This document shows, piece after piece, positions 1 through 64,000 of a stretch of 64,000 bases of DNA. The position numbers and the translations under genes are program-made. The stretch covers positions 1 to 64,000 of the forward strand of contig NIVC01000003.1 in assembly GCA_002269645.1 (NCBI GenBank), written 5' to 3'. Position 1 is the first letter of the stretch. Each line of letters starts with the position of its first letter. The notes beneath the pieces are model-generated. The model was not told the DNA's origin and made no database searches. It saw only the letters and a list, made by a program, of their open reading frames with translations. Origin of the DNA: Macrostomum lignano (taxonomy: Eukaryota).

Positions 1-105
1 CAAGTGTTCAGTCCAAGGCCCCCAACCGCTTCCAGTCCAAGTGTTCAGTCCCAAGGCCCCCAACCGCCTTCAGTCCAAGTGTTCAGTCCCAAGGCCCCAG
101 CCCCA
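1..105. repeat. Degenerate tandem repeat (caagtgttcagtcccaaggcccc...)
   Basis: Three visible copies at the window start. Confidence 0.7.
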
Positions 106-489
106 ACCTACAAGACCTGCCCAGCCCAGTTCGGCAATGTCAGTCCAGAATCCGTGCACATTGTCTGCGTCGGCACGTTGCACAAGCAGTCACTTTTATT
201 ACCAAGAAAGGAATGTGGCCCCAATAAAGGTTATATCATATAATAAGCAATATCTGTTTTCCCATAAACAAGCTAATTCAGATTATTTCTTAAATTTCCC
301 ACGATATGAGAGATTTTTGTGTCCAATTTTTATGACAGACCTCGGCGTCGGTGACAATTCGAAATTGGGTCACCGCTGCATGTTGAGAGAATGCGTGCGG
401 GTGTCAGCGGAGCGGCATCTGAGCTCGGAAAACCAGCCTCTTGTTTCTTTCTGTTTGCCATGGAGAGTAAATTCTCGAAATATAGTTAT

Positions 490-740
490 AGTGTCAGTAG
501 AGAACATTGTCAGTAGAGAACATTGTCAGTAGAGACATTGTCAGTAGAGAACATTGTCAGTAGAGAGCATTGTCAGTAGAGAACATTGTCAGTAGAGAAC
601 ATTGTCAGTAGAGAACATTGTCAGTAGAGAACATTGTCAGTAGAGAACATTGTCAGTAGAGAAGATTGTCAGTAGAGAACATTGTCAGTAGAGAACATTG
701 TCAGTAGAGAACATTGTCAGTAGAGAAGATTGTCAGCAGA
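490..740. repeat. 16-bp minisatellite (gtcagtagagaacatt)n
   Basis: Directly visible tandem copies. Confidence 0.95.
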
Positions 741-899
741 GAATTTCAATTGCTGAAACACATCTGTCAAAAATCTGCCCTTGTTACTAACAGTAGTTAA
801 CTTAGGCATTTAGCTTGCAGTTAAATGCAGGTTACTTTGCGCACAGCCGCAAATTACAGGCGACAGGCGCGCCCAGCGTTGAGCAAGCAGCCATGGCGA

Positions 900-1270
900 T
901 GCCCCTCAGCTACCCTCAGAACCCCTCAGCTACCCCTCAGAACCCCTCAGCTGTCGCCCCTCAGCTGTCCCCCTCAGCTGTCCCCTCAGCTACACCCTCA
1001 GCTACCCTCTAACAGCTGTCCACTCAACTGTCCCCTCCCAGCTGTCCCCCTCAGCTGTCCCTTCAGCTGTCCCTCAGCTGTCCCTTCAGCTGTCCCTCAG
1101 CTGTCCCCTCAGCTGTCCCCTTCAGCTGTCCCTTCAGCTGTCCCTCAGCTGTCCCCTTCAGCTGTCCCCTCAGCTGTCCCCTCAGCTGTCCCCTCAGCTG
1201 TCCCCCTTCAGCTGTCCCTTCAGCTGTCCCCTCAGCTGTCCCTTCAGCTGTCCCCTCAGCTGTCCCTTCA
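900..1270. repeat. ~11-13-bp degenerate minisatellite (cagctgtcccct)n
   Basis: Directly visible; explains ORFs 815, 825 and 1063. Confidence 0.9.
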
Positions 1271-1529
1271 GATGTCTCTAATCTGTAGCCCTCGAATCTA
1301 GTTACATGCATAATTATAATTAATTATAATTAATAGAATTAATACTGTTAATACTAGCAATTTTATCTGCATAAACAACATTTGAAATTAATGTTCGCCC
1401 TGACTAAGTACTGCAGTGCCAAATGCATTTTAAATACACAAAACTTTAATTTTCACCTTTGCCTCGCAGTCGAGGTCTCCCTCACGCCGCGTTGCTGTGT
1501 TTCTATTGATGCTCAAGCCAGGGGCTCAC

Positions 1530-1831
1530 CTGCCTTCTGCTAACTGGGTGACAACAATACTGAGCCAAAGCAGCTCTCCTTTTCGGTAAGAAACGAGCTT
1601 GCAAAGCAGATCGAGTTTGGCTGGCCCATTGTTGCAACTTGCAGCTTGCCGGGCTAGACAAGCCCTGTGGCTCCATCCAACCCTTCTCCTGCCCCTCCAG
1701 CCTCCAGACAGCCTCATCTATCAGGCTCAAAGCTTCTCTAAGCTGCTGTCTGCTCGTGCCCAAACTACCCGGGCGAAAACGTGCTGGCAGCCCCCAGCGC
1801 CTGCCCATTGTGGCCTTGAGCTCGCCTTGAT
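1530..1831 (-). CDS. Candidate orphan internal exon (DQGELKATMGRRWG...HPVSRRQ)
   Basis: cag acceptor, GTGAGC donor, open frame, phase 1 to 0; no recognisable family. Confidence 0.3.
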
Positions 1832-2177
1832 CTGAGTGCAGCAGGAAACAACAAGAAAACTGGCTGCACGATACTGTAGTAAACAGCTCTTTCTGTCTCA
1901 CAATTTTGGCTGTCTGTATTTTGTTGAGACACGTGCAGTACAGTCTGCATGTCTCACTATTGATAAAAAGGTGCTTTGGTGCAATTGAAGTTTTTTGTTC
2001 AAACCTTCAGAAGCCATGGATGAATACTTGTATCTAAGCTGAAAACAGGACTCTCAGGTTACTTATTAAGTTTTTTGGGATAAAAAAATATCACGAAAAA
2101 GGTTAAATTACAGATGTTAGAGTTTCATTGTCTTCAAGGACTGATCGCCAATTGTTTAGTTTTCCTTTCAATCATCC

Positions 2178-2183
2178 TTTATT
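2178..2183 (-). promoter_or_regulatory. AATAAA polyadenylation signal of the five-domain gene
   Basis: tttatt on the + strand, 13 nt past the TGA at 2196-2198. Confidence 0.55.
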
Positions 2184-2195
2184 TGCTCTCCAGCT

Positions 2196-5100
2196 TCACT
2201 CCAGGTACACCAGGAACCGGTCAGCAAAGAACGCGTTGCCTCGGCTGTACTTGCCGGGCTTCTTGGTGTACACCAGCACCGGGGCGGAGCCGCTCCAGCC
2301 CTTGTTGGCCCACTTGCAGGGGTCCCGCCTGTCCGACACCATCCAGAAGCCGAGGTCGCCAGCGCAGCCGCGTACACCTTGTTGATGAAGAAGCTCCGCT
2401 TGTGGGCGCGGTGGCCGGCAACAGAGAAGTAGTTGTAGCCGGTCTTGCCCAGGTGATAGGGGTAGGAGGAGACGAGGCGGGTCGGGGTGAACCAGTTCGT
2501 CATGCCCACCGATTTGTGTGTCGGGACACGTCGAAGACGACTTGGGCGACCCGGCGACCGTCGGAGCGCATCTCAGCGACAATCCGCTTGTAGCCGGTGT
2601 GGAGGAGGGTCCAGGCCAGCGCGTCCAGCTGGTCGGAGCGGTACAGGTCCGGCAGGAGCGGTCGGCCGGGATGTCGCTGGGGCCTTGGTTCTGAATGTTT
2701 TGAACACCTCGTGGCCCGCGCCGCCTCTTGACGGTGTACAGCAGGGCCCTGTGCCCCTCTGCAGTGCCAGATATCGATAGAAAAGTTTTTCAAGAAAAGT
2801 TCTATTTAGGAAATTAATTTCTGAGCGGCTTACCAAAGTGGAACAGAGGAATCTTTGGCGCTGCTGGCTTCGGAACTTCATTTCTGTAAAGTGGGTGTTT
2901 CATTTATGCATCAGGATTTGTGCTCTCATAAATAAACTTAAATGCATCACCGATGCTCATCTTCTGTGTTTTCTGGAGGCGGATCCAGCTTCAGGTACTT
3001 TTGAAGGATTTAAGCTAGGAACTTGCTCAAGTAATGCAGACACATCCCAAAGTATCCAGGTATTCAGACACAGCCCAGGGTATACAGGTGTGCAGACTTA
3101 GCCCAGATATCCCTGTCAGACAACTCACGCCAGGTAGACCAGGAATCGATCCGCATAGAATGCGTTGCCCTGGCTGTACTTCTTGCCGGGCAGTCGGGTG
3201 TAGATCAGAGCCGGAGCTGAGCCGTGCCAGCCCTTGTACGCCCACTTGCAGGGGTCCCGCCTGTCCGACACCACCCAGAATCCGATGTCGCCCGGGCAGG
3301 CTTTGTAGACACTGTTGATGAAGAAGGTCCGCTTGTAGGCCTGGTGCCCGGCAACAGAGAAGTAGTTGTAGCCGCTCTTGCCCAGCTGATAGGGGTAGGA
3401 GGAGACCAGTCGGGATTTCGAGAACCAGTTGACCATGTTCAGTGACTTGGGGTTCCTGGACACGTCGAACACCACCTGCGCGACCACCTTGCCGTCGGTG
3501 CGCATCTCGGCCACCATCCGCTTGTAGCCGGTCCGGTGGATGAGTGAGGGCAGGGTGTCCAGCTGGTTGGATCTGTATAGGTCGGGCAGCGACCGGTGTT
3601 TGGGGATCCGGTCGTAGGCGCGCGATCTGAAGGTGCTGTAGGCTGTCTTGCCGATGTGGCTTTTGATGGTGTACAGAAGGACCTTGTTTCCCTCTGAAAT
3701 TGAGGCATAATGCTTTGGATTAACACTCTGTAGCATAGGAGGAGCTGTGGAGTTGCTCAGGCTTACCAAATCGGAAAATCGGAATGGGCAGGGGCGGAGG
3801 CCTCGGCACATGGTTCCTGCAAACATAAACGGTTCGCACTGTTAAGTGTGCGCGTCTTTTACGCAGCTTGAACTATGAATGAGTGCAGAATCGCGGCAAC
3901 TCACGCCATGTAGACTATGAACCGATCGGCATAGTAGGCGTTGCTCTTGGCAAACGGAACGCCGGGCACCTGCGTGTACACCAGCACCGGGCCGGAACTG
4001 TGCCAGCCTTTGTTGGACCACTTGCAGACGTCTTTGCGGTCAGAAATAACCCAGAACCCGATGTCGCCGCCGCAGCCTCTGTAGCGATTGCTGATGAAAA
4101 AAGTTCGCTTGTGGGCCTGGTGACCGGCGAACGAGAAGTAGTTGAAGCCAGTCTTCTTCAACTTGTAGGGAAAGGACGAGACCATGCGAGCCGGAGTGAA
4201 CCAGTTCTGGAAGTTCAGCGACTTGGTGTTGATTGAAACGTCGAAGACGACCTGGGCCACGACTCTGCTGCCAGCGCGCATTTCGGCCACGATGTGCTTG
4301 AAGCCGGATCGCTCCACCGCGTTGGCGAGGGTGTCCAGCTGGTCAGACCGGTACAGCTTCGGCAGCGACCGGTCCGACGGGATCTCGTTGTTGCCTCTGT
4401 TCTTGAAGGTGGTGTACACTTTCTCCCCGATGTTGCTCTTGATGGTGTACAGCAGGTTCTTGTTACCCTCTGCAGATGCCAATTGAATAGGAGCTGTGCT
4501 TGAATAAAGCCCTAGGAACTACACTATCAGATAATAATAGAAATACCAAAGGAAGAATCGAAACACTGGCTCAGATTCCACTCCCCATCATATTCATGTA
4601 CCGTAAAACAAAAGTTCTGGTTTGTTAAAAAATTTCCAATGGACTTTTGGCGGTTATTATTTAAGGATGGTATTGGATAATAAACAAGAAACATCCAACG
4701 CAGTCCATGTATACCATAGTGCTTGACAGTTGGTGAGAGCGCACAAAAAAGGCTCAGGATCTGGTAGAGAAGATGTGAAATTGGAGCTAAAATAGACAAA
4801 ATCATAACCTTTCCACTGGAAATAATAAAAATCTTGTAGCCAATCTTGCTGGGGATGGAGGAGCTTGCCTGATCTGCGCTGCTCTATTTGGATGCAGCAA
4901 AAGATCCCGGAACCTGAATGTACCGGCTTTACTTGGTTTTCCTATCGTTGATCTGCGTGTTACTCACCGAATCGGAAGACTGGAGGCAGCTCTGGATGAA
5001 GCTCTGGCACCTTTGATCTGCCGTGCAGGAAGAGAGGGAGTCAACTGTTAGCAAACTGAATGCATAATTGAATGTCTATGGCATCTTCACTGAGCTCAGC

Positions 5101-7199
5101 GCTACTTACGTCAGGTACACAATGAAACGGTCGGCGAAGAAGGCGTTGCCTTCGGAGTACCTCTTGTTGGGCACCTGCGTGTACACCAGCACCGGAGCGG
5201 AGCCGTGCCAGCCTTTGTTATCCCAACTGCAGACGTCTTTGCGGTCAGAGACAACCCAGAACCCGACGTCGCCACCACAGCCTCTGTAGCGATTGTTAAT
5301 GAAAAAAGTCCGCTTGTGGGCCTGGTGACCGGCGAACGAGAAGAAGTTGAAGCCAGTCTTCTTCAACTCGTAGGGGAAGGACGAGACCATGCGAGTCCGA
5401 GTGAACCAGTTCTGGAAGTTCAGCTTCTTCGTGTTGGTTGAAACATCGAAAACGACCTGGGCCACGACTCTGCTGCCAGTGCGCATTTCGGCAACTATTT
5501 TGCCGTACCCGGATCGCTTGACGGCGAAAGGCAAAGTGTCCAGCAGCTTCGAGCGGTAAAGGTTGGGAAGTTTCCCGTCCGACGGGATCATGGTGGTGCC
5601 CTTCTTTTTGAAAGTTTTATATGCAGTCTGCCCGATGTTGCTCTTGATGGTGTACAGCAGAGCCTTGTCTCCCTCTGTAGGTGTAGGATAACAACTCTGT
5701 ATATGATTCCATAAAGGTTGTGCAAAATTTTTAATAATTCCATGGACTTACCAAAGCGGAAGAACGGGTAGGGGACCGGACGCGGCTTGGGCGTTTCATT
5801 TCTGAAGATTTATTGGAAGTGGAGACTTGCATGCAGCGTCGATTAAAAAATCACCTTACCAATTAAGCAATCAGGGAGAGACTCACGTTAGATAGACCAG
5901 GAACCTATCAGCGTAAAAGGCGTTTCCCTGGCTGTACTTTATCCCGGATACCTGTGAGTACACCAGCTCCGGTGCAGAACCCTTCCAGCCCTTTTTGGCC
6001 CAGCTGCACACGTCTTTTTTATCGGCGATCATCCAGAATCCAGTGTCGCCCGGACAGCCGCGGTACACGTAATTCACAAAAAATGTCCGTTTAAGGGCCT
6101 TGTGTCCGGCCATGGAGAAATAGTTGAAGCCAGTCTTGCCGATTTCGTAGGGGAATGACGACACTAGCCGAGTCGGCGAGAACCAGTTCATGAGGTTGAG
6201 GGTCTTCTTATTGGTTGACACGTCGAATACGAGCTGCGCCACCACCCTGCCGTGCTTTCGCATCTCGGCAACAATCAGCTTGTAGTCGCCGATGTTCGAG
6301 CTGAGACTGTCCAGCTGGTCTGACCGGTACAACTTCGGCAGTGACTTCTTCGATGGGATCACGCGTTGACCTTTTGTCGTGTATGTAGCGTACACTGTCT
6401 GGCCAATGTTGCTCTTTATGGTGTACAGCAGGGCCTTGCCATCTTCTGCAAATACATAGTAATCATCGATGAAAATACATTTTTAGAAAAGCTGCATTTG
6501 ACGCCACTTGACATCCGTTGGTCACTCACCAAAGTGAAATGCCTCGACCGGCTTTTCGCCCGCCTCTCCGGAACGCCAGTGAAACACGAACTGGTGCTCG
6601 TGAATGATGCCTACAAGGGTGAACTCCAGGAATCCGAACAGTCTCTGGCTCTGTGGGCTGTTGGTTGAAAAGTAGCGCCTGACGCGCGAGCAGACCTTCT
6701 TTGAGTGGCAGTAGAAGTTCAACCAGAACTGTCCGCCCCTTTTCGTCACTGCAGACTTCACGCCGCGGCAAAGATTTCCGCAGGCAACTCTTTGAACAAA
6801 GCGCGAGGTGATGGACTTCACAGGAAAGTTCATCCAGCTAATACTAGTCGAATGCGGCAGTTCGTAGTCGTTCTTGATGACCATCTCGAGGCTCACCCGA
6901 TACAGGTGGTGATGCCGGTGCAGGACAGTGTCTTCGCCCATCACGACGCCCAGCTGAGGCTCCACCACCCGGTAGCCGCGGAAGACGTGGTAGAATAGCT
7001 CCACCCCGTTGTGATTGTAGTGGTGGACGCCGGCCGCTGCCTCGCTTGCGGAATCTTGTGTCAAGCCTCCAATCTCGCCGTCCAGTCCGTCCAGCTCTTC
7101 CAAAGCGTCCACATCATCTAGCTGCTCTAACTTCACACCAGCTGAGACGGAAACACCTAAAATTAGAAGGAGCAGCAGCGATGCTGCTAGAAGTCGCAT
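2196..7199 (-). CDS. Secreted protein with signal peptide, acidic spacer, unique N-domain and 5 tandem copies of an uncharacterised ~205-aa domain. Exons: 7199-6530, 6445-5887, 5801-5752, 5674-5110, 5017-4968, 4469-3905, 3816-3767, 3693-3129, 2883-2834, 2758-2196
   Basis: Signal MRLLAASLLLLLILGVSVSA. All junctions are GT-AG and phase-compatible. Repeated motifs LLYTIKS, LYRSDQLD, VVAQVVFDVS, NWF..R.VSS.PY, GC.GD.GFW, ADRF.VYL. The last exon carries indels relative to its paralogues. Confidence 0.9.
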
Positions 7200-8591
7200 G
7201 GCAAAATTCTTATTTAAAATTATGTTTAAGAAGGAAAAACCGTTTGGCTCGATTTTTCAGGTCCGCAACTTTTTAGATGAGGGTTTTAAAACCGTGCGAT
7301 TTTATATATCGGCAAAAATATGGACAAAACTTAATTCTTTGTATAAGTTTTTTATTGATTTCTATCCAGCATTATACATAAAATTAATATGTTCTCCTTG
7401 CACCAATATTCCCGAATTCGGGCAGATTGTGTTATACTTTGTGTTTCGGCACGGATTTTATTTAATTATCGCTCGAGACCACGTCATTAGACTGACTATG
7501 AACTCTAGTGGACCGTATTTCTGACTATGCTCAATCATCTGACATTTTCTTCGTAATAAATTCAAATCGTTGACTCGCAGAAATAGGAAAAAAATTCCTG
7601 TTCTTTGAATTTAAGCTGAGTAAAATTTATTTAAGTTTCTTTTTGCGAGAATTTTGCCATTGCTCACTCGTTAATTACCGTGAACCCGTGCGATGCATTT
7701 AAAGGTTTGACTATCTAATAGACTCATCAATTAAAATTAACAATAACTTTTACAAAATTCATACTTATTGGCTTTAACTGATAGTAAGGCTTCGCATGAG
7801 AATGATCTGAGTTGATCGAAACGCGTCGCAATTAATTAAACCAAAGTTGATTCTTCCTTTTCTTTTTTATACTTGCTTGTTTGAATATTTTAGAAGTTTT
7901 AAACCCTTTAATTAAACATAAACTATGGGACTCATATGACTGTCAATAAAATATTATAATTCATATAAAACTAATATTTTTCCTGTTAAATAAGATAATT
8001 TGTTAATCAGATAATACAAGCTATGATGCAGAATAATTTGCTGATATATATTTGAGAGTCATGACATAAGCTCTATGTGTGGACATGTACTTTAAGCTGT
8101 ACTTTCATGGAAAAATTCCATTTCAGCATTTAGGACATTTTGGCTAAATGTTGTTTTCCAAAAGATACGAATAGTTTTGTAAGTTAGGTAGTAAAAAATG
8201 GTGAAGCAAATTGAGTATGACTTTAAAAATCATGCTTTGCTCAGCTTAAGTATCTCAAAATTTACAATTTTTTAGTCTGCATCGCCAATAAAAGAAAAAT
8301 CAGCCGTCTTAACTTTAGACGAGTGCTATAATTCTCCAAGACTTTCAAAGTTATTAATTCCATTTAGACATTGTTAAAAAACTTTTACTTTAGTTTTTAT
8401 GCATTTTAGTCCCGAAAAATACCTTAATATTGTACTGTTAGTAGTATTGCAGTAGTGAATGCTGAATTTGGATTGGTTAATCAGCGGAGCGAATGGCTCC
8501 CGACACCTGCTTGCATATATTTATAGTGAATGCATTGCTGGGAAGACAGCGGAGCGAAGACATAGCCTGAACCCTTTAAGCATCAGAGATT

Positions 8592-10842
8592 ATGCTGCCT
8601 TCAGCGCTGCCTTCTGTGCACCCCCTGTCGCTGGCGCTATCGCTGGCCCTGCTGGTGGCTGCTGCGCCTGTCGTTTTGGCGCAACGAACGGTGAGTGTCT
8701 TTGGCAGCAGCCAGACGTCTCCCTATCTTCTGACCCTCTAAAGAAGTTCGGGCTGTGACGAATGTGACAGCACGAGTTCAGCATTGTTTCTGCCAATCAG
8801 GTTGATAGTTAGGCCCACAGATGCATGATTGCTGCACTCCACAAGTGTCTATGATCCAAAGGCACCAAAATCAATAAATAACAGTGATAAATGGCTGTTA
8901 TGCTTGCTCGATAACGAATTGTCTATGGCTTTATTTGCCTGCTAGACTACTAAAAAAGCACCCTATGGCACATTGTCCCACTCCTCTGACCCCAACTCCT
9001 CTACATAGTTTCATCAAGGACAACTTAAGTAGAAGGACGCAACACTCGAAATCTATGGTAAATGTTTTGAAGGCAACTTTTCGCCGAACAATACACTACA
9101 GAGATTTTTAATTATTTCAGCACAAAAATTGTTATTGCTTTCGATAGGAGAAGACCCAATGTTCATCTTTTGATATGTTGTGCGAGATTTTGAGTGTAGC
9201 GTCCTATATATATATATGTTGCTTGAGTGGTCCTTGAGTTTCATCCAACCTGACTCAAAATCTGATTGACCCTGATTATCTGTATATCAAGTTGTTTAAT
9301 CAGAACACATGCCAGAGCTTCATCTGTACATTGGATAGGGAGACATTGACAGATTATATTAGCAATCTTCTAATTGCAAATCCTCTTGACTTGTGTAACC
9401 TGCCCACTTCGTCTCTGGACTATTTTTTGCTCACAAGGTGCGGCCCTCACTGCTGAACAGCAAGTTGCGAACGCAGCAAAGCCGTCTAGTGCGATAGGTC
9501 TTGTAAGCAAAGAACTGATTTGGGAAAATTTCTGCCTCTGGCAGCTTCATCCGGACATAATTGGCAGTGGACTGCCCGCGGCCACCAAAATCAGAAATTG
9601 TGCAAACGATGCAGACTCCTGCCACCCCTCCCTAGCAGCGAATAACCTGTTGGCCCACTGCAGGAACATTGAGGAAGGGATCGTTTTGGTAGTGCATGCG
9701 AGCCTGGCATTTTCAGTATTCTGGCATCTGTTTTCGTAGTGGTGTGCTGCAGTTCCCATCTCTGGGAGCAAAGCAGGGGGGGGGGTGCACACACCATCAG
9801 CATGGACTGTTCGACTTCAATACCGTTCTTCAGCTTTTCAGAGCTGAATCATTCGAGATGGATTGAGAGATTCGGATCCGACGGAAGCCAAAAAGTTGGC
9901 GGTGTTTCTGTGGGAAATGGAAAGCGCATTCGTTGTATTATAGGCCCCGACTGGGATAGTGCGATTGCACTTGTGTAAGCACAGAATGCTGGCCTGCTCT
10001 GCGTAGTCATGTATAATACATTCACGTAATTAGTGTCAACAGCCTCAAGCCTCTTGACTTCGAATTTGCTTGACCCAACCTGACCCCGATTCCCAACACA
10101 GCTTGACCCAATCTGACCCCAACTCCCCAACACTGTGTTGACCCGATCTGAACTCAACTCTCCAACACAGCTTGACCCAATATGACCCCAACTCTCCAAC
10201 ACTGTGTTGACCCGATCTGACCCCGATTCCCAACCCAACCTGAACCACCTGACCCCGAGTCTTGAACCCAGTTTGACCCACCTGACCCCAAGTCTTGAAC
10301 CCAGTTTGACCCACCTGACCCCAACTCCTCAACCCAGTTTGACCCACCTGACCCCAAGTCTTGAACCCAGTTTGACCCACCTGACCCCAACTCCTCTACA
10401 TAGTTTCATGATCATCCGACCTGACTCAAAATCTGATTGACCCTGATTATCACATTTGACTCCAACTGACCTGAATGACCTTGATTGACCCAGCCCGGTC
10501 TCAGCATTGCTTAATCATTCCTGACCCAGCTAATTCAACAGAACCAGATGACCTTATTTGACCCCAATCGCAGTACTACGGCCAGCAGATGGAGCAGGCG
10601 CTGGAGCGGCAGCTGAAGCCGTGCATCATCAGCGGCATCGGCTGCCCCGCCGACGGCAGCCTTGGCTATCCCGTCATCCGGTCGCTGCTGGTCTACCTGA
10701 CCGGCGGCGCCTCTACGGGGGCCGCGCGCTGCCTGCCGAATGCCGCTGCCGACCCGGAGATGACGAGGCCTGCGACAGGGCCTGCTACTATGCCTACCTG
10801 CGGGACAGCCACCTGGCCGCCGTCAGACTGACCTACAACTGA
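8592..10842 (+). CDS. Small secreted Cys-rich protein (~122 aa), exons 8592-8690 and 10574-10842, with one probable 1-nt deletion near 10710
   Basis: Exon 1 MLPSALPSVHPLSLALSLALLVAAAPVVLAQRT|GTGAGT is signal-like. Exon 2 follows cgcag in phase 0 (YYGQQMEQALERQLKPC...); the C-terminal CRCRPGDDEACDRACYYAYLRD lies in the shifted frame with high GC3. Confidence 0.65.
9015..9236. mobile_element. 222-bp hAT-like MITE
   Basis: Termini CAAGGAC...GTCCTTG with ~17-bp imperfect TIRs; perfect 8-bp TSD AGTTTCAT at 9007-9014 and 9237-9244. Confidence 0.8.
10060..10400. repeat. ~33-bp degenerate tandem repeat (tgacccacctgaccccaagtcttgaacccagtt)
   Basis: Visible copies; explains ORFs 10045, 10154 and 10204. 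Confidence 0.85.
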
Positions 10843-11139
10843 CTGCAATGCCGAGAGACTGCAGCTGGAACTGCGATCATATATAAGCGGAAACTTTCAC
10901 TAAAATGTGTGGTCTAACCTTCAGTACAATTTCTTTTTCAGCATCATTCTCTATACACTGGTATAAACAGAATTAAGAGAGCTTTACCACTGAAGGGAAC
11001 ACTGTGCTTGAGTTATCCAGCAGCTGGGGTGATGGTTGAGCTCGATGTCGCATTTGAAATTCCGTATACTTGGTTGCCCTCTGAACTTGTCATTCATCCT
11101 GCTTTTAGCATTCATTCTTGCATGAATTGGAATGTAAAA

Positions 11140-11335
11140 GTGTTAAATATACTGACGCAAGAGGAATGTAAAACTGTTAAATATACTGACACAAGAGGAA
11201 TGTAAAAGTGTTAAACATACTGACGCAAGAGGAATGTAAAAGTGTTAAATATATTGACGCAAGAGGAATGTAAAAGTGTTAAACATACTGACACCTGTGA
11301 GGAATGTAAAAGTGTTAAACATACTGACGCAAGAG
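11140..11335. repeat. ~34-bp tandem repeat (gaggaatgtaaaagtgttaaatatactgacgcaa)
   Basis: About five visible copies. Confidence 0.85.
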
Positions 11336-11848
11336 GCTCGCCCTTGGGATTTTTTCTCTTGCTCGTCACGCAAACTAGCGAGGCCCCACTTAAACCGTGC
11401 AGTGCGCCTGTGAGTGAGTGCAGAACTTGGCCTTGGACAACCATATATTTGAGCATACACTGTTGTGTAGCAGTGCACAGGTGAATAAGCAATGCCGGGG
11501 CACGTGGGCGGAGAAGGCTAGAGGATGAGAGCAAACTGCCAAAGAAGGGAAACCAGACAGTGCACTACAAGCCAAAACTTTTTCGGAACTTCAAATCCTT
11601 CGCAAGAAGCTGCTAGAAAAAGACTAGTTAGCACAGTCCTACCTACTTAGATAGTAGAGTAATGTGAAACAATATGTTATTCATGTCCACCTGAAAGGTC
11701 AGCAGTTAGGTTAGAACGACACTTTCATGCAGGGCTTTCGGTGCGTTTATTCAGCCTCATTGGCTGGCCGGAGCTCCAAATAGTGTTAAAAGCCGGCGCG
11801 CAGTCGAAGCGATGAGGCAGTCCGACAATTTGAGCTTATGAGCGCACG

Positions 11849-12622
11849 ATGGCCCGAGCTCTGCCGTCACTGCTACTGCTGCTGCTGGTCATCGGTGCAT
11901 CCGGAAAGGTGAGAACTGGCGAGCTGCGGGCTAGCTGGCCAACAGCCAACTCGGCCGCTGAGCAGTCGCTGAGCAGCCAACGTCTCGTTCACTGCTTGTC
12001 CTTGTGCGCCGCCAGAGGCTGGTGCGCCAGCGCCCGGTTCACGGGCTCCGAGTGCCACCTGCTGTTACCCGACGAGGTTGCGGCTCCGGCTGGTGGCCCG
12101 GTTATTGGCGATAAATTGACCCGCCAAGTTAATTTGTGTTGTTTATGATACAGACTGGAAGCTTGCGGACCTGCTGCAGTTGCGGATGGCAAGACTGAAA
12201 CTCAGCAGATCCAATCCGACCCGATTGCAGGCAGGGCGCCGCTGTCCATGTCCGTCTGCAGGCAGAGCACCATCTGGGGCGCCTCCAACCTGTGCGGCAA
12301 AGCCATGGACGGCGACGTCAGCCAGCTGTACCCGACGTGCTTCAGCACCGCCAGCGGCCCCAACCAGTGGTGGGAAGCCAAGGCACCCGACGAGGCCTTC
12401 ATCACCGAGGTGACGCTGTACAACCGGGCCGAGTGCTGCCAGTCCCGGTTGAACAACTTCGTCATCGAGGTGGATGGCGCCGCTTGCGTGGACTTCGTCA
12501 CGGCGAACGCCTTCTCCGTGCGAAACTTCAGCTGCAACAGGCGGGGCCGCAGGCTGCGGGTGACCAGTCGGCTGAACGATGCTCTGACCATCTGCGAGGT
12601 GACAGCCTACGGCTTCGTGTGA
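11849..12622 (+). CDS. Secreted PAN/apple-like + F-type lectin (fucolectin/FTP) domain protein
   Basis: Signal MARALPSLLLLLLVIGASG; PAN-like CLSLCAARGWCASARFTGSECHL; FTP motifs AMDG, CFST, QWWE, ITEVTLYNRAECCQSRL, LTICEVTAYG. The two ORFs share a frame but are split by TGA at 12146-12148, so a short intron is needed (exact junction unresolved). Confidence 0.8.
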
Positions 12623-13174
12623 GCTCGTGTGAACTCTGTCGCTCACAAAGATGGCCTCGACAGAAAGTTTGGCTTGGACTTTCCAGCTGCACAAAAGTTT
12701 GAAATTACAAGTACCAGCTGTCTATCTAGACAGTTTGACTAAATTAACTAAACAGCGTATCGAGCAGAAGTTTTGACGCCTGCTTGTCTGCCTGTATTTT
12801 GTGTCCATCGTAACAAAACAACTATAAAATGTTTGGTGCGACTGTCAAACCACTCAACAGAAGAGATTTGAGAGAAAATTTTTGGAGTTTTTTCTTTGCA
12901 AAATTTTACAAGCACACAGAAAGTCGACGGCACGAAGTGGAACAGAGCTGAGATCCAGAAAATCCGGCAGCCTACCAAGCGGAGTTCCGCCTCATCAATT
13001 TTTTAACGTTTTTTCAGACAATTGAAGCCGCAAGTCTGGAGAGAAACCTAACGAAAAATAGCCTGCCATCTCTGAGATTGACTGTTGTGGAAACCGGCTC
13101 GGCTGAGCAAATTTTTTATGAAAGTGCGTTACTATGCGCAGCTTTTTCTATTTGGGTTTCGTCAGACAGCTCAG

Positions 13175-13720
<546 letters not shown>

Positions 13721-14559
13721 ACAGAGAGAACCGCTCAAGAAGAAAATATAAACTGGCCGTTTATTTTTGCATCGTCCTACTTAAAGTAGACTATGAGCTT
13801 GTCAAGCTGAATTATGCCTTTGACTTACAAATCGTGTTAAATTCTGTCTACTCAGCTCACACGATTTGAATAACTTTCTCCATATTTTAGTAAATAAATC
13901 AGGGAGAGAGGGCATCAGTGGACCCGAGTCTGGCAGAGTGGGAGCAGCTCCTGCTAAGCCAGCGAGACCCGGCTGCATGAGCAGCTCGATACGTCAGCTC
14001 CTTGGCCCTTGAGCATAAATAAATGCATCCTGGATATTAGCAGGATGGCTTTATTTTGATGTACGGCTATGCAGATGCAAACGAGAGGGCAGCTCCGTGG
14101 ATCTCATACTCAAGTCGGGAGAGTAAATCTCTTCATCAGTTTGAGCTCATAAAATATAAAATACAGGCACAGCAAGGGGGAGTGGGGATGCAGCTGCTTG
14201 CTTCTAAAAAACCAGTTTGGCCTCTCAAGCGCTCAGCGCGTTATGCAGCTCAGATCAGCAATTATGCATCTTTATCCATTGTTTCCCTTGCCCCTGATGG
14301 GGGCCACTGCTCAGCATTGATGGCAAGGCGTTGTATGGTCTGTGAGGCATGCATGCAGGCAGCGCATCAGTGGCTAAATGAATGCGGCAACAGAATAGAA
14401 ATCCCAAATAGGGATCTGGGATGGCAGTGCTATTCCGTAAAATGTCTGCTTCCGTGTGCACTTGTTGCCGTTGTAGAGGAAGAAGTTTTCTTTGTTTATT
14501 AACCCTGCCACAATGGGCAGATGTGCAACCGACAGCTCAGCCGCAGCTATTGCGCGTCG

Positions 14560-14770
14560 CATTTGAAGGCTGCGTACGGCTGTTCAGTCCAAGGACTGGG
14601 GGGGGGGGTCGCCGCACACCTTTAATTACCCAGCTAATGCTGGCACCCATTTTACAGCTGGGTGAACTGAAGCAATGCAGAGTTAAGTGTCTTGCTCAAG
14701 GACGCAAATTGTTCCAAATGCGTCGAGAATCGAACCCCCAACCTTTCAGTCGTGATTCAGACGTATAAGA
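14560..14770 (-). mobile_element. tRNA-derived SINE-like element
   Basis: Reverse-strand B-box GGGTTCGATTC (14727-14737) followed by the widespread SINE body cccattttacagctgggtgaact...aagtgtcttgctcaaggac (recognised from memory, not searched). Confidence 0.65.
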
Positions 14771-14789
14771 AGTTGTATAAGAATGTGTT

Positions 14790-15212
14790 TCATTGTGATT
14801 TGTTTATTTGTACAAGTATGTGTTTCATAGTGATTGGTTTATTTGTACAAGTATGTGTTTCATATTGATTAGTTTATTTGTACAAGTATGTGTTTCATAG
14901 TGATTGGTTTATTTGTATAAGTATGTGTTTCATATTGATTAGTTTATTTGTACAAGTATGTGTTTCATAGTGATTGGTTTATTTGTACAAGTATGTGTTT
15001 CATAGTGATTGGTTTATTTGTATAAGTATGTGTTTCATAGTGATTGGTTTATTTGTATAAGTATGTGTTTCATAGTGATTGGTTTATTTGTATAAATATG
15101 TGTTTCATAGTGATTGGTTTATTTGTACAAGTATGTGTTTCATAGTGATTGGTTTATTTGTATAAATATGTGTTTCATAGTGATTGGTTTATTTGTACAA
15201 GTATGTGTTTCA
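14790..15212. repeat. ~35-bp AT-rich minisatellite (tttatttgtacaagtatgtgtttcatagtgattgg)n
   Basis: Directly visible. Confidence 0.95.
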
Positions 15213-16034
15213 TGGCCAGAATCACGAAATTTCAGACGAATTTTTGCCCCGCTTCATGGCGGTGTGAACGCGCCTTGAGTTCTGAATGAGTTTGCAGAGG
15301 CGGTGTGGATGCTGCGGGCCATATTCAGAAAGCTCTGTCTAGGGTAGTCCGGTCTTGAAAAGCTAGTCTAGACTTGGATTTGGTATGCAGAAACACAAAG
15401 TTAGACCGGTCTACTATAGCAGAACTAGGCTAGCTAGACCAGACTATAGACTGAACTACCCAAGTCCGGACTAGCTAGTCTGGACTAGGCTTTCTGCATA
15501 CGGCAGGTCAGCAGGTCAATGAGCAGGTCACGGCAGACACTCTCAGAGGTGCACACACACCTACCTGAACTGCCTCTGCCTTGGTGGTTGGCCCCAATTA
15601 GCATGAACCGGCACCGTTCCCGGGTAGCCCCCCGGCCTGACGAGGTGCACTTTGGTTTCTTAGCAAATCCGATATAATTCTATAAAATTAGACGAGAATT
15701 CGGACCGTTTGCACTGCTGATAGGTTGAACAAAGCAAACAAAGTACACATCGATCTTTCTTTCAGAAAGAAGAAAAACTGTTGTTTCTATTGATTGGTCC
15801 ACGCAATTAATAGTGAGGAATGACTCAACTTCAGACGATACGCAGATATGTAACCATGGATTCACAACAGCAAGCAAAATTGTAGTTTTTTTCAGTGAGT
15901 TCAGCCTTAACTATTTTGGTGCAGATTGTTCAAAGCTTTCTTTGATAGGTGATTTAAAATCTCCAGATTATCCGTGCAGAGTTCTCAGAAACTATGAAGT
16001 GTTCCGAATGGCTGCGAGAACTACTTTGGTTCCC

Positions 16035-19000
16035 TCAGTCGAAAGCGCCAGCCAGCTGCACCTGGCTGCCGATGCTGCCGAAGCAAGACGGCGGAGCTGT
16101 TTCGGCTTCCGTTTCCTCCGCGGCGTGCTGGCTCGGCGGCTCCAACAACGTCAGGCATCGCCTGCTGCCGTTGGCGTCGATCGCGCGGCTGCTACCAACG
16201 CCACCGGCGCCGCCATCGCCGCCCCGAGATTGGCGGCGGCCGTTTCTCGTCATGGGCTCGAGGCGGAGAACCACCCGATTGTAGCGCGGACCGCTGCGCG
16301 ACTGCGGGTCACCTCGGTCGCCGTTCGGCCCCTGCGACCCGCGGCAGCATTGGCTGCGGGAGGAATGGCAGGTGGGGCTGCAGAACCCGGGGATGGGGTG
16401 GGGTTGCAGAGCCGATGATGGGGTGGGGCTGCAGAACTCGGGGATGGGGTGGGGTTGCAGAGCCGATGATGGGGTGGGGCTGCAGAACCCGGGGATGGGG
16501 TGGGGTTGCAGAACCCGGGGATGGGGTGGGGTTGCAGAGCCGATGATGGGGTGGGGCTGCAGAACCCGGGGATGGGGTGGGGCTGCAGAACTCGGGATGG
16601 GGTGGGGTTGCAGAGCCGATGATGGGGTGGGGTTGCAGAACCCGGGGATGGGGTGGGGCTGCAGAACCCGGGGATGGGGTGGGGCTGCAGAACCCGGGGA
16701 TGGGGTGGGGCTGCAGAACTCGGGGATGGGTGGGGTTGCAGAGCCGATGATGGGGTGGGGCTGTAGAACCCGGGGAGGGGGGTGGGGTTGCATAAAAGGT
16801 CGGGCAGCAGTATCAGAAACGGTAGGTCTCACTAATCCGGACACTTACTTGTAGTTGAAAATAAAGAAAATTATCGGATTTGCCGCAGAATTGAGCGTTC
16901 CAAGAGTCTGAAGATGGATATTGTTTAACAACAGGCTTAACTACAAAGTAACTGAAAATTATTGAAAATGACTTTTTATGAATAGTTTTTAAGTTACCTG
17001 TATGAAGGCCCGGACATTGTTTGACCATGACGCTGCTTTGTAAACGTCAAGGAAGTTACCGATTGTGTACGGCAGCCAGCACAGAATGAACACTGGGTTG
17101 GGCGGAGTTGGGAATGAGTTAATGCTGTGATTGTGTAGGTCAACAATGTTAAATTTGAATGCCGATATGTATAGTAAACAAGTTTATGAAGCGACAGAGA
17201 GACAGACTGAAAATTCTGAGCAAACTGAGCATCTGCTAGTTTCATAAATTGAAGTCAGCTTATACCTGACCGAGAGGATGGCTCTGTTTGCAATATATGC
17301 CTCGCATTCAAAGCTGGGAGTGCTTTGAGTAGCTTGGCAACTCCAGGCAGTCAGCAGACTGTCTGCGCGATCGAATATCTCTCGAGCCCGCTCCCTTTCC
17401 TGCCCCCCCCCCTGCCCATCCCGCTGCATGTTTGCGAGCTGTCATCCAGGCAGAGGACAAGAGCGGGCAATATTGGCTGTGAGCATCCCTCAATTCCGCT
17501 GTAGCAACAGAGCGCGTGCTGGTCGAGTGCTCAGCGAGTTTCTGTCCTCGGTGCATCAATCTTGCTGCTCCTGCTGTGCCAGTTGATCTTCGCTCTAGAT
17601 TGAAGTAACTGATTCTTGCTAGCTACAGAAAAATTATACCTTACGATCGAGTCACGCATCTTCTCTCAATAATTTGCTATTGCCTCTCCTAGAATAAGCA
17701 AACACTCCACTTTTGATTGCGAGCCCATTGTCCCTGGCTGGCGCGTAGACTTTGCCCTAACCCTGTTGCCTTCCCGTCCCTAGAAAGTCACCACCACAGC
17801 TTTTTATTATGCAGATGTACAGCCTCTCAGTTGTTCTGGAACTTCATCTACTCGAACCCCGAACCACCCAAATCTGTAAATTTTCTACATTTTGCATACT
17901 AAAAAAGACTTATTTGGTTATTTGAACTCCGCTCCCATCTCACCTGAAACAATGGTGCACGTGACTTTAACAGTTTTGATCTTGGCTCGAGTCACCGTGC
18001 TGGAAGCGGCGTGCTGCTGCGACTTGTGCTGATGCTGCTGGTGCTGCTGGCGTTGCTGCTGCTGGCTCTGCTGCTTCCGCTTGTTGCGGTGGCTGCTGGA
18101 CAACGGCAGGTTGGAGCCGCGGCTCGACCGGCAGATTATTACAATTAAAATGATGTGGCAGATGGCCACAATAATCACGGGAATGACAAATATCGTGACC
18201 ATGTTGGCCGTGACGTACACCTGGCAGGTTTTTGGAGTGTGCGGCAGGATAAGATTCTCTCAATTTGAGCTGTTGTCTGAGCCCCTTGCATGCTGACTGC
18301 AGTCTAAACCGATGCCTGAGGATCAGCCCCTTGCATGCTGACTGCAATCTAAACCGATGCCTGAGGATCAGCCCCTTGCATGCTGACTGCAGTCTAAACC
18401 GATGCCTGAGGATCAGCCCCTTGCATGCTGACTGCAGTCTAAACCGATGCCTGAGGATCAGCCCCTTGCATGCTGACTGCAATCTAAACCGATGCCTGAG
18501 GATCAGCCCCTTGCATGCTGACTGCAGTCTAAACCGATGCCTGAGGATCAGCCCCTTGCATGCTGACTGCAATCTAAACCGATGCCTGAGGATCAGCCCC
18601 TTGCATGCTGACTGCAGTCTAAACCGATGCCTGAGGATCAGCCCCTTGCATGCTGACTGCAGTCTAAACCGATGCCTGAGGATCAGCCCCTTGCATGCTG
18701 ACTGCAGTCTAAACCGATGCCTGAGGATCAGCCCCTTGCATGCTGACTGCAATCTAAACCGATGCCTGAGGATCAGCCCCTTGCATGCTGACTGCAGTCT
18801 AAACCGATGCCTGAGGATCAGCCCCTTGCATGCTGACTGCAGTCTAAACCGATGCCTGAGGATCAGCCCCTTGCATGCTGACTGCAGTCTAAACCGATGC
18901 CTGAGGATCAGCCCCTTGCTTTCTGACTGCAGTCTAAACCGATGCCTGAGGATCAGCCCCTTGCATTCTGACTGCAGTCTAAACCGATGCCTGAGGATCA

Positions 19001-22000
19001 GCCCCTTGCATTCTGACTGCAGTCTAAACCGATGCCTGAGGATCAGCCCCTTGCATGCTGACTGCAGTCTAAACCGATGCCTGAGGATCAGCCCCTTGCA
19101 TTCTGACTGCAGTCTAAACCGATGCCTGAGGATCAGCCCCTTGCATTCTGACTGCAATCTAAACCGATGCCTGAGGATCAGCCCCTTGCATTCTGACTGC
19201 AGTCTAAACCGATGCCTGAGGATCAGCCCCTTGCATGCTGACTGCAGTCTAAACCGATGCCTGAGGATCAGCCCCTTGCATTCTGACTGCAGTCTAAACC
19301 GATGCCTGAGGATCAGCCCCTTGCATGCTGACTGCAGTCTAAACCGATGCCTGAGGATCAGCCCCTTGCATGCTGACTGCAGTCTAAACCGATGCCTGAG
19401 GATCAGCCCCTTGCATGCTGACTGCAGTCTAAACCGATGCCTGAGGATCAGTCTAAACCGATGCCTGAGATTGCCTGAGGCCCAGCACATCCAGAGACGA
19501 AGCACCTCACCTGCCAGAAGACTTCCCTCTCCTGCCGAGTGACGTTCTGGCCCAGGCCGTAGATGATCATGCACTGCCGGCCGAAAATGCGGTGCTGCTC
19601 AACATGAGTCCAGAACAGAATCGGCCAGCTGTAGAGGCCGCTCAGCAGCCAGGAGCCGGCGATGAGGCAGCCGGTTTGAAAGCCTGAAATTTGCAGCCGT
19701 TTAGTCATCGCGTCATTATCGTCATTATCAATCTGATCGTAGATAAACAGGTGTAACAGGTGTAACAGGTGTAAGAGTTTCTATTCTAGACTCCTGACTT
19801 AATTATCTTGCCATGCGCTGCTGTTGAGCCGGTTCGGCCCCTCAGCCACCTTGCCCTGCTTTTTTAGTCTTCCATCAGCACACTTTACACACTTTAAATT
19901 TGTTATAGAATTTCCTCACCTCTCTTGGATGTTGACGCTCTCAGCGGATTCGAGATGGCGTCCACTCGATCGATGCTCAAAGCTACCAGCGCGTGAGCGG
20001 CTGCGTAGGCAACCAGGTGCTGACCGGGATGAAGGCGGGAGGGCTTTTAGGCTTTTAGCACTGTGCACTACTCGCACAATTCCACCATACAAAAGGCCAC
20101 CAGACACAATGTCACTAGAGACAATGCCACCTGACACAATGTCACTAGAGACAATGCCACCTGACACAATGTCACTAGAGACAATGCCACCAGACACAAT
20201 GTCACTAGAGACAATGCCACCAGACACAATGTCACTAGACACAATGCCACCTGACACAATGTCACTAGACACAATGCCACCTGACACAATGTCACCAGAC
20301 ACAATGTCACCAGACAGAATGCCACCAGACACTGCCACCAGACACAATGCCACCAGACACAATGCCACCAGACACAATGCCACCAGATAGAATGTCACCA
20401 GATACAATGCCACCAGACACAATGCCACCAGACACAATGTCACCAGACACAATGCCACCAGATAGAATGTCACCAGATACAATGCCACCAGACACAATGT
20501 CACCAGACACAATGCTACCAGATAGAATGCCACCAGACACAATGCCACCAGACACAATGCTACCAGATAGAATGCCACCAGACACAATGCCACCAGACAC
20601 AATGCCACCAGACACAATTTCACTAGACACAATGCCACCAGACACAATTTCACTAGACACAATGCCACCAGACACAGTGTCAACCAGGTTCTCCCCATAA
20701 CTCAATGGTGCATATCTCGAGCACTTTGCCGCCTCCCCTGACCCAATAGTTTCTGTAAGTATCAAAGCATACCTGAACAAAGAACTTCGCCTTGCAGAGA
20801 AACTCAGGCCCGTAAAACTGCATGAGAAGCCGCTCCGCAATCTGCGGCAGCACCAGCACCAGGCCAACCAGGAGGTCTGTGGGTTGTTGGGCTGAATCAG
20901 TTAAGTTTTTTTCACTCGTGGCAAAAGTGCAGGACAGAAAAGAACAAACTTCTTGTGGGTTAGATGCGTTGGAAGGCTGCAGAACTTGCTCCCAACACAA
21001 TATTCTCCCACAGAAACTGCCGGTTCTGCTTTCAAGCCGCCTAATCAAATATTCCGGATCTGATTTGGAGGCGCCGTTGGATGCGCCGTGAATCGCAAAT
21101 TGAATTTCGACAAGTTGTCGGTGAGCCGAACTGGGAGGGTGGAAGAGCGTTCTGCGCGCGCCCTTATTGGCGAAGGTGCGCCCTGCAGGCCCAGCATCTC
21201 AGCTGGTGGGAGAGCTCGCATCCTTGACACTTCCTGTCGCTTGTTTCAGGCTATTAACTGCCCTGCTGGCCTTCACAAAAGTAGTCATCGATGCGTTAAA
21301 CAATCCAGCCACGAGCGCTCACTAATCCGATGAAGGATCAGCTTCCTAACCCATTATAGCCGCCCGGGCAGCCGCGTATCTTTGGACTTTTTTATTACCT
21401 GATATTTTCCTGCATTAAAACTGTTGGCAATATTCCGCGATTTCATCAACGTGTTCCAGAAATGCCTCATCAGCAGGCTGGGCTCCCCTCTCTCCCCTAT
21501 AGTCCTCGAGGGCAAAAACACATCATGCATAGGTGAGAGAGATTGAGACTGAAAAACCTTGGAAAATGGGATTATGCTTTGAGATTGGGTTCCTAATCGG
21601 GATTATCAGTCAGGGGAATGAAAAGCATTACCACCCAAAAGAGAAAATATTTTTCACCCACAAGGATCCTTTGTCGGCATTCGTGGCGCCTCATTCTTTT
21701 TTGAGTTACAAAGAGCCGCGAGAATAGCTTCCGTGATCCGCTCTCTAATTAAGGAATCTGCCTCTGATCTGCATCAAATGCACTTTTACTAAGAACAATG
21801 TAAATTGTCTTCGTTTGAGCCCATGCCTAGACTGAGCTTATTGATCCATCTCAATCTCAATCTCAATCTCAATCCTAATCTCAATCTCAATCTCAATCTC
21901 AATCTTAATCTCAATCTCAATCTCAATCTAAATCTCAATTTCAATCTCAATCTCAATCTCAATCTCAATCTCAATCTCAATCTCAATCTCAATCTCAATC

Positions 22001-25000
22001 TCAATCTCATTCTAAATCTCAATCTCAATCTCAATCTTAATCTCAATTTTAATCCTAATCTCAATCTAAATCTCAATCTCAATCTAAATCTCAATCTCAA
22101 TCTCAATTTTAATCCTAATCTCAATCCTAATCTCAATCTAAATCTCAATCTCAATCTCAATCTCAATCTCAATCTCAATCTCAATCTCAATCTCAATTTT
22201 AATCCTAATCTCAATCCTAATCTCAATCTAAATCTCAATCTCAATCTCAATCTCAATCTCAATTTTAATCATAATCTCAATCCTAATCTCAATCTAAATC
22301 TCAATCTCAATCTCAATCTCAATCTCAATCTCAATCTCAATCTCAATCTCAATCTCAATTTTAATCCTAATCTCAATCCTAATCTCAATCTCAATCTCAA
22401 TCTCAATCTCAATCTCAATCTCAATCTCAATTTTAATCATAATCTCAATCCTAATCTCAATCTAAATCTCAATCTCAATCTCAATCTCAATCTCAATATC
22501 AATCTCAATCTCAATCTCAATTTTAATCCTAATCTCAATCCTAATCTCAATCTAAATCTCAATCTCAATCTCAATCTCAATCTCAATATCAATCTCAATC
22601 TCAATCTCAATTTTAATCCTAATCTCAATCCTAATCTCAATCTAAATCTCAATCTCAATCTCAATCTCAATCTCAATCCCAAATCAATCTAAATCTCAAT
22701 CTCAATCTCAATCTCAATCCCAAATCAATCTAAATCTTCATCTCAATGTCAATCTCAATCTCAATTTTAATCCTAATCTCAATCTCAATCTCAATCTCAA
22801 TCTCAATCTCAATCTCAATCCTAATTTCAATATCAATATCAATCTCATTCTCAATCTCAGTCTTACCCTCATCCTCATCTTTAGTCACAATATCGCAGTC
22901 TCTCACCTGCCACGCCTAGGTTGGTGATGAAGCAGGTCATGCGGCACTTCTGTCGCCTGGCCACGCTTGCCAGTAGCGCCGTGTTGCCAATGAGAATGAG
23001 CGCCAGGTTCACGGACAGTGACAGGAAGTAGCCCAGCTGGTTCAGCTGTCAGTTCGGTGGGGGAGTTGGGGGGGGGGCTTCGAGTTCGCAATGTATGACA
23101 TAGATAATATAAATAACAAATAAGCATTGAGCATATCAGGCGAGAGATGAAAAAGAAGAAAACCGATCATAAGAAAAAGCTTGACGTCAAGGAGTTTCAT
23201 GCAGATTCGAGAGAGGCGGCCCGGTTTCCTGCAGCGGGCAAGGCAATCAACTGCCCGTCCTCCGATCTGTCGCTTCTGTAAGCCCGCCGGCTTGGCCGTC
23301 TGAGCCAGCCTCAGCTTTGATTGGCATCCGGGATGGAGAAAGGGCTCGGGCGAGAAGTGCAAAGCTCCGGCTTTGAATTGTCTTCTGCCGGAAAAAATCT
23401 GTCTGCAGTCCGCAGATGAACAAAATCTCCGTGTATTTTTAAACGCACTGCCTGTTGCAGACAAACCAGTGGAAGGTTGCTGCTGCAAGGGCTCGACTGG
23501 TCAGGCCGGGTGTTATTCATCATGGTCCATGCCGGCTACATTATTCAGGTTGGCAGGGACTCCGGGTGACTGGACTGGGGAGGGGGCGGGAGCTGAGGGC
23601 AGGCGGGACTCAGGCGGAGCAGTATAGTTAATTTTTCGATTATTTCAACCGGTTTCTCCCAATCTCATAAGCCGGCAGCTCCACCTCGGAGTTCGGATCC
23701 CAGCGGTATGGCATGAAACAGCTGAGCTTGCGCTGCGCAGCCTGTGGGGGAGACGGAATCTGGGGACTTGCAGGAACTGGGAGAAGGAATTAACCTCCGC
23801 AATATTAAGTAATGAAAGTTGAACTTGCGAAAATACAATGAAAAATAAGCGCTTCTGAGCAGGGATGCTGGGGGAGCAGGAAGGGAGACAGAGAAGGGGA
23901 GAAAGAGAGCGGTGGGGAGGCTGCAGTGGAGATACGCAAGTGCGGTGCCTTTCCTGGTCTGCTGGAATCTGACAGAGAGTTCTAATAAGACCGCGTCGGA
24001 ACGGGAAAGGAGGCAGGAAGCTGTGAAAGATGATGGAGCCTACAGGCTACAGTCTACAGGCTGGCAGCCGCATCAGATGGACAGTTTTGAGCAGCTGCTC
24101 ATTATTTGAGCCGGTGCGGATAGCGAGTGGCCCGCATCAAGCTGTCTGAATTGGAAATTGCTACTTTTATCCTGGGTCAGGCTAAATTGCTGTGGATGCA
24201 GGACAGAGCGAAATGAAAGCAAGAGAAGATGAGATGGAGTTTTGGCAGCTTGAGCTGGTCTGGTTTTTCAATAAAAATGCACTCCGCAATATTCACTGCC
24301 GCATGCAGGATGGAGGTGAAAAAAGCTGAAAACCAAGCTGAGGAGGCCAAGATGAGCACTTTCGATATTGCCTCTCCACTCAGACTTCAGTCTCATCTCA
24401 TGCAACTCACCACCTGCAGGCTGCTCAGCTGTGATAAGCTGCGAGTAACTGTGCTCAACTGTGATCTTCACAATCACAGATGCTTAGACTTCACTGGTTC
24501 ATATCACTCGCTCCGTCCCACTCGCTTGCAGCGCAAACAACGACACACTGACACCGTCACTGTCCCACTCTCTTTGACACAACCCACACTGACACACTGT
24601 CACTGTCCCACTCTCTTTGACACAACCCACACTGACACCGTCACTGTCCCACTCTCTTTGACACAACCCACACTGACACCGTCACTGTCCCACTCTCTTT
24701 GACACAACCCACACTGACACCGTCACTGTCCCACTCTCTTTGACACAACCCACACTGACACCGTCACTGTCCCACTCTCTTTGACACAACCCACACTGAC
24801 ACACTGTCACTGTCCCACTCTCTTTGACACAACCCACACTGACACCGTCACTGTCCCACTCTGTTTGACACAACCCACACTGACACTCAGTCACTGTCCC
24901 ACTCTCTTTGAAACAACCCACACTGACACACTGTCACTGTCCCACTCTCTTTGACACAACCCACACTGACACTCAGTCACTGTCCCATTCACTTGCAGAT

Positions 25001-26758
25001 CCGTGGATGCTGCACTAATTTACAACTTACGCTGGGATGCGGGGCGTTGCTGAAGTTGCCATTTGCAGCAGCAGTCGACAGCTCAATTGGAGGGGCAGTG
25101 CTGACCAGCATGGTAGCTCAAGATCTCTTCTGTTGGTCTGTTAGCTCCAGGAAGCGAGTCAGGGGGGTCCTTGCGCCAGGTTGCCTTTTTAGGCTTCGGA
25201 AAATATACTACTGGATAGAAGCTTGCAGTGGTTTGGGTTGAGTTGCCTCCACCCCCTCTACTCGTCCTCCATCCTGATTGGTCTAAAGAGAAGTAAAAGC
25301 ATCTGAGGCTGCCCCAAATCCAAAAAATCTCCCTCTTAGCCAAAAATGGGATGAATAACGCGCTCGAAACCCACACTAGCTAATAGCCTCTGAAATCTCA
25401 AACTGAATCTTTCAACTATCGTGACATGAGGTTTTATAAACTGCTTTTTTGCATCAAGTGGTGCCAAATCGATGTGGAATTGGCAGCAATCTGTTCGAGT
25501 GTCAAAGTGCGATCTCGCGAGCTAATTGCATGCAGCCAGCCCCTTTTCTTGTTTGAATGTTGATTTCTGTCTTTCTTTTTTTATAATCTGATACATAATA
25601 TGGGTAGGAAACGTTAATGCATCCTGGCATGGCCGGCCATTGTGTTTTGATTGCTCCGGGCAAACAGAAATTCACCGGATCAGTGCGCTGATTCCAGCTG
25701 ACACGCAACGCGATGTACTCCGAAATTTCATCTAATAAGAATCGAGAAATGAAGCCTCCAAACTGCCGTCCCTGCAGCATTCACTCCTAATTCAGCCGAT
25801 CTATCGGACGTCACAATTCGTTAGCAATATGAAGGCATCATCATTGGATAAAAATAAGGTTCAGACAAAAATATAGAGATCTGTCAGACTGTTCCACGCT
25901 TTTCAGAATGAGTTCCAGCTGCGAAATTAAAGTAGGAGTTATTAGTTGTTAGCAGAAGGGCTTTGGGCACCGCCACAAGTAGAGGCGACAGTAGACGCGT
26001 AGCTAGAGAGGAGGCAACGCTGACTCCTGAGCACGGACACAGGTGTACAGAGCTCCTGACTTTCTCATCATGAGGCATGTACGAGCTACACTCTGCTTCT
26101 GGCCAAGCTGGCACAAGAATGGCACAAGCTTTTCGTGCACGAGCCCCAACTTACTGTTGGCTGCGCACGGAGCCGAGCCAATTGGTACTTTCAATAATTA
26201 GACGCGTTACTATTGAGCTAATAGGCCTCTGAAGCAGGAATTAGGCTAGTGTTAAATTTGGAGGGAAAAACTCCAAATGGGCTGTGTACTTAAGAGTCAA
26301 AATGGAACCTGAAGCATTGGGTCCCGATTTCTCTACGGGACTACGGGAATGCAGCAGGGTCGGTGCCGTCGATTTTTGGGTAGACGAACCTTCAAAAGGA
26401 CAGTAGTGGAGCGGATGAGAGCGGCCGGATCGCGATCACTCGTAGCGGATGACGACGCTGAAGTCGGGGCAGGATGGGTATTAGCGGTGAGCTGTTGATT
26501 GAGCAGCTGATTCTGCTGCACATTGCAGTCATGGAGGTGAGGAGGGCGTTGACGTCGTGCAGCAGGTGACGAGGCAGTGATCGGGGATGAGACGGGAAAA
26601 TCCAAAGTCGGGGTGGCTGAAGTTGCCGGCTGGCCGCCATGTTCGACGTGCGGCTGCCCCGCAGCATGGGCCGCTTCAGCAGAGGCTGTGGTGTGGTCGT
26701 TCTGGGACTGTTGGATCTGGTCGCCAGATGGGTTAGTCGTTGATCGCGTGATGACCAT
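16035..26758 (-). CDS. Rhodopsin-class neuropeptide GPCR, CCAP/neuropeptide-S/vasopressin-oxytocin receptor family. Exons: 26758-26390 (candidate N-terminus), 23045-22907, 20876-20773, 20019-19920, 19683-19511, 18220-17944, 17092-16998, 16907-16849, 16353-16035
   Basis: TM1 LILIGNT, RMTCFITNLGVADLLVG, LPQI..FYGPEFLCK, LVALSIDRVDAISNPL, TRAKIKTVKVT, VFILCWLPY, RAFIQTLGTLNSAANPIIF, then CC. All junctions are GT-AG and phase-compatible. The first exon is less certain. Confidence 0.9.
16370..16790. repeat. ~26-bp G-rich minisatellite in the last GPCR intron
   Basis: gggatggggtggggttgcagaaccc units. Confidence 0.9.
18280..19470. repeat. 45-bp minisatellite (~26 near-identical copies) in a GPCR intron
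   Basis: cagccccttgcatgctgactgcagtctaaaccgatgcctgaggat. Confidence 0.97.
20100..20680. repeat. 15/30-bp minisatellite (ccagacacaatgcca)n in a GPCR intron
   Basis: Directly visible. Confidence 0.92.
21850..22860. repeat. (AATCTC)n hexanucleotide microsatellite, ~1 kb
   Basis: Directly visible, with recurring higher-order variant blocks. Confidence 0.97.
24545..24990. repeat. ~41-bp minisatellite (gacacaacccacactgacaccgtcactgtcccactctcttt)n
   Basis: Directly visible. Confidence 0.93.
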
Positions 26759-27012
26759 GCTAACGCTCTGGTCATCTGGTCATCATGGTCATCTCGTCAT
26801 TTAAGTAGTTGAAGCTCCTAGAGCCTTAGCTCGTAAGTTCACATGAAATCCTCATTTATCCCGTTTCTCCCCATAAAGATCCCCAAACGCTAAATTGGTC
26901 GGGTTTTCGGCATAACGGGAGCTATTTGGCTACAAATGAAGGAATTTGCGTAGAGAAATCGGGACCCAATGCTTCAGGCTCCATTTTGACTCTTAAGTGC
27001 ACATCCCCTTTG
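26274..27012. mobile_element. ~65-bp inverted repeat pair (possible non-autonomous DNA transposon) enclosing ~600 bp
   Basis: gtgtacttaagagtcaaaatggaacctgaagcattgggtcccgatttctctacg versus the reverse complement of cgtagagaaatcgggacccaatgcttcaggctccattttgactcttaagtgcac: 2 mismatches in 54 nt. No clear outer TSD. Confidence 0.6.
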
Positions 27013-27789
27013 CTTAGTAACGTGCACTACAACCGTGAGGCGTCCAAGTACATACATGTGCGAGTATGCTGAGACCATAGTAAATTGAGTCGGCAGCAGT
27101 CTGACCTAAGCAGCGGGCTGTGTGCAAAACTGTTTACCTATTTACTAAATTAAATTAAATTATATGATTGGATTATTCCGCAGACCCCGTTTGAGCTTCC
27201 TTGACTGGTTGGATTTCCGCTAGGGCGAACAAATAGACAGACCTTGGTAGCTGAGACGGAAACTCCTGTCACTGATCAGAGGACTGTAAGTTTCCCTTGA
27301 AGTAATGCTTTTATGTCAAAACAGTGTTATTGCATCCAGCCTTCTCTAGAAATTCCCGCCTACGAACGAGTAAATAAAACTTTCTATATTAGGAAATTTA
27401 ATCTCCCGCGAGCACACACATCCCCAATATTCCCGAATTCTAGAACTTTCTGTTAAATTTATCTGTAAATAAAAAGCACCAGACAGTGCAGGTACTAGCT
27501 CGTATATACACGGACGGGACGGCCGCCTTTTACGCCTCATTTATTTGAGTTCGCCACAACTGATCCGGTGAGGCGTCAAAAGGACAACCGGTCATCGTCA
27601 GGGCAAAATATTTTTTATGATCAAACGAAAAGTTTTTTTAGCTCGTTACAATAAATAGAGGTACCAGGTACGTATATATAGTCCAATAGACGGGAGACAG
27701 TTGGACAATTTTGAAGCACGAGATAAAAAGTTGTGCTTTAGAAAGACAATTAACTAAAGGATAAAGCGATTAAGAGTGCACACACTAAT

Positions 27790-28260
27790 GTGCGCCTCCA
27801 CACCTCGGAACACATTTAGTTGTCTTCCTCTTCCAAGACAAATATTACCGCCAAATTGCCGACTGTGCCATGGGAAGCCCACTGGCCCCCACCCTTGCAA
27901 ATATCTGCATGAACCACGGGAGAAGGAATGGCTTAAGCTGTCCTCTACTCCAATGTTTTAATAGACGCTATGCCGATGACACTTTCACCATTTTTGACGC
28001 TTATTTACTAAAAAGGATGAGTTTCTCAACGCCATCAACTCAACTCGTGAACATCCAATTTACACCGTTGAGGGGTGGCAGGAGTCTCCCCCTCCTCGAA
28101 ATTGACGTGTATGCCGGTGAGAGTGGTGTTGTCACTGGCGTCTTCCGCAAACCTAATTTCACAGGCCTCTTTCTGGACCGCTTTTTGTTCGAAATGCATC
28201 GGCTCTACTAAATAATGTTGGCTCTGACCTTCGTATACCTTCTACTATTGAAGCGATCCA
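27790..28260 (+). mobile_element. Degraded Penelope-like retroelement RT fragment
   Basis: MGSPLAPTLANI..., RRYADDTF, IQFT, LPLLEI, TGVFRKPNFTG; frameshifted. Confidence 0.75.
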
Positions 28261-28949
28261 CTTTACACTCGAATTAATTGATTGACTGCGACAACCAGAG
28301 GGCACTTCGGCCACACCTGCCTCGGCACATGTCGAACAGCTAGCCTACCCCGATATCTGACAACAGCGGCCGAAGAACAACAGATCCCAAGAAGCCACAT
28401 GATGGTGCCCCGAAATTAGTCTCCTTCACTCCGAGTGAGAGCGGAATCCACCATATGCGCCGTATGAGGGCCAAATATGAGCCGAACACAACAAAACGCG
28501 GAGACATCTCGGCCACCTACAAAGGATCGACGAGATCACCACTGCACCCAGGACATGATCCGTAACCTCCGGCTTCCGGCCGCATTAAGATTGCAGACCC
28601 CACCTCTCGTGAGCTGGTCGATATAGGCTCAGCTGTCAGCTCGGCGATTTTGCGGTACATCTCTGATGGTAATGTCGCTAATGGCTAACCGTAGCAGCCA
28701 TCAGTTGATGTCTGCTTGCCCTTGTCTCACACTGTTCTTTCTTTGCTCCCTCCCCATTCATACGCTCACTGTCCTCCCCATTTTGCTGCTTTTGTAGTTG
28801 TCGCTTCGCCAAACCTTAAATGTGCTTTTTGGGCGACAGTAGGCTTCGTGCCAGTGTGTAGGCGTGGTGCGGGTGACACCTGCGTTGCTTATTTATTTAT
28901 GCTGTCTTGTAAATTTTGACCTCCTAATACCAAATACCAAGTATATCAA

Positions 28950-29055
28950 TTCATCATAGTTCCTCATAGTCCCTCATATATAATAGTTCGTCATATAGTT
29001 CCTCATATAGCTGTCCCTCATATAGTTCTTCATATAGTTCCTCTATAGTTCCTCA
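28950..29055. repeat. Short degenerate repeat (tcatatagttcc)n
   Basis: Visible. Confidence 0.7.
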
Positions 29056-30469
29056 AGGGGCCGTTGGTAGGATCGTGTCCCCTGCTTGAATCTTCGTGCG
29101 GTCTCTCTCCTCCACGAACCAAGAGGCTTTAATTTGATTAAAATTTAAATTATTTATTTCCTAAAATAAATAAATAAATTAGTCAAAACAAAATGACTCC
29201 TATAAGCATTTCAACAGTGTGAAATAAATAATATTTTTCGACCTCAATTTCTCTCGATTTTTTAACCAGATTTGAGGCACAGTTGCTTCAGCCCCAGTTG
29301 CTTTGTCAATTTTCAATGTGTGCACGTTGACTTCACTTGAACAATGTACACTAAACACGGCTGCAAATTTAGCTATCGCACGTGTAAGCACGAGCGTACA
29401 CCTAGAATATCAAGTGTACACCGGCCGGGTATGAATGGACGGACAAGAAATGTCTTGGAAAAACCGAGAAAACCACAGCCATCCAAATAGTCATTCAACA
29501 ATAATATAAGAATTGGCCTCCTCTAAGAAGCAATCATACGCCCAGTCAATCAATTTAGTCAAGGTTCGAAATAGCTTTTGTGTTGAGACTTGTAATTTTG
29601 TGTTTATTTTACATTGTGATAGTCAAGGGACTATATACTATAGCTTAAATAAGCTTAATAGTTAATATAGGCCTATCTAGGCCTAGCAGATTAGGCCCTA
29701 CCTAGCTGAGTTTTATGATGGTTCATTCATTATTCCAGTAACCATTTCTGCGAAAATTGAATTAAAATATGGCTTATTTTCAAGAAAAAATACTTCATTA
29801 AATATCTAGTTGTAGATCTGCATGGATTGCTAAAAGTAGACCTTTTTATGCATAGATTCTGCATATTATTGGAAGTTTAGATGCTATAAATTGCATTGCA
29901 ATTTGTTTTGGATCATGTAGCTTTATAAGGTAATAGCTTACTTTACTAATTATTGTATTAGCAAAACATAGTTATCTTAATATTATTAAGCCTACCTTAG
30001 GCTTAGAAATCCTTATTTGTTGCAGGGCCTATTTTTGCATTTTTATAGAAAGGGAAGAAAGCTATTGCACTTAAAGTTCAAGGAGTCTAGCATAGGCCCT
30101 AGTAGGCCCCTATCTTAATATTAATGATCTTGATATTTAACTTGATATTTTACATTATTTTTTTTACCAAAAATTAGCTTATAGCCAATAAAGGATATTC
30201 CTAACATTCATGAGCAATATAATTATTCATTTTTGTATAGGGCCTAATATAAATATATAATGTCTACTTTACTATTTACAACTACTAGAATTAGCCATAT
30301 AATTATTTTAAACCCACTGCCCTGGCCTTATTTATTTTTAACCCTATATTAGACCTAAGCTAAAATCCAGTTTCTGTTTAAGTACTATTTTTTATGCTGG
30401 TTAATAATAAGTCTTAATGCCTTATACTTTAATGCATGTATCAAACTATTGCATAAGATTGGCCTAGAA

Positions 30470-33400
30470 ATGCCAACAGCTACAAGTCATGTGGCTAATG
30501 AGGACAGCCGATGCCAGTTGCAATTGGAGGTGCACTGGCCGGAGCTACGCCGCTTTCTGCCAAATATTCTTAGCTACAATGAGGATTTACAGAAGTGCAT
30601 TGTGCAGTGTGAGCTATTTGTTTATCAAATGGACTTGGGTAGCAGCAGCTCTCTGAATCACTGTGGCATTGGGGAGGGGAGCAGCAGCTCTCTGAATCAC
30701 TGTGGCATTGGGGAGGGTGCAGCAGCTCTCTGAATCACTGTGGCATTGGGGAGGGTGCAGCAGCTCTCTGAATCACTGTGGCATTGGGGAGGGTAGCAGC
30801 AGCTCTCTGAATCACTGGCATTGGGGAGGGTGCAGCAGCTCTCTGAATCACTGTGGCATTGGGGAGAATAGCAGCAGCTCTCTGAATCACTGTGGCATTG
30901 GGGAGGGTAGCAGCAGCTCTCTGAATCACTGTGGCATTGGGGAGGGTGCAGCAGCTCTCTGAATCACTGTGGCATTGGGGAGGGTAGCAGCAGCTCTCTG
31001 AATCACTGTGGCATTGGGGAGAATAGCAGCAGCTCTCTGAATCACTGTGGCATTGGGGAGGGTAGCAGCAGCTCTCTGAATCATTGTGGCATTGGGGAGA
31101 ATAGCAGCAGCTCTCTGAATCACTGTGGCATTGGGGAGGGTAGCAGCAGCTCTCTGAATCACTGGCATTGGGGAGGGTGCAGCAGCTCTCTGAATCACTG
31201 GCATTGGGGAGGGTAGCAGCATTTAAATTCACTCTGATTTGTGAATTCGCCAATCAACTCTCACTGTTAGCGGATCTCAACGAGCTTTCGCTGATATTTG
31301 AAGTATTAATACCTGACAACTCGGCGCAGAATCTTGAGCAGATCTACGGGCTGAATGACCTGGTATTTGAGAAGCTGCGCGAGTCGAGACTAGAGAAAAA
31401 GTACTTTCACTTCTGCGAGCTGCTGGAGAGGCGTAAGTATTTCTCAGCGCAAGCTGCTTACCAAGAGTGTACATGCTGGTTTAAATGTCCTTAAATTTTA
31501 CCTTTTGTGATGTGCAGGACTGGTGAAGTAGAGTGGTAAGATGCTTAAGGGATGTAAGTAGACTGGTGAGATACGGTAGGACATACGGAGTGGACTGGTG
31601 AGATACGGTAGGACATACGGAGTGGACTGGTGAGATACGGTAGGACATACGGAGTGGACTGGTGAGATACGGTAGGACATACAAAGACGGATTGGTGAGA
31701 TACGGTAGGACATACGGAGTGGACTGGTGAGATACGGTAGGACATACAAAGACGGATTGGTGAGATACGGTAGGACATACAAAGACGGATTGGTGAGATA
31801 CAGTAGGACATACAGAGACGGACTGGTGAGATACAGTAGGACATACAAAGACGGACTGGTGAGATACGGTAGGACATACAAAGACGGATTGGTGAGATAC
31901 AGTAGGACATACAAAGACGGACTGGTGAGATACGGTAGGACATACAAAGACCAAGACGGATTGGTGAGATACAGTAGGACATACAAAGACGGATTGGTGA
32001 GATACGGTAGGACATACGGAGTGGACTGGTGAGATACGGTAGGACATACGGAGTGGACTGGTGAGATACGGTAGGACATACGGAGTGGACTGGTGAGATA
32101 CGGTAGGACATACAGAGTGGACTGGTGAGATACAGTAGGACATACAAAGACGGATTGGTGAGATACGGTAGGACATACGGAGTGGACTGGTGAGATACGG
32201 TAGGACATACAGAGACGGACTGGTGAGATACGGTAGGACATACAAAGACGGATTGGTGAGATACATTAGGACATACAGAGACGGACTGGTGAGATACGGT
32301 AGGACATACAAAGACGGACTGGTGAGATACGGTAGGACATACAAAGACGGATTGGTGAGATACAGTAGGACATACAAAGATGGATTGGTGAGATACAGTA
32401 GGACATACAAAGACGGATTGGTGAGATACGGTAAGACATAAGAAGTTGACGCCGCGCCCTGCAGAGCGCTTCACCGAGGCCGTGGCGCTGCTGAAACGGC
32501 GCCGCTCTGAGTCGGAGCGCCGGCTGCTGGACTGCCTGGCTGAGCACTACCGGCATTGCCTGCTGGGCAGCGATGGCAAGTCGGGCGAGAACGACAGCCT
32601 GGTGAACGACCTGCTGCTGACCACGCTGTGTGACTTTAACGCCCTGACTGAAAATGACGTTGAAGACGTGCGCAAAAGTGAACGAAGTAGGTGGTTGGAG
32701 CGCGCGTGTAGGGAAAGCATAGGAATTCCTTTACGGGTGTTTCCCACATCTCTCCTTCATCCTATCTCACCAATCCCATCTCTCCGATCCTATCTCACCA
32801 ATACCATCTCCCCAATCCCATCTCTCCCCAATCCCATCTTTCCGATTCTATCTCCCCAATCCCATCTCTTCGATCCCATCTCTCCTATCCTATCTCTCCG
32901 ATCCCATCTCCCCAATCCTATCTCCCCAATCCCATCTCTCCGATCCTATCTCACCAATACCATCTCCCCAATCCCATCTCTCCCCAATCCCATCTCCCCG
33001 ATCCCATCTCTCCGATCTTATCTCCCAATCCCATCTCTCCAATCCTATCCCCAATCTCATCTCTTTGATCCAATCTCCTCAATCCCATCTTACCGATTCC
33101 ACTCCCCCAATCCCATCTCTCTAATCCTATGTCCCTCATTCTCCCAGTTATCTCCCGATTCAATCTCCCTAATTCTATCTCCCCTAACATGTCTCAGTGA
33201 TCCAATCTACCAAATTACGCCCCGATCCCATCTCCCCGCATTAATCAGTCCATTTTGCAACCAAATCCGGATGTCAAAGTACAAATACCCAGCTATCGCA
33301 GTACTGCAGTTTATCTATACACTGTCTTGCTCTGTTTATCTCAAATCAATCCAATCCTCTCACAAACTATCCTACCTTGCCTGTTTTACCTGAGTCAGGT

Positions 33401-36400
33401 GCACAAGAAAATTTTCCCAATACAATTAATTTTGCAATCGCTAATATTTTAGAGATGCCAGCGCTTCTATCAGTGCTGATGAAGCACGAGGAGTGGCCAG
33501 CCAAGTTTCTGACAGCTATTGTGTACTCTGAGGGGAACTGCCATCACCTGGAGAGGCTGCTGCCCGGCTTTGAGGAGTATCTGGTGCAGGGTGAGGACTG
33601 GTCTAGGTTTCCAGTTGGGTTGCAGCATTTAATAATGGTTTCCATGCTTTGTGCTAGGGTACATGCTTAAGGTTATAGTAAATGCTTTAAGTTATGCTTC
33701 GGCTGAGTAAATGCTTTAGGTAATGTTTGGGTTAGAGTACATGCTTTAGGTAATGTTTGGGTTAGAGTACATGCTTTAGGTAATGTTCGGGTTAGAGTAC
33801 ATGCTTTAGGTAATGTTTGGGTTAGAGTACATGCTTTAGGTAATGTTCGGGTTAGAGTACATGCTTTAGGTAATGTTTGGGTTAGAGTACATGCTTTAGG
33901 TAATGTTCGGGTTAGAGTACATGCTTTAGGTAATGTTCGGGTTAGAGTACATGCTTTAGGTAATGTTCGGGTTAGAGTACATGCTTTAGGTAATGTTTGG
34001 GTTAGAGTACATGCTTTAGGTAATGTTCGGGTTAGAGTACATGCTTTAGGTCATGTTTGGGTTAGAGTACATGCTTTAGGTAATGTTCGGGTTAGAGTAC
34101 ATCATGCTTTAGGTAATGTTCGGGTTAGAGTACATGCTTTAGGTAATGTTCGGGTTAGAGTACATGCTTTAGGTAATGTTTGGGTTAGAGTACATGCTTT
34201 AGGTAATGTTTGGGTTACAGTACATGCTTTAGGTAATGTTTGGGTTGGAGTACATGCTTTAGGTCAGGGGTCGGCAAACTCCGGCTTGCAGCTCACGAAG
34301 CCTCTCTAGCCGGCCCTCGTGTCTTTTGATTTTTCACAATAGCAATCTGGCTTGCTTCTGAGTACAGGCACAGACCTTAACCCACTCAAGGTCTGTCTCT
34401 TCCCAGCTCCCCTTCTCTTCTCTCCTCTCTCCCCTCTATCTTTTTCTCTGTTCTCTCCTCTCCCCTCTTAGGTCTCTCCCTCCTCTCCCCTCTTCTCTTA
34501 ACTCTCATCTTCTACTCCCTCTCCTTTCCTGTCACCTGGCCCGCAGCCATGAGCTGGATTGTTTATTTGGCCCTTTTTAGGTAAAAAAAGTTTGCCGACC
34601 TCTGCAGCTTTAGGTTATGTTTGGGTTGGGTTACTGGCTTACAGATCAGTTTGATCCTGTATTTACACATCAGCTAGCAGTAAGGTAACTCGTGCATACT
34701 GCTAACATTACCACCACCCGCGCCAGGCCAGCGCTGCAGCCTTGCGGACCTGCAGAGGCGCCTGGACGAGACTGGCGCTGAGCGCGACAGAGCCGAGCAA
34801 ATTGTCCGGACCGCCTTCGACTCGTTCATCCGCGCCAATGCCTACGCCTTCGAGGAGCTGCCGTCGGAATTCGCTGAAACGACTAGGGAAGACCCGGCCG
34901 CGAAAGCGGCTGCAGCCAGCGGCGGAGGCGACAATGGCCCGCAGCTGCCAGTCGGCGCAGCCTCACAGGAGGAGGCTGAGGTGGAGGAGGCGGAGCGCAG
35001 CAGCAGGCAGCAGATGCGGGCTTACCAGCTGGAGCTGGCGGAGGCGGGCCTGGCCGGCCGCAACTGCATGGTGGTGGCGCCCACCGGCTCCGGCAAGACT
35101 CTGGTGGGCATCGAGATCGCTGCCCGCCGCCTGGCTGAGGATCCGGACGGAGCCAAGGTGCGGCGGGGCTGCTTGCGAACCCCGGGGATGATCTCAAAAA
35201 GGAAGATCCGATGTCAACTGGCGTCAGTCTAAAAAATAAAAATCAAACAAGATACCAACTTCTCTAAGCCTGACTTTACACTGCCGAGCCTCTCAGACCC
35301 ACAGAAGTCTTCAGGGCTCCATGCTTACAGATTAATCAAATTTGACAATCATTTGAATCCCAGTAATCCCAGGAATTATGAAATTATTGATACTTCAAAC
35401 TACTTGAAAATAGCCCGATACCAAAATTGAAGTTAACCTGTCATGCCATACGCACTGACACAAAAACCCAGGTCACTCTCCCCAAGAATTTTGCTATTTT
35501 TCAATACTTGCTACTAACTACGATTAAGTAGAGCAGCTAGCGTATGCAAATTCTATTTTATAAACTGATGCTAAAACTGGCCAATCCCAGGTGGCGTTTC
35601 TGGCCGACCGCACGCAGCTGGTTGATCAGCAGTACGCGGCATTCAAAAACGGCCTGCCCGAGCCGCATCGAAGTCGCGTCATCTGCGTTCGCGGCGGCTC
35701 AGTGGAGCAGTTCCCGCTGTCCTATTCACTGCGGGATCACTCTGTGCTGGTGCTGAGCACCCAGATACTGCTCAACAATCTGCTAGATGAGAGCGAGGAC
35801 GGCCTGGCCGGGGACGTTGCCAAGTTCAGTCTGCTGATCTTCGACGAGTGCCACCACTGTGACAAGGACCACCCTAGCAAGAAGATCATGGATCTTTACT
35901 TTCAGGTCTGGTGCGGCCTCATATTTATCGGCCGGTGGGTTGTCAAGCGACTCACCCGTGAGAGCCAACCCCCAGGCCACACAGAGTGTACCTGCCTAAG
36001 GTTTAGAAAGTCAAGCCCCTGTACACCCTGTGTGAGCGTGTGTATGAGTGCATTCCTGTGTAAAGTATTGTGTTTACTGATGGAGTTGTGCAGATGAAGA
36101 TGGAGATACACATTTTACTGATGATTAAATCTGATCACTGAATGCCACTGCACTGAGTGCATAAGCGGCCGTAATGTCAGAGGTCTTTAGGCACTTAATT
36201 ACTGCATTTTTGTCAATAAACATATCGGACACAAACCCGATGTTAACAATGACGGCTGCTAGGACTGAGGTGATCTGACAGTTATAGTGACGGGGGCATC
36301 ACAAGCCCGCAAAATCACAGCCTCCGAAAGGCGCTTACCATCATAATTCATAAAACCGAAATATCACAATTCCGAAAATCAAAATACCATTGGTCGTTGT

Positions 36401-39400
36401 TAGAAATTTCGGAATTGTGATTTTTGCGGGCTTGTGATGGCGACCCGCTAGTGACTAAGCTAATAGCTGTCCCCCCTGTCCATCGCATTCCCCAGTACCG
36501 GGATTCCAACCCGGGCAAGCGGCTGCCGCAGATCGTGGGCCTGACCGCCAGTCCTGGCACCGGCCAAGCCTGCAAGCTCCAGGAGGCCACCGAGCATGTG
36601 CTGAAAATCTGCGCCAACCTGGACTGCCAGGAGCTCTGCACGGTGCGGCAGCATCTCCCCAGCCTGCGCACCAGCGTCTTCGACCCCAAGGACAGAATGC
36701 ACTGGGCCCCCGCCAAGCCCTTCACAGACTCCCTGCTGGGCGAGCTGGACCGCCTGATGCAGCGAGCGGAGGACCTGCTAGCCCATGAGGCCAAGCGATT
36801 CGAGTTTCTCATTCCGAGACCGCCTTCGGCTCGGGGCAGCTTCATTTACACCAACTACACTGGCATGCTGCACAAGATGCTCAAGGAGGAGACTCGGGAG
36901 CAGCCGTCCTGCATGCTGCACGCGGCCTGGAAGCACCTGCTGCGGTACAACTTTGCCCATCTCATCTGCAGCTTGTTCAGGTGCGCCGCTTGCATGTGCT
37001 GTGGGACGGTTACAGCTGGGGAGAGTCGGCGGGGAGGCTGGTAGGGTAGTGGGGAGGCTGATATGATAGATATGATATGATAGGGAGGCTAATAGGGTAG
37101 GTGAAGAGGCTAATAGGGTGGGTGAAGAGGCTAATATGGTGTGTGGGGAGGCTGATAGGGTGAGTGGGGAGGCTGGTATGGTGGGTGGGGAGGCTGATAT
37201 GGTGGGTGGGGAGGCTGATAGTGTAGGTGGGGAGGCTGATATCGTGGTGGGTGGGGCTGATAAGGTTGATGAGGAGGCTGATAGGACGCGACTTATTACT
37301 ACAGTCGGAGTCAAATCTCGTGTGTCTCATACGCGCCGCTTTGAAGTGGGTACAACACGATTGTCTGCCAAAATTACCGGCATTGTCACTTGAATGATTG
37401 TTTTAAAATGCTATAACTGGCAAAAGTTCTTTAAAACGCCAGGTGTTAACGTCTGTGCAGACGTCTGTGAGGATAAGAAAGTCAGCATTGTCATTTAAAA
37501 GATACCACAGCATATCACTTTCATTAGTTAAAAAAAAATCTTCTAACCGTATAACAATTCTTTCATAAGCAGATTTCATAGCAGTAGTGTGAAAACTCCT
37601 GAAAAAGCTCAAGTTTCACGAATCTATTTTTATAAAGTTCTAAAAATCGGTGGTAAAGTTTGAGTTAGTTACTCAACCCAGTTACTGCAAAGGCAGCTGT
37701 GTGATGCGGGAAGATAGTTTGAGCCCTGTCACCCGGGGCAGTCGCAATGAAAGTAACCCTACCCAAGACACGAATAGGGTCTAGTCAATGAAGGGCAGTT
37801 GCATCGAAAATTCTGACTAGAAGAAATCAAGGTCCCTACACGCCTTTGCACTCCTGACGAAAGCTTAACCAGCTTTCGAGATGCAATGGAGGCTAAGTAC
37901 GCACTTTTCACCAGCATTCCACACTTAACCAGCAAAAGCTTTTGACCAAAATCTGACCAGCCAAGCCAGTAACTGCTGATAAGTGTCTCGCAGCTTGTCA
38001 AATGCTGGTATTGTATTCCAAATTGACTAGCCACTCACCAGTGCGACGAATGCCCTGCTGGTGAGGAGGCTGATAGACTGGTGGGTGGGAAGGCTGATAG
38101 GCTGGTGGGAAGGCTGATAGGCTGGTGGGGAGGCAGGGTTGGGAGGCTGATAGGGTAGGTGGGTAGGCTGATAGGGTGGGTTGGGAGGCTGATAGGGTGG
38201 GTGGGGAGGCTGATAGGGTAGGTGGGTAGGCTGATAGGGTAGGTGGGGAGGCTGATAGGGTAGGTGGGGAGGTTGATAGGCTGGTAGGAAGGCTGATAGG
38301 CTGGTGGGAAGGCTGATAGGCTGGTAGGAAGGCTGATAGGCTGGTGGGAAGGCTGATAGGCTGGTGGGAAGGCTGATATGCTGGTAGGAAGGCTGATAGG
38401 CTGGTGGGAAGGCTGATAGGCTGGTGGGGAGGCAGGGTTGGGAGGCTGATAGGGTAGGTGGGTAGGCTGATAGGGTGGGTTGGGAGGCTGATAGGCTGGT
38501 GGGAAGGCTGATAGGCTGGTGGGAAGGCTGATAGGCTGGTAGGAAGGCTGATAGGCTGGTGGGAAGGCTGATAGGCTGGTGGGAAGGCTGATATGCTGGT
38601 AGGAAGGCTGATAGGCTGGTGGGAAGGCTGATAGGCTGGTGGGGAGGCAGGGTTGGGAGGCTGATAGGGTAGGTGGGTAGGCTGATAGGGTGGGTTGGGA
38701 GGCTGATAGGGTGGGTGGGGAGGCTGATAGGGTAGGTGGGTAGGCTGATAGGGTAGGTGGGGAGGCTGATAGGGTAGGTGGGGAGGTTGATAGGCTGGTA
38801 GGAAGGCTGATAGGCTGGTGGGAAGGCTGATAGGCTGGTAGGAAGGCTGATAGGCTGGTGGGAAGGCTGATAGGCTGGTGGGAAGGCTGATATGCTGGTG
38901 GGGAGGCAGGGTTGGGAGGCTGATAGGGTAGGTGGGTAGGCTGATAGGGTAGGTGGGTAGGCTGATAGGGTAGGTGGGAAGGCTGATAGGCTGGTGGGAA
39001 GGCTGATAGGCTGGTGGGAAGGCTGATAGGCTGGTGGGAAGGCTGATAGGCTGGTAGGAAGGCTGATAGGCTGGTGGGAAGGCTGATAGGCTGGTGGGAA
39101 GGCTGATAGGCTGGTAGGAAGGCTGATAGGCTGGTGGGAAGGCTGATAGGCTGGTGGGAAGGCTGATAGGCTGGTGGGAAGGCTGATAGGCTGGTGGGAA
39201 GGCTGATATGCTGGTGGGGAGGCAGGGTTGGGAGGCTGATAGGGTAGGTGGGTAGGCTGGTAGGGTGGGTTGGGAGGCTGATAGGGTGGGTGGGGAGGCT
39301 GATAGGCTGGTGGGGAGGCAGGGTTGGGAGGCTGATAGGATGGGTGGGGAGGCTGATAGGGTGGGTGGGGAGGCTGATAGGGTGGGTTGAGAGGCTGATA

Positions 39401-41926
39401 AATAGCGCCAATAGGTTTAATAGTGCAACAAGCCCTCTGGTTCCTTCCTATCCCGCAGGTCTGTGGACGCCCTTCGCTACCTCCGGGACGAGCTGGACCC
39501 GGAGTGTGGCCAGCCCACCTGCCGGCTGGACCGGGATCTGCGGGACGACCTTCGCAGCGCCCTGCCGAAAATGGACGCGTTCTGCCGGGAGCAGCCCGAG
39601 GCCGCAGGTTCGAGTCCCGCTCTGAAAATCTTGGCCGAAATCCTTCGCGGTCAGTTTGGCCAGAACGGGGACTCGCGGGTGATCATCTTTGTGCAGCAGC
39701 GCTGCTTCACCCGCTCCATCAAGGACTTCTTGGACAGCAGCCAGCCCGAGCTGGCCAACGCCGGGGTCAGGGCCGCCGTCATGACCGGTGCGAACGCCTG
39801 TGGCGCCGTTGGCGGCATCACGCAGAATGCGCAGACCGACACGCTGGCCGACTTTAGGCGGGGCGTGGCTAAGGTGGGGATTTGAGGGATTGTGGGTGGG
39901 ATTCGGGTGGTTGTTGGGTTATTCTAAGCTCAGGGGTTAGCAGAGTGGGCAGAATCGCGTTGCGCCAGGTTGCCCAGAGCCCACCTGAATTATTATTATT
40001 ATTATTACTATTATTATTATTATTACTATTATTATTATGAAACCCCGCAGATTCTCATCAGCACGAGCGTCAGCGAGGAGGGCCTGGACGTGCAAAAGTG
40101 CAACATGGTTGTTCGCTTCTGCCACGTCACCAACGAAATCGCCATGGTGCAGTCGAAGGGCCGCGGCCGGGCCGAGGGCAGCACGTATCACGTGATTGTG
40201 CCCGAGCAGCTGGGCTGGCTGTCCGACAAGGAGAAGACAAACAGGATGCGGGACGAGATGATGCAGGAGGCTGTGCTGCGGCTGAGCAAGATGGAGCAGC
40301 TGGAGTTCCAGGCCAAGGTGCTGCTCTGGTCTCTGTGCTCGTTTGGCTTTGTAGATATGCTTGCGTGTTGTGAGGCTGCTAGCGTCTTTGATGATTTTTA
40401 TGGGTTTGAAATTTCTCCTTTCTGTCTTTGATAATGTTAATGAGTCTTTGAGGATGTCAATGTGTCTTTGAGATTGTTAATGAGTCTTTGAGGATGTCAA
40501 TGTGTCTTTGAGGATGTTACTGTGTCTTTGAGGTTGTTAATATGTCTTTGAAGATGTTAATCTGTCTTTGAGGATGTTAATGTGTCTTTGAGGTTGTTAA
40601 TCTGTCTTTGAAGATGTTAATCTGTCTTTGAGGATGTTAATGTGTCTTTGAGGATGTCAATCTGTCTTTGACGATGTCAATCTGTCTTTGAGGATGTCAA
40701 TGTGTCTTTGAGGTTGTTAATCTGTCTTTGAAGATGTTAATCTGTCTTTGAGGATGTTAATGTGTCTTTGAGGATGTTAATGTGTCTTTGAGGATGTTTA
40801 TCTGTCTTTGAGGATGTTAATGTGTCTTTGAGGATGTTAATCTGTCTTTGAGGATGTCAATGTGTCTTTGAGGTTGTTAATCTGTCTTTGAGGATGTTAA
40901 TGTGTCTTTGAGGATGTTAATGTGTCTTTGAGGATGTTAATCTGTCTTTGAGGATGTTAATGTGTCTTTGAGGATGTTAATGTGTCTTTGAGGATGTTTA
41001 TCTGTCTTTGAGGATGTTAATGTGTCTTTGAGGATGTTAATCTGTCTTTGAGGATGTCAATGTGTCTTTGAGGAGGTTAATCTGTCTTTGAGGATGTCAA
41101 TGTGTCTTTGAGGATGTTAATGTGTCTTTGAAGATGTTAATCTGTCTTTGAGGATGTTAATCTGTCTTTGATTATGTTAGTGTGTCTTAGTATGTTAATG
41201 TGTCTTTGAGCACGTTACTTGTCTTTAAGGATGTTCATGTCTTTAAGGATGTTACTGTGTCTATTTTGAATTTTGTCTTGTGAGAGGCTGGTGTGTCTTT
41301 AGGCGCCTCAATGTGTCCCAATGTGTGCTAGCGTGTATGCGCCTTTAGAAACGCTGATTTCAGCTCTTGCGTCTTGACTCCATCAGGTGCAGAAACTGCA
41401 GTCCGACCAGGCCTGCCTGCGCAAGATTCAGCAGATCCAGAAGTCTGCCGCTTCCGCGAGGGGTGCTGCTGCGCCTCGGGGTTCAACGCCGCGGCCCCAC
41501 TACAACCTGCAGTGCGTCGGCTGCAACACCCTCGCTTGCACTTCGCTGGACCTCCGCATGGCCGACAAGCATTTCGTGGTGCTGCGCGACTCCCTGCTGA
41601 CCGACGGCCGCGCTCGTCTGCAGCCAAGGCCGGGCGGCCCCGCCGAAGACCTGCTGAACTCGCAGATTGTCTGCGCCAAGTGCCAGAAGCTGTGGGGCGG
41701 CCTGCGCAAGTTCAAGGACCTGGTGTTCCCCTGGCTGAAGGTGGAGCCGTTCAAGTTCGTCAACTCCTCCACTGGGGTGTCTGCCTTCGGAGTGAAGAAG
41801 TGGGCGGACACGAGCAAGTACTTCGGCACGCCCGAGCTTAGCAACAAGGAAATGCTCGACAAGGCGGAGGGCCTGCCTGAGGAGCTGTACATGCAGCTGC
41901 TGGCCGGCTCAGCGCCCGAGGAGTAG
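30470..41926 (+). CDS. RIG-I-like receptor (DDX58/IFIH1-like), ~1037 aa: CARD/death-fold-like N-terminus, SF2 helicase, Zn-binding CTD. Exons: 30470-30608, 31271-31432, 32465-32686, 33453-33590, 34727-35157, 35591-35905, 36496-36980, 39459-39873, 40051-40317, 41387-41926
   Basis: Q-motif RAYQLEL, motif I APTGSGKT, DECHH, GLTASPG, VIIFV, STSVSEEGLDV, QSKGRGR, CTD CVGC...CAKC. Exons total 3114 nt, in frame, all GT-AG. The start codon is uncertain. Confidence 0.93.
30640..31220. repeat. ~39-bp minisatellite, RLR intron 1
   Basis: gcagcagctctctgaatcactgtggcattggggagggta. Confidence 0.95.
31555..32435. repeat. 32/33-bp minisatellite, RLR intron 2
   Basis: ggactggtgagatacggtaggacatacaaagac and variants. 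Confidence 0.95.
32750..33130. repeat. Degenerate pyrimidine-rich repeat, RLR intron 3
   Basis: cccaatcccatctct units. Confidence 0.8.
33700..34264. repeat. 30-bp minisatellite, RLR intron 4
   Basis: gggttagagtacatgctttaggtaatgttt. Confidence 0.95.
34265..34604. mobile_element. ~340-bp hAT (Charlie-like) MITE
   Basis: TIRs CAGGGGTCGGCAAACT / AGTTTGCCGACCTCTG (15/16 match); ctttaggt on both sides, the right copy displaced by 3 nt. Confidence 0.8.
36297..36439. mobile_element. Small fold-back/MITE-like element in RLR intron 6
   Basis: catcacaagcccgcaaaatcac...ccgaaa and tttcggaattgtgatttttgcgggcttgtgatg form a ~33-bp imperfect inverted repeat. Confidence 0.55.
37040..37270. repeat. G-rich (ggaggctgataggg)-type repeat, RLR intron 7
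   Basis: Visible. Confidence 0.8.
38060..39400. repeat. 1.3-kb G-rich 16-20-bp minisatellite (ggaaggctgataggctggtg)n with higher-order blocks
   Basis: Visible; same family as 37040-37270. Confidence 0.95.
39988..40038. repeat. (TAT)n microsatellite directly upstream of an RLR acceptor
   Basis: Visible. Confidence 0.9.
40430..41200. repeat. 20-bp minisatellite (tgtctttgaggatgttaatg)n, RLR intron 9
   Basis: Visible. Confidence 0.95.
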
Positions 41927-42654
41927 GCAGAGATGGGGAATCCCCCTGCCAGTTGCCAACTGTCGGATATGTTCGTTGTTACAGATTTACAATAGGCACC
42001 TGTGCCAGTACTATTGATTCATCTTATCGATTGATATTGAAGCTGATTCATTTTAGGAACTGATCTGCAATCTGTGCGGATCCTTACTGATTATTGCCTT
42101 ATGCTAAATATATATTTATTTTGATTTTTGCCCAATGAATGCTTTGGCCCCGAAACCTGGTGAGCTGTGATCATTTTATCAGCGTGTAACAATTCCGTTA
42201 TTGAGCTAAGGGCAGTAATAACTACTATAACAAATATACTCTGCCGTTTAATTAGAAAACTAACTCCATAGACTGTTTGACTGCATTTTTAAGTCCTTTG
42301 TGTCTGGCCTTCTGATAACATGATCAACCTGAAATTGTGCGAGCAAAGTCTCCGGCTGCTTTGATTTTGCCGTAAATAGTTAGGCCTTAAAGTGCATCTG
42401 CGAATCATCTTGAGCGTAAAAATCGTGTTTGAATCAATCGATCGGCTTCTCATTCGCTTTTGAGCCAGAAATTTGATAAGTCTAAGCAGGCTGGGAACCG
42501 ATCTCAGTTCGTGGTTGGTGAAGTTAGCTGAAAATATAAAAATCAATCAGTAAGCCGAATGAGTATACTGTGTCATAAAGCATATCACCGCCTTGCAGTT
42601 GCGTGCGCTGCAATTTTTTGGGGCACCGATTTTTGGCTTTTGGTGGGCGCCCCT

Positions 42655-43350
42655 GTCTCTAGACGAGCGCTCCTGTCTATAGGTGTAGTGCCCTTGTCTC
42701 TAGACGAGCGCTCCTGTCTATAGGTGTAGTGCCCTTGTCTCTAGACGAGCGCTTCTGTCTATAGGTGTAGTGCCCTTGTCTCTAGACGAGCGCTTCTGTC
42801 TATAGGTGTAGTGCCCTTGTCTCTAGACGAGCGCTTCTGTCTATAGGTGTAGTGCCCTTGTCTCTAGACGAGCGCTTCTGTCTATAGGTGTAGTGTCCTT
42901 GTCTCTAGACGAGCGCTTCTGTCTATAGGTGTAGTGCCCTTGTCTCTAGACGAGCGCTTCTGTCTATAGGTGTAGTGCCCTTGTCTCTAGACGAGCGCTT
43001 CTGTCTATAGGTGTAGTGCCCTTGTCTCTAGACGAGCGCTTCTGTCTATAGGTGTAGTGCCCTTGTCTCTAGACGAGCGCTTCTGTCTATAGGTGTAGTG
43101 CCCTTGTCTCTAGACGAGCGCTTCTGTCTATAGGTGTAGTGCCCTTGTCTCTAGACGAGCGCTTCTGTCTATAGGTGTAGTGCCCTTGTCTCTAGACGAG
43201 CGCTTCTGTCTATAGGTGTAGTGCCCTTGTCTCTAGACGAGCGCTTCTGTCTCTAGATGAGCGCTCCTGTCTCTAGATGAGCGCTCCTGTCTCTAGTTGA
43301 GCGCTCAATTCTCAAGGTGAGCGCTCCTGTCTCTAGATGAGCGCTCCTGT
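42655..43350. repeat. 41-bp minisatellite (gtctctagacgagcgcttctgtctataggtgtagtgccctt)n, decaying to ~20-bp units
   Basis: Visible. Confidence 0.95.
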
Positions 43351-44215
43351 TTCTAGATCTCTAGGTCTCTAGGGACTTTGTTTTTGGAGGAGCACAGCGT
43401 TTATGGGGGGGGGGGGCGATTCAAGGGGTTCGGCCCCCATCTGCATACGGTTTACACTGCTGACATGCATGTAAACTTGCTAAAAAGTGGCACAAGTGCG
43501 CATTAGGGAGTTGAGCTGAGCGCAAATGAAGGGACAAGTCGCAGCTGCTGAGCTCTAGGGTCTCTTTATAGCTCTCCGTGACCGAGCCATCAGGTATCTT
43601 CACCACACAGAGCTTAAAGAAACGGTCGTTCGTGAGTGCCTTTTATCATGGCGCGAGAGCCCTCAAGCCCTTTGGCGTCTCTTGGCTGTCTTGGCCCTTC
43701 TAACTTAGCCCTTATTAAACTCGTGGGGCGCACAAGTTTGAGCTTCTCTGTCGGACGGGTCTGCGGTTTTGAGCGCTCGGCCCTTTGAAGGGCCCTGGCC
43801 GGCCCCCGAGCTCCGAGTTCTTCCAGATAGGGACTTTCAGTGGGCTCAGGGCCCTCTCCACCTCCGTTGGTCCCTGACACCTGTTGGGTTTCGGCCCACC
43901 ACCCACCAAAGCTGCACATCGCTGACAACTAATTAGGAGCCCCAAGAGCTATGAGCATCCGTCTCGAACTGGCTACAGTTCAACCAAAGTAATTAACACT
44001 AACTGTGAGAATCCGGCTGGAAACCTTTTAAATATTTGTTTTATTGTATATTTTAGTTAACACAAGATTAGTGTAGCCATGAGACAGCAGGTGGCAAAGC
44101 AGTGTTGAAAAAATAAACTGTTGCTTGTTGCATCTGTCATACTGAATGAAGCCTGTAGTTCGTTAGTATAATTGGACTGGACATCCAGTTCAGCGGTGCC
44201 CCACCCTTCTGCACC

Positions 44216-45184
44216 CTACTTCCGCCGTCTGTGCGACAGCACGCCCGCTCCGACGCGGCGGCAGTGGGCGGTGAACTCCTCCGGGGTGATGAACATCGGC
44301 GGGCAGGCAGCCCGGGTGCAGGCGGCGCTGCGGTCCGGCAGGCAGAAGCAGCGGTTGCAGCCGTCGAAGAAGGCCAGTTCGGCGGTGCGCCGGCCCCTGC
44401 ACAGGCTGTCGGCGTCCAGGCAGGTCGTGTAGAAGCGCGACCGGTCCTTCTTCTCCTGGAAGCGGCGCTGCGCCTCCCGGCAGTAGAGAGCGGCGGCCTC
44501 GTTGTCGGGCTCCGGCTGCGGGCACTCGCGGCTGTCGGCCACGCGGGCCAGGCCGTCCGACACGCAGGTGACGTTCCGACAGCCGTCGTTGTACTGGAAG
44601 CCCGGCAGGAACTCCTCGCAGATGCGGCTGTGCCGCAGCGCCGGGCACTCGAACTCGTCCTCCTCGAGCGCGCCGGCTCGCGGCTCCTCCGACTGCTGCT
44701 TTTCCGAGCCCTCCGACTCCAACGCCAATGCCACGAAGCGGCAGTACGGGCCGGTCGGGTCGGTCACCGGGCATTCCATGCGGGTCCTGGCGTGGCCGCC
44801 GGCCGCCAGACAGCGGACCCGGTTGCAGCCGTCGCTGAAGGCGAAGCCGGCGCCGCGGCGGGTACAGACGGAGTCGGCATCGATGTTGTAGCAAGTGAAG
44901 GGGCCGAGGCGGCTCCAGACGGCGCGGGAGAGGCTCTCGCAGAGGTTCCGCTCGCCCCGGCTGCTGGGCTCCGGGCAGGCCAGGAGGGTGGTGCTCGCCA
45001 GACCGCCATCGTTGCAGGTGACGGTGTTGCAGCCATCGTTGTAGCTGAAGCCGGACTCCGTGGCGTTGCAGACGAGTCCGGGATCGAGGTCCGGACAGCG
45101 CAGGGCCGGCTCATCCTTCTCGGCCTGACTACTCGAAACGGCAGTGCACAGCAGGCCCACCGTGATGAGGAAGAGAAGCTGCAT
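44216..45184 (-). CDS. Secreted pacifastin-like multi-repeat protease inhibitor A (322 aa, 4 repeats, intronless)
   Basis: Signal MQLLFLITVGLLCTAVSSSQA; last repeat canonical FFDGCNRCFCLPDRSAACTRAAC; three DGCNxVxC variants. Confidence 0.85.
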   Translation of the reverse strand: MQLLFLITVGLLCTAVSSSQAEKDEPALRCPDLDPGLVCNATESGFSYNDGCNTVTCNDGGLASTTLLACPEPSSRGERNLCESLSRAVWSRLGPFTCYNIDADSVCTRRGAGFAFSDGCNRVRCLAAGGHARTRMECPVTDPTGPYCRFVALALESEGSEKQQSEEPRAGALEEDEFECPALRHSRICEEFLPGFQYNDGCRNVTCVSDGLARVADSRECPQPEPDNEAAALYCREAQRRFQEKKDRSRFYTTCLDADSLCRGRRTAELAFFDGCNRCFCLPDRSAACTRAACPPMFITPEEFTAHCRRVGAGVLSHRRRK

Positions 45185-46314
45185 AGTTTTCGTTTATCCC
45201 AGTAGTCTCTTAGAAAAGCTGAATTGATATTTTGCTGTGGGAAAAGCATCAGCTTTTCAAGTCTTTTATGCCAACGAAGCGGACAGTTCGAAGAGTAAAA
45301 TGGCAGTTTGAACTTCCGTTTTCTGACATTTAGCATTTCAAAGCTGATTGCTGATAATTGCCGACATAATTGGCAGTGCGAACCGGTTGCTGGGCGAACC
45401 TTTCTACCCTTTCAAGCCCCGCCAGCTCAGGCTGATCTGGCACTGACGGGGAGGGGCTCCTGACTCATCAATTCTCCAGTTTTGGTGGTCAGCTGCCGCT
45501 GCATTGGCCAGATCCGCAAACTGACCGATGGCAGCTCACAATTGCCCAGCCCAGTGAGAAAGCGCCAACTCGGGCAACAGGCCCAGTTTCGTGTTGACTG
45601 TGCGAAATGTTTTATTCTATTTCATTCAGCGCAAATAAAGCGGTTGATGCCGAGGTCAAAACGATTGCGGCCAGGCCCTGGCTTAGCGACAAACGCGGTT
45701 GGTCCCTTTGTCAGCCCCGCCCCCGGTCTGCCCAGCTCTGCAATCAAGCGCTGGGCCAGAGCCCGGACCGCAAGGAAATACTGAGCTACAAGTCCTGGCC
45801 TAAAAACGCGATGGGATGACGTGTCGCATGTACACAGGGATAGCGGCATTGGGAATAATCAACAAATTGGAAAATAAGATTACGTATTGATCAAGTCTAC
45901 ACCAGCATTATCGAGGTTCTATCGGTAATGAAATCGGGGTTAATGAGAGGGAAAGAGATGCATCAACAGAGATCGGAGGCCGCATGCAGAATGTATAAAG
46001 CGAGTACTAGCAAAGTAAGTAACGCGGAGTTTTTAAAAAATGACGCCCCTCGCAGCGCTTGCACGAGAAAAGTTTACAAGTTTTACTTCTACAGCCCATC
46101 ACAAGGTCAGCGAGACGCTTCCAGCTACCGGCCAACCCCCCATTGTCATTTGCCAAGCCGCGAGCGCAACTGAAACCTTTCCCAGTCACCCGTGCAAATT
46201 CTAAAAACAACAGCAAATTTTTGTGGAAACGCCTCGAGTCTCGTATAACATTGATGTGCGGCTTCGCTGATGGTTGGTCAAGGCACAGGTACGTGAACGA
46301 AATCGGCAGGGTCT

Positions 46315-47442
46315 CTAGTTGATGATGCCGGCCTTGCGCCGCACGCACTCTGCCCTGAACTCCTCCTCAGTGCTGAAGTAGGGCTGACAAGCCCGCCGGG
46401 TGCAGCCTGCCCGATTGACGCCCATGCAGAAGCAATAGTTGCAGCCGTCGAAGAACGATTTCCGCTCCCCGGGCTGCTTGCAGACGTCCGCAGCCGTCAG
46501 GCAGCTCGTGCGCCGCTTTGACTCTCGGCGCTTCGCCTCCATGGCCGTCTTGGCGTCGCTGCACCTGCGAGCGGCCTCCGCCTCGCTGCCCACCCGACAG
46601 AGGCGGGTGGTGCTGACACCACGGCCCGGCGAGGAGCAGTACACTTCGTTGCATCCGTCGTTGTAGCGAAAGCCGTTCATCTCATTCGTGCAGATTCGCG
46701 ACATGGCCAGCTCCGGACAGTCGAGGTCCCGGTTGCCCTCAGGAGCAGTTCGGCGGGCTTTGCTGACCACCCACTGGCAGAGGGCGCTCTCGGAACTGGC
46801 TGGCGGGCAGCCCATGAGCGTGCTGGTCCACATGCCGCTCTCTCCGCACTCGATCGTGTTGCAGCCGTCGCTGAATCGGTACCCGATGCCCTCCATCCGG
46901 CAGACCTCCGTCTTGTTGATCCCCGAGCAGGTCCGCGGCTCCATCCGTTCGACCAGGCGCTCCATGCGCCGCTCGCACCTGGCGATCTGGGTAGGGTCTC
47001 CCGGCGACGGGCAGAACATCAACGTGGACGTGCCGCTGCCGTTGCCGTCGCAGACCACCGGGTTGCAGCCGTCGCTGTAAGTGAAGCCGGCACCGGCGGT
47101 GGCGCAGACGGCCTGCATGGACAGCGCCGGGCAGGTTACCCTGTCCGCATCGTCCAGTCGCAGCTGTATGTTCTCACGGATCGTCTGGCAGCGCTGTCGC
47201 TCCTCGGCTGTGGCGGCCGGCGGGCAGGCCATCAGCGTGGAGACCAGCGAGCCGCTACCGTCGCAGGTCACCGTGTTGCAGCCGTCATTGAAGCTGAAAT
47301 CGGCTGGCGCGAGCTTGCAGATCGACTGCTGCCAGCTGTAGCCGCAGCCGATGCCGTCGGACGAGTCTTCCTGGGATTTGGCGATCAGCGGAGCCGCTGT
47401 GGCCAAGAATAGCGCAATGAGCAGTCGGCAGGGATGCTGCAT
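46315..47442 (-). CDS. Secreted pacifastin-like multi-repeat protease inhibitor B (375 aa, 5 repeats, intronless), tandem paralogue of A
   Basis: Signal MQHPCRLLIALFLATAAPLIA; last repeat FFDGCNYCFCMGVNRAGCTRRAC; four DGCNxVxC...STxxxC variants. Confidence 0.85.
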   Translation of the reverse strand: MQHPCRLLIALFLATAAPLIAKSQEDSSDGIGCGYSWQQSICKLAPADFSFNDGCNTVTCDGSGSLVSTLMACPPAATAEERQRCQTIRENIQLRLDDADRVTCPALSMQAVCATAGAGFTYSDGCNPVVCDGNGSGTSTLMFCPSPGDPTQIARCERRMERLVERMEPRTCSGINKTEVCRMEGIGYRFSDGCNTIECGESGMWTSTLMGCPPASSESALCQWVVSKARRTAPEGNRDLDCPELAMSRICTNEMNGFRYNDGCNEVYCSSPGRGVSTTRLCRVGSEAEAARRCSDAKTAMEAKRRESKRRTSCLTAADVCKQPGERKSFFDGCNYCFCMGVNRAGCTRRACQPYFSTEEEFRAECVRRKAGIIN

Positions 47443-48889
47443 GGCTCGCTTAGGTGCTTAGAGTTCTGCTCTTTGTGCGGATCGACAACACAGGCAGAGT
47501 TGAGTTTGCTCGGCTTGCTTGCTGCAAAACTCCTCGAGTCCTGGCCTAACCCGCCGTATCTGTACCGATTTATCTCTGGCTGCGGCTCGAGGAGGGCACG
47601 GAAAGGTGGCTCCGCGGCTCTGTGGGCTGGGGGCTCCAGTTGGAGGACGGATTGGATGGGGAGGCCCCGCTGATAAGATAAACAGCCAAGCTTAGGCCGC
47701 ACGCCAAGGCTCTTAATAAGTTAATGGTGACCCGCCCTCCCCGTGCCCCGCTGCCTCCCCTGGCCTGCGTCACCCCAGCGCAAGCTGCACCGAGCAAGTC
47801 CAAGTTTTATGGCGACACCGTGCCAGCATTTTCCGCATAATCTGAGAGCCCCCCTCCTCTGTTTATTGTGTTTACAGGCAGTGAGAGTTGCTTTATCGAC
47901 TGACTGTAGCAATTTCGATTTCTCGCTACAGTTTCGGATCGACCTGGCAGCGCCCGCCCGATCTGACCACGTGCGCACTCCGGGGCACTCGGAGCCTCAC
48001 ATGACAGCTTGGCTCTCCCACCCACCGTTGCTAATGGCAACCATTGAAAAAAAGTGGCCCACCAACCCCAACAGGCCGTGAGATTTTATTGCTAAGTCGA
48101 AATTTTACCTGCAGAGCATTAATGTTGCGTAATTAAATACGAACTGGCAAAAACTTATCAGCTGCTTGCTGCTGTTGTTGCTGCCCAACAGTTGTTGTTC
48201 GACACATGTCAGTCAACGGAGTGGAGTGCGTAGATAGTGAGAGAAAAAAGGGGGGGAGGTCACGACGTATTGAGTTAGTAAAATTAATTGAACGAATATT
48301 TGCCTTTTATGTATGAACTTAGATTTGGTTGAATGAGCGATGTACATACATGAACCTGTTCTATCTTGTCCCGGAGGCTTTTAACCAGTCAGTATAATTA
48401 TTGTATTAAAAAAAGTGCTCTCTCCGAAGTCGGGAGCATAAAAGTCGGGTCCACGAGAATTCCCCGCAGACGAATTACCCGCCAAGCTTTCCCCGCCGAG
48501 GTTTGCCCGCAGTGCCTTCTTCCTGCATCGCATTTCTGCCACGCAAATTTTGTCTGCATTGCCTCCCAATGCTTGGTGAGTCAATAAAGAGATTTACTCG
48601 ATCAAATGTTTCGATAGTAACTGCATAGCAAATGCTTATTTTTCTTGTAGGTTTTCATTGCTATATTCATGTAGGAGTACATCGGTGAGCTACTAATTCA
48701 TGCATATGCCAGGCTGCTTTGTCCTAGAAATCTCTTTATTAAGATGTGCCAAGCATTGCAAAATCTGCCACATGGCTGGATTCGCTGCAGCAAAAAAGCA
48801 ATGCAGGACGAACCTCGGCGGGCAAAAGCTCAGCAGGAAATTTTCAAGCTTCCATAAAAGTTGATATTTGCAAGTGCGATTGAGAATCA

Positions 48890-49675
48890 ATGGGGAGAAT
48901 CAATGGGGAGAATCAATGGGGAGAATCAATGGGGAGAATCAATGAGGAGAATCAATGGGGAGAATCAATGGGAAGAATCAATGAGGAGAATCAATGGGGA
49001 GAATCAATGAGGAGAATCAATGGAGAGAATCAATGAGGAGAATCAATGGAGAGAATCAATGAGGAGAATCAATGGGGAGAATCAATGAGGAGAATCAATG
49101 GAGAGAATCAATGAGGAGAATCAATGGGGAGAGTCAATGGAGAATCAATGGGGATAATCAATGGGGAGAATCAATGGGGAGAATCAATGGGGAGAATCAA
49201 TGGGGAGAATCAATGGGGAGAATCAATGGGGAGAATCAATGGGGAGAATCAATGGGGAGAATCAATGAGGAGAATCAATGGAGAGAATCAATGAGGAGAA
49301 TCAATGGAGAGAATTAATGGGGAGAATCAATGGGGAGAATCAATGGGGAGAATCAATGGGGAGAATCAATGAGGAGAATCAATGGAGAGAATCAATGGGG
49401 AGAATCAATGGGGAGAATCAATGGGGAGAATCAATGGGGAGAATCAATGGAGAGAATCAATGGGGAGAATCAATGGGGAGAATCAATGGGGAGAATCAAT
49501 GGGGAGAAGCAATGGGGAGAATCAATGGGGAGAATCAATGGGGAGAATCAATGGGGAGAATCAATGGGGATAATCAATGGGGAGAATCAATGGGGAGAAT
49601 CAATGGGGAGAATCAATGGGGAGAATCAATGGGGAGAATCAATGGGGAGAATCAATGGGGAGAATCAATGGGTGA
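48890..49675. repeat. 13-bp minisatellite (gagaatcaatggg)n
   Basis: Visible. Confidence 0.97.
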
Positions 49676-50149
49676 AATAACACGACGCATCAAGCTAGAC
49701 CGAAGATGGATGAAAAGGAAGGACCAGCGGGATGGCTCGGAGAAGATGGTTGTCAACCGGGATTGTCAGTCCCCAGTTTTTTTATCCTTTTCTTCTGCCT
49801 TAACTTGTTTCCTTAGTTTGATTTTGTTTTATTTTGGACTTGTTCAATAGCGAAGGTGACAAAGTTTGCAATGGAGTGGTTGGGGATGAGAAAGTGTGCT
49901 GAAAACTCCGATCCCCTGTTAATGTTTCATTCTTTCTCTCATTGTCCTTCTTGTTATCCCTACATAGAGGATTTCCCCAGATTGGTACCACAGGAGTGTC
50001 GCAGATGATGCTCCTGTACCTCATTTTTAAGAAGTTTCTAAGAAATATCCTAGAGTACCCTAGTAGCTTGAGTTCCGATTTTAACGAATTGAAAGCATCG
50101 TTGAAAGACTTGCAGTCGTCACAGACTCGAGCTTGGGATTTTACTACCC

Positions 50150-50560
50150 CCCCTTGAAGTTGTGTGACGGATGGAAGGACTGTCGGTGCAAGAAAGACAG
50201 TTGTGGCGTGAAACGATTGTGAGCTTTCTTGATGGTCATGTCAAGGAAGCTGACCTCAATCAATGAGATGCTGACGGAGAGATTAATGTTATAGGGTTGA
50301 TGGAAGTCAGGTGACGAACAAATTCTGTCAGAGTATCAGCCGGGTGGTCCCAGTGAATAAAGCTATCATCTATGTACCTGAAGTAGATGTCCGGCTTATA
50401 AAGGGAAGTTCTCAGGGCAGTTTCCTCCCAGAGACCCATAAAGAGACAGGCATAGCTGGGTGCAAATATGCTCAAGTATGCAATTCTCCCCAGAGAGAAG
50501 ATAAAGAGAACTGCTTCCTTGATATGAATTTTCTGCTATATAAATCGAGACAGACCCCCC
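50150..50560 (-). mobile_element. Degraded Penelope-like retroelement RT fragment
   Basis: APSYACLFMG..., YFRYIDDSFIHW, FVRHLTSINP, followed by an ISFLDM-like segment in another frame. Confidence 0.75.
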
Positions 50561-50834
50561 TGATCCCCTGATCATCTCCGCAGTCTCGGGTTGCAGTGGC
50601 TGGTCCAGCTGTTGGTGGGCATCAGTATCAAGCAGTCAGTTGGTTGTAAGCCGAAAATTTATGAGTGCATGATGATTACTGCGTTTCCTTTGTCCTGAGG
50701 CGCTCTGGTCTACAGTGATCTGCTAGCCTGAAAGTTCTCAGTCAGGATGTCAGCGCAGGAATAAACTCAAGCGCTGAGAAGGATACAATTGGTTTAAGAG
50801 GGTTTTATCGTTGTTTTAGAGGGTCGAATTCATT

Positions 50835-51445
50835 GCGCGCCGCCGGTCCCGCAGTGAAGCAAGCCCCAGTACAGTTGGTTTGCCGCCGGTCCCGCAGTGA
50901 AGCAAGCCCCAGTACAGTTGGTTTGCCGCCGGTCCCGCAGTGAAGCAAGCCCCAGTACAGTTGCTTTGCCGCCGGTCCCGCAGTGAAGCAAGCCCCAGTA
51001 CAGTTGCTTTGCCGCCGGTCCCGCAGTGAAGCAAGCCCCAGTACAGTTGGTTTGCCGCCGGTCCCGCAGTGAAGCAAGCCCCAGTACAGTTGCTTTGCCG
51101 CCGGTCCCGCAGTGAAGCAAGCCCCAGTACAGTTGCTTTGCCGCCGGTCCCGCAGTGAAGCAAGCCCCAGTACAGTTGGTTTGCCGCCGGTCCCGCAGTG
51201 AAGCAAGCCCCAGTACAGTTGGTTTGCCGCCGGTCCCGCAGTGAAGCAAGCCCCAGTACTGTTGGTTTGCCGCCGGTTCCGCAGTGAAGCAAGCCCCAGT
51301 ACAGTTGGTTTGCCGCCGGTCCCGCAGTGAAGCAAGCCCCAGTACTGTTGGTTTGCCGCCGGTTCCGCAGTGAAGCAAGCCCCAGTACTGTTGCTTTGCC
51401 GCCGGTCCCGCAGTGAAGCAAGCCCCAGTACTGTTGATTTGCCGA
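50835..51445. repeat. 43-bp minisatellite (gccgccggtcccgcagtgaagcaagccccagtacagttggttt)n
   Basis: Visible. Confidence 0.95.
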
Positions 51446-51989
51446 GAGTTTGAGGCCACTGACAAGCTTTGGACAGAGGACCAGGTTTCAGAGCCACTGC
51501 TGAAAATGAGCGGAGCGGGTTGCTCAACCGGATGCTGGGTGAGCCATCCAGAAGCGGCCTGTTGCGTTCAGGACCACCAGAGGCGTCCTCCGAGTCCGGG
51601 GAGAGCAGGCGGCGTTTAGTGAAGTGAAGCCGCCAGCCGCCAGAAGAAACAGATTGACGGCTGAAATAACACTGCCGCACGGTTTTTAGCGAAAAGATTC
51701 AGTGCAAACAGTGCGAATAAAGTGTAAATATGAGCCAAGAAGCAGTTTAGTTGAGTCACCCGGGCTGGCTGCAATGCTCCCGGCTCATGCTTGCAATGAG
51801 TCCGACTACATAAGGCTTCCCAGGAAGCTGGCGGGCTGCAAGCGTGTCTTCAAGCCTCCCCCGGAGTTGCTAGCAGGTGGGGGCTGAAGCGTCTTGGAGC
51901 AGCTTAGCCCAGGCTGGGGAGTTCAAAAACTTCCGTCTCTGCCTCCTCTTTGGCTCATTTGCGTTTCCTTGGCTCTGTATGCGGATGAA

Positions 51990-52711
<722 letters not shown>

Positions 52712-53021
52712 GGCAAAGGCTAATAAATATTGTAATTTTTCTCAGGCTTAACCGGGTAAGACTGGCAGCAGTCGCTGAATCCTGTTGGACAGCTGCCGCT
52801 AGAATGGATCCAGTTGCGAGGCTCATTAAAAATATTTATTAAAAACACTTCTACTTTCAAAGTAAAATAGCAAACAGGTTACGTTCGCGGTTCTGAGTCA
52901 GCAAATAAATACGAGCGTAGAACTGCCACCAGTCTGCAGTCTTGAGTACAGGAAAATATAATGAATTGCAAAAGTTACAGAAATAGCATTAGAGAGGCGG
53001 CCTTGGCGGTGCCGACGCGCC

Positions 53022-56000
53022 TCAGAGCTCGCAGACGAGGCTGCCCTCGGCATCGTCCTCCACCGAGTCCTCAATAAATGCTCGATTCGTCGCGCCCTCC
53101 TCGATGACCACGGCGATCGCCGTATCGTCGCAGAATGACAGCACCTTCTTCTTGACGTTGGCGGACCCGTTGGTGCCGGCGCTGCGGCTGAGGATCGACT
53201 TCCGCGCCGCGGTGCCGTTGCTGCGCTGCGCCGGTCCCAGCGCCGACATCTCCAGAGACTCGCTGGACATAAAGATGCGAAACGGCGCCGCCTCGGAGCC
53301 GCTGCCGGTCAGCCGCGCTTTCTGCAGGCTGCGCGGCAGCAGCTTCTGCGCCTCCGTGGCGGCCGGCCGCGTTGATGGCAGCGGCGGCGTCGGCGGCCGG
53401 ACCTCGTCGACGACTGTGACAGTGACGCGATCTGGCGAGGCCGCCGCCGCCGCCGCCGCCGATTCGTCGGAGTCTCTGGCAGCGGCGTGCAGGCGATAGC
53501 GGCGGCTGCCCAGGGCGGGGGCGGGCGGCGGCGAGCGGGCCGTGCCGCGGAGGCGCTGCGCCCCCCAGGACGGGTTCGCCTCCTCGTCGGAGCCCGCGTC
53601 CGCATCCGCGTCGGCATCCGCTTCGACGTCAGACGGGATCAGCGCGTCCCCAGCCTCCAGGAGCATGGAATCCTCAGCCTCATCGCTGACGCTCGAGATG
53701 CAGTAGGTGGTGACGAATTTGCCGTCCTGTGGGTGGGGAGGGGGGCAGCTCGGTGAGCCTGCGGTGTCCCCACTGTGACGTCACGCCATTTGCCACCTGT
53801 TTTATAATTCTTGTTGTCTGTCTTCTCATCTAATCTTTTCTTAATTGATGACGATTGCGAATCCGACTTGTTCTCGCGAATTTCACGTTTCTGGAATTCT
53901 CCTCGCTAAGCCCAGCTCCTCCACCACGCCATTGTTCGGATAAAAGTCCTCTCCCCCCCCCTCTCTCTCTCTCTCCCTCTCTCCCTGCGCACTGCCATGC
54001 GCATTTTTTTCATAATGGAGTGGGCGCCCCACTAGGGACTGAATTTTATGGTCCGGAGTCTGGCCAGCCATGCCAACCCCAGCCTGTGCTGCATCTGTCG
54101 GAGCCAAAATTACCCCAAATTAATTTGCAGGTCTAATTAAATATCTCTGAGACTCGCTGACGTGAAATTCGATTACAGCCGGCCGCCCCACCCGCCATTC
54201 TGCTCCGGCAATCGATCAGGAGCTGCGGCCGGGGCCTGCCGGACTCAAATATTGACACCGCAGCGCCCGCCACCAACTCAAGTGAGGGCTGGGGACGGGC
54301 TGCGTGCAGTGAAACAAAAGGCGAGCCCGCCTGGGAGCATTGAGGGATTCTGAAACCGATAGATGCTTATTTGAAGGATAAGGTAGCCCTCTAATCATAG
54401 TCTTACTGGAAGCATTGCCCAGAAATTTTCGACAATATTAAAGCTGACCATCTTTCCCTAAATAGGATTTTACCCAAGTAAAGTAGGGAAATTACCAGCC
54501 TACTCACAGGTGCAACTCTGAGCTGGCCTCACCTGCCCAACTGTCAATTGTGCATTCTGCAAGCCTAATTAATCACTGGGTAGAACAATTCTGCTCTTTG
54601 GAAGTTGAGCATTTTGCTCTGAAGACAGTTCCGTCATTATCCTGATTGATGGGGGGGAGCTGGCTTTGAAGTGGACTCGGTAGAGCTATTAATAAAAACT
54701 CAGGCGGATGCCTGCTGCTTCAAGCCACATTAGAAACATAGCAGGTGCCAGCACTGGCCACTGAACACTGCCACCAATGCCTCAGCGACCTCGAATTTTT
54801 TGCACTCACCGAAGCCGGGCAGAGTCGCTTCTCAAAGTGTAACTTTTGCTGCTCCTTTTTCTTTTTCTTTTTCTTCCTGCCGCTGCTTTTTTCGCCGGCT
54901 GCCTCCAAGCCCGGCGGTGGCGAGGTGCCCGAAGCTGCCGCCGCCGCTGTTGCCGCCGCCGTTGCTGCCGCATTTGCAGCCGCCGCAGCGGTTGCCGCCG
55001 CTGCCGCCGCCACCTTCGCCGCTGCGGTGGCGGACTTTGGCTCCGGCTGTGGAATCGGGGGCGGAGTTTCTGCCTGATCCGCCGCGGCACTCTCGGCGGC
55101 CTCCCCGTCGGCTCCGTTGCCCATTTCCTGCGCCGCCCCCTCAGCTGCCTCCATCGCCGCCTCCAACTTCGCGGCCTCGTCGGTTGGCTGCTCTGGCTCT
55201 GATGGCGCTACAGTCTCCGGCTCTTCGTTCGCATCAGTTTCGCCCGCGAGTGCCCGTCGCACCGTCTCGGACGCGTGCACCTGGTGCTTCTCGGCGCTCA
55301 GCGCCAGCTGCAGGGCCACATGGAGCGCGCCGCCGCCAGCGAAGAGCGCCGGGACGCCGGAAGTGATGACGCCGATGGACACTGGGCCGCAGTGCAGCCC
55401 TGCGCAGGCGGCCATCGGCGGTGACGCTACACCGCCGCCATTGCCGCAGTCGGCGTCGTCATTGACATGGACTCCGCCGCATCGCACTAGGCGGATTAGG
55501 TGCTCAGCCAGGCGCAGCAGGTCGCGGACGCTGCGTCGAGAGGACTTTCGCCGCAGGCCGCATAGGAACAGGAAGAGGTCGCCGAACGCGTGGCGCATGT
55601 GGACGTCCTTGTAGCTGGCGGCGATGCTGTTGAATACGTGGTAGTGGGCGTTGGAGACGGCGTTCACCTCAAAGGGCCGGTTGACGTCGCTGAGGCAGAC
55701 CAGGCCATCCAGGCGCACGAAGAGCACCCCAGCCAGCCGCTTGTACTCTGGCTGGAACGGCTGGTCGTTGAGCAATCGGCTGGCGTAGAACTCGGGCAGG
55801 TTGGAGCGGATCATGGCCTGGTAGGAGTCTCGCTGCTCCTCCATGGCCGAGTTTAATGCCAGCATCTCATTCTCCAGCAGCAGGTGCTCGGACTCCAGGC
55901 TGTCAAACATGCTCTGCATCATGTTCTTGCGCCTGGGGAAGCACTTCTTGACCAGCTTGGTGAGGTTCTCGGCGCTGGGCCGGACCCTGGGATCGTCGCT

Positions 56001-59000
56001 CCAGGAGGTTTCCAGCACCTGGCGGAAGGTGATGGGGATGTCCTGAAGCTGGTCAGGCCGCAGCGAGTTCTTCACAATGGCCGTGAGCAGGTCCCGGGCG
56101 TTGCTCAGGTCCTCCCTGTAGCTGGCGAAGGGAATGCTCCGGGTGAAGATCTCGTAGAAGATCACAGCGCAGGAGTAAATGTCGGAGCTCTGGTCCGGCG
56201 GCCACTGCAGCTCGGAGCGGAGGATCTCGGGTGCAACGTAGATGTCGAAGTCCAGGACCTGCTGCTCGCTGGATACTCGCCCAGTATGGCGTCGCGGACG
56301 TACTGGATGGCCGGCCGGGCGTCTTTGACGGCCCGGGTGGTGGTTGAATAGTACATGAGGTACTCCCAGTCCGCTAGCTTCACCGTCCACTTGCTGTCCA
56401 TGAGGCAGGCGCTGGTCCGCAGCATGCCGTGCACGATGCCCTGGCTGTGCAGGTAGCTGACAGCCTGGCAGATGTCCATCACTATGGAGCCTTTGACCGC
56501 GGGCGCCAGGTCCAGCTTGGGGTTGTGCACAACCTTGCTGAGCGGGCCGCGCTCGCAGTACTCTGACACAACAAAGAAGTCCCGCTCGACCTGGGTCAGG
56601 CCGTGGAACGCTGCCACGTTGTTGTGGTGGACGCGGTCCATCATCCACTGCAGCAGCTTCTTAGTGGAGATGTCGAGCCTCTCTTGCGATCGCTGCGTCT
56701 GCAGCAGTCGCACGCCGACGCTGGCCTCCCGGAACTTGCCCGGCCACTGCAGCACCGTGTCCGCGTCGTAATCCTCCTCGCTCTCCGCTTCATCCTCCGT
56801 CATCTGCGTGCCGACGGAGATCGTGTCGGAATCGTCCATGCGGAAGCTGCGCATTGATCGGTTGCGGCCGCGGCTGCGCGGAGCGAAGAACATGATCTCC
56901 TCGATCGGCACCAGCCACAGGTCCTGCGCGGGCCAAGTTTTGAGGAGGGGGAGAGTTGCTGTCTGGCACCTGCGCGACTTTTTGATGCAGAAGTAAGTAT
57001 CAACTGCCTTTGTGGCGTGCCCCACGGCTCATATGTTATACAAACTACTTTCACTCTGCGTAAAGAGCCCAGCCCAAATCTCCTTGGTCTCTCCTGCTCC
57101 CTTGCTGTTGAGCTGTGAGTTGCTTTGCTGCCTGAAGGCTTGTCTAAAGACTGACGGATGAACTCTCAGTGCCAGTCAAGAAAACCTGGATGGAGACGCG
57201 GCACACGAGCAGGCACGAAAAATTCAAGGATCCGGAGGCTTTCTCTACAACCTGAGGAATAAGAATGTAAAAATACAGTGTGTTGCTGAAGCTTCAGAAT
57301 TGGCTCACCTGGTTGAGCAGCTTCCACTGCACGTAGCTCTGCCTGGCAATGTACGCCCCGAGGCCGCCGGCCACCAGCAGCCCGACGCCAACGGAGGCGA
57401 GCGTCGGCGCCATCCAGGACGAGTTCCGGCTCTCCGCTTCCGTCTGCTCGCGGCGCCGCTTCTCCAGCCAGAGCTCGCGCAGGAGCCGCCCACCGCAAGC
57501 GGCCTTGTCGAGCACCTGCGTCCGGACCTTCTGGCGGACAGCGTTGCTGAGCGGCACGAAATTGTTGGCGCGGATAATGCTGGCCGGCTCCGGGTCCGTG
57601 TAGAACCAGTTCAGGAAGCCATAGAACTCGGTGGCTTCATCGCACCTGGAGTTCGGGCGGAGTCTGGCTAGTGCTGAGTGCCCTATCTATTTAGTACCTT
57701 TCGGCCGTCTGAATTTTTGTTTTATAGCCCTCTAACATTAACCAGTCCTCTCTTGTCCACTCTACAGTCCCCTCTTGTCTACTCTACAGTCCTCTCTTGT
57801 CTACTCTACAGTCCACTCTATAGTTCTCTCTTGTCCACTCTACAGTCCTCTCTTGTCCACTCTACAGTCCACTCTACAGTCCTCTCTTGTCCACTCTACA
57901 GTCCACTCTACAGTCCTCTCTTGTCCACTCTACAGTCCACTCTACAGTCCTCTCTTGTCCACTCTACAGTCCACTCTACAGTCCTCTCTTGTCCACTCTA
58001 CAGTCCTCTCTTGTCCACTCTACAGTCCTTTCTTGTCCTCCCGACAGTCCTCTATTGTCCACTCTACAGTCCTTTCTTGTCCTCTCGACAGTCCTCTATT
58101 GTCCACTCTACAGTCCTTTCTTGTCCTCTCGACAGTCCTCTATTGTCCACTCTACAGTCCTCTCTTGTCCTCTCGACAGTCCTCTCTTGTCCACTCTACA
58201 GTCCTCTCTTGTCCAGTCTACAGTCCTCTCTTGTCCTCTCTACAGTCCTCTCTTGTCCTCAAGACAGTCCTCTCTTGTCCACTCTACAGTCCTCTCTTGT
58301 CCTCTCGACAGTCCTCTCTTGTCCTCTCGACAGTCCTCTCTTGTCCACTCTACAGTCCTCTCTTGTCCACTCGACAGTCCTCTCTTGTCCACTCTACAGT
58401 CCTTTCTTGTCCACTCTACAGTCCTCTCTTTGCCCCATCTACACGCATGTCGCTCTTGTGTCCTTTCTATATGCGAAACATGAAAAGCCTTGGCCTGCAA
58501 TCAATTTAAATAATTTGTGCATCTTTTATTGCTTTTAGCCTGGAAGCACAGCAATTATGAAAATTAAGCGTCGGGCTGTCCAATAAAACCAATCCACGAC
58601 ATTAGAATGAAAGAATCAGCAGAGACTGCTTTTCCATTGTTATCAGACCTCACTCGCACAAAGGGCTGCTGAGTGAGGTCTGTTTGGTTAGTCAGTTTTA
58701 AGGTTCAGTTTTAAGAGGTTATCGCCCCGTGCAAATGCTGCAGCCGTCGACAGCTACATAACCCCACAGTGGATATGCAACGATTGAGAGGGACTGGCCT
58801 TCATAAGCACACAGCATCATGTCCAATAAAGAGGCTTCAGTTCACATACGATCCCCATTGCGTCTGCTTATCCTCTGGGGCTGAATGAGACTTCTCAATG
58901 ATTCTACTCTCATTGCCGGTCCAGTAGTCCTTGTTCTACTCTCATTGCCGGTCCAGTAGTCCTTGTTCTACTCTCATTGCCGGTCCAGTAGTCCTTGTTC

Positions 59001-60167
59001 TACTCTCATTGCCGGTCCAGTAGTCCTTGTTCTACTCTCATTGCCGGTCCAGTAGTCCTTGTTCTACTCTCATTGCTGGTCCAGTAGTCCTTGTTCTACT
59101 CTCATTGCCGGTCCAGTAGTCCTTGTTCTACTCTCATTGCCGGTCCAGTAGTCCTTGTTCTACTCATTGACTGTACAATAGTCCTTATTCTACTCATTGC
59201 CTGTACAATCGTCCTTGTTCTACTCGTTACATGTACAATCGTCCTTATTCTACTCGTTACATGTACAATCGTCCTTATTCTACTCGTTACATGTACAATC
59301 GTCCTTATTCTACTCGTTACATGTACAATCGTCCTTATTCTACTCGTTACATGTACAATAGTCCTTGCTGTTATCTAGGAAACAGACTTCCTGCTAGTAT
59401 TTTCTAGGAAAAACCCCTGTAGCTGTGTGAACCCAGATCCTCTTTAAGCTTTGCTGCCTTTAGCTCTAATCGACAAACAAACTTAGGCTGCAGGAAACAA
59501 TCGTGTTTATATAAAACAAGAGAAACCGTCCCATAAGACTCACCTCGCAGTCATGTTCATCTTGATGATGAAGTAGGTGTAGGTGGCGATTGGGTAGGCG
59601 TCCGGGTTCTGGGCGTCAATGAGGTGTCCAGTTAGCCGGGAGTCCATTGTGTTAGCGTAGAAGTCCATGGCCGCCTGCACGGAGGCCGGTTGCGAGGCGT
59701 CCACGAAGCTTCCGTTGGCGTTCTCAATCAGCGCGAGGCTCACGAGGCTCTCATCGTTCAGTCTGAGATCCGAGGCCGATATGTAGGCGATGGAGTTTCG
59801 CAGGCTGCTGAGTAGGGCGGTGAGCCCATCGGTACCCTGGGCGAAGAACTCAACAACTGAATTGTTCCAGTCCGGGTGTCTCCAGGTGACTTTGTTGAGC
59901 TCGCGCTCGAACTCGCCGTACTTGGCCTTCCACTCGGCTGAGAAGGAGCTCAGAGCTTGGGTGAAGACTGCGGTGGAGCCCGACTTGTCCATGCGAGCCA
60001 TGGGCCGGATGGGGTTGTGGGGCAGACTCGAGTTCGGGTTCGCGTTAACAATGCCCGGGCTGTCCCAGTGCGAAGTTTTCCCCATGTAGATGTCGACCAG
60101 AGTCTGGCGGGTCAGGCGCAGCCGTGTTGCACCGAAGGACGGCGGGTGATAGGCCACCGCCACGGCG
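53022..60167 (-). CDS. Receptor guanylyl-cyclase-like protein with PstS-type phosphate-binding ectodomain, TM helix, kinase-homology domain, degenerate cyclase domain and long tail. 5' end not found. Exons: 60167-59544, 57663-57309, 56923-54810 (1-nt deletion near 56271), 53726-53022
   Basis: PstS-like LTRQTLVDIYMGKTSHWD..NPNSSLP..ARMDKSGST..AYPIATYTY..FLNWFY; TM APTLASVGVGLLVAGGLGAYIA; KHD HNNVAAFHG/EYCERGPL/HGMLRTSACLMDSKW/YVAPEIL/SDIYS; cyclase-like AFGD, GLHCGPV, HFEKR..|DGKFVTTY. All junctions are GT-AG and phase-compatible. Confidence 0.88.
57775..58430. repeat. ~22-bp minisatellite (cagtcctctcttgtccactcta)n
   Basis: Visible; intronic. Confidence 0.93.
58905..59370. repeat. 32-bp tandem repeat grading into a 30-bp variant
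   Basis: ttctactctcattgccggtccagtagtccttg changing to tactcgttacatgtacaatcgtccttattc. Confidence 0.9.
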
Positions 60168-60254
60168 CTGTGGGAGTTCGTTGGCTTTCATTTAGCTTCT
60201 CAGCACCTCGAGGCCTCTCAACTGGCTATGTTCGGGTAAGCCTCACAAGGCTAC

Positions 60255-60705
60255 TCAAGCCCCCTGACACACTCCAGGGCTACTCAAGCCCCCTGACACA
60301 CTCCAGGGCTACTCAAGCCCCCTGACACACTCTAGGGCTACTCAAGCCCCCCTGACACGCTCCAGGGCTACTCAAGCCCCCCTGACACGCTCCAGGGCTA
60401 CTCAAGCCCCCTGACACACTCCAGGGCTACTCAAGCGTCCCTGACACACTCCAGGGCTACTCAAGCGTCCCTGACACGCTCCAGGGCTACTCAAGCCCCC
60501 CTGACACGCTCCAGGGCTACTCAAGCCCCCTGACACACTCCAGGGCTACTCAAGCGTCCCTGACACACTCCAGGGCTACTCAAGCGTCCCTGACACACTC
60601 CAGGGCTACTCAAGCGTCCCTGACACACTCCAGGGCTACTCAAGCGTCCCTGACACACTCCAGGGCTACTCAAGCGCCTCTGACACACTCCAGGGCTACT
60701 CAAGC
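60255..60705. repeat. ~28-30-bp minisatellite (ctgacacactccagggctactcaagcccc)n
   Basis: Visible. Confidence 0.93.
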
Positions 60706-60709
60706 CTGA

Positions 60710-60915
60710 ATCACACCATATCTGTGTCACACCATATCTGTATCACACCATGCCTGTATCACACCATGCCTGCATCACACCATGCCTGCATCACACCATA
60801 TCTGTATCACACCATGTCTGTATCACACCATGCCTGCATCACGCCATGCCTGCATCACGCCATGCCTGTATCACGCCATGTCTGTATCACGCCATGCCTG
60901 CATCACGCCATGTCT
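60710..60915. repeat. 16-bp minisatellite (tcacaccatgcctgta)n
   Basis: Visible; abuts the previous array. Confidence 0.9.
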
Positions 60916-61459
60916 GTCTCCAGAGCGGCTTGTGAATGCAAAAGCAGACCTAGCGGTCGGTCCTTGCAACCAGTCCCGTGCATTGCAGTAGTCACGGGAG
61001 TTTCTCGAGAGTCTGTAGGCACGGATAAGCTGAGATCTCAGCAAACTGTAAACTTGTGCATAATTCAGCAAAAGTACACAATGAAAGCACACACTCGCAA
61101 AAGGCATATCTGAGCAATTCATGCATCTGTAAATATTAGCATGGATCTTCTACACTAAGGCAGGCTATCGCTCTGACTGGTCTCGTACTTTAAATAGCGG
61201 CGATCGCTGGTCTCTACACTTGTCCTGCCGATGCTGGATGGCAATTTTTTTTGTGAGGCTACTGTGAGGCGAGGGCAGGCCGGTTACTGCTGGCGGAATT
61301 AAACCCTTCACGGCCCATTAATTAATGAGTTGTTGCAGAGACTGGCGCGGCAGAGGGTGGCCATCAGGCCAGAGCTCAGGCATACGGCCCAGCCTAATAG
61401 CGGCTCAGGGTTTCAGCTCAATTGGCTATTTGAACAGAGCTTACGGTGCCAAAGCTGGG

Positions 61460-61862
61460 GGCGGAGCGGAGGGCGGGAGGCGCCGTCATGAGCCAGCAGC
61501 CCCATGGCGGCGGAGCGGAGGGCGGGAGGCGCCGTCATGAGCCAGCAGCCCCATGGCGGCGGAGCGGAGGGCGGGAGGCGCCGTCATGAGCCAGCAGCCC
61601 ATGGCGGCGGAGCGGAGGGCGGGAGGCGCCGTCATGAGCCAGCAGCCCCATGGCGGCGGAGCGGAGGGCGGGAGGCGCCGTCATGAGCCAGCAGCCCCAT
61701 GGCGGCGGAGCGGAGGGCGGGAGGCGCCGTCATGAGCCAGCAGCCCCATGGCGGCGGAGCGGAGGACGGGAGGCGCCGTCATGAGCCAGCAGCCCCATGG
61801 CGGCGGAGCGGAGGGCGGGAGGCGCCGTCATGAGCCAGCAGCCCCATGGCGGCGGAGCGGAG
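61460..61862. repeat. 49-bp GC-rich minisatellite
   Basis: ggcggcggagcggagggcgggaggcgccgtcatgagccagcagccccat, about eight copies. Confidence 0.95.
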
Positions 61863-62269
61863 GGCAAAACAATGAAGTGGAAAAAAAAGACTCAGCAAGG
61901 TGGGCTGGAAAAAAACAAACTTTTTGTAGCAGCGGATCAGCGGCTAAGTTTCAATTAACAGAGTCCTCAGAGCTGCCGCTGACGTGGGGAACTGCTGCAT
62001 GGGCGGATCTCGACATGCACAAGTTTCCTGTTTCGCTAAGAGTTAAAAAGTCAGCTCTGCTTTCTGTCAAAGTCTGATTCGCGATTCTGCCATGCTTATT
62101 TCGGAAATCATTGTGAGCCAGTCGGGTGACAAATCTTTCCTAGTCTTAACTCTGACTTAGAGTGAGCGATGCGAGCTGTTTGATGAGCTGAGGGCTTTCA
62201 TCTTTGTTGGAGTTCTCGAGCCCAACTGGCTTGCTTTGCCTGGCTATTCAATTACTGAACTGCCTGTAT

Positions 62270-62830
62270 GCCTACCTGCCTACCCACCTGCCTACCCACC
62301 TGCCTACCCACCTGCCTACCCACCTGCCTACCCACCTGCCTACCCACCTGCCTACCCACCTGCCTACCTAACTACCTACCCACCTACCTACCTAACTACC
62401 TACCCACCTACCTACCTAACTACCTACCCACCTACCTACCTAACTACCTACCCACCTACCTACCTAACTACCTACCCACCTACCTACCTAACTACCTACC
62501 CACCTACCTACCTAACTACCTACCCACCTACCTACCCACCTACCTACCTAACTACCTACCCACCTACCTAACTACCTACCCACCTACCAACCTACCTACC
62601 CACCTACCCACCCATCTACCTACCCACCTATTTACGTGCCTACCTACCTACCTACCTACCTACCTACCTACCTACCTACCTACCTACCTACCTATCTACC
62701 TACCGATCAACCTACCAAGTACCTACCCACCAATCTACCCACCTAACTGCCTACCCACCAATTCACGCACCTACCCACCTATCTACCTATCCACTTACCC
62801 ACGTACCTACCTAACTACCTACCCACCCAC
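62270..62830. repeat. (CCTA)n-derived degenerate microsatellite
   Basis: Visible. Confidence 0.92.
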
Positions 62831-63489
62831 ATCTGACCTAAAAGTCACCAGTTCCTGTTTTATTTATCAATCATATTCTCCACCCTTCATCGTTTTTCTG
62901 TCGTTATATAGATATTAATTTCCAGCCTCAGGACCACCAGAGACGAGTCCTTTTTCTGGATCAAATCCAATTTTCTGAAATACAACTACAAACGGAACTA
63001 AAAAGAGACAGGCGCCACCTCAAGCTAGCAGAGCCGAGAGCCCAGCCGCGGAAAAGTATGCTCAAGAAAAAACAACATGGCTTGTGGCCTGTTTTCAGGC
63101 TGAGATGGAGCAGCCCGCCTCTCCCTTCTCATTCTTCAATGTTGCTTTTACGAGCTAAAAAGCAGCCTAAAATCCCGCGCTGCTACTTCCAGATCCCGGC
63201 ATGAAAGCAGCACTTTTGCCTGCTTTGGGTCTTAGACCTGCCACTTTTGTTTTTGCAGCCACAGCACAAAAGTCAAAGTGGATTGCTTGCTCTGACGGGC
63301 TGCACCGGCACAATGAGTTTGTTTTGTATACTTTTTATACAATCCGACCAAACACTGACTCGCGAGCCTGCAGCAGGATAGAACTGACAGAAAGGAAATC
63401 TTCAACAATATCTGCAGATAAAAACTTGTCACAGATTCCAATGAATCTATGCGATAGATGGGTTAGATCTGTAGACTAACAACAACAAA

Positions 63490-63990
63490 ATGCTCAGACT
63501 AGCAATCCATTCTACTCCACTGCATTTAGGCTAGACTAGCAATCCATTCTACTCCAGTGCATTTAGGCTAGACTAGCAATCCATTCTACTCCAGTGCATT
63601 TAGGCTAGACTAGCAATCCATTCTACTCCAGTGCATGTAGGCTAGACTAGCAATCCATTCTACTCCAGTGCATTTAGGCTAGACTAGCAATCCATTCTAC
63701 TCCAGTGCATGTAGGCTAGACTAGCAATCCATTCTACTCCAGTGCATGTAGGCTAGACTAGCAATCCATTCTACTACAGTGCATGTAGGCTAGACTAGCA
63801 ATCCATTCTACTCCAGTGCATGTAGGCTAGACTAGCAATCCATTCTACTCCAGTGCATGTAGGCTAGACTAGCAATCCATTCTACTCCAGTGCATTTAGG
63901 CTAGACTAGCAATCCATTCTACTCCAGTGCATGTAGGCTAGACTAGCAATCCATTCTACTCCAGTGCTTGTAGGCTAAACTAGCAATCCC
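63490..63990. repeat. 37-bp minisatellite (gctagactagcaatccattctactccagtgcatgtag)n
   Basis: Visible. Confidence 0.95.
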
Positions 63991-64000
63991 TCGCAGAGTC

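Follow-up and report, generated by a model that had tools for sequence, protein, structure and literature searches.

Receptor guanylyl cyclases are textbook converters of ligand binding into cGMP, and their ectodomains are of the ANF-receptor type. Among the described systems, GC-A (NPR1) and GC-C (GUCY2C) give the best matches, in both sequence and fold, to a receptor encoded on the minus strand of the window, the whole 64,000-nt stretch of Macrostomum lignano DNA that was analysed. These receptors share with the window protein a single transmembrane (TM) helix, a pseudokinase, a signalling helix and a C-terminal class III cyclase-homology domain (CHD). They differ from it in two respects: where they have an ANF_receptor domain, the window protein has a PstS-type domain (PBP_like_2, a type II periplasmic binding fold), and its CHD lacks six of seven catalytic positions as well as the last beta-hairpin. 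The same receptor guanylyl cyclase chassis bears here a bacterial-type phosphate-binding ectodomain.

The active sites of class III cyclases are shared between two subunits arranged head to tail. Adenylyl cyclase C1/C2 and soluble guanylyl cyclase (sGC) alpha/beta resemble the window protein in that some catalytic residues are missing from a subunit of these class III dimers, which leaves a non-catalytic pseudo-site. In those pairs, however, each subunit retains a complementary half and one active site is formed, whereas the window protein misses residues of both halves; given the residue table and the established mechanism, complementation of this kind would therefore not be possible for it. 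The NPR-C (NPR3) clearance receptor is a member of the cyclase-receptor family that binds ligand without making cGMP, as the window protein probably does. Whereas NPR-C has lost its entire intracellular pseudokinase and cyclase, the two persist in the window protein as conserved pseudo-domains with their folds kept. Bacterial PstS proteins (E. coli PBP, M. tuberculosis PstS-1) are homologous to the window ectodomain and share its Arg-x-Asp-x-Ser-Gly-Thr phosphate loop. They act as the soluble or lipoprotein component of an ABC importer; in the window protein the domain forms the outer part of a eukaryotic transmembrane signalling receptor.

Receptor architecture and reading frame

The product of the window gene consists of a PstS-like (PBP_like_2) ectodomain followed by a TM helix, a pseudokinase (kinase-homology domain, KHD), a signalling helix and the CHD, which is the architecture of a receptor guanylyl cyclase in one polypeptide. 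The exon chain runs from 60187 to 54810 (-), with a one-base frame break at 56268-56272; apart from this break the frames stay open across about 3.5 kb of exons, including a 642-codon ORF. The exon at 59543..60187 (-) encodes the C-terminal two-thirds of the ectodomain. This region matches Pfam PF12849 (PBP_like_2) with 48.4 bits and is homologous to the solved PstS-1 structure 1pc3 (phmmer, E=2.6e-20), and Pfam gives no match to ANF_receptor (PF01094) in the ectodomain. Its phosphate-binding loop, ARMDKSGST, lies at 59972-59998 (-), where RMDKSGST is aligned with RSDGSGDT of 1pc3. The exon is 100% identical to the M. lignano UniRef protein P0002. A tblastn search and an ORF scan of 60188-64000 found none of the 5' exons that would encode the first third of the ectodomain; full-length relatives such as P0022 and P0026 do have an N-terminal lobe carrying the phosphate ligands GASFP, SGSG and SD.

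The ectodomain ends in the exon at 57309..57645 (-), which also encodes the single TM helix (57345-57413) and the first part of the juxtamembrane region and is followed directly by a GTGAGC donor at 57308. The splice junctions MNMTAR/CDEATEF and WKLLNQ/DLWLVP agree with P0002. Positions 56273..56923 (-) encode the juxtamembrane motif VPIEEIMFF, the motif VLQWPGKF (56732-56755) and the N-lobe of the pseudokinase up to QYVRDAILGEY, as identified by Pfam (PK_Tyr_Ser-Thr, E=6.8e-18), tblastn and a motif survey. The C-lobe, from DIYVAPEILR to AENLTKLVKK, is encoded at 55944..56267 (-) and was identified by Pfam (Pkinase, E=1.4e-9) and tblastn. Pfam recognises a kinase fold in this domain, and both the catalytic HRD Asp and the DFG Asp are absent: HRD is replaced by HGM at 56405-56437, read directly as IVHGMLRTS, and DFG by ADW at 56360-56383, read directly as KLADWEY. 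The pseudokinase is joined to the CHD by a signalling helix or coiled coil (55770..55928, -), which AF2 models as a helix over residues 2-46 with pLDDT >90 and which aligns with the signalling helix of GC-A and sGC.

The frame break falls within the pseudokinase. Frame 1 matches the orthologues up to GEY and another frame does so from EQQVLDFDIYVAPE on; at 56268..56272 (-) five bases stand where the orthologues need a multiple of three, one base being missing. A 35-nt GT..AG mini-intron at 56268-56302 was considered as a repair of the frame and rejected, since QYVRDAILGEY is coding sequence in Tegillarca, Haliotis and other orthologues. The M. lignano model P0183, which derives from the same gene, has at least five frame switches amid an otherwise identical peptide, a pattern typical of long-read indel errors and not of evolution. 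A tblastn search of the whole window with GC-C and family members found no second cyclase locus.

Residues and fold of the cyclase-homology domain

The CHD lies at 55245..55733 (-), corresponding to ORF residues 306-468, and this span matches Pfam PF00211 (Guanylate_cyc) over profile positions 9-156 of 183 with E=5.6e-6 and 26.5 bits (gathering score 21.9). By this measure the CHD is homologous to the cyclase family above chance. No weaker cyclase match was seen among family members, the other degenerate ones scoring 50-100 bits. The preliminary description had assigned the whole of 54810-55760 to the cyclase, of which about 55242-55745 is indeed cyclase-like; the remainder, 54810..55241 (-), is a low-complexity C-terminal tail, acidic, then Ala-rich, then Lys-rich. 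No orthologue aligns to this tail, and the AF2 model is of low confidence after residue 232. A possible GTGAGT donor (54804-54809) lies beyond the tail, and an in-frame stop (54720-54722) lies downstream of it on the same strand.

At the seven catalytic positions the window CHD reads RHDAFHQ where canonical cyclases read DEDRCNR, so that six are replaced and only the second metal-binding Asp is kept. The first motif, FSDIVGF, has become FVRLDGL at 55701-55721 (-), with Arg in place of the first metal Asp. The second, KVETIGD, has become MRHAFGD at 55578-55598 (-), where the guanine-specifying Glu is replaced by His. In the third motif, PALFAGGGALHVALQ at 55308-55352 (-), the change from MPRYCLFGDTVNTASR to VPALFAGGGALHVALQ replaces Arg with Ala, Cys with Phe, Asn with His and Arg with Gln. 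Of the two metal-binding aspartates one is left; the guanine-specifying Glu/Arg/Cys triad is now His, Ala and Phe, and the transition-state Asn and Arg are now His and Gln. The same three motif substitutions had been proposed from a manual alignment, and they are borne out column for column by a phmmer alignment to human NPR1/GC-A chains (E=3.5e-7, query 25-223 to 805-990), a MAFFT alignment to vertebrate GC-C and a 47-sequence L-INS-i alignment. In all three, the flanking Phe and Gly are in register and Arg stands at the first metal position. Together with the HGM and ADW replacements in the kinase domain, these losses uphold the earlier reading of the protein as a receptor with both a pseudokinase and a pseudocyclase. 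From its residues, the window protein is inferred to make neither cGMP nor cAMP.

One metal-binding Asp is nevertheless kept, another Asp stands at +2 of the lost one in FVRLDGL, and several degenerate relatives in the 47-sequence table have Glu at the first metal position. The CHD might on this account still be an enzyme with unconventional residues, for instance one using the +2 Asp with the second Asp, or might carry out other nucleotidyl-transfer chemistry. This appears very improbable: Arg occupies the first metal position in every alignment, the residues that specify the purine are gone, as are the two transition-state residues, and the catalytic positions vary freely between members of the subfamily, which would be unexpected for an active site.

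An AF2 model of the CHD contains the beta-alpha-beta-beta-alpha-beta core of the cyclase fold, with pLDDT 88 and pTM 0.77. It depends on the 20-sequence alignment used, which has canonical cyclases in it; a model from six sequences reached only pLDDT 44 and was discarded. Foldseek matched the model best to sGC alpha1, with E=5.6e-14, and to 9bcv, the cyclase domain of GC-A (TM 0.76-0.78, rmsd 2.3 A). The structural glycines of the CHD and the signalling helix are retained, and the C-terminal beta-hairpin of canonical cyclases (..RGE..KGKG...YWL) is absent, the low-complexity tail standing in its place. As modelled, the class III cyclase fold survives in the CHD despite the loss of six of seven catalytic positions and of the terminal beta-hairpin. 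The missing hairpin had gone unrecorded in the preliminary description.

Canonical and degenerate members of the family

The window protein belongs to a large protostome family of two kinds, in both of which Pfam finds PBP_like_2, Pkinase and Guanylate_cyc. This survey rests on an exhaustive profile search, which returned 947 representatives at E<1e-30, dozens of them matched over nearly the whole profile; word-indexed homologue searches gave few family members (21, 7 and 8 matches). The canonical kind has all seven catalytic residues and is represented by Priapulus caudatus XP_014672517.1, Owenia fusiformis CAH1793096.1 and Trichinella pseudospiralis KRZ27753.1. These proteins, known from automatic annotation only, have the same four-domain Pfam architecture as the window protein and align to it over nearly its full length with 27-28% identity. 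They differ from it in keeping DEDRCNR, in scoring more than 200 bits with PF00211 and in lacking the motif LQWPGK[WFY]. The degenerate kind keeps zero to three of the seven residues and occurs in molluscs, nemerteans and M. lignano. Both kinds are found in the ENA assembly ERZ24900295, as P0040 (canonical) and P0035 (degenerate).

The motifs PIE[DE]I.F and LQWPGK[WFY] mark the degenerate branch. The latter occurs in the window protein and 12 representatives, all of them degenerate (0-3/7), and in none of 13 fully canonical representatives; many degenerate members have it. An LQWPGKW-type subfamily was defined in this analysis by two features, LQWPGK[WFY] where the KHD begins and a CHD keeping at most three of the seven catalytic positions, and the window protein, with VLQWPGKF and one of seven, falls within it. 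Its best BLAST matches are degenerate members. Neighbour-joining trees of the PBP, TM and KHD regions also group it with these, with deep-node bootstrap below 35% and an unstable window position; subfamily assignment was accordingly made by motif co-occurrence in place of the tree, and the trees give weak support to the degenerate branch having arisen once. Motif co-occurrence places the window gene in the degenerate-CHD branch of a protostome-wide group of PstS-ectodomain receptor guanylyl cyclases. Catalytic loss is a conserved state of this branch and not a peculiarity of the window gene, a point that the preliminary description had missed.

The breadth of this loss bears on whether the window copy is a pseudogene, one of the many duplicates in the M. 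lignano genome that lost its function recently and whose cyclase motifs reflect general decay. The one-base frame break, the replacement of the terminal hairpin by low-complexity sequence and the 5' ectodomain exons not located within the window would all fit such decay. The catalytic losses, however, are common to the whole subfamily across phyla and long predate any recent decay, the frames are open apart from the one break, and the family-invariant residues of the PBP and KHD are kept. The frame switches of P0183 fit sequencing error, and a pseudogene is considered improbable.

Constraint is distributed differently in the two kinds. Pairwise identity of the CHD is 0.18 in the degenerate kind vs 0.64 in the canonical kind, whereas that of the KHD is 0.48 vs 0.31; the canonical members have a less conserved pseudokinase and a far more conserved cyclase. 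Between degenerate and canonical members the CHDs are only about 20% identical. A different picture emerges over a short distance: Haliotis cracherodii and H. rufescens differ at 13 of 448 positions in the ectodomain and TM, at one of 290 in the KHD and at none of 192 in the CHD. Because the CHDs of these two abalone species show no difference, the dead domain appears to be still constrained. These comparisons indicate that in the degenerate branch the CHD has evolved fast over deep time yet is conserved between close species, and that conservation of the pseudokinase is higher there than in the catalytic branch. No description of PstS-ectodomain cyclases or of the pseudo-cyclase branch was found in full-text literature searches, and this invertebrate subfamily of dead-cyclase receptors, standing beside relatives with intact cyclases, is apparently undescribed. 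Database entries for the family bear automatic names only, such as 'atrial natriuretic peptide receptor-like'.

Possible functions of a probably non-catalytic receptor

A scaffold, dimerisation or dominant-negative role is possible for the window protein. The suggestion that it acts as an obligate heterodimer partner is disfavoured, as the metal-binding half (D1) and the substrate and transition-state half (E, R, C, N, R) are both lost; with both half-sites hit, the two-half-site mechanism implies that the window subunit could therefore complete neither composite active site of a class III dimer. The whole is best explained, with reasonable confidence, as a non-catalytic PstS-receptor in which the CHD serves as a dimerisation or scaffold module and output passes through the pseudokinase. 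The ectodomain would bind a ligand, probably phosphate or a similar oxyanion, and relay the signal to a non-catalytic output. The CHD and signalling helix would persist as a module that holds two receptor chains in register. The output would most likely consist of protein-protein interaction via the conserved pseudokinase; sequestering of a catalytic cyclase partner is a second possibility. Counting against this explanation are the frame break at 56268-56272 and the missing CHD hairpin, in view of which the window copy could be a decaying duplicate. The weak PF00211 score of the CHD, the canonical cyclases in the alignment behind the AF2 model, the low bootstrap values at deep nodes and the first third of the ectodomain not found in the window also speak against it.

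Dimerisation with shared sites also allows a dominant-negative or modulatory partner, which overlaps in part with the explanation just given. In such a case the dead CHD would heterodimerise with a receptor cyclase that is catalytically intact, be it a canonical PstS-GC paralogue or a different receptor guanylyl cyclase, destroy both composite sites and so tune cGMP. The existence of both kinds of PstS-GC, their co-occurrence in ERZ24900295 and the retained signalling helix and CHD glycines are consistent with this role. Among the matches of the word-indexed homologue searches there was, however, no canonical PstS-GC from M. lignano, although the active paralogue predicted in the preliminary description may lie elsewhere in the genome. 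The low identity between degenerate and canonical CHDs makes interface compatibility doubtful, and the raised conservation of the pseudokinase suggests that output is located there; a dominant-negative function is thus regarded as unlikely, though less so than a pseudogene.

Returning to the proposed non-catalytic receptor, a broader and more tentative proposal concerns the family as a whole. Protostomes may have a lineage of cell-surface receptors that truly sense phosphate or oxyanions through a PstS-type ectodomain. A large branch of this lineage, with the window gene in it, would have given up cGMP and would signal via a hyper-conserved pseudokinase, with the dead cyclase as a dimerisation scaffold. 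If true, animals would have a class of non-catalytic receptors that is new, and with it a candidate for a direct receptor of extracellular phosphate. With its large spiralian branch, in which the cyclase is structurally kept, catalytically stripped, the family provides a natural series of active and dead paralogues with which non-catalytic roles of the pseudokinase and CHD can be probed, and testable candidates for invertebrate sensing of extracellular phosphate or related anions. Functional questions are addressable in M. lignano, a tractable laboratory flatworm (RNAi, transgenesis). A look-up of paralogues in this species returned two entries only, P0002 (the same gene, 99%) and P0183 (the same gene, garbled by its frame switches).

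Domain layout and catalytic residues of the receptor

Two exons of the minus-strand receptor gene are 100% identical to the M. lignano UniRef protein P0002 ("PBP_domain domain-containing protein"), and the coding part of a third is 98% identical to it. The exon at 59543–60187 encodes a PstS-type PBP_like_2 ectodomain, and that at 57309–57645 its end and one transmembrane helix. A long exon running from 56923 downward then encodes, on the same strand, a juxtamembrane segment, a kinase-homology domain (KHD), a signalling helix (55770–55928), a cyclase-homology domain (CHD, 55245–55733), and a low-complexity tail (54810–55241). The ectodomain is homologous to solved PstS, with RMDKSGST (the phosphate loop) aligned to RSDGSGDT, and the KHD carries HGM in place of HRD and ADW in place of DFG.

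The preliminary description had claimed, from manual alignment, that the catalytic motifs of the cyclase domain are replaced. Pfam detects Guanylate_cyc (PF00211) in the window ORF with 26.5 bits, above the gathering score of 21.9 (E=5.6e-6), and the top phmmer match of the CHD among PDB sequences is human NPR1 (E=3.5e-7). NPR1 FSDIVGF, KVETIGD, and MPRYCLFGDTVNTASR are aligned to window FVRLDGL, MRHAFGD, and VPALFAGGGALHVALQ, exactly as in the manual alignment, and identical motif columns come from MAFFT against vertebrate GC-C and from a 47-sequence L-INS-i alignment. Seven positions were scored: the two Asp that bind metal, the Glu, Arg, and Cys that specify the purine, and the Asn and Arg of the transition state; here the window CHD reads RHDAFHQ against canonical DEDRCNR, the second Asp being the sole survivor. 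The domain is also truncated early, as beyond ..HQVHASETVRRALAG an acidic and Ala-rich sequence replaces the canonical beta-hairpin (..RGE..KGKG...YWL). Judged by its catalytic residues, the protein falls outside the catalytically competent cyclases.

The fold is nevertheless kept. AF2 on a shallow alignment gave a pLDDT of 44, and a 20-sequence alignment of family CHDs was used instead; because this alignment includes canonical cyclases, the resulting model (pLDDT 88, pTM 0.77) indicates compatibility with the cyclase fold rather than independent proof of it. The model shows a long N-terminal helix followed by the expected strand and helix order, with confidence falling past residue 232. Its top Foldseek matches in the PDB are class III cyclases only, including sGC alpha1 (8hbe_A, E=5.6e-14) and the GC-A intracellular and cyclase domains (9bcs and 9bcv; TM 0.76–0.78 on the target, rmsd 2.3 A).

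Canonical and degenerate members of the PstS-receptor family

A profile of the window protein and two orthologues, scored against 1.84 billion representatives, retrieved 947 proteins at E<1e-30, dozens of which match almost the entire profile from ectodomain to CHD; Pfam confirmed PBP_like_2, Pkinase, and Guanylate_cyc in nine family proteins. When the seven catalytic positions were tabulated in 44 CHDs, about 13 representatives proved fully canonical, with more than 200 bits on PF00211 (among them Priapulus caudatus XP_014672517.1, Owenia fusiformis CAH1793096.1, and Trichinella pseudospiralis KRZ27753.1). About 27 are degenerate, keeping 0–3 of the seven residues (the named ones come from Haliotis, Argopecten, Ostrea, Mercenaria, and Tubulanus), and three more are intermediate, with 4–5. 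Replacements also occur in a truncated Tegillarca model at those catalytic positions that it covers, while the Lineus and Liolophura proteins, whose residues lie outside the table, share the domain architecture. The replaced residues vary between lineages, as is expected once selection for catalysis ends; family-wide, hardly any variation is seen at structural glycines or in the H.G...G motif. Loss of the catalytic set is a subfamily-wide state.

In an orthologue in ENA ERZ25072999 (8001–9773 and 11742–12380), the CHD is encoded by an exon of its own, 2 kb downstream. With PF00211 this CHD reaches 80 bits, but its seven catalytic positions are G,E,E,R,V,H,Q; it shares with the window protein His and Gln in place of the transition-state Asn and Arg.

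The best BLAST matches of the window protein are degenerate: Tubulanus (32%), the Ostrea-type P0027, and the Haliotis protein P0022. It carries VPIEEIMFF in the juxtamembrane segment and VLQWPGKF at the KHD start. Among representatives whose CHD could be scored, the motif LQWPGK[WFY] is present in 12, every one degenerate, and in 0/13 canonical members. Neighbour-joining trees built without the CHD likewise place the window gene among degenerate members; as deep-node bootstrap values are below 35%, a single origin of the degenerate kind is not claimed.

Mean pairwise identity in the LQWPGKW-type subfamily is 0.39 for the PBP domain, 0.48 for the KHD, 0.35 for the helix, and 0.18 for the CHD, whereas canonical members show 0.41, 0.31, 0.50, and 0.64, respectively. 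The pseudokinase is conserved, and on these sequence identities constraint has moved from cyclase to pseudokinase. The degenerate proteins of Haliotis cracherodii and H. rufescens differ at 13/448 positions in the ectodomain and transmembrane stretch, 1/290 in the KHD, and 0/192 in the CHD, and the dead CHD is not in free drift at present.

Possible role and integrity of this copy

Class III cyclases are head-to-tail dimers in which the two Asp come from one subunit and the residues for purine choice and the transition state from the other. Since elements of both halves are missing, the window subunit would have no active site as a homodimer and would complete none with an intact partner. This disfavours the obligate heterodimer proposed earlier, while the pseudo-domain part of that interpretation stands. 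The preferred reading is that the CHD serves in dimerisation and as a scaffold, the pseudokinase providing the output. The alternative is dominant-negative action, in which the subunit would sequester a catalytic paralogue. The two kinds do co-occur in at least one ENA assembly, ERZ24900295, with canonical P0040 and degenerate P0035 both on long eukaryotic contigs. Among M. lignano protein models, the search for a second family member returned only P0183 (UniRef A0A1I8FU75), which is the same gene.

The pseudokinase frame is broken at 56268–56272 (minus): ..LGEY reaches 56273 and EQQVLDF.. resumes at 56267, leaving five bases where a multiple of three is required, with peptide homologous to orthologues on both sides. 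A 35-nt intron restoring the frame was rejected because that stretch is coding in orthologues, which implies one missing base. P0183 has at least five frame switches within about 200 residues, with the exact window peptide between them; this suggests indel errors in M. lignano assemblies and makes an assembly artefact plausible. The break could instead be a true frameshift affecting one of the M. lignano genome's many duplicates; the catalytic losses, common to several phyla, are far older than any such frameshift.

Receptor guanylyl cyclases share this chassis but have an ANF-receptor ectodomain where the window protein has a PstS-type one. Among the nearest concepts, the half-degenerate subunits of AC C1/C2 and sGC alpha/beta lack the combination of retained pseudokinase and retained dead cyclase, and NPR-C is cyclase-less. 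No paper on PstS-ectodomain cyclases or a dead-cyclase branch was found in the full-text literature, whose coverage leaves out most subscription journals, so an earlier description is possible; public database entries of family members bear automatic names only. Significance lies mainly in the family, in which a lineage of PstS-type receptors has both active and dead-cyclase branches, and less in the window gene alone.

Neighbouring genes and repeats

Mini- and microsatellites are abundant in the window, which is eukaryotic. Two neighbouring minus-strand ORFs, 44216–45184 and 46315–47442, code for Cys-rich secreted proteins in which the Pacifastin_I protease-inhibitor domain is repeated (PF05375, E=2.6e-13 and 6.8e-21, respectively). 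The ORF at 41387–41926 (plus), possibly with 36424–37044 (plus), matches the RIG-I C-terminal regulatory domain (PF11648, E=4.5e-15) and probably represents one exon of a RIG-I-like helicase gene spanning several kb. Three tandem paralogous ORFs of 170–233 aa (3125–3826, 3901–4482, and 5883–6395, minus), none with a Pfam match, share the long block ..VAQVVFDVS.N.K.LN..NWF...R.VSS.PY...K.G.NYFS.AGH.A.KRTFF.. and form an unannotated local gene family. Tetranucleotide arrays of the (GACA/GTCT)n type at 13085–13789 (about 0.7 kb) and 51870–52842 (about 1 kb) create long artificial ORFs on both strands (TDRQ.. / LSVC..). Minisatellite arrays, which produce repetitive pseudo-ORFs, lie at 17967–19574, 21805–22692, 31481–32474, 38035–39411, 50805–51680, 60300–60750, 61400–61900, and 62236–62918, and a further one at 57678–58538 sits in the receptor-gene intron between the ectodomain and transmembrane exons.

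What the first reader, a model, noticed from the sequence alone, without database searches (positions are those of the whole stretch)
53022..60167. Bacterial PstS-type phosphate-binding domain used as the ectodomain of an animal receptor-GC-like protein: candidate extracellular phosphate sensor
Seen: exons 60167-59544 and 57663-57309 splice in phase and align by eye with E. coli PstS. LTRQTLVDIYMGKTSHWDSPGIVNANPNSSLPHNPIRPMARMDKSGST matches [47 protein letters not shown], and AYPIATYTY...FLNWFY matches AWPITSTTF...FFDWAY. A TM helix, kinase-homology domain and cyclase-like domain follow. Known: typical animal receptor GCs carry ANF-receptor-type ectodomains, whereas PstS is the periplasmic phosphate binder of the Pst ABC transporter. 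Inference: a prokaryote-derived solute-binding domain has been coupled to a cGMP-receptor chassis, which suggests phosphate/oxyanion chemosensing or homeostasis. Similar fusions may already sit unstudied in other invertebrate proteomes; I cannot check this.
Basis: partly seen in the sequence, partly recalled or inferred. Interest (0 to 1): 0.92.

Follow-up and report, generated by a model that had tools for sequence, protein, structure and literature searches.

The report
Phosphate-binder receptor with dead cyclase
A flatworm gene really does put a bacterial-type phosphate-binding domain (PstS) outside the cell on a guanylyl-cyclase-type receptor. It belongs to a large, unstudied receptor family found in many marine invertebrates, but this copy's cyclase has lost its catalytic residues, so it probably cannot make cGMP itself.

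Summary
On the minus strand, exons 60167-59544 and 57645-57309 splice in phase. They encode the C-terminal two thirds of a PstS-type phosphate-binding domain (Pfam PBP_like_2, E 7e-14; best solved-structure match M. tuberculosis PstS-1, E 1.7e-20). A transmembrane helix, a pseudokinase domain and a cyclase-homology domain follow.

The window is Macrostomum lignano contig NIVC01000003.1, bases 1-64000. The gene is not annotated in that GenBank record, but UniProt already holds models of it (A0A1I8HE86 "Guanylate cyclase"; A0A1I8GI17).

It is not a one-off. About 38 of the 150 best family representatives (50% identity clusters) have the same architecture. Named examples come from abalone, bivalves, a nemertean, an annelid and a priapulid. 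All keep the phosphate-binding residues R135, G140 and T/S141, nearly all keep D137 and S139, and all keep a Cys pair that E. coli PstS lacks. The same ectodomain is also fused to class C GPCRs, a phosphodiesterase and other outputs in protists.

The M. lignano copy keeps only 1 of 7 canonical cyclase catalytic residues. It groups with other members that have degenerate cyclases.

Verdict: a plausible phosphate or oxyanion receptor, but not a cGMP producer on its own. I found no paper describing the animal family.

The parts
59544..60167 (-). Exon E1: central part of the PstS-type domain, from 'AVAVAYHPP' to 'MNMTA(R)'. It includes the phosphate-loop motif RMDKSGST at 59995-59972. Acceptor cacag|C; the first base completes a Gly codon begun in an exon outside the window. 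Donor AG|GTGAGT.
   Evidence: translation and splice sites. (PBP_like_2 E 6.9e-14, profile 91-266 of 267). (100% identical to residues 382-589 of UniProt model A0A1I8HE86).
57309..57645 (-). Exon E2: last helices of the PstS domain with the conserved Cys pair (TAR-C-DEA ... AA-C-GG), a charged juxtamembrane stretch, the transmembrane helix and 'RQSYVQWKLLNQ'.
   Evidence: two in-phase acceptors. (both UniProt models read MNMTARCDEATEF). (no gap against Owenia or E. coli when 57645 is used).
57345..57410 (-). Predicted transmembrane helix APTLASVGVGLLVAGGLGAYIA.
   Evidence: best 19-residue Kyte-Doolittle window LASVGVGLLVAGGLGAYIA, mean 1.86. Four N-glycosylation sequons lie on the N-terminal side. 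No dedicated transmembrane predictor was available.
54810..56923 (-). Exon E3: juxtamembrane segment, kinase-homology domain, linker helix, cyclase-homology domain and a low-complexity Ala/Glu/Lys tail. Acceptor cgcag|GAC; donor TCG|GTGAGT at 54809. If that donor is not used, the frame runs on to a stop at 54723.
   Evidence: (aligns along its length with the Owenia receptor guanylyl cyclase, E 6e-51)..
55941..56740 (-). Kinase-homology (pseudokinase) domain. 'VHGMLRTSAC' replaces the HRD motif and 'LADWEY' replaces DFG.
   Evidence: PK_Tyr_Ser-Thr E 6.9e-18 and 2.2e-6 for the two halves. (E 1.2e-24 on the frame-corrected model)..
56270..56271 (-). One-base frame break. 'AILGEYP' (frame A) ends at 56270 and 'SEQQVLDFD' (frame B) starts at the same base. 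The independent model of this locus reads GEYPSEQQV straight through, so one nucleotide is missing here. This is most likely an indel in the PacBio-based assembly.
   Evidence: sequence and frames. (A0A1I8HE86 reads through). (assembly made with Canu from PacBio reads, polished with Pilon).
55239..55745 (-). Class III cyclase-homology domain, degenerate. Only 1 of the 7 canonical guanylyl cyclase catalytic or specificity residues is kept (the second metal-binding Asp).
   Evidence: Guanylate_cyc 27.1 bits against a cut-off of 21.9. (residue-by-residue comparison with Owenia and 28 other family members).
53022..53726 (-). Putative last exon E4: an acidic, low-complexity tail with no recognisable domain, ending at stop TGA 53024-53022. 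Acceptor ccacag|GAC.
   Evidence: used by gene model A0A1I8HE86, which then skips the stop and runs on into tandem repeats. (no Pfam hit). No transcript evidence was available.
60168..64000 (-). Upstream intron made of several tandem-repeat arrays, with no coding exon. The N-terminal lobe of the PstS domain and the signal peptide lie beyond the window end.
   Evidence: sequence. (residues 1-381 of A0A1I8HE86 have no match in the window).

Best explanation
This is a Macrostomum lignano member of an old, widespread and uncharacterised eukaryotic receptor family. In this family a PstS-type (class II periplasmic-binding-protein) clamshell domain forms the extracellular domain of a single-pass receptor. 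The intracellular part is that of a receptor guanylyl cyclase: pseudokinase, linker helix and class III cyclase-homology domain.

Shown here:
- The domain order, the canonical in-phase splice sites, and the PstS fold.
- Conservation of the C-lobe phosphate ligands.
- The family distribution.
- Loss of cyclase catalytic residues in this copy and in its clade.

Inferred mechanism:
- Phosphate, or a close oxyanion, binds in the cleft and closes the two lobes.
- The movement passes through the disulfide-braced last helices and the membrane helix to the dimeric pseudokinase and cyclase-like module, as in natriuretic-peptide receptors.
- In family members with an intact cyclase (for example Owenia and Priapulus) the output would be cGMP.
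- In this copy the cyclase-like domain cannot catalyse. Its output is probably non-catalytic: pairing with and regulating a competent cyclase subunit, or scaffolding through the pseudokinase and the long acidic tail.
For: Fold and family of the ectodomain:
- PBP_like_2 E 6.9e-14.
- All 19 sequence hits among solved structures are phosphate-binding proteins.
- The AlphaFold2 model has pLDDT 82 and pTM 0.83. Its 46 best PDB fold matches are all phosphate binders. PstS scores E ~1e-25, DING ~1e-15 and molybdate binders ~1e-6.

Ligand residues (E. coli numbering) across 39 receptor-cyclase-type members:
- R135 39/39; D137 35/39 plus 3 Glu; S139 38/39; G140 39/39; T141 as 30 Thr and 9 Ser.
- This gene has R, D, S, G, S.

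Real, intact gene rather than chance ORFs:
- GT-AG junctions are in phase.
- Two independent UniProt models of the locus or its allele join the exons.
- Many family ORFs called on genomic contigs start at the same point as E1, which suggests a conserved intron position.
- A 2.8-kb Haliotis contig carries ectodomain, kinase-homology and cyclase domains in one uninterrupted ORF.

Family breadth:
- 38 of the top 150 representatives have kinase-homology plus (usually) cyclase domains.
- Named taxa appear.

Pseudo-cyclase state:
- 1 of 7 catalytic residues is kept.
- The gene groups with other degenerate-cyclase members (Haliotis, Argopecten, Tubulanus, Ostrea cluster), neighbour-joining bootstrap 74. 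Its intracellular region scores best against those same proteins.
Against: - There is no transcript evidence for M. lignano. The GenBank record calls no gene across 47443-57442.
- The window carries a frame break.
- The N-terminal lobe was seen only in a predicted protein. Its Ser38 region is irregular and is modelled with low confidence (residues ~52-80), so the binding site may be incomplete.
- Ligand identity rests on residue conservation only.
- Nothing shows how a dead cyclase domain would signal. No catalytically intact M. lignano paralogue was identified.
- The tree is a rough neighbour-joining tree, and M. lignano sits on a long branch.
Confidence: 0.7

Rival explanations
1. The locus is a decaying pseudogene copy of a PstS-type receptor cyclase. 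It is no longer expressed or functional.
For: - A frameshift at 56270/56271 in this assembly.
- No gene annotated here in the transcriptome-guided GenBank annotation.
- The cyclase domain has lost 6 of 7 key residues.
- It sits on the longest branch in the tree.
- It has a low-complexity tail, and its introns are full of tandem repeats.
Against: - The independent model of the same locus reads through the frame break. That model has its own local frame slip elsewhere, where the window is intact. This pattern fits assembly indels in PacBio-based assemblies.
- A second copy or allele differs at only 2 of 353 residues.
- Apart from the single-base frame break, there are no in-frame stops across ~3.8 kb of coding sequence.
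- Ligand residues and both Cys residues are kept.
- Degenerate cyclases are shared by relatives in molluscs and a nemertean, so the degeneration is old and has been maintained.
Confidence: 0.15
2. The receptor is functional but its ligand is not orthophosphate. It could be another oxyanion or a phosphorylated molecule (sulfate, arsenate, phosphite, phosphonate, a phospho-metabolite). Alternatively the domain may have become a ligand-free structural or dimerisation module.
For: - T141 is Ser in this gene and in 9 of 39 members, and T10 is mostly Ser in the family.
- The Ser38 region of the M. lignano model is aberrant.
- The model-to-crystal rmsd is ~4.8 A.
- The ectodomain is only 24-26% identical to characterised PstS proteins.
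Against: - The R135/D137 pair and the S-G-T/S loop are nearly invariant.
- D56, which in E. coli PstS discriminates phosphate from sulfate (established knowledge from the Quiocho-laboratory structures, several of which are hits), is present wherever the N lobe is available, including the M. lignano model.
- Molybdate and other anion binders are far weaker fold matches.
Confidence: 0.12
3. The PstS-like exons come from recent horizontal transfer or bacterial contamination and are not part of the animal receptor gene.
For: PstS is overwhelmingly a bacterial family. The nearest free-standing relatives found are ~400-residue PstS proteins from Chloroflexota-type metagenome bins.
Against: - The exons are split by spliceosomal GT-AG introns. 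One of these lies inside the PstS domain and another at its upstream boundary.
- The exons sit on a 492-kb animal contig next to a RIG-I-like helicase and pacifastin-like genes.
- The same fusion occurs in at least five animal phyla. The extra Cys pair, absent from E. coli PstS, is also shared with protist fusions.
Confidence: 0.01

Closest known systems
PstS, the periplasmic phosphate-binding protein of the bacterial PstSCAB transporter (E. coli 1ixh/2abh; M. tuberculosis PstS-1 1pc3/7dm1)
   Same: - Same two-lobe fold (Foldseek E ~1e-25, TM-score 0.75-0.80) and the same Pfam family.
- Same phosphate-ligand positions: R135, D137, S139, G140 and T141 (as Ser) in the window; T10, F11 and D56 in the predicted N-terminal part.
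   Different: - Only 24-26% identical.
- It is not a free periplasmic protein that docks on an ABC transporter. It is covalently joined to a membrane helix and a signalling module.
- It carries an extra conserved Cys pair and N-glycosylation sequons.
- It is encoded by a spliced animal gene.
Animal receptor (membrane) guanylyl cyclases such as natriuretic peptide receptor A, retinal guanylyl cyclases and C. elegans GCYs
   Same: Same order of parts: single transmembrane helix, kinase-homology pseudokinase (HG.L..S.C motif), linker helix, class III cyclase domain. It aligns end to end with the Owenia receptor cyclase. NCBI automatically names its relatives 'ANP receptor-like', 'retinal guanylyl cyclase 2-like' and 'gcy-1-like'.
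   Different: - The ectodomain is PstS-type (class II binding protein, PF12849), not ANF_receptor (class I).
- In this copy the cyclase domain lacks 6 of 7 catalytic or specificity residues.
Class C (glutamate-type) GPCRs with a PBP_like_2 N-terminal domain in non-animal eukaryotes (Spizellomyces SPPG_06488, noted in PMC3251606; the Hondaea 'GABA-B R2' protein P0002)
   Same: The same kind of PstS-like ectodomain is used as the sensor of a eukaryotic membrane receptor. The Hondaea domain is 29% identical to this one and shares the Cys pair.
   Different: The output module is a seven-helix GPCR rather than a pseudokinase plus cyclase. Only the domain combination was recorded in the literature; no ligand or function is known.
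DING proteins / human phosphate-binding protein (2v3q, 2q9t)
   Same: Phosphate-binding proteins of the same superfamily that have been reported from eukaryotic samples.
   Different: They are clearly weaker structural matches than PstS (E ~1e-15, TM-score ~0.6). DING proteins are soluble and are not fused to receptors.

Membership tests
PstS / PBP_like_2 (PF12849) phosphate-binding proteins | Sequence match to the family profile above the curated threshold | tested here: met
   52.7 bits against a cut-off of 27, E 6.9e-14, covering profile positions 91-266 of 267. All 19 sequence hits among solved structures are phosphate-binding proteins.
PstS / PBP_like_2 (PF12849) phosphate-binding proteins | Two-lobe class II periplasmic-binding-protein fold | tested here: met
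   AlphaFold2 model pLDDT 82.3, pTM 0.83. The top 46 Foldseek PDB hits are phosphate binders with TM-score up to 0.80. The N-terminal third of the modelled sequence comes from a predicted protein encoded outside the window.
PstS / PBP_like_2 (PF12849) phosphate-binding proteins | Phosphate-ligand residues of E. coli PstS (T10, F11, S38, D56, R135, S139, G140, T141, plus D137) | tested here: inconclusive
   - Encoded in the window: R135, D137, S139 and G140 kept; T141 is Ser.
- From UniProt model A0A1I8HE86 only: T10, F11 and D56 kept. S38 falls in an aberrant, low-confidence stretch.
PstS / PBP_like_2 (PF12849) phosphate-binding proteins | Works as the soluble or lipid-anchored binding partner of a PstCAB ABC transporter | tested here: not met
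   It is fused in one reading frame to a membrane helix and intracellular signalling domains in an animal genome. No pstCAB-like ORFs were seen in the ORF survey of the window.
PstS / PBP_like_2 (PF12849) phosphate-binding proteins | Measured high-affinity phosphate binding | not testable with these tools
   Needs recombinant protein and ITC or an equivalent assay.
Receptor (membrane) guanylyl cyclases | Single-pass topology with a kinase-homology pseudokinase followed by a class III cyclase domain | tested here: met
   Hydrophobic helix. PK_Tyr_Ser-Thr E 6.9e-18 and Guanylate_cyc 27.1 bits against a cut-off of 21.9. Collinear alignment with the Owenia receptor cyclase, E 6e-51.
Receptor (membrane) guanylyl cyclases | Catalytic and guanine-specifying residues (two metal-binding Asp; Glu and Cys for guanine; Arg for triphosphate; Asn and Arg for the transition state) | tested here: not met
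   This gene has R, H, D, A, F, H, Q against the canonical D, E, D, R, C, N, R, so only the second Asp is kept. Seven family representatives keep all seven, and an eighth keeps the four positions it covers.
Receptor (membrane) guanylyl cyclases | ANF_receptor (class I binding-protein) ectodomain | tested here: not met
   The Pfam scan of the ectodomain gives only PBP_like_2.
Receptor (membrane) guanylyl cyclases | cGMP synthesis on stimulation | not testable with these tools
   Needs expression and a cyclase assay. The sequence predicts no activity for a homodimer.
DING proteins | Closest structural and sequence similarity to DING/HPBP rather than to PstS | tested here: not met
   DING structures score E ~1e-15 and TM-score ~0.6, against ~1e-25 and 0.75-0.80 for PstS. 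No DING protein is among the sequence hits.

The most novel reading that the evidence does not exclude
PstS-type receptor cyclases are the extracellular phosphate (or oxyanion) receptors of many marine invertebrates (molluscs, annelids, nemerteans, priapulids, flatworms). Members with intact cyclases would convert ambient or body-fluid phosphate into cGMP. The old degenerate-cyclase clade, which includes this M. lignano gene, would act as non-catalytic partner subunits or as decoy or scaffold receptors that tune that signal. This would be an animal phosphate-sensing pathway with no vertebrate counterpart. It would be built on the same sensor module that protists attach to class C GPCRs and phosphodiesterases.
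Probability: 0.3. Interest if true: 0.85.

Novelty: new variant of a known kind. Interest (0 to 1): 0.62.

Why it matters
How animals sense extracellular inorganic phosphate is still poorly understood. A receptor family whose ectodomain keeps the well-studied PstS phosphate pocket, and whose intracellular half is a classical cGMP-generating module, gives a directly testable candidate sensor. The ligand hypothesis is concrete, and the read-out for cyclase-competent members is simple (cGMP). M. lignano can be made transgenic (PMC5730564), which would allow tests in the animal.

The family also shows that receptor cyclases can exchange one class of binding-protein ectodomain for another, and that a clade with dead cyclase domains has persisted across phyla. 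That bears on how pseudoenzymes are used in receptor signalling.

For annotation, proteins now named "atrial natriuretic peptide receptor-like" or "retinal guanylyl cyclase 2-like" in molluscs, nemerteans and priapulids are misnamed with respect to their ligand-binding domain.

Tried and rejected
1. One search was a wasted search. I included E. coli PstS in the ectodomain profile, and the word-based search returned only enterobacterial PstS.
2. One search used a profile of 19 receptor-type ectodomains. The word index recovered few family members and mostly ~400-residue bacterial PstS proteins from metagenomes. It gave little taxonomic information and no reliable bacterial sister group.
3. I considered a 35-nt mini-intron (GTACGT...CCAG, 56303-56269) as the cause of the frame change. 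I rejected it because the independent gene model keeps every residue on both sides and simply has one more base.
4. I considered that the many family proteins starting at '..AYNLPG' lack the N lobe. I rejected this as an artefact of ORF calling on eukaryotic genomic contigs downstream of a conserved intron. Full-length RefSeq models of the same clusters have the N lobe.
5. I could not obtain the N-terminal exons. They lie beyond base 64000, and no tool could fetch the rest of the contig without an exact called protein.
6. Pfam on the full 1867-residue UniProt model did not list PBP_like_2 or Guanylate_cyc. This is probably an effect of the HMMER bias filter on a long low-complexity sequence, because the isolated segments do hit.
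7. Seven literature searches (six on the topic, and the GCA_022702835 accession search) found no description of animal PstS-type receptor cyclases. I could not find the source organism of assembly GCA_022702835.1, which holds the cyclase-competent relative P0218.
8. I did not attempt dN/dS, because no nucleotide sequence of a second copy was available.


Full report
**Where the window comes from.** A complete single-exon gene in the window (46315-47442, minus strand) is encoded with identical coordinates on NIVC01000003.1 of assembly GCA_002269645.1. The window is therefore bases 1-64000 of that 492-kb contig. NIVC00000000 is the Mlig_3_7 assembly of the free-living marine flatworm Macrostomum lignano. 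It was built with Canu from PacBio reads and polished with Pilon (PMC5730564). The neighbouring genes are animal genes: a RIG-I-like helicase and pacifastin-like cysteine-rich proteins.

The frame 57686-57297 continues with CDEATEFYGFLNWFY, a charged stretch and a hydrophobic helix.
- E1 (60167-59544) begins after cacag| and ends AG|GTGAGT.
Two UniProt models of this gene read MNMTAR-CDEATEF. The spacing then matches Owenia and E. coli without a gap, so 57645 is the better start.
- E2 ends CAG|GTGAGC at 57309, and E3 starts at 56923 after cgcag|.
- Pfam gives PBP_like_2 (E 6.9e-14), PK_Tyr_Ser-Thr (E 6.9e-18) and a weak Guanylate_cyc (27 bits, cut-off 21.9).
- Against solved structures, all 19 sequence hits are phosphate-binding proteins. 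M. tuberculosis PstS-1 scores E 1.7e-20 and E. coli PstS 2.7e-17.

**Gene model and integrity.**
- The Pfam match starts at profile position 91. Upstream of E1 the window holds only tandem repeats.
- UniProt A0A1I8HE86 ("Guanylate cyclase", M. lignano, 1867 residues) is a predicted protein of this locus. Its residues 382-1628 map to E1-E4 of the window at 93-100% identity. Residues 1-381 have no match in the window. Those residues hold a GRAM-like segment, probably a merged upstream gene, and the N lobe of the PstS domain (...RGSGATFPQNVY...FAGSDSIM...LAG). The 5' exons therefore lie beyond base 64000.
- Residues 1629-1867 of that model fall in tandem repeats at 51671-50811. They look spurious.
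- Inside E3 the window changes frame. 'AILGEYP' ends at 56270 and 'SEQQVLDFD' starts at that same base. A0A1I8HE86 reads GEYPSEQQV, so the window lacks one nucleotide.
- Conversely, that model has a short out-of-frame patch in the cyclase domain, where the window's reading aligns properly with other cyclases.
- Each assembly therefore has its own indel, as expected for PacBio-based assemblies. I take the gene to be intact.
- A second entry, A0A1I8GI17 (353 residues, "PBP_domain domain-containing protein"), spans E1, E2 and E3. It differs at 2 residues, so it is an allele or a recent duplicate.
- The GenBank record itself calls no gene between 47443 and 57442. I had no transcript data. The last exon, 53726-53022, rests only on the prediction.

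**The ectodomain is a PstS domain with its pocket preserved.**
- I built an AlphaFold2 model of the ectodomain. The N-terminal part was taken from the UniProt model, and 19 family sequences formed the alignment. The model has pLDDT 82.3 and pTM 0.83. Confidence is low only at the signal-peptide end and around residues 52-80.
- Its 46 best PDB fold matches are all phosphate-binding proteins. PstS proteins score E ~1e-25 with TM-score 0.75-0.80, DING proteins ~1e-15, and molybdate binders appear only at ~1e-6.
- In E. coli numbering the window encodes R135, D137, S139 and G140, with Ser in place of T141. The predicted N lobe has T10, F11 and D56. The S38 loop is aberrant there and cannot be judged.
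- The domain carries four N-glycosylation sequons and a Cys pair (TAR-C-DEA ... AA-C-GG) that E. coli PstS lacks.

**This is one member of a large family.**
- I searched 1.84 billion cluster representatives exhaustively with a profile of three eukaryotic ectodomains. It found 9909 proteins at E <= 0.001. Most of the best 150 are long multidomain proteins.
- Local domain searches show 38 with a kinase-homology domain, most also with a cyclase domain. About 30 have a class C GPCR seven-helix domain.
- Named receptor-cyclase members:
  - Owenia fusiformis (annelid)
  - Haliotis (three species)
  - Mercenaria, Argopecten, Mya, Sinanodonta and Ostrea (bivalves)
  - Tubulanus polymorphus (nemertean)
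  - Priapulus caudatus (priapulid)
- A related kinase-homology plus cyclase fusion comes from the protist Fabomonas.
- NCBI names these proteins "atrial natriuretic peptide receptor-like", "retinal guanylyl cyclase 2-like", "guanylate cyclase 32E-like" or "gcy-1-like", after their intracellular halves.
- Across 39 receptor-cyclase-type sequences, R135 and G140 are invariant. S139 is kept in 38, D137 in 35 (plus 3 Glu), T141 is always Thr or Ser, and both extra Cys are invariant.
- The same ectodomain is joined to other outputs:
  - a cyclic-nucleotide phosphodiesterase in the green alga Tetraselmis
  - TRP-like and ephrin-receptor-like modules in the ichthyosporean Chromosphaera (four tandem PstS domains)
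  - PARP and MHYT domains
  - a class C GPCR in Hondaea
- The eukaryotic use of this sensor is therefore old and modular, not a recent capture by a flatworm.
- Many family proteins called on genomic contigs begin exactly where E1 begins ('..AYNLPG'). Full-length RefSeq models of the same clusters have the N lobe. This pattern points to a conserved intron at that position, followed in many species by one large exon.
- A 2795-nt Haliotis contig from a public sequencing run carries ectodomain, kinase-homology and cyclase domains in one 870-codon ORF. This is consistent with a spliced transcript, although the source type of the run was not checked.

**The intracellular half is receptor-cyclase-like, but the cyclase is dead.**
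- The region aligns collinearly with the Owenia receptor (E 6e-51).
- The kinase-homology domain has the usual receptor-cyclase pseudokinase signature ('VHGMLRTSAC', 'LADWEY').
- At the seven positions that define catalysis and guanine specificity, the Owenia, Priapulus and five other representatives have D, E, D, R, C, N, R. An eighth, truncated representative keeps the four positions it covers. The M. lignano protein has R, H, D, A, F, H, Q.
- About twenty other representatives are degenerate too, including both Haliotis paralogues, the bivalves and Tubulanus.
- A rough neighbour-joining tree separates the canonical members from two degenerate-cyclase clades, although the canonical group itself has no bootstrap support. 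It puts M. lignano, on a long branch, with Haliotis-2, Argopecten, Tubulanus and the Ostrea cluster (bootstrap 74). The M. lignano intracellular region also scores best against those same proteins.
- Domain by domain, the ectodomain and the kinase-homology domain are 35-38% identical to those relatives. The cyclase-like domain is only about 25% identical.
- The loss of catalysis is therefore ancient and has been maintained in a clade. It is not evidence of decay in this genome.

**Most likely mechanism (inferred).** Anion binding closes the PstS clamshell. The change passes through the disulfide-braced C-terminal helices and the membrane helix to a dimeric pseudokinase and cyclase-like module. 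In cyclase-competent members the output would be cGMP. In this clade the output must be non-catalytic: heterodimerisation with a competent subunit, or scaffolding. Neither step was tested, and no competent M. lignano paralogue was identified.

**Rival explanations.**
- Pseudogene, probability about 0.15. For it: the frameshift, the missing annotation and the long branch. Against it: the read-through model, the near-identical second copy, and the conserved ligand and Cys residues.
- A ligand other than phosphate, or loss of binding, about 0.12.
- Contamination or recent horizontal transfer. This is excluded by the spliceosomal introns within and bounding the domain, and by the family distribution.

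**Prior knowledge.** Full-text searches found no description of PstS-type receptor cyclases in animals. The only related record is a note that a chytrid class C GPCR carries a PBP_like_2 domain (PMC3251606). The sequences themselves are already in UniProt and RefSeq under automatic names. I therefore rate this a new variant of a known kind. It is a receptor guanylyl cyclase chassis with a class II (PstS) ectodomain in place of the class I (ANF-type) one. The focal gene is a catalytically dead member.

**Score.**
- The fusion is not unique to this locus.
- The sequences are already public.
- This copy cannot make cGMP.
- Everything functional is still inference.

The family as a whole remains an attractive, testable candidate for animal extracellular phosphate sensing.

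Noticed in passing
window 60200-64000, 58240-59380, 50800-52840 (also 16000-19600, 30700-31250): The introns and flanks of the gene are packed with long tandem-repeat arrays. These include ~49-bp, ~60-bp and GGTA-rich units, and a ~900-bp (CTGT)n-like array at 51.9-52.8 kb. Several translate as long spurious ORFs, and one was absorbed into the UniProt gene model A0A1I8HE86.
   Followed up: partly
window ~34600-42000 (+): A multi-exon RIG-I-like helicase gene with DEAD/ResIII, Helicase_C and RIG-I C-terminal regulatory domains. It is annotated in the GenBank record as a 1046-residue product.
   Followed up: partly
window 44219-45193 (-) and 46315-47442 (-): Two single-exon genes for secreted, cysteine-rich proteins with repeated pacifastin-type protease-inhibitor motifs (Pacifastin_I E 2.3e-13 for the first; weak for the second).
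   Followed up: partly
window 2199-6482 (-): A tandem array of at least four paralogous ~200-residue ORFs ('...GD.GFW.{2}SD[RK]KDVC.W..KGW.GS[AG]P.LVYT...'). The one ORF tested has no significant Pfam match. An adjacent 244-residue ORF (6525-7256) with a signal-peptide-like start also has no match.
   Followed up: partly
window 12149-12619 (+): An exon encoding an F5/8 type C / NedA-like galactose-binding domain (E 6.3e-9).
   Followed up: no
window 27789-28208 (+) and 50263-50535 (-): Fragments resembling reverse transcriptase ('YADD' and 'YIDD' motifs; weak RVT_1 hit for the first). They are probably decayed retroelements. The second lies just downstream of the receptor gene.
   Followed up: no
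P0125 (Chromosphaera perkinsii), P0138 (Tetraselmis astigmatica), P0139, P0146: The same PstS-like ectodomain is fused to very different outputs in protists. Examples are four tandem PstS domains with ephrin-receptor-like repeats and a TRP-like channel region, a PDEase_I phosphodiesterase, PARP plus WWE domains, and MHYT repeats. The PstS-phosphodiesterase fusion would be a mirror image of the cyclase fusion.
   Followed up: partly
L004 (GCA_022702835.1, JAKGBL010007673.1) 842-3394; L003 (ENA ERZ26052378 ctg8831) 1001-3697: The two ectodomains most similar to the M. lignano one (41-46% identity) belong to receptors with fully canonical cyclase domains. Each is encoded as a single ~2.6-kb ORF on a genomic contig. 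I could not determine their source organisms.
   Followed up: partly
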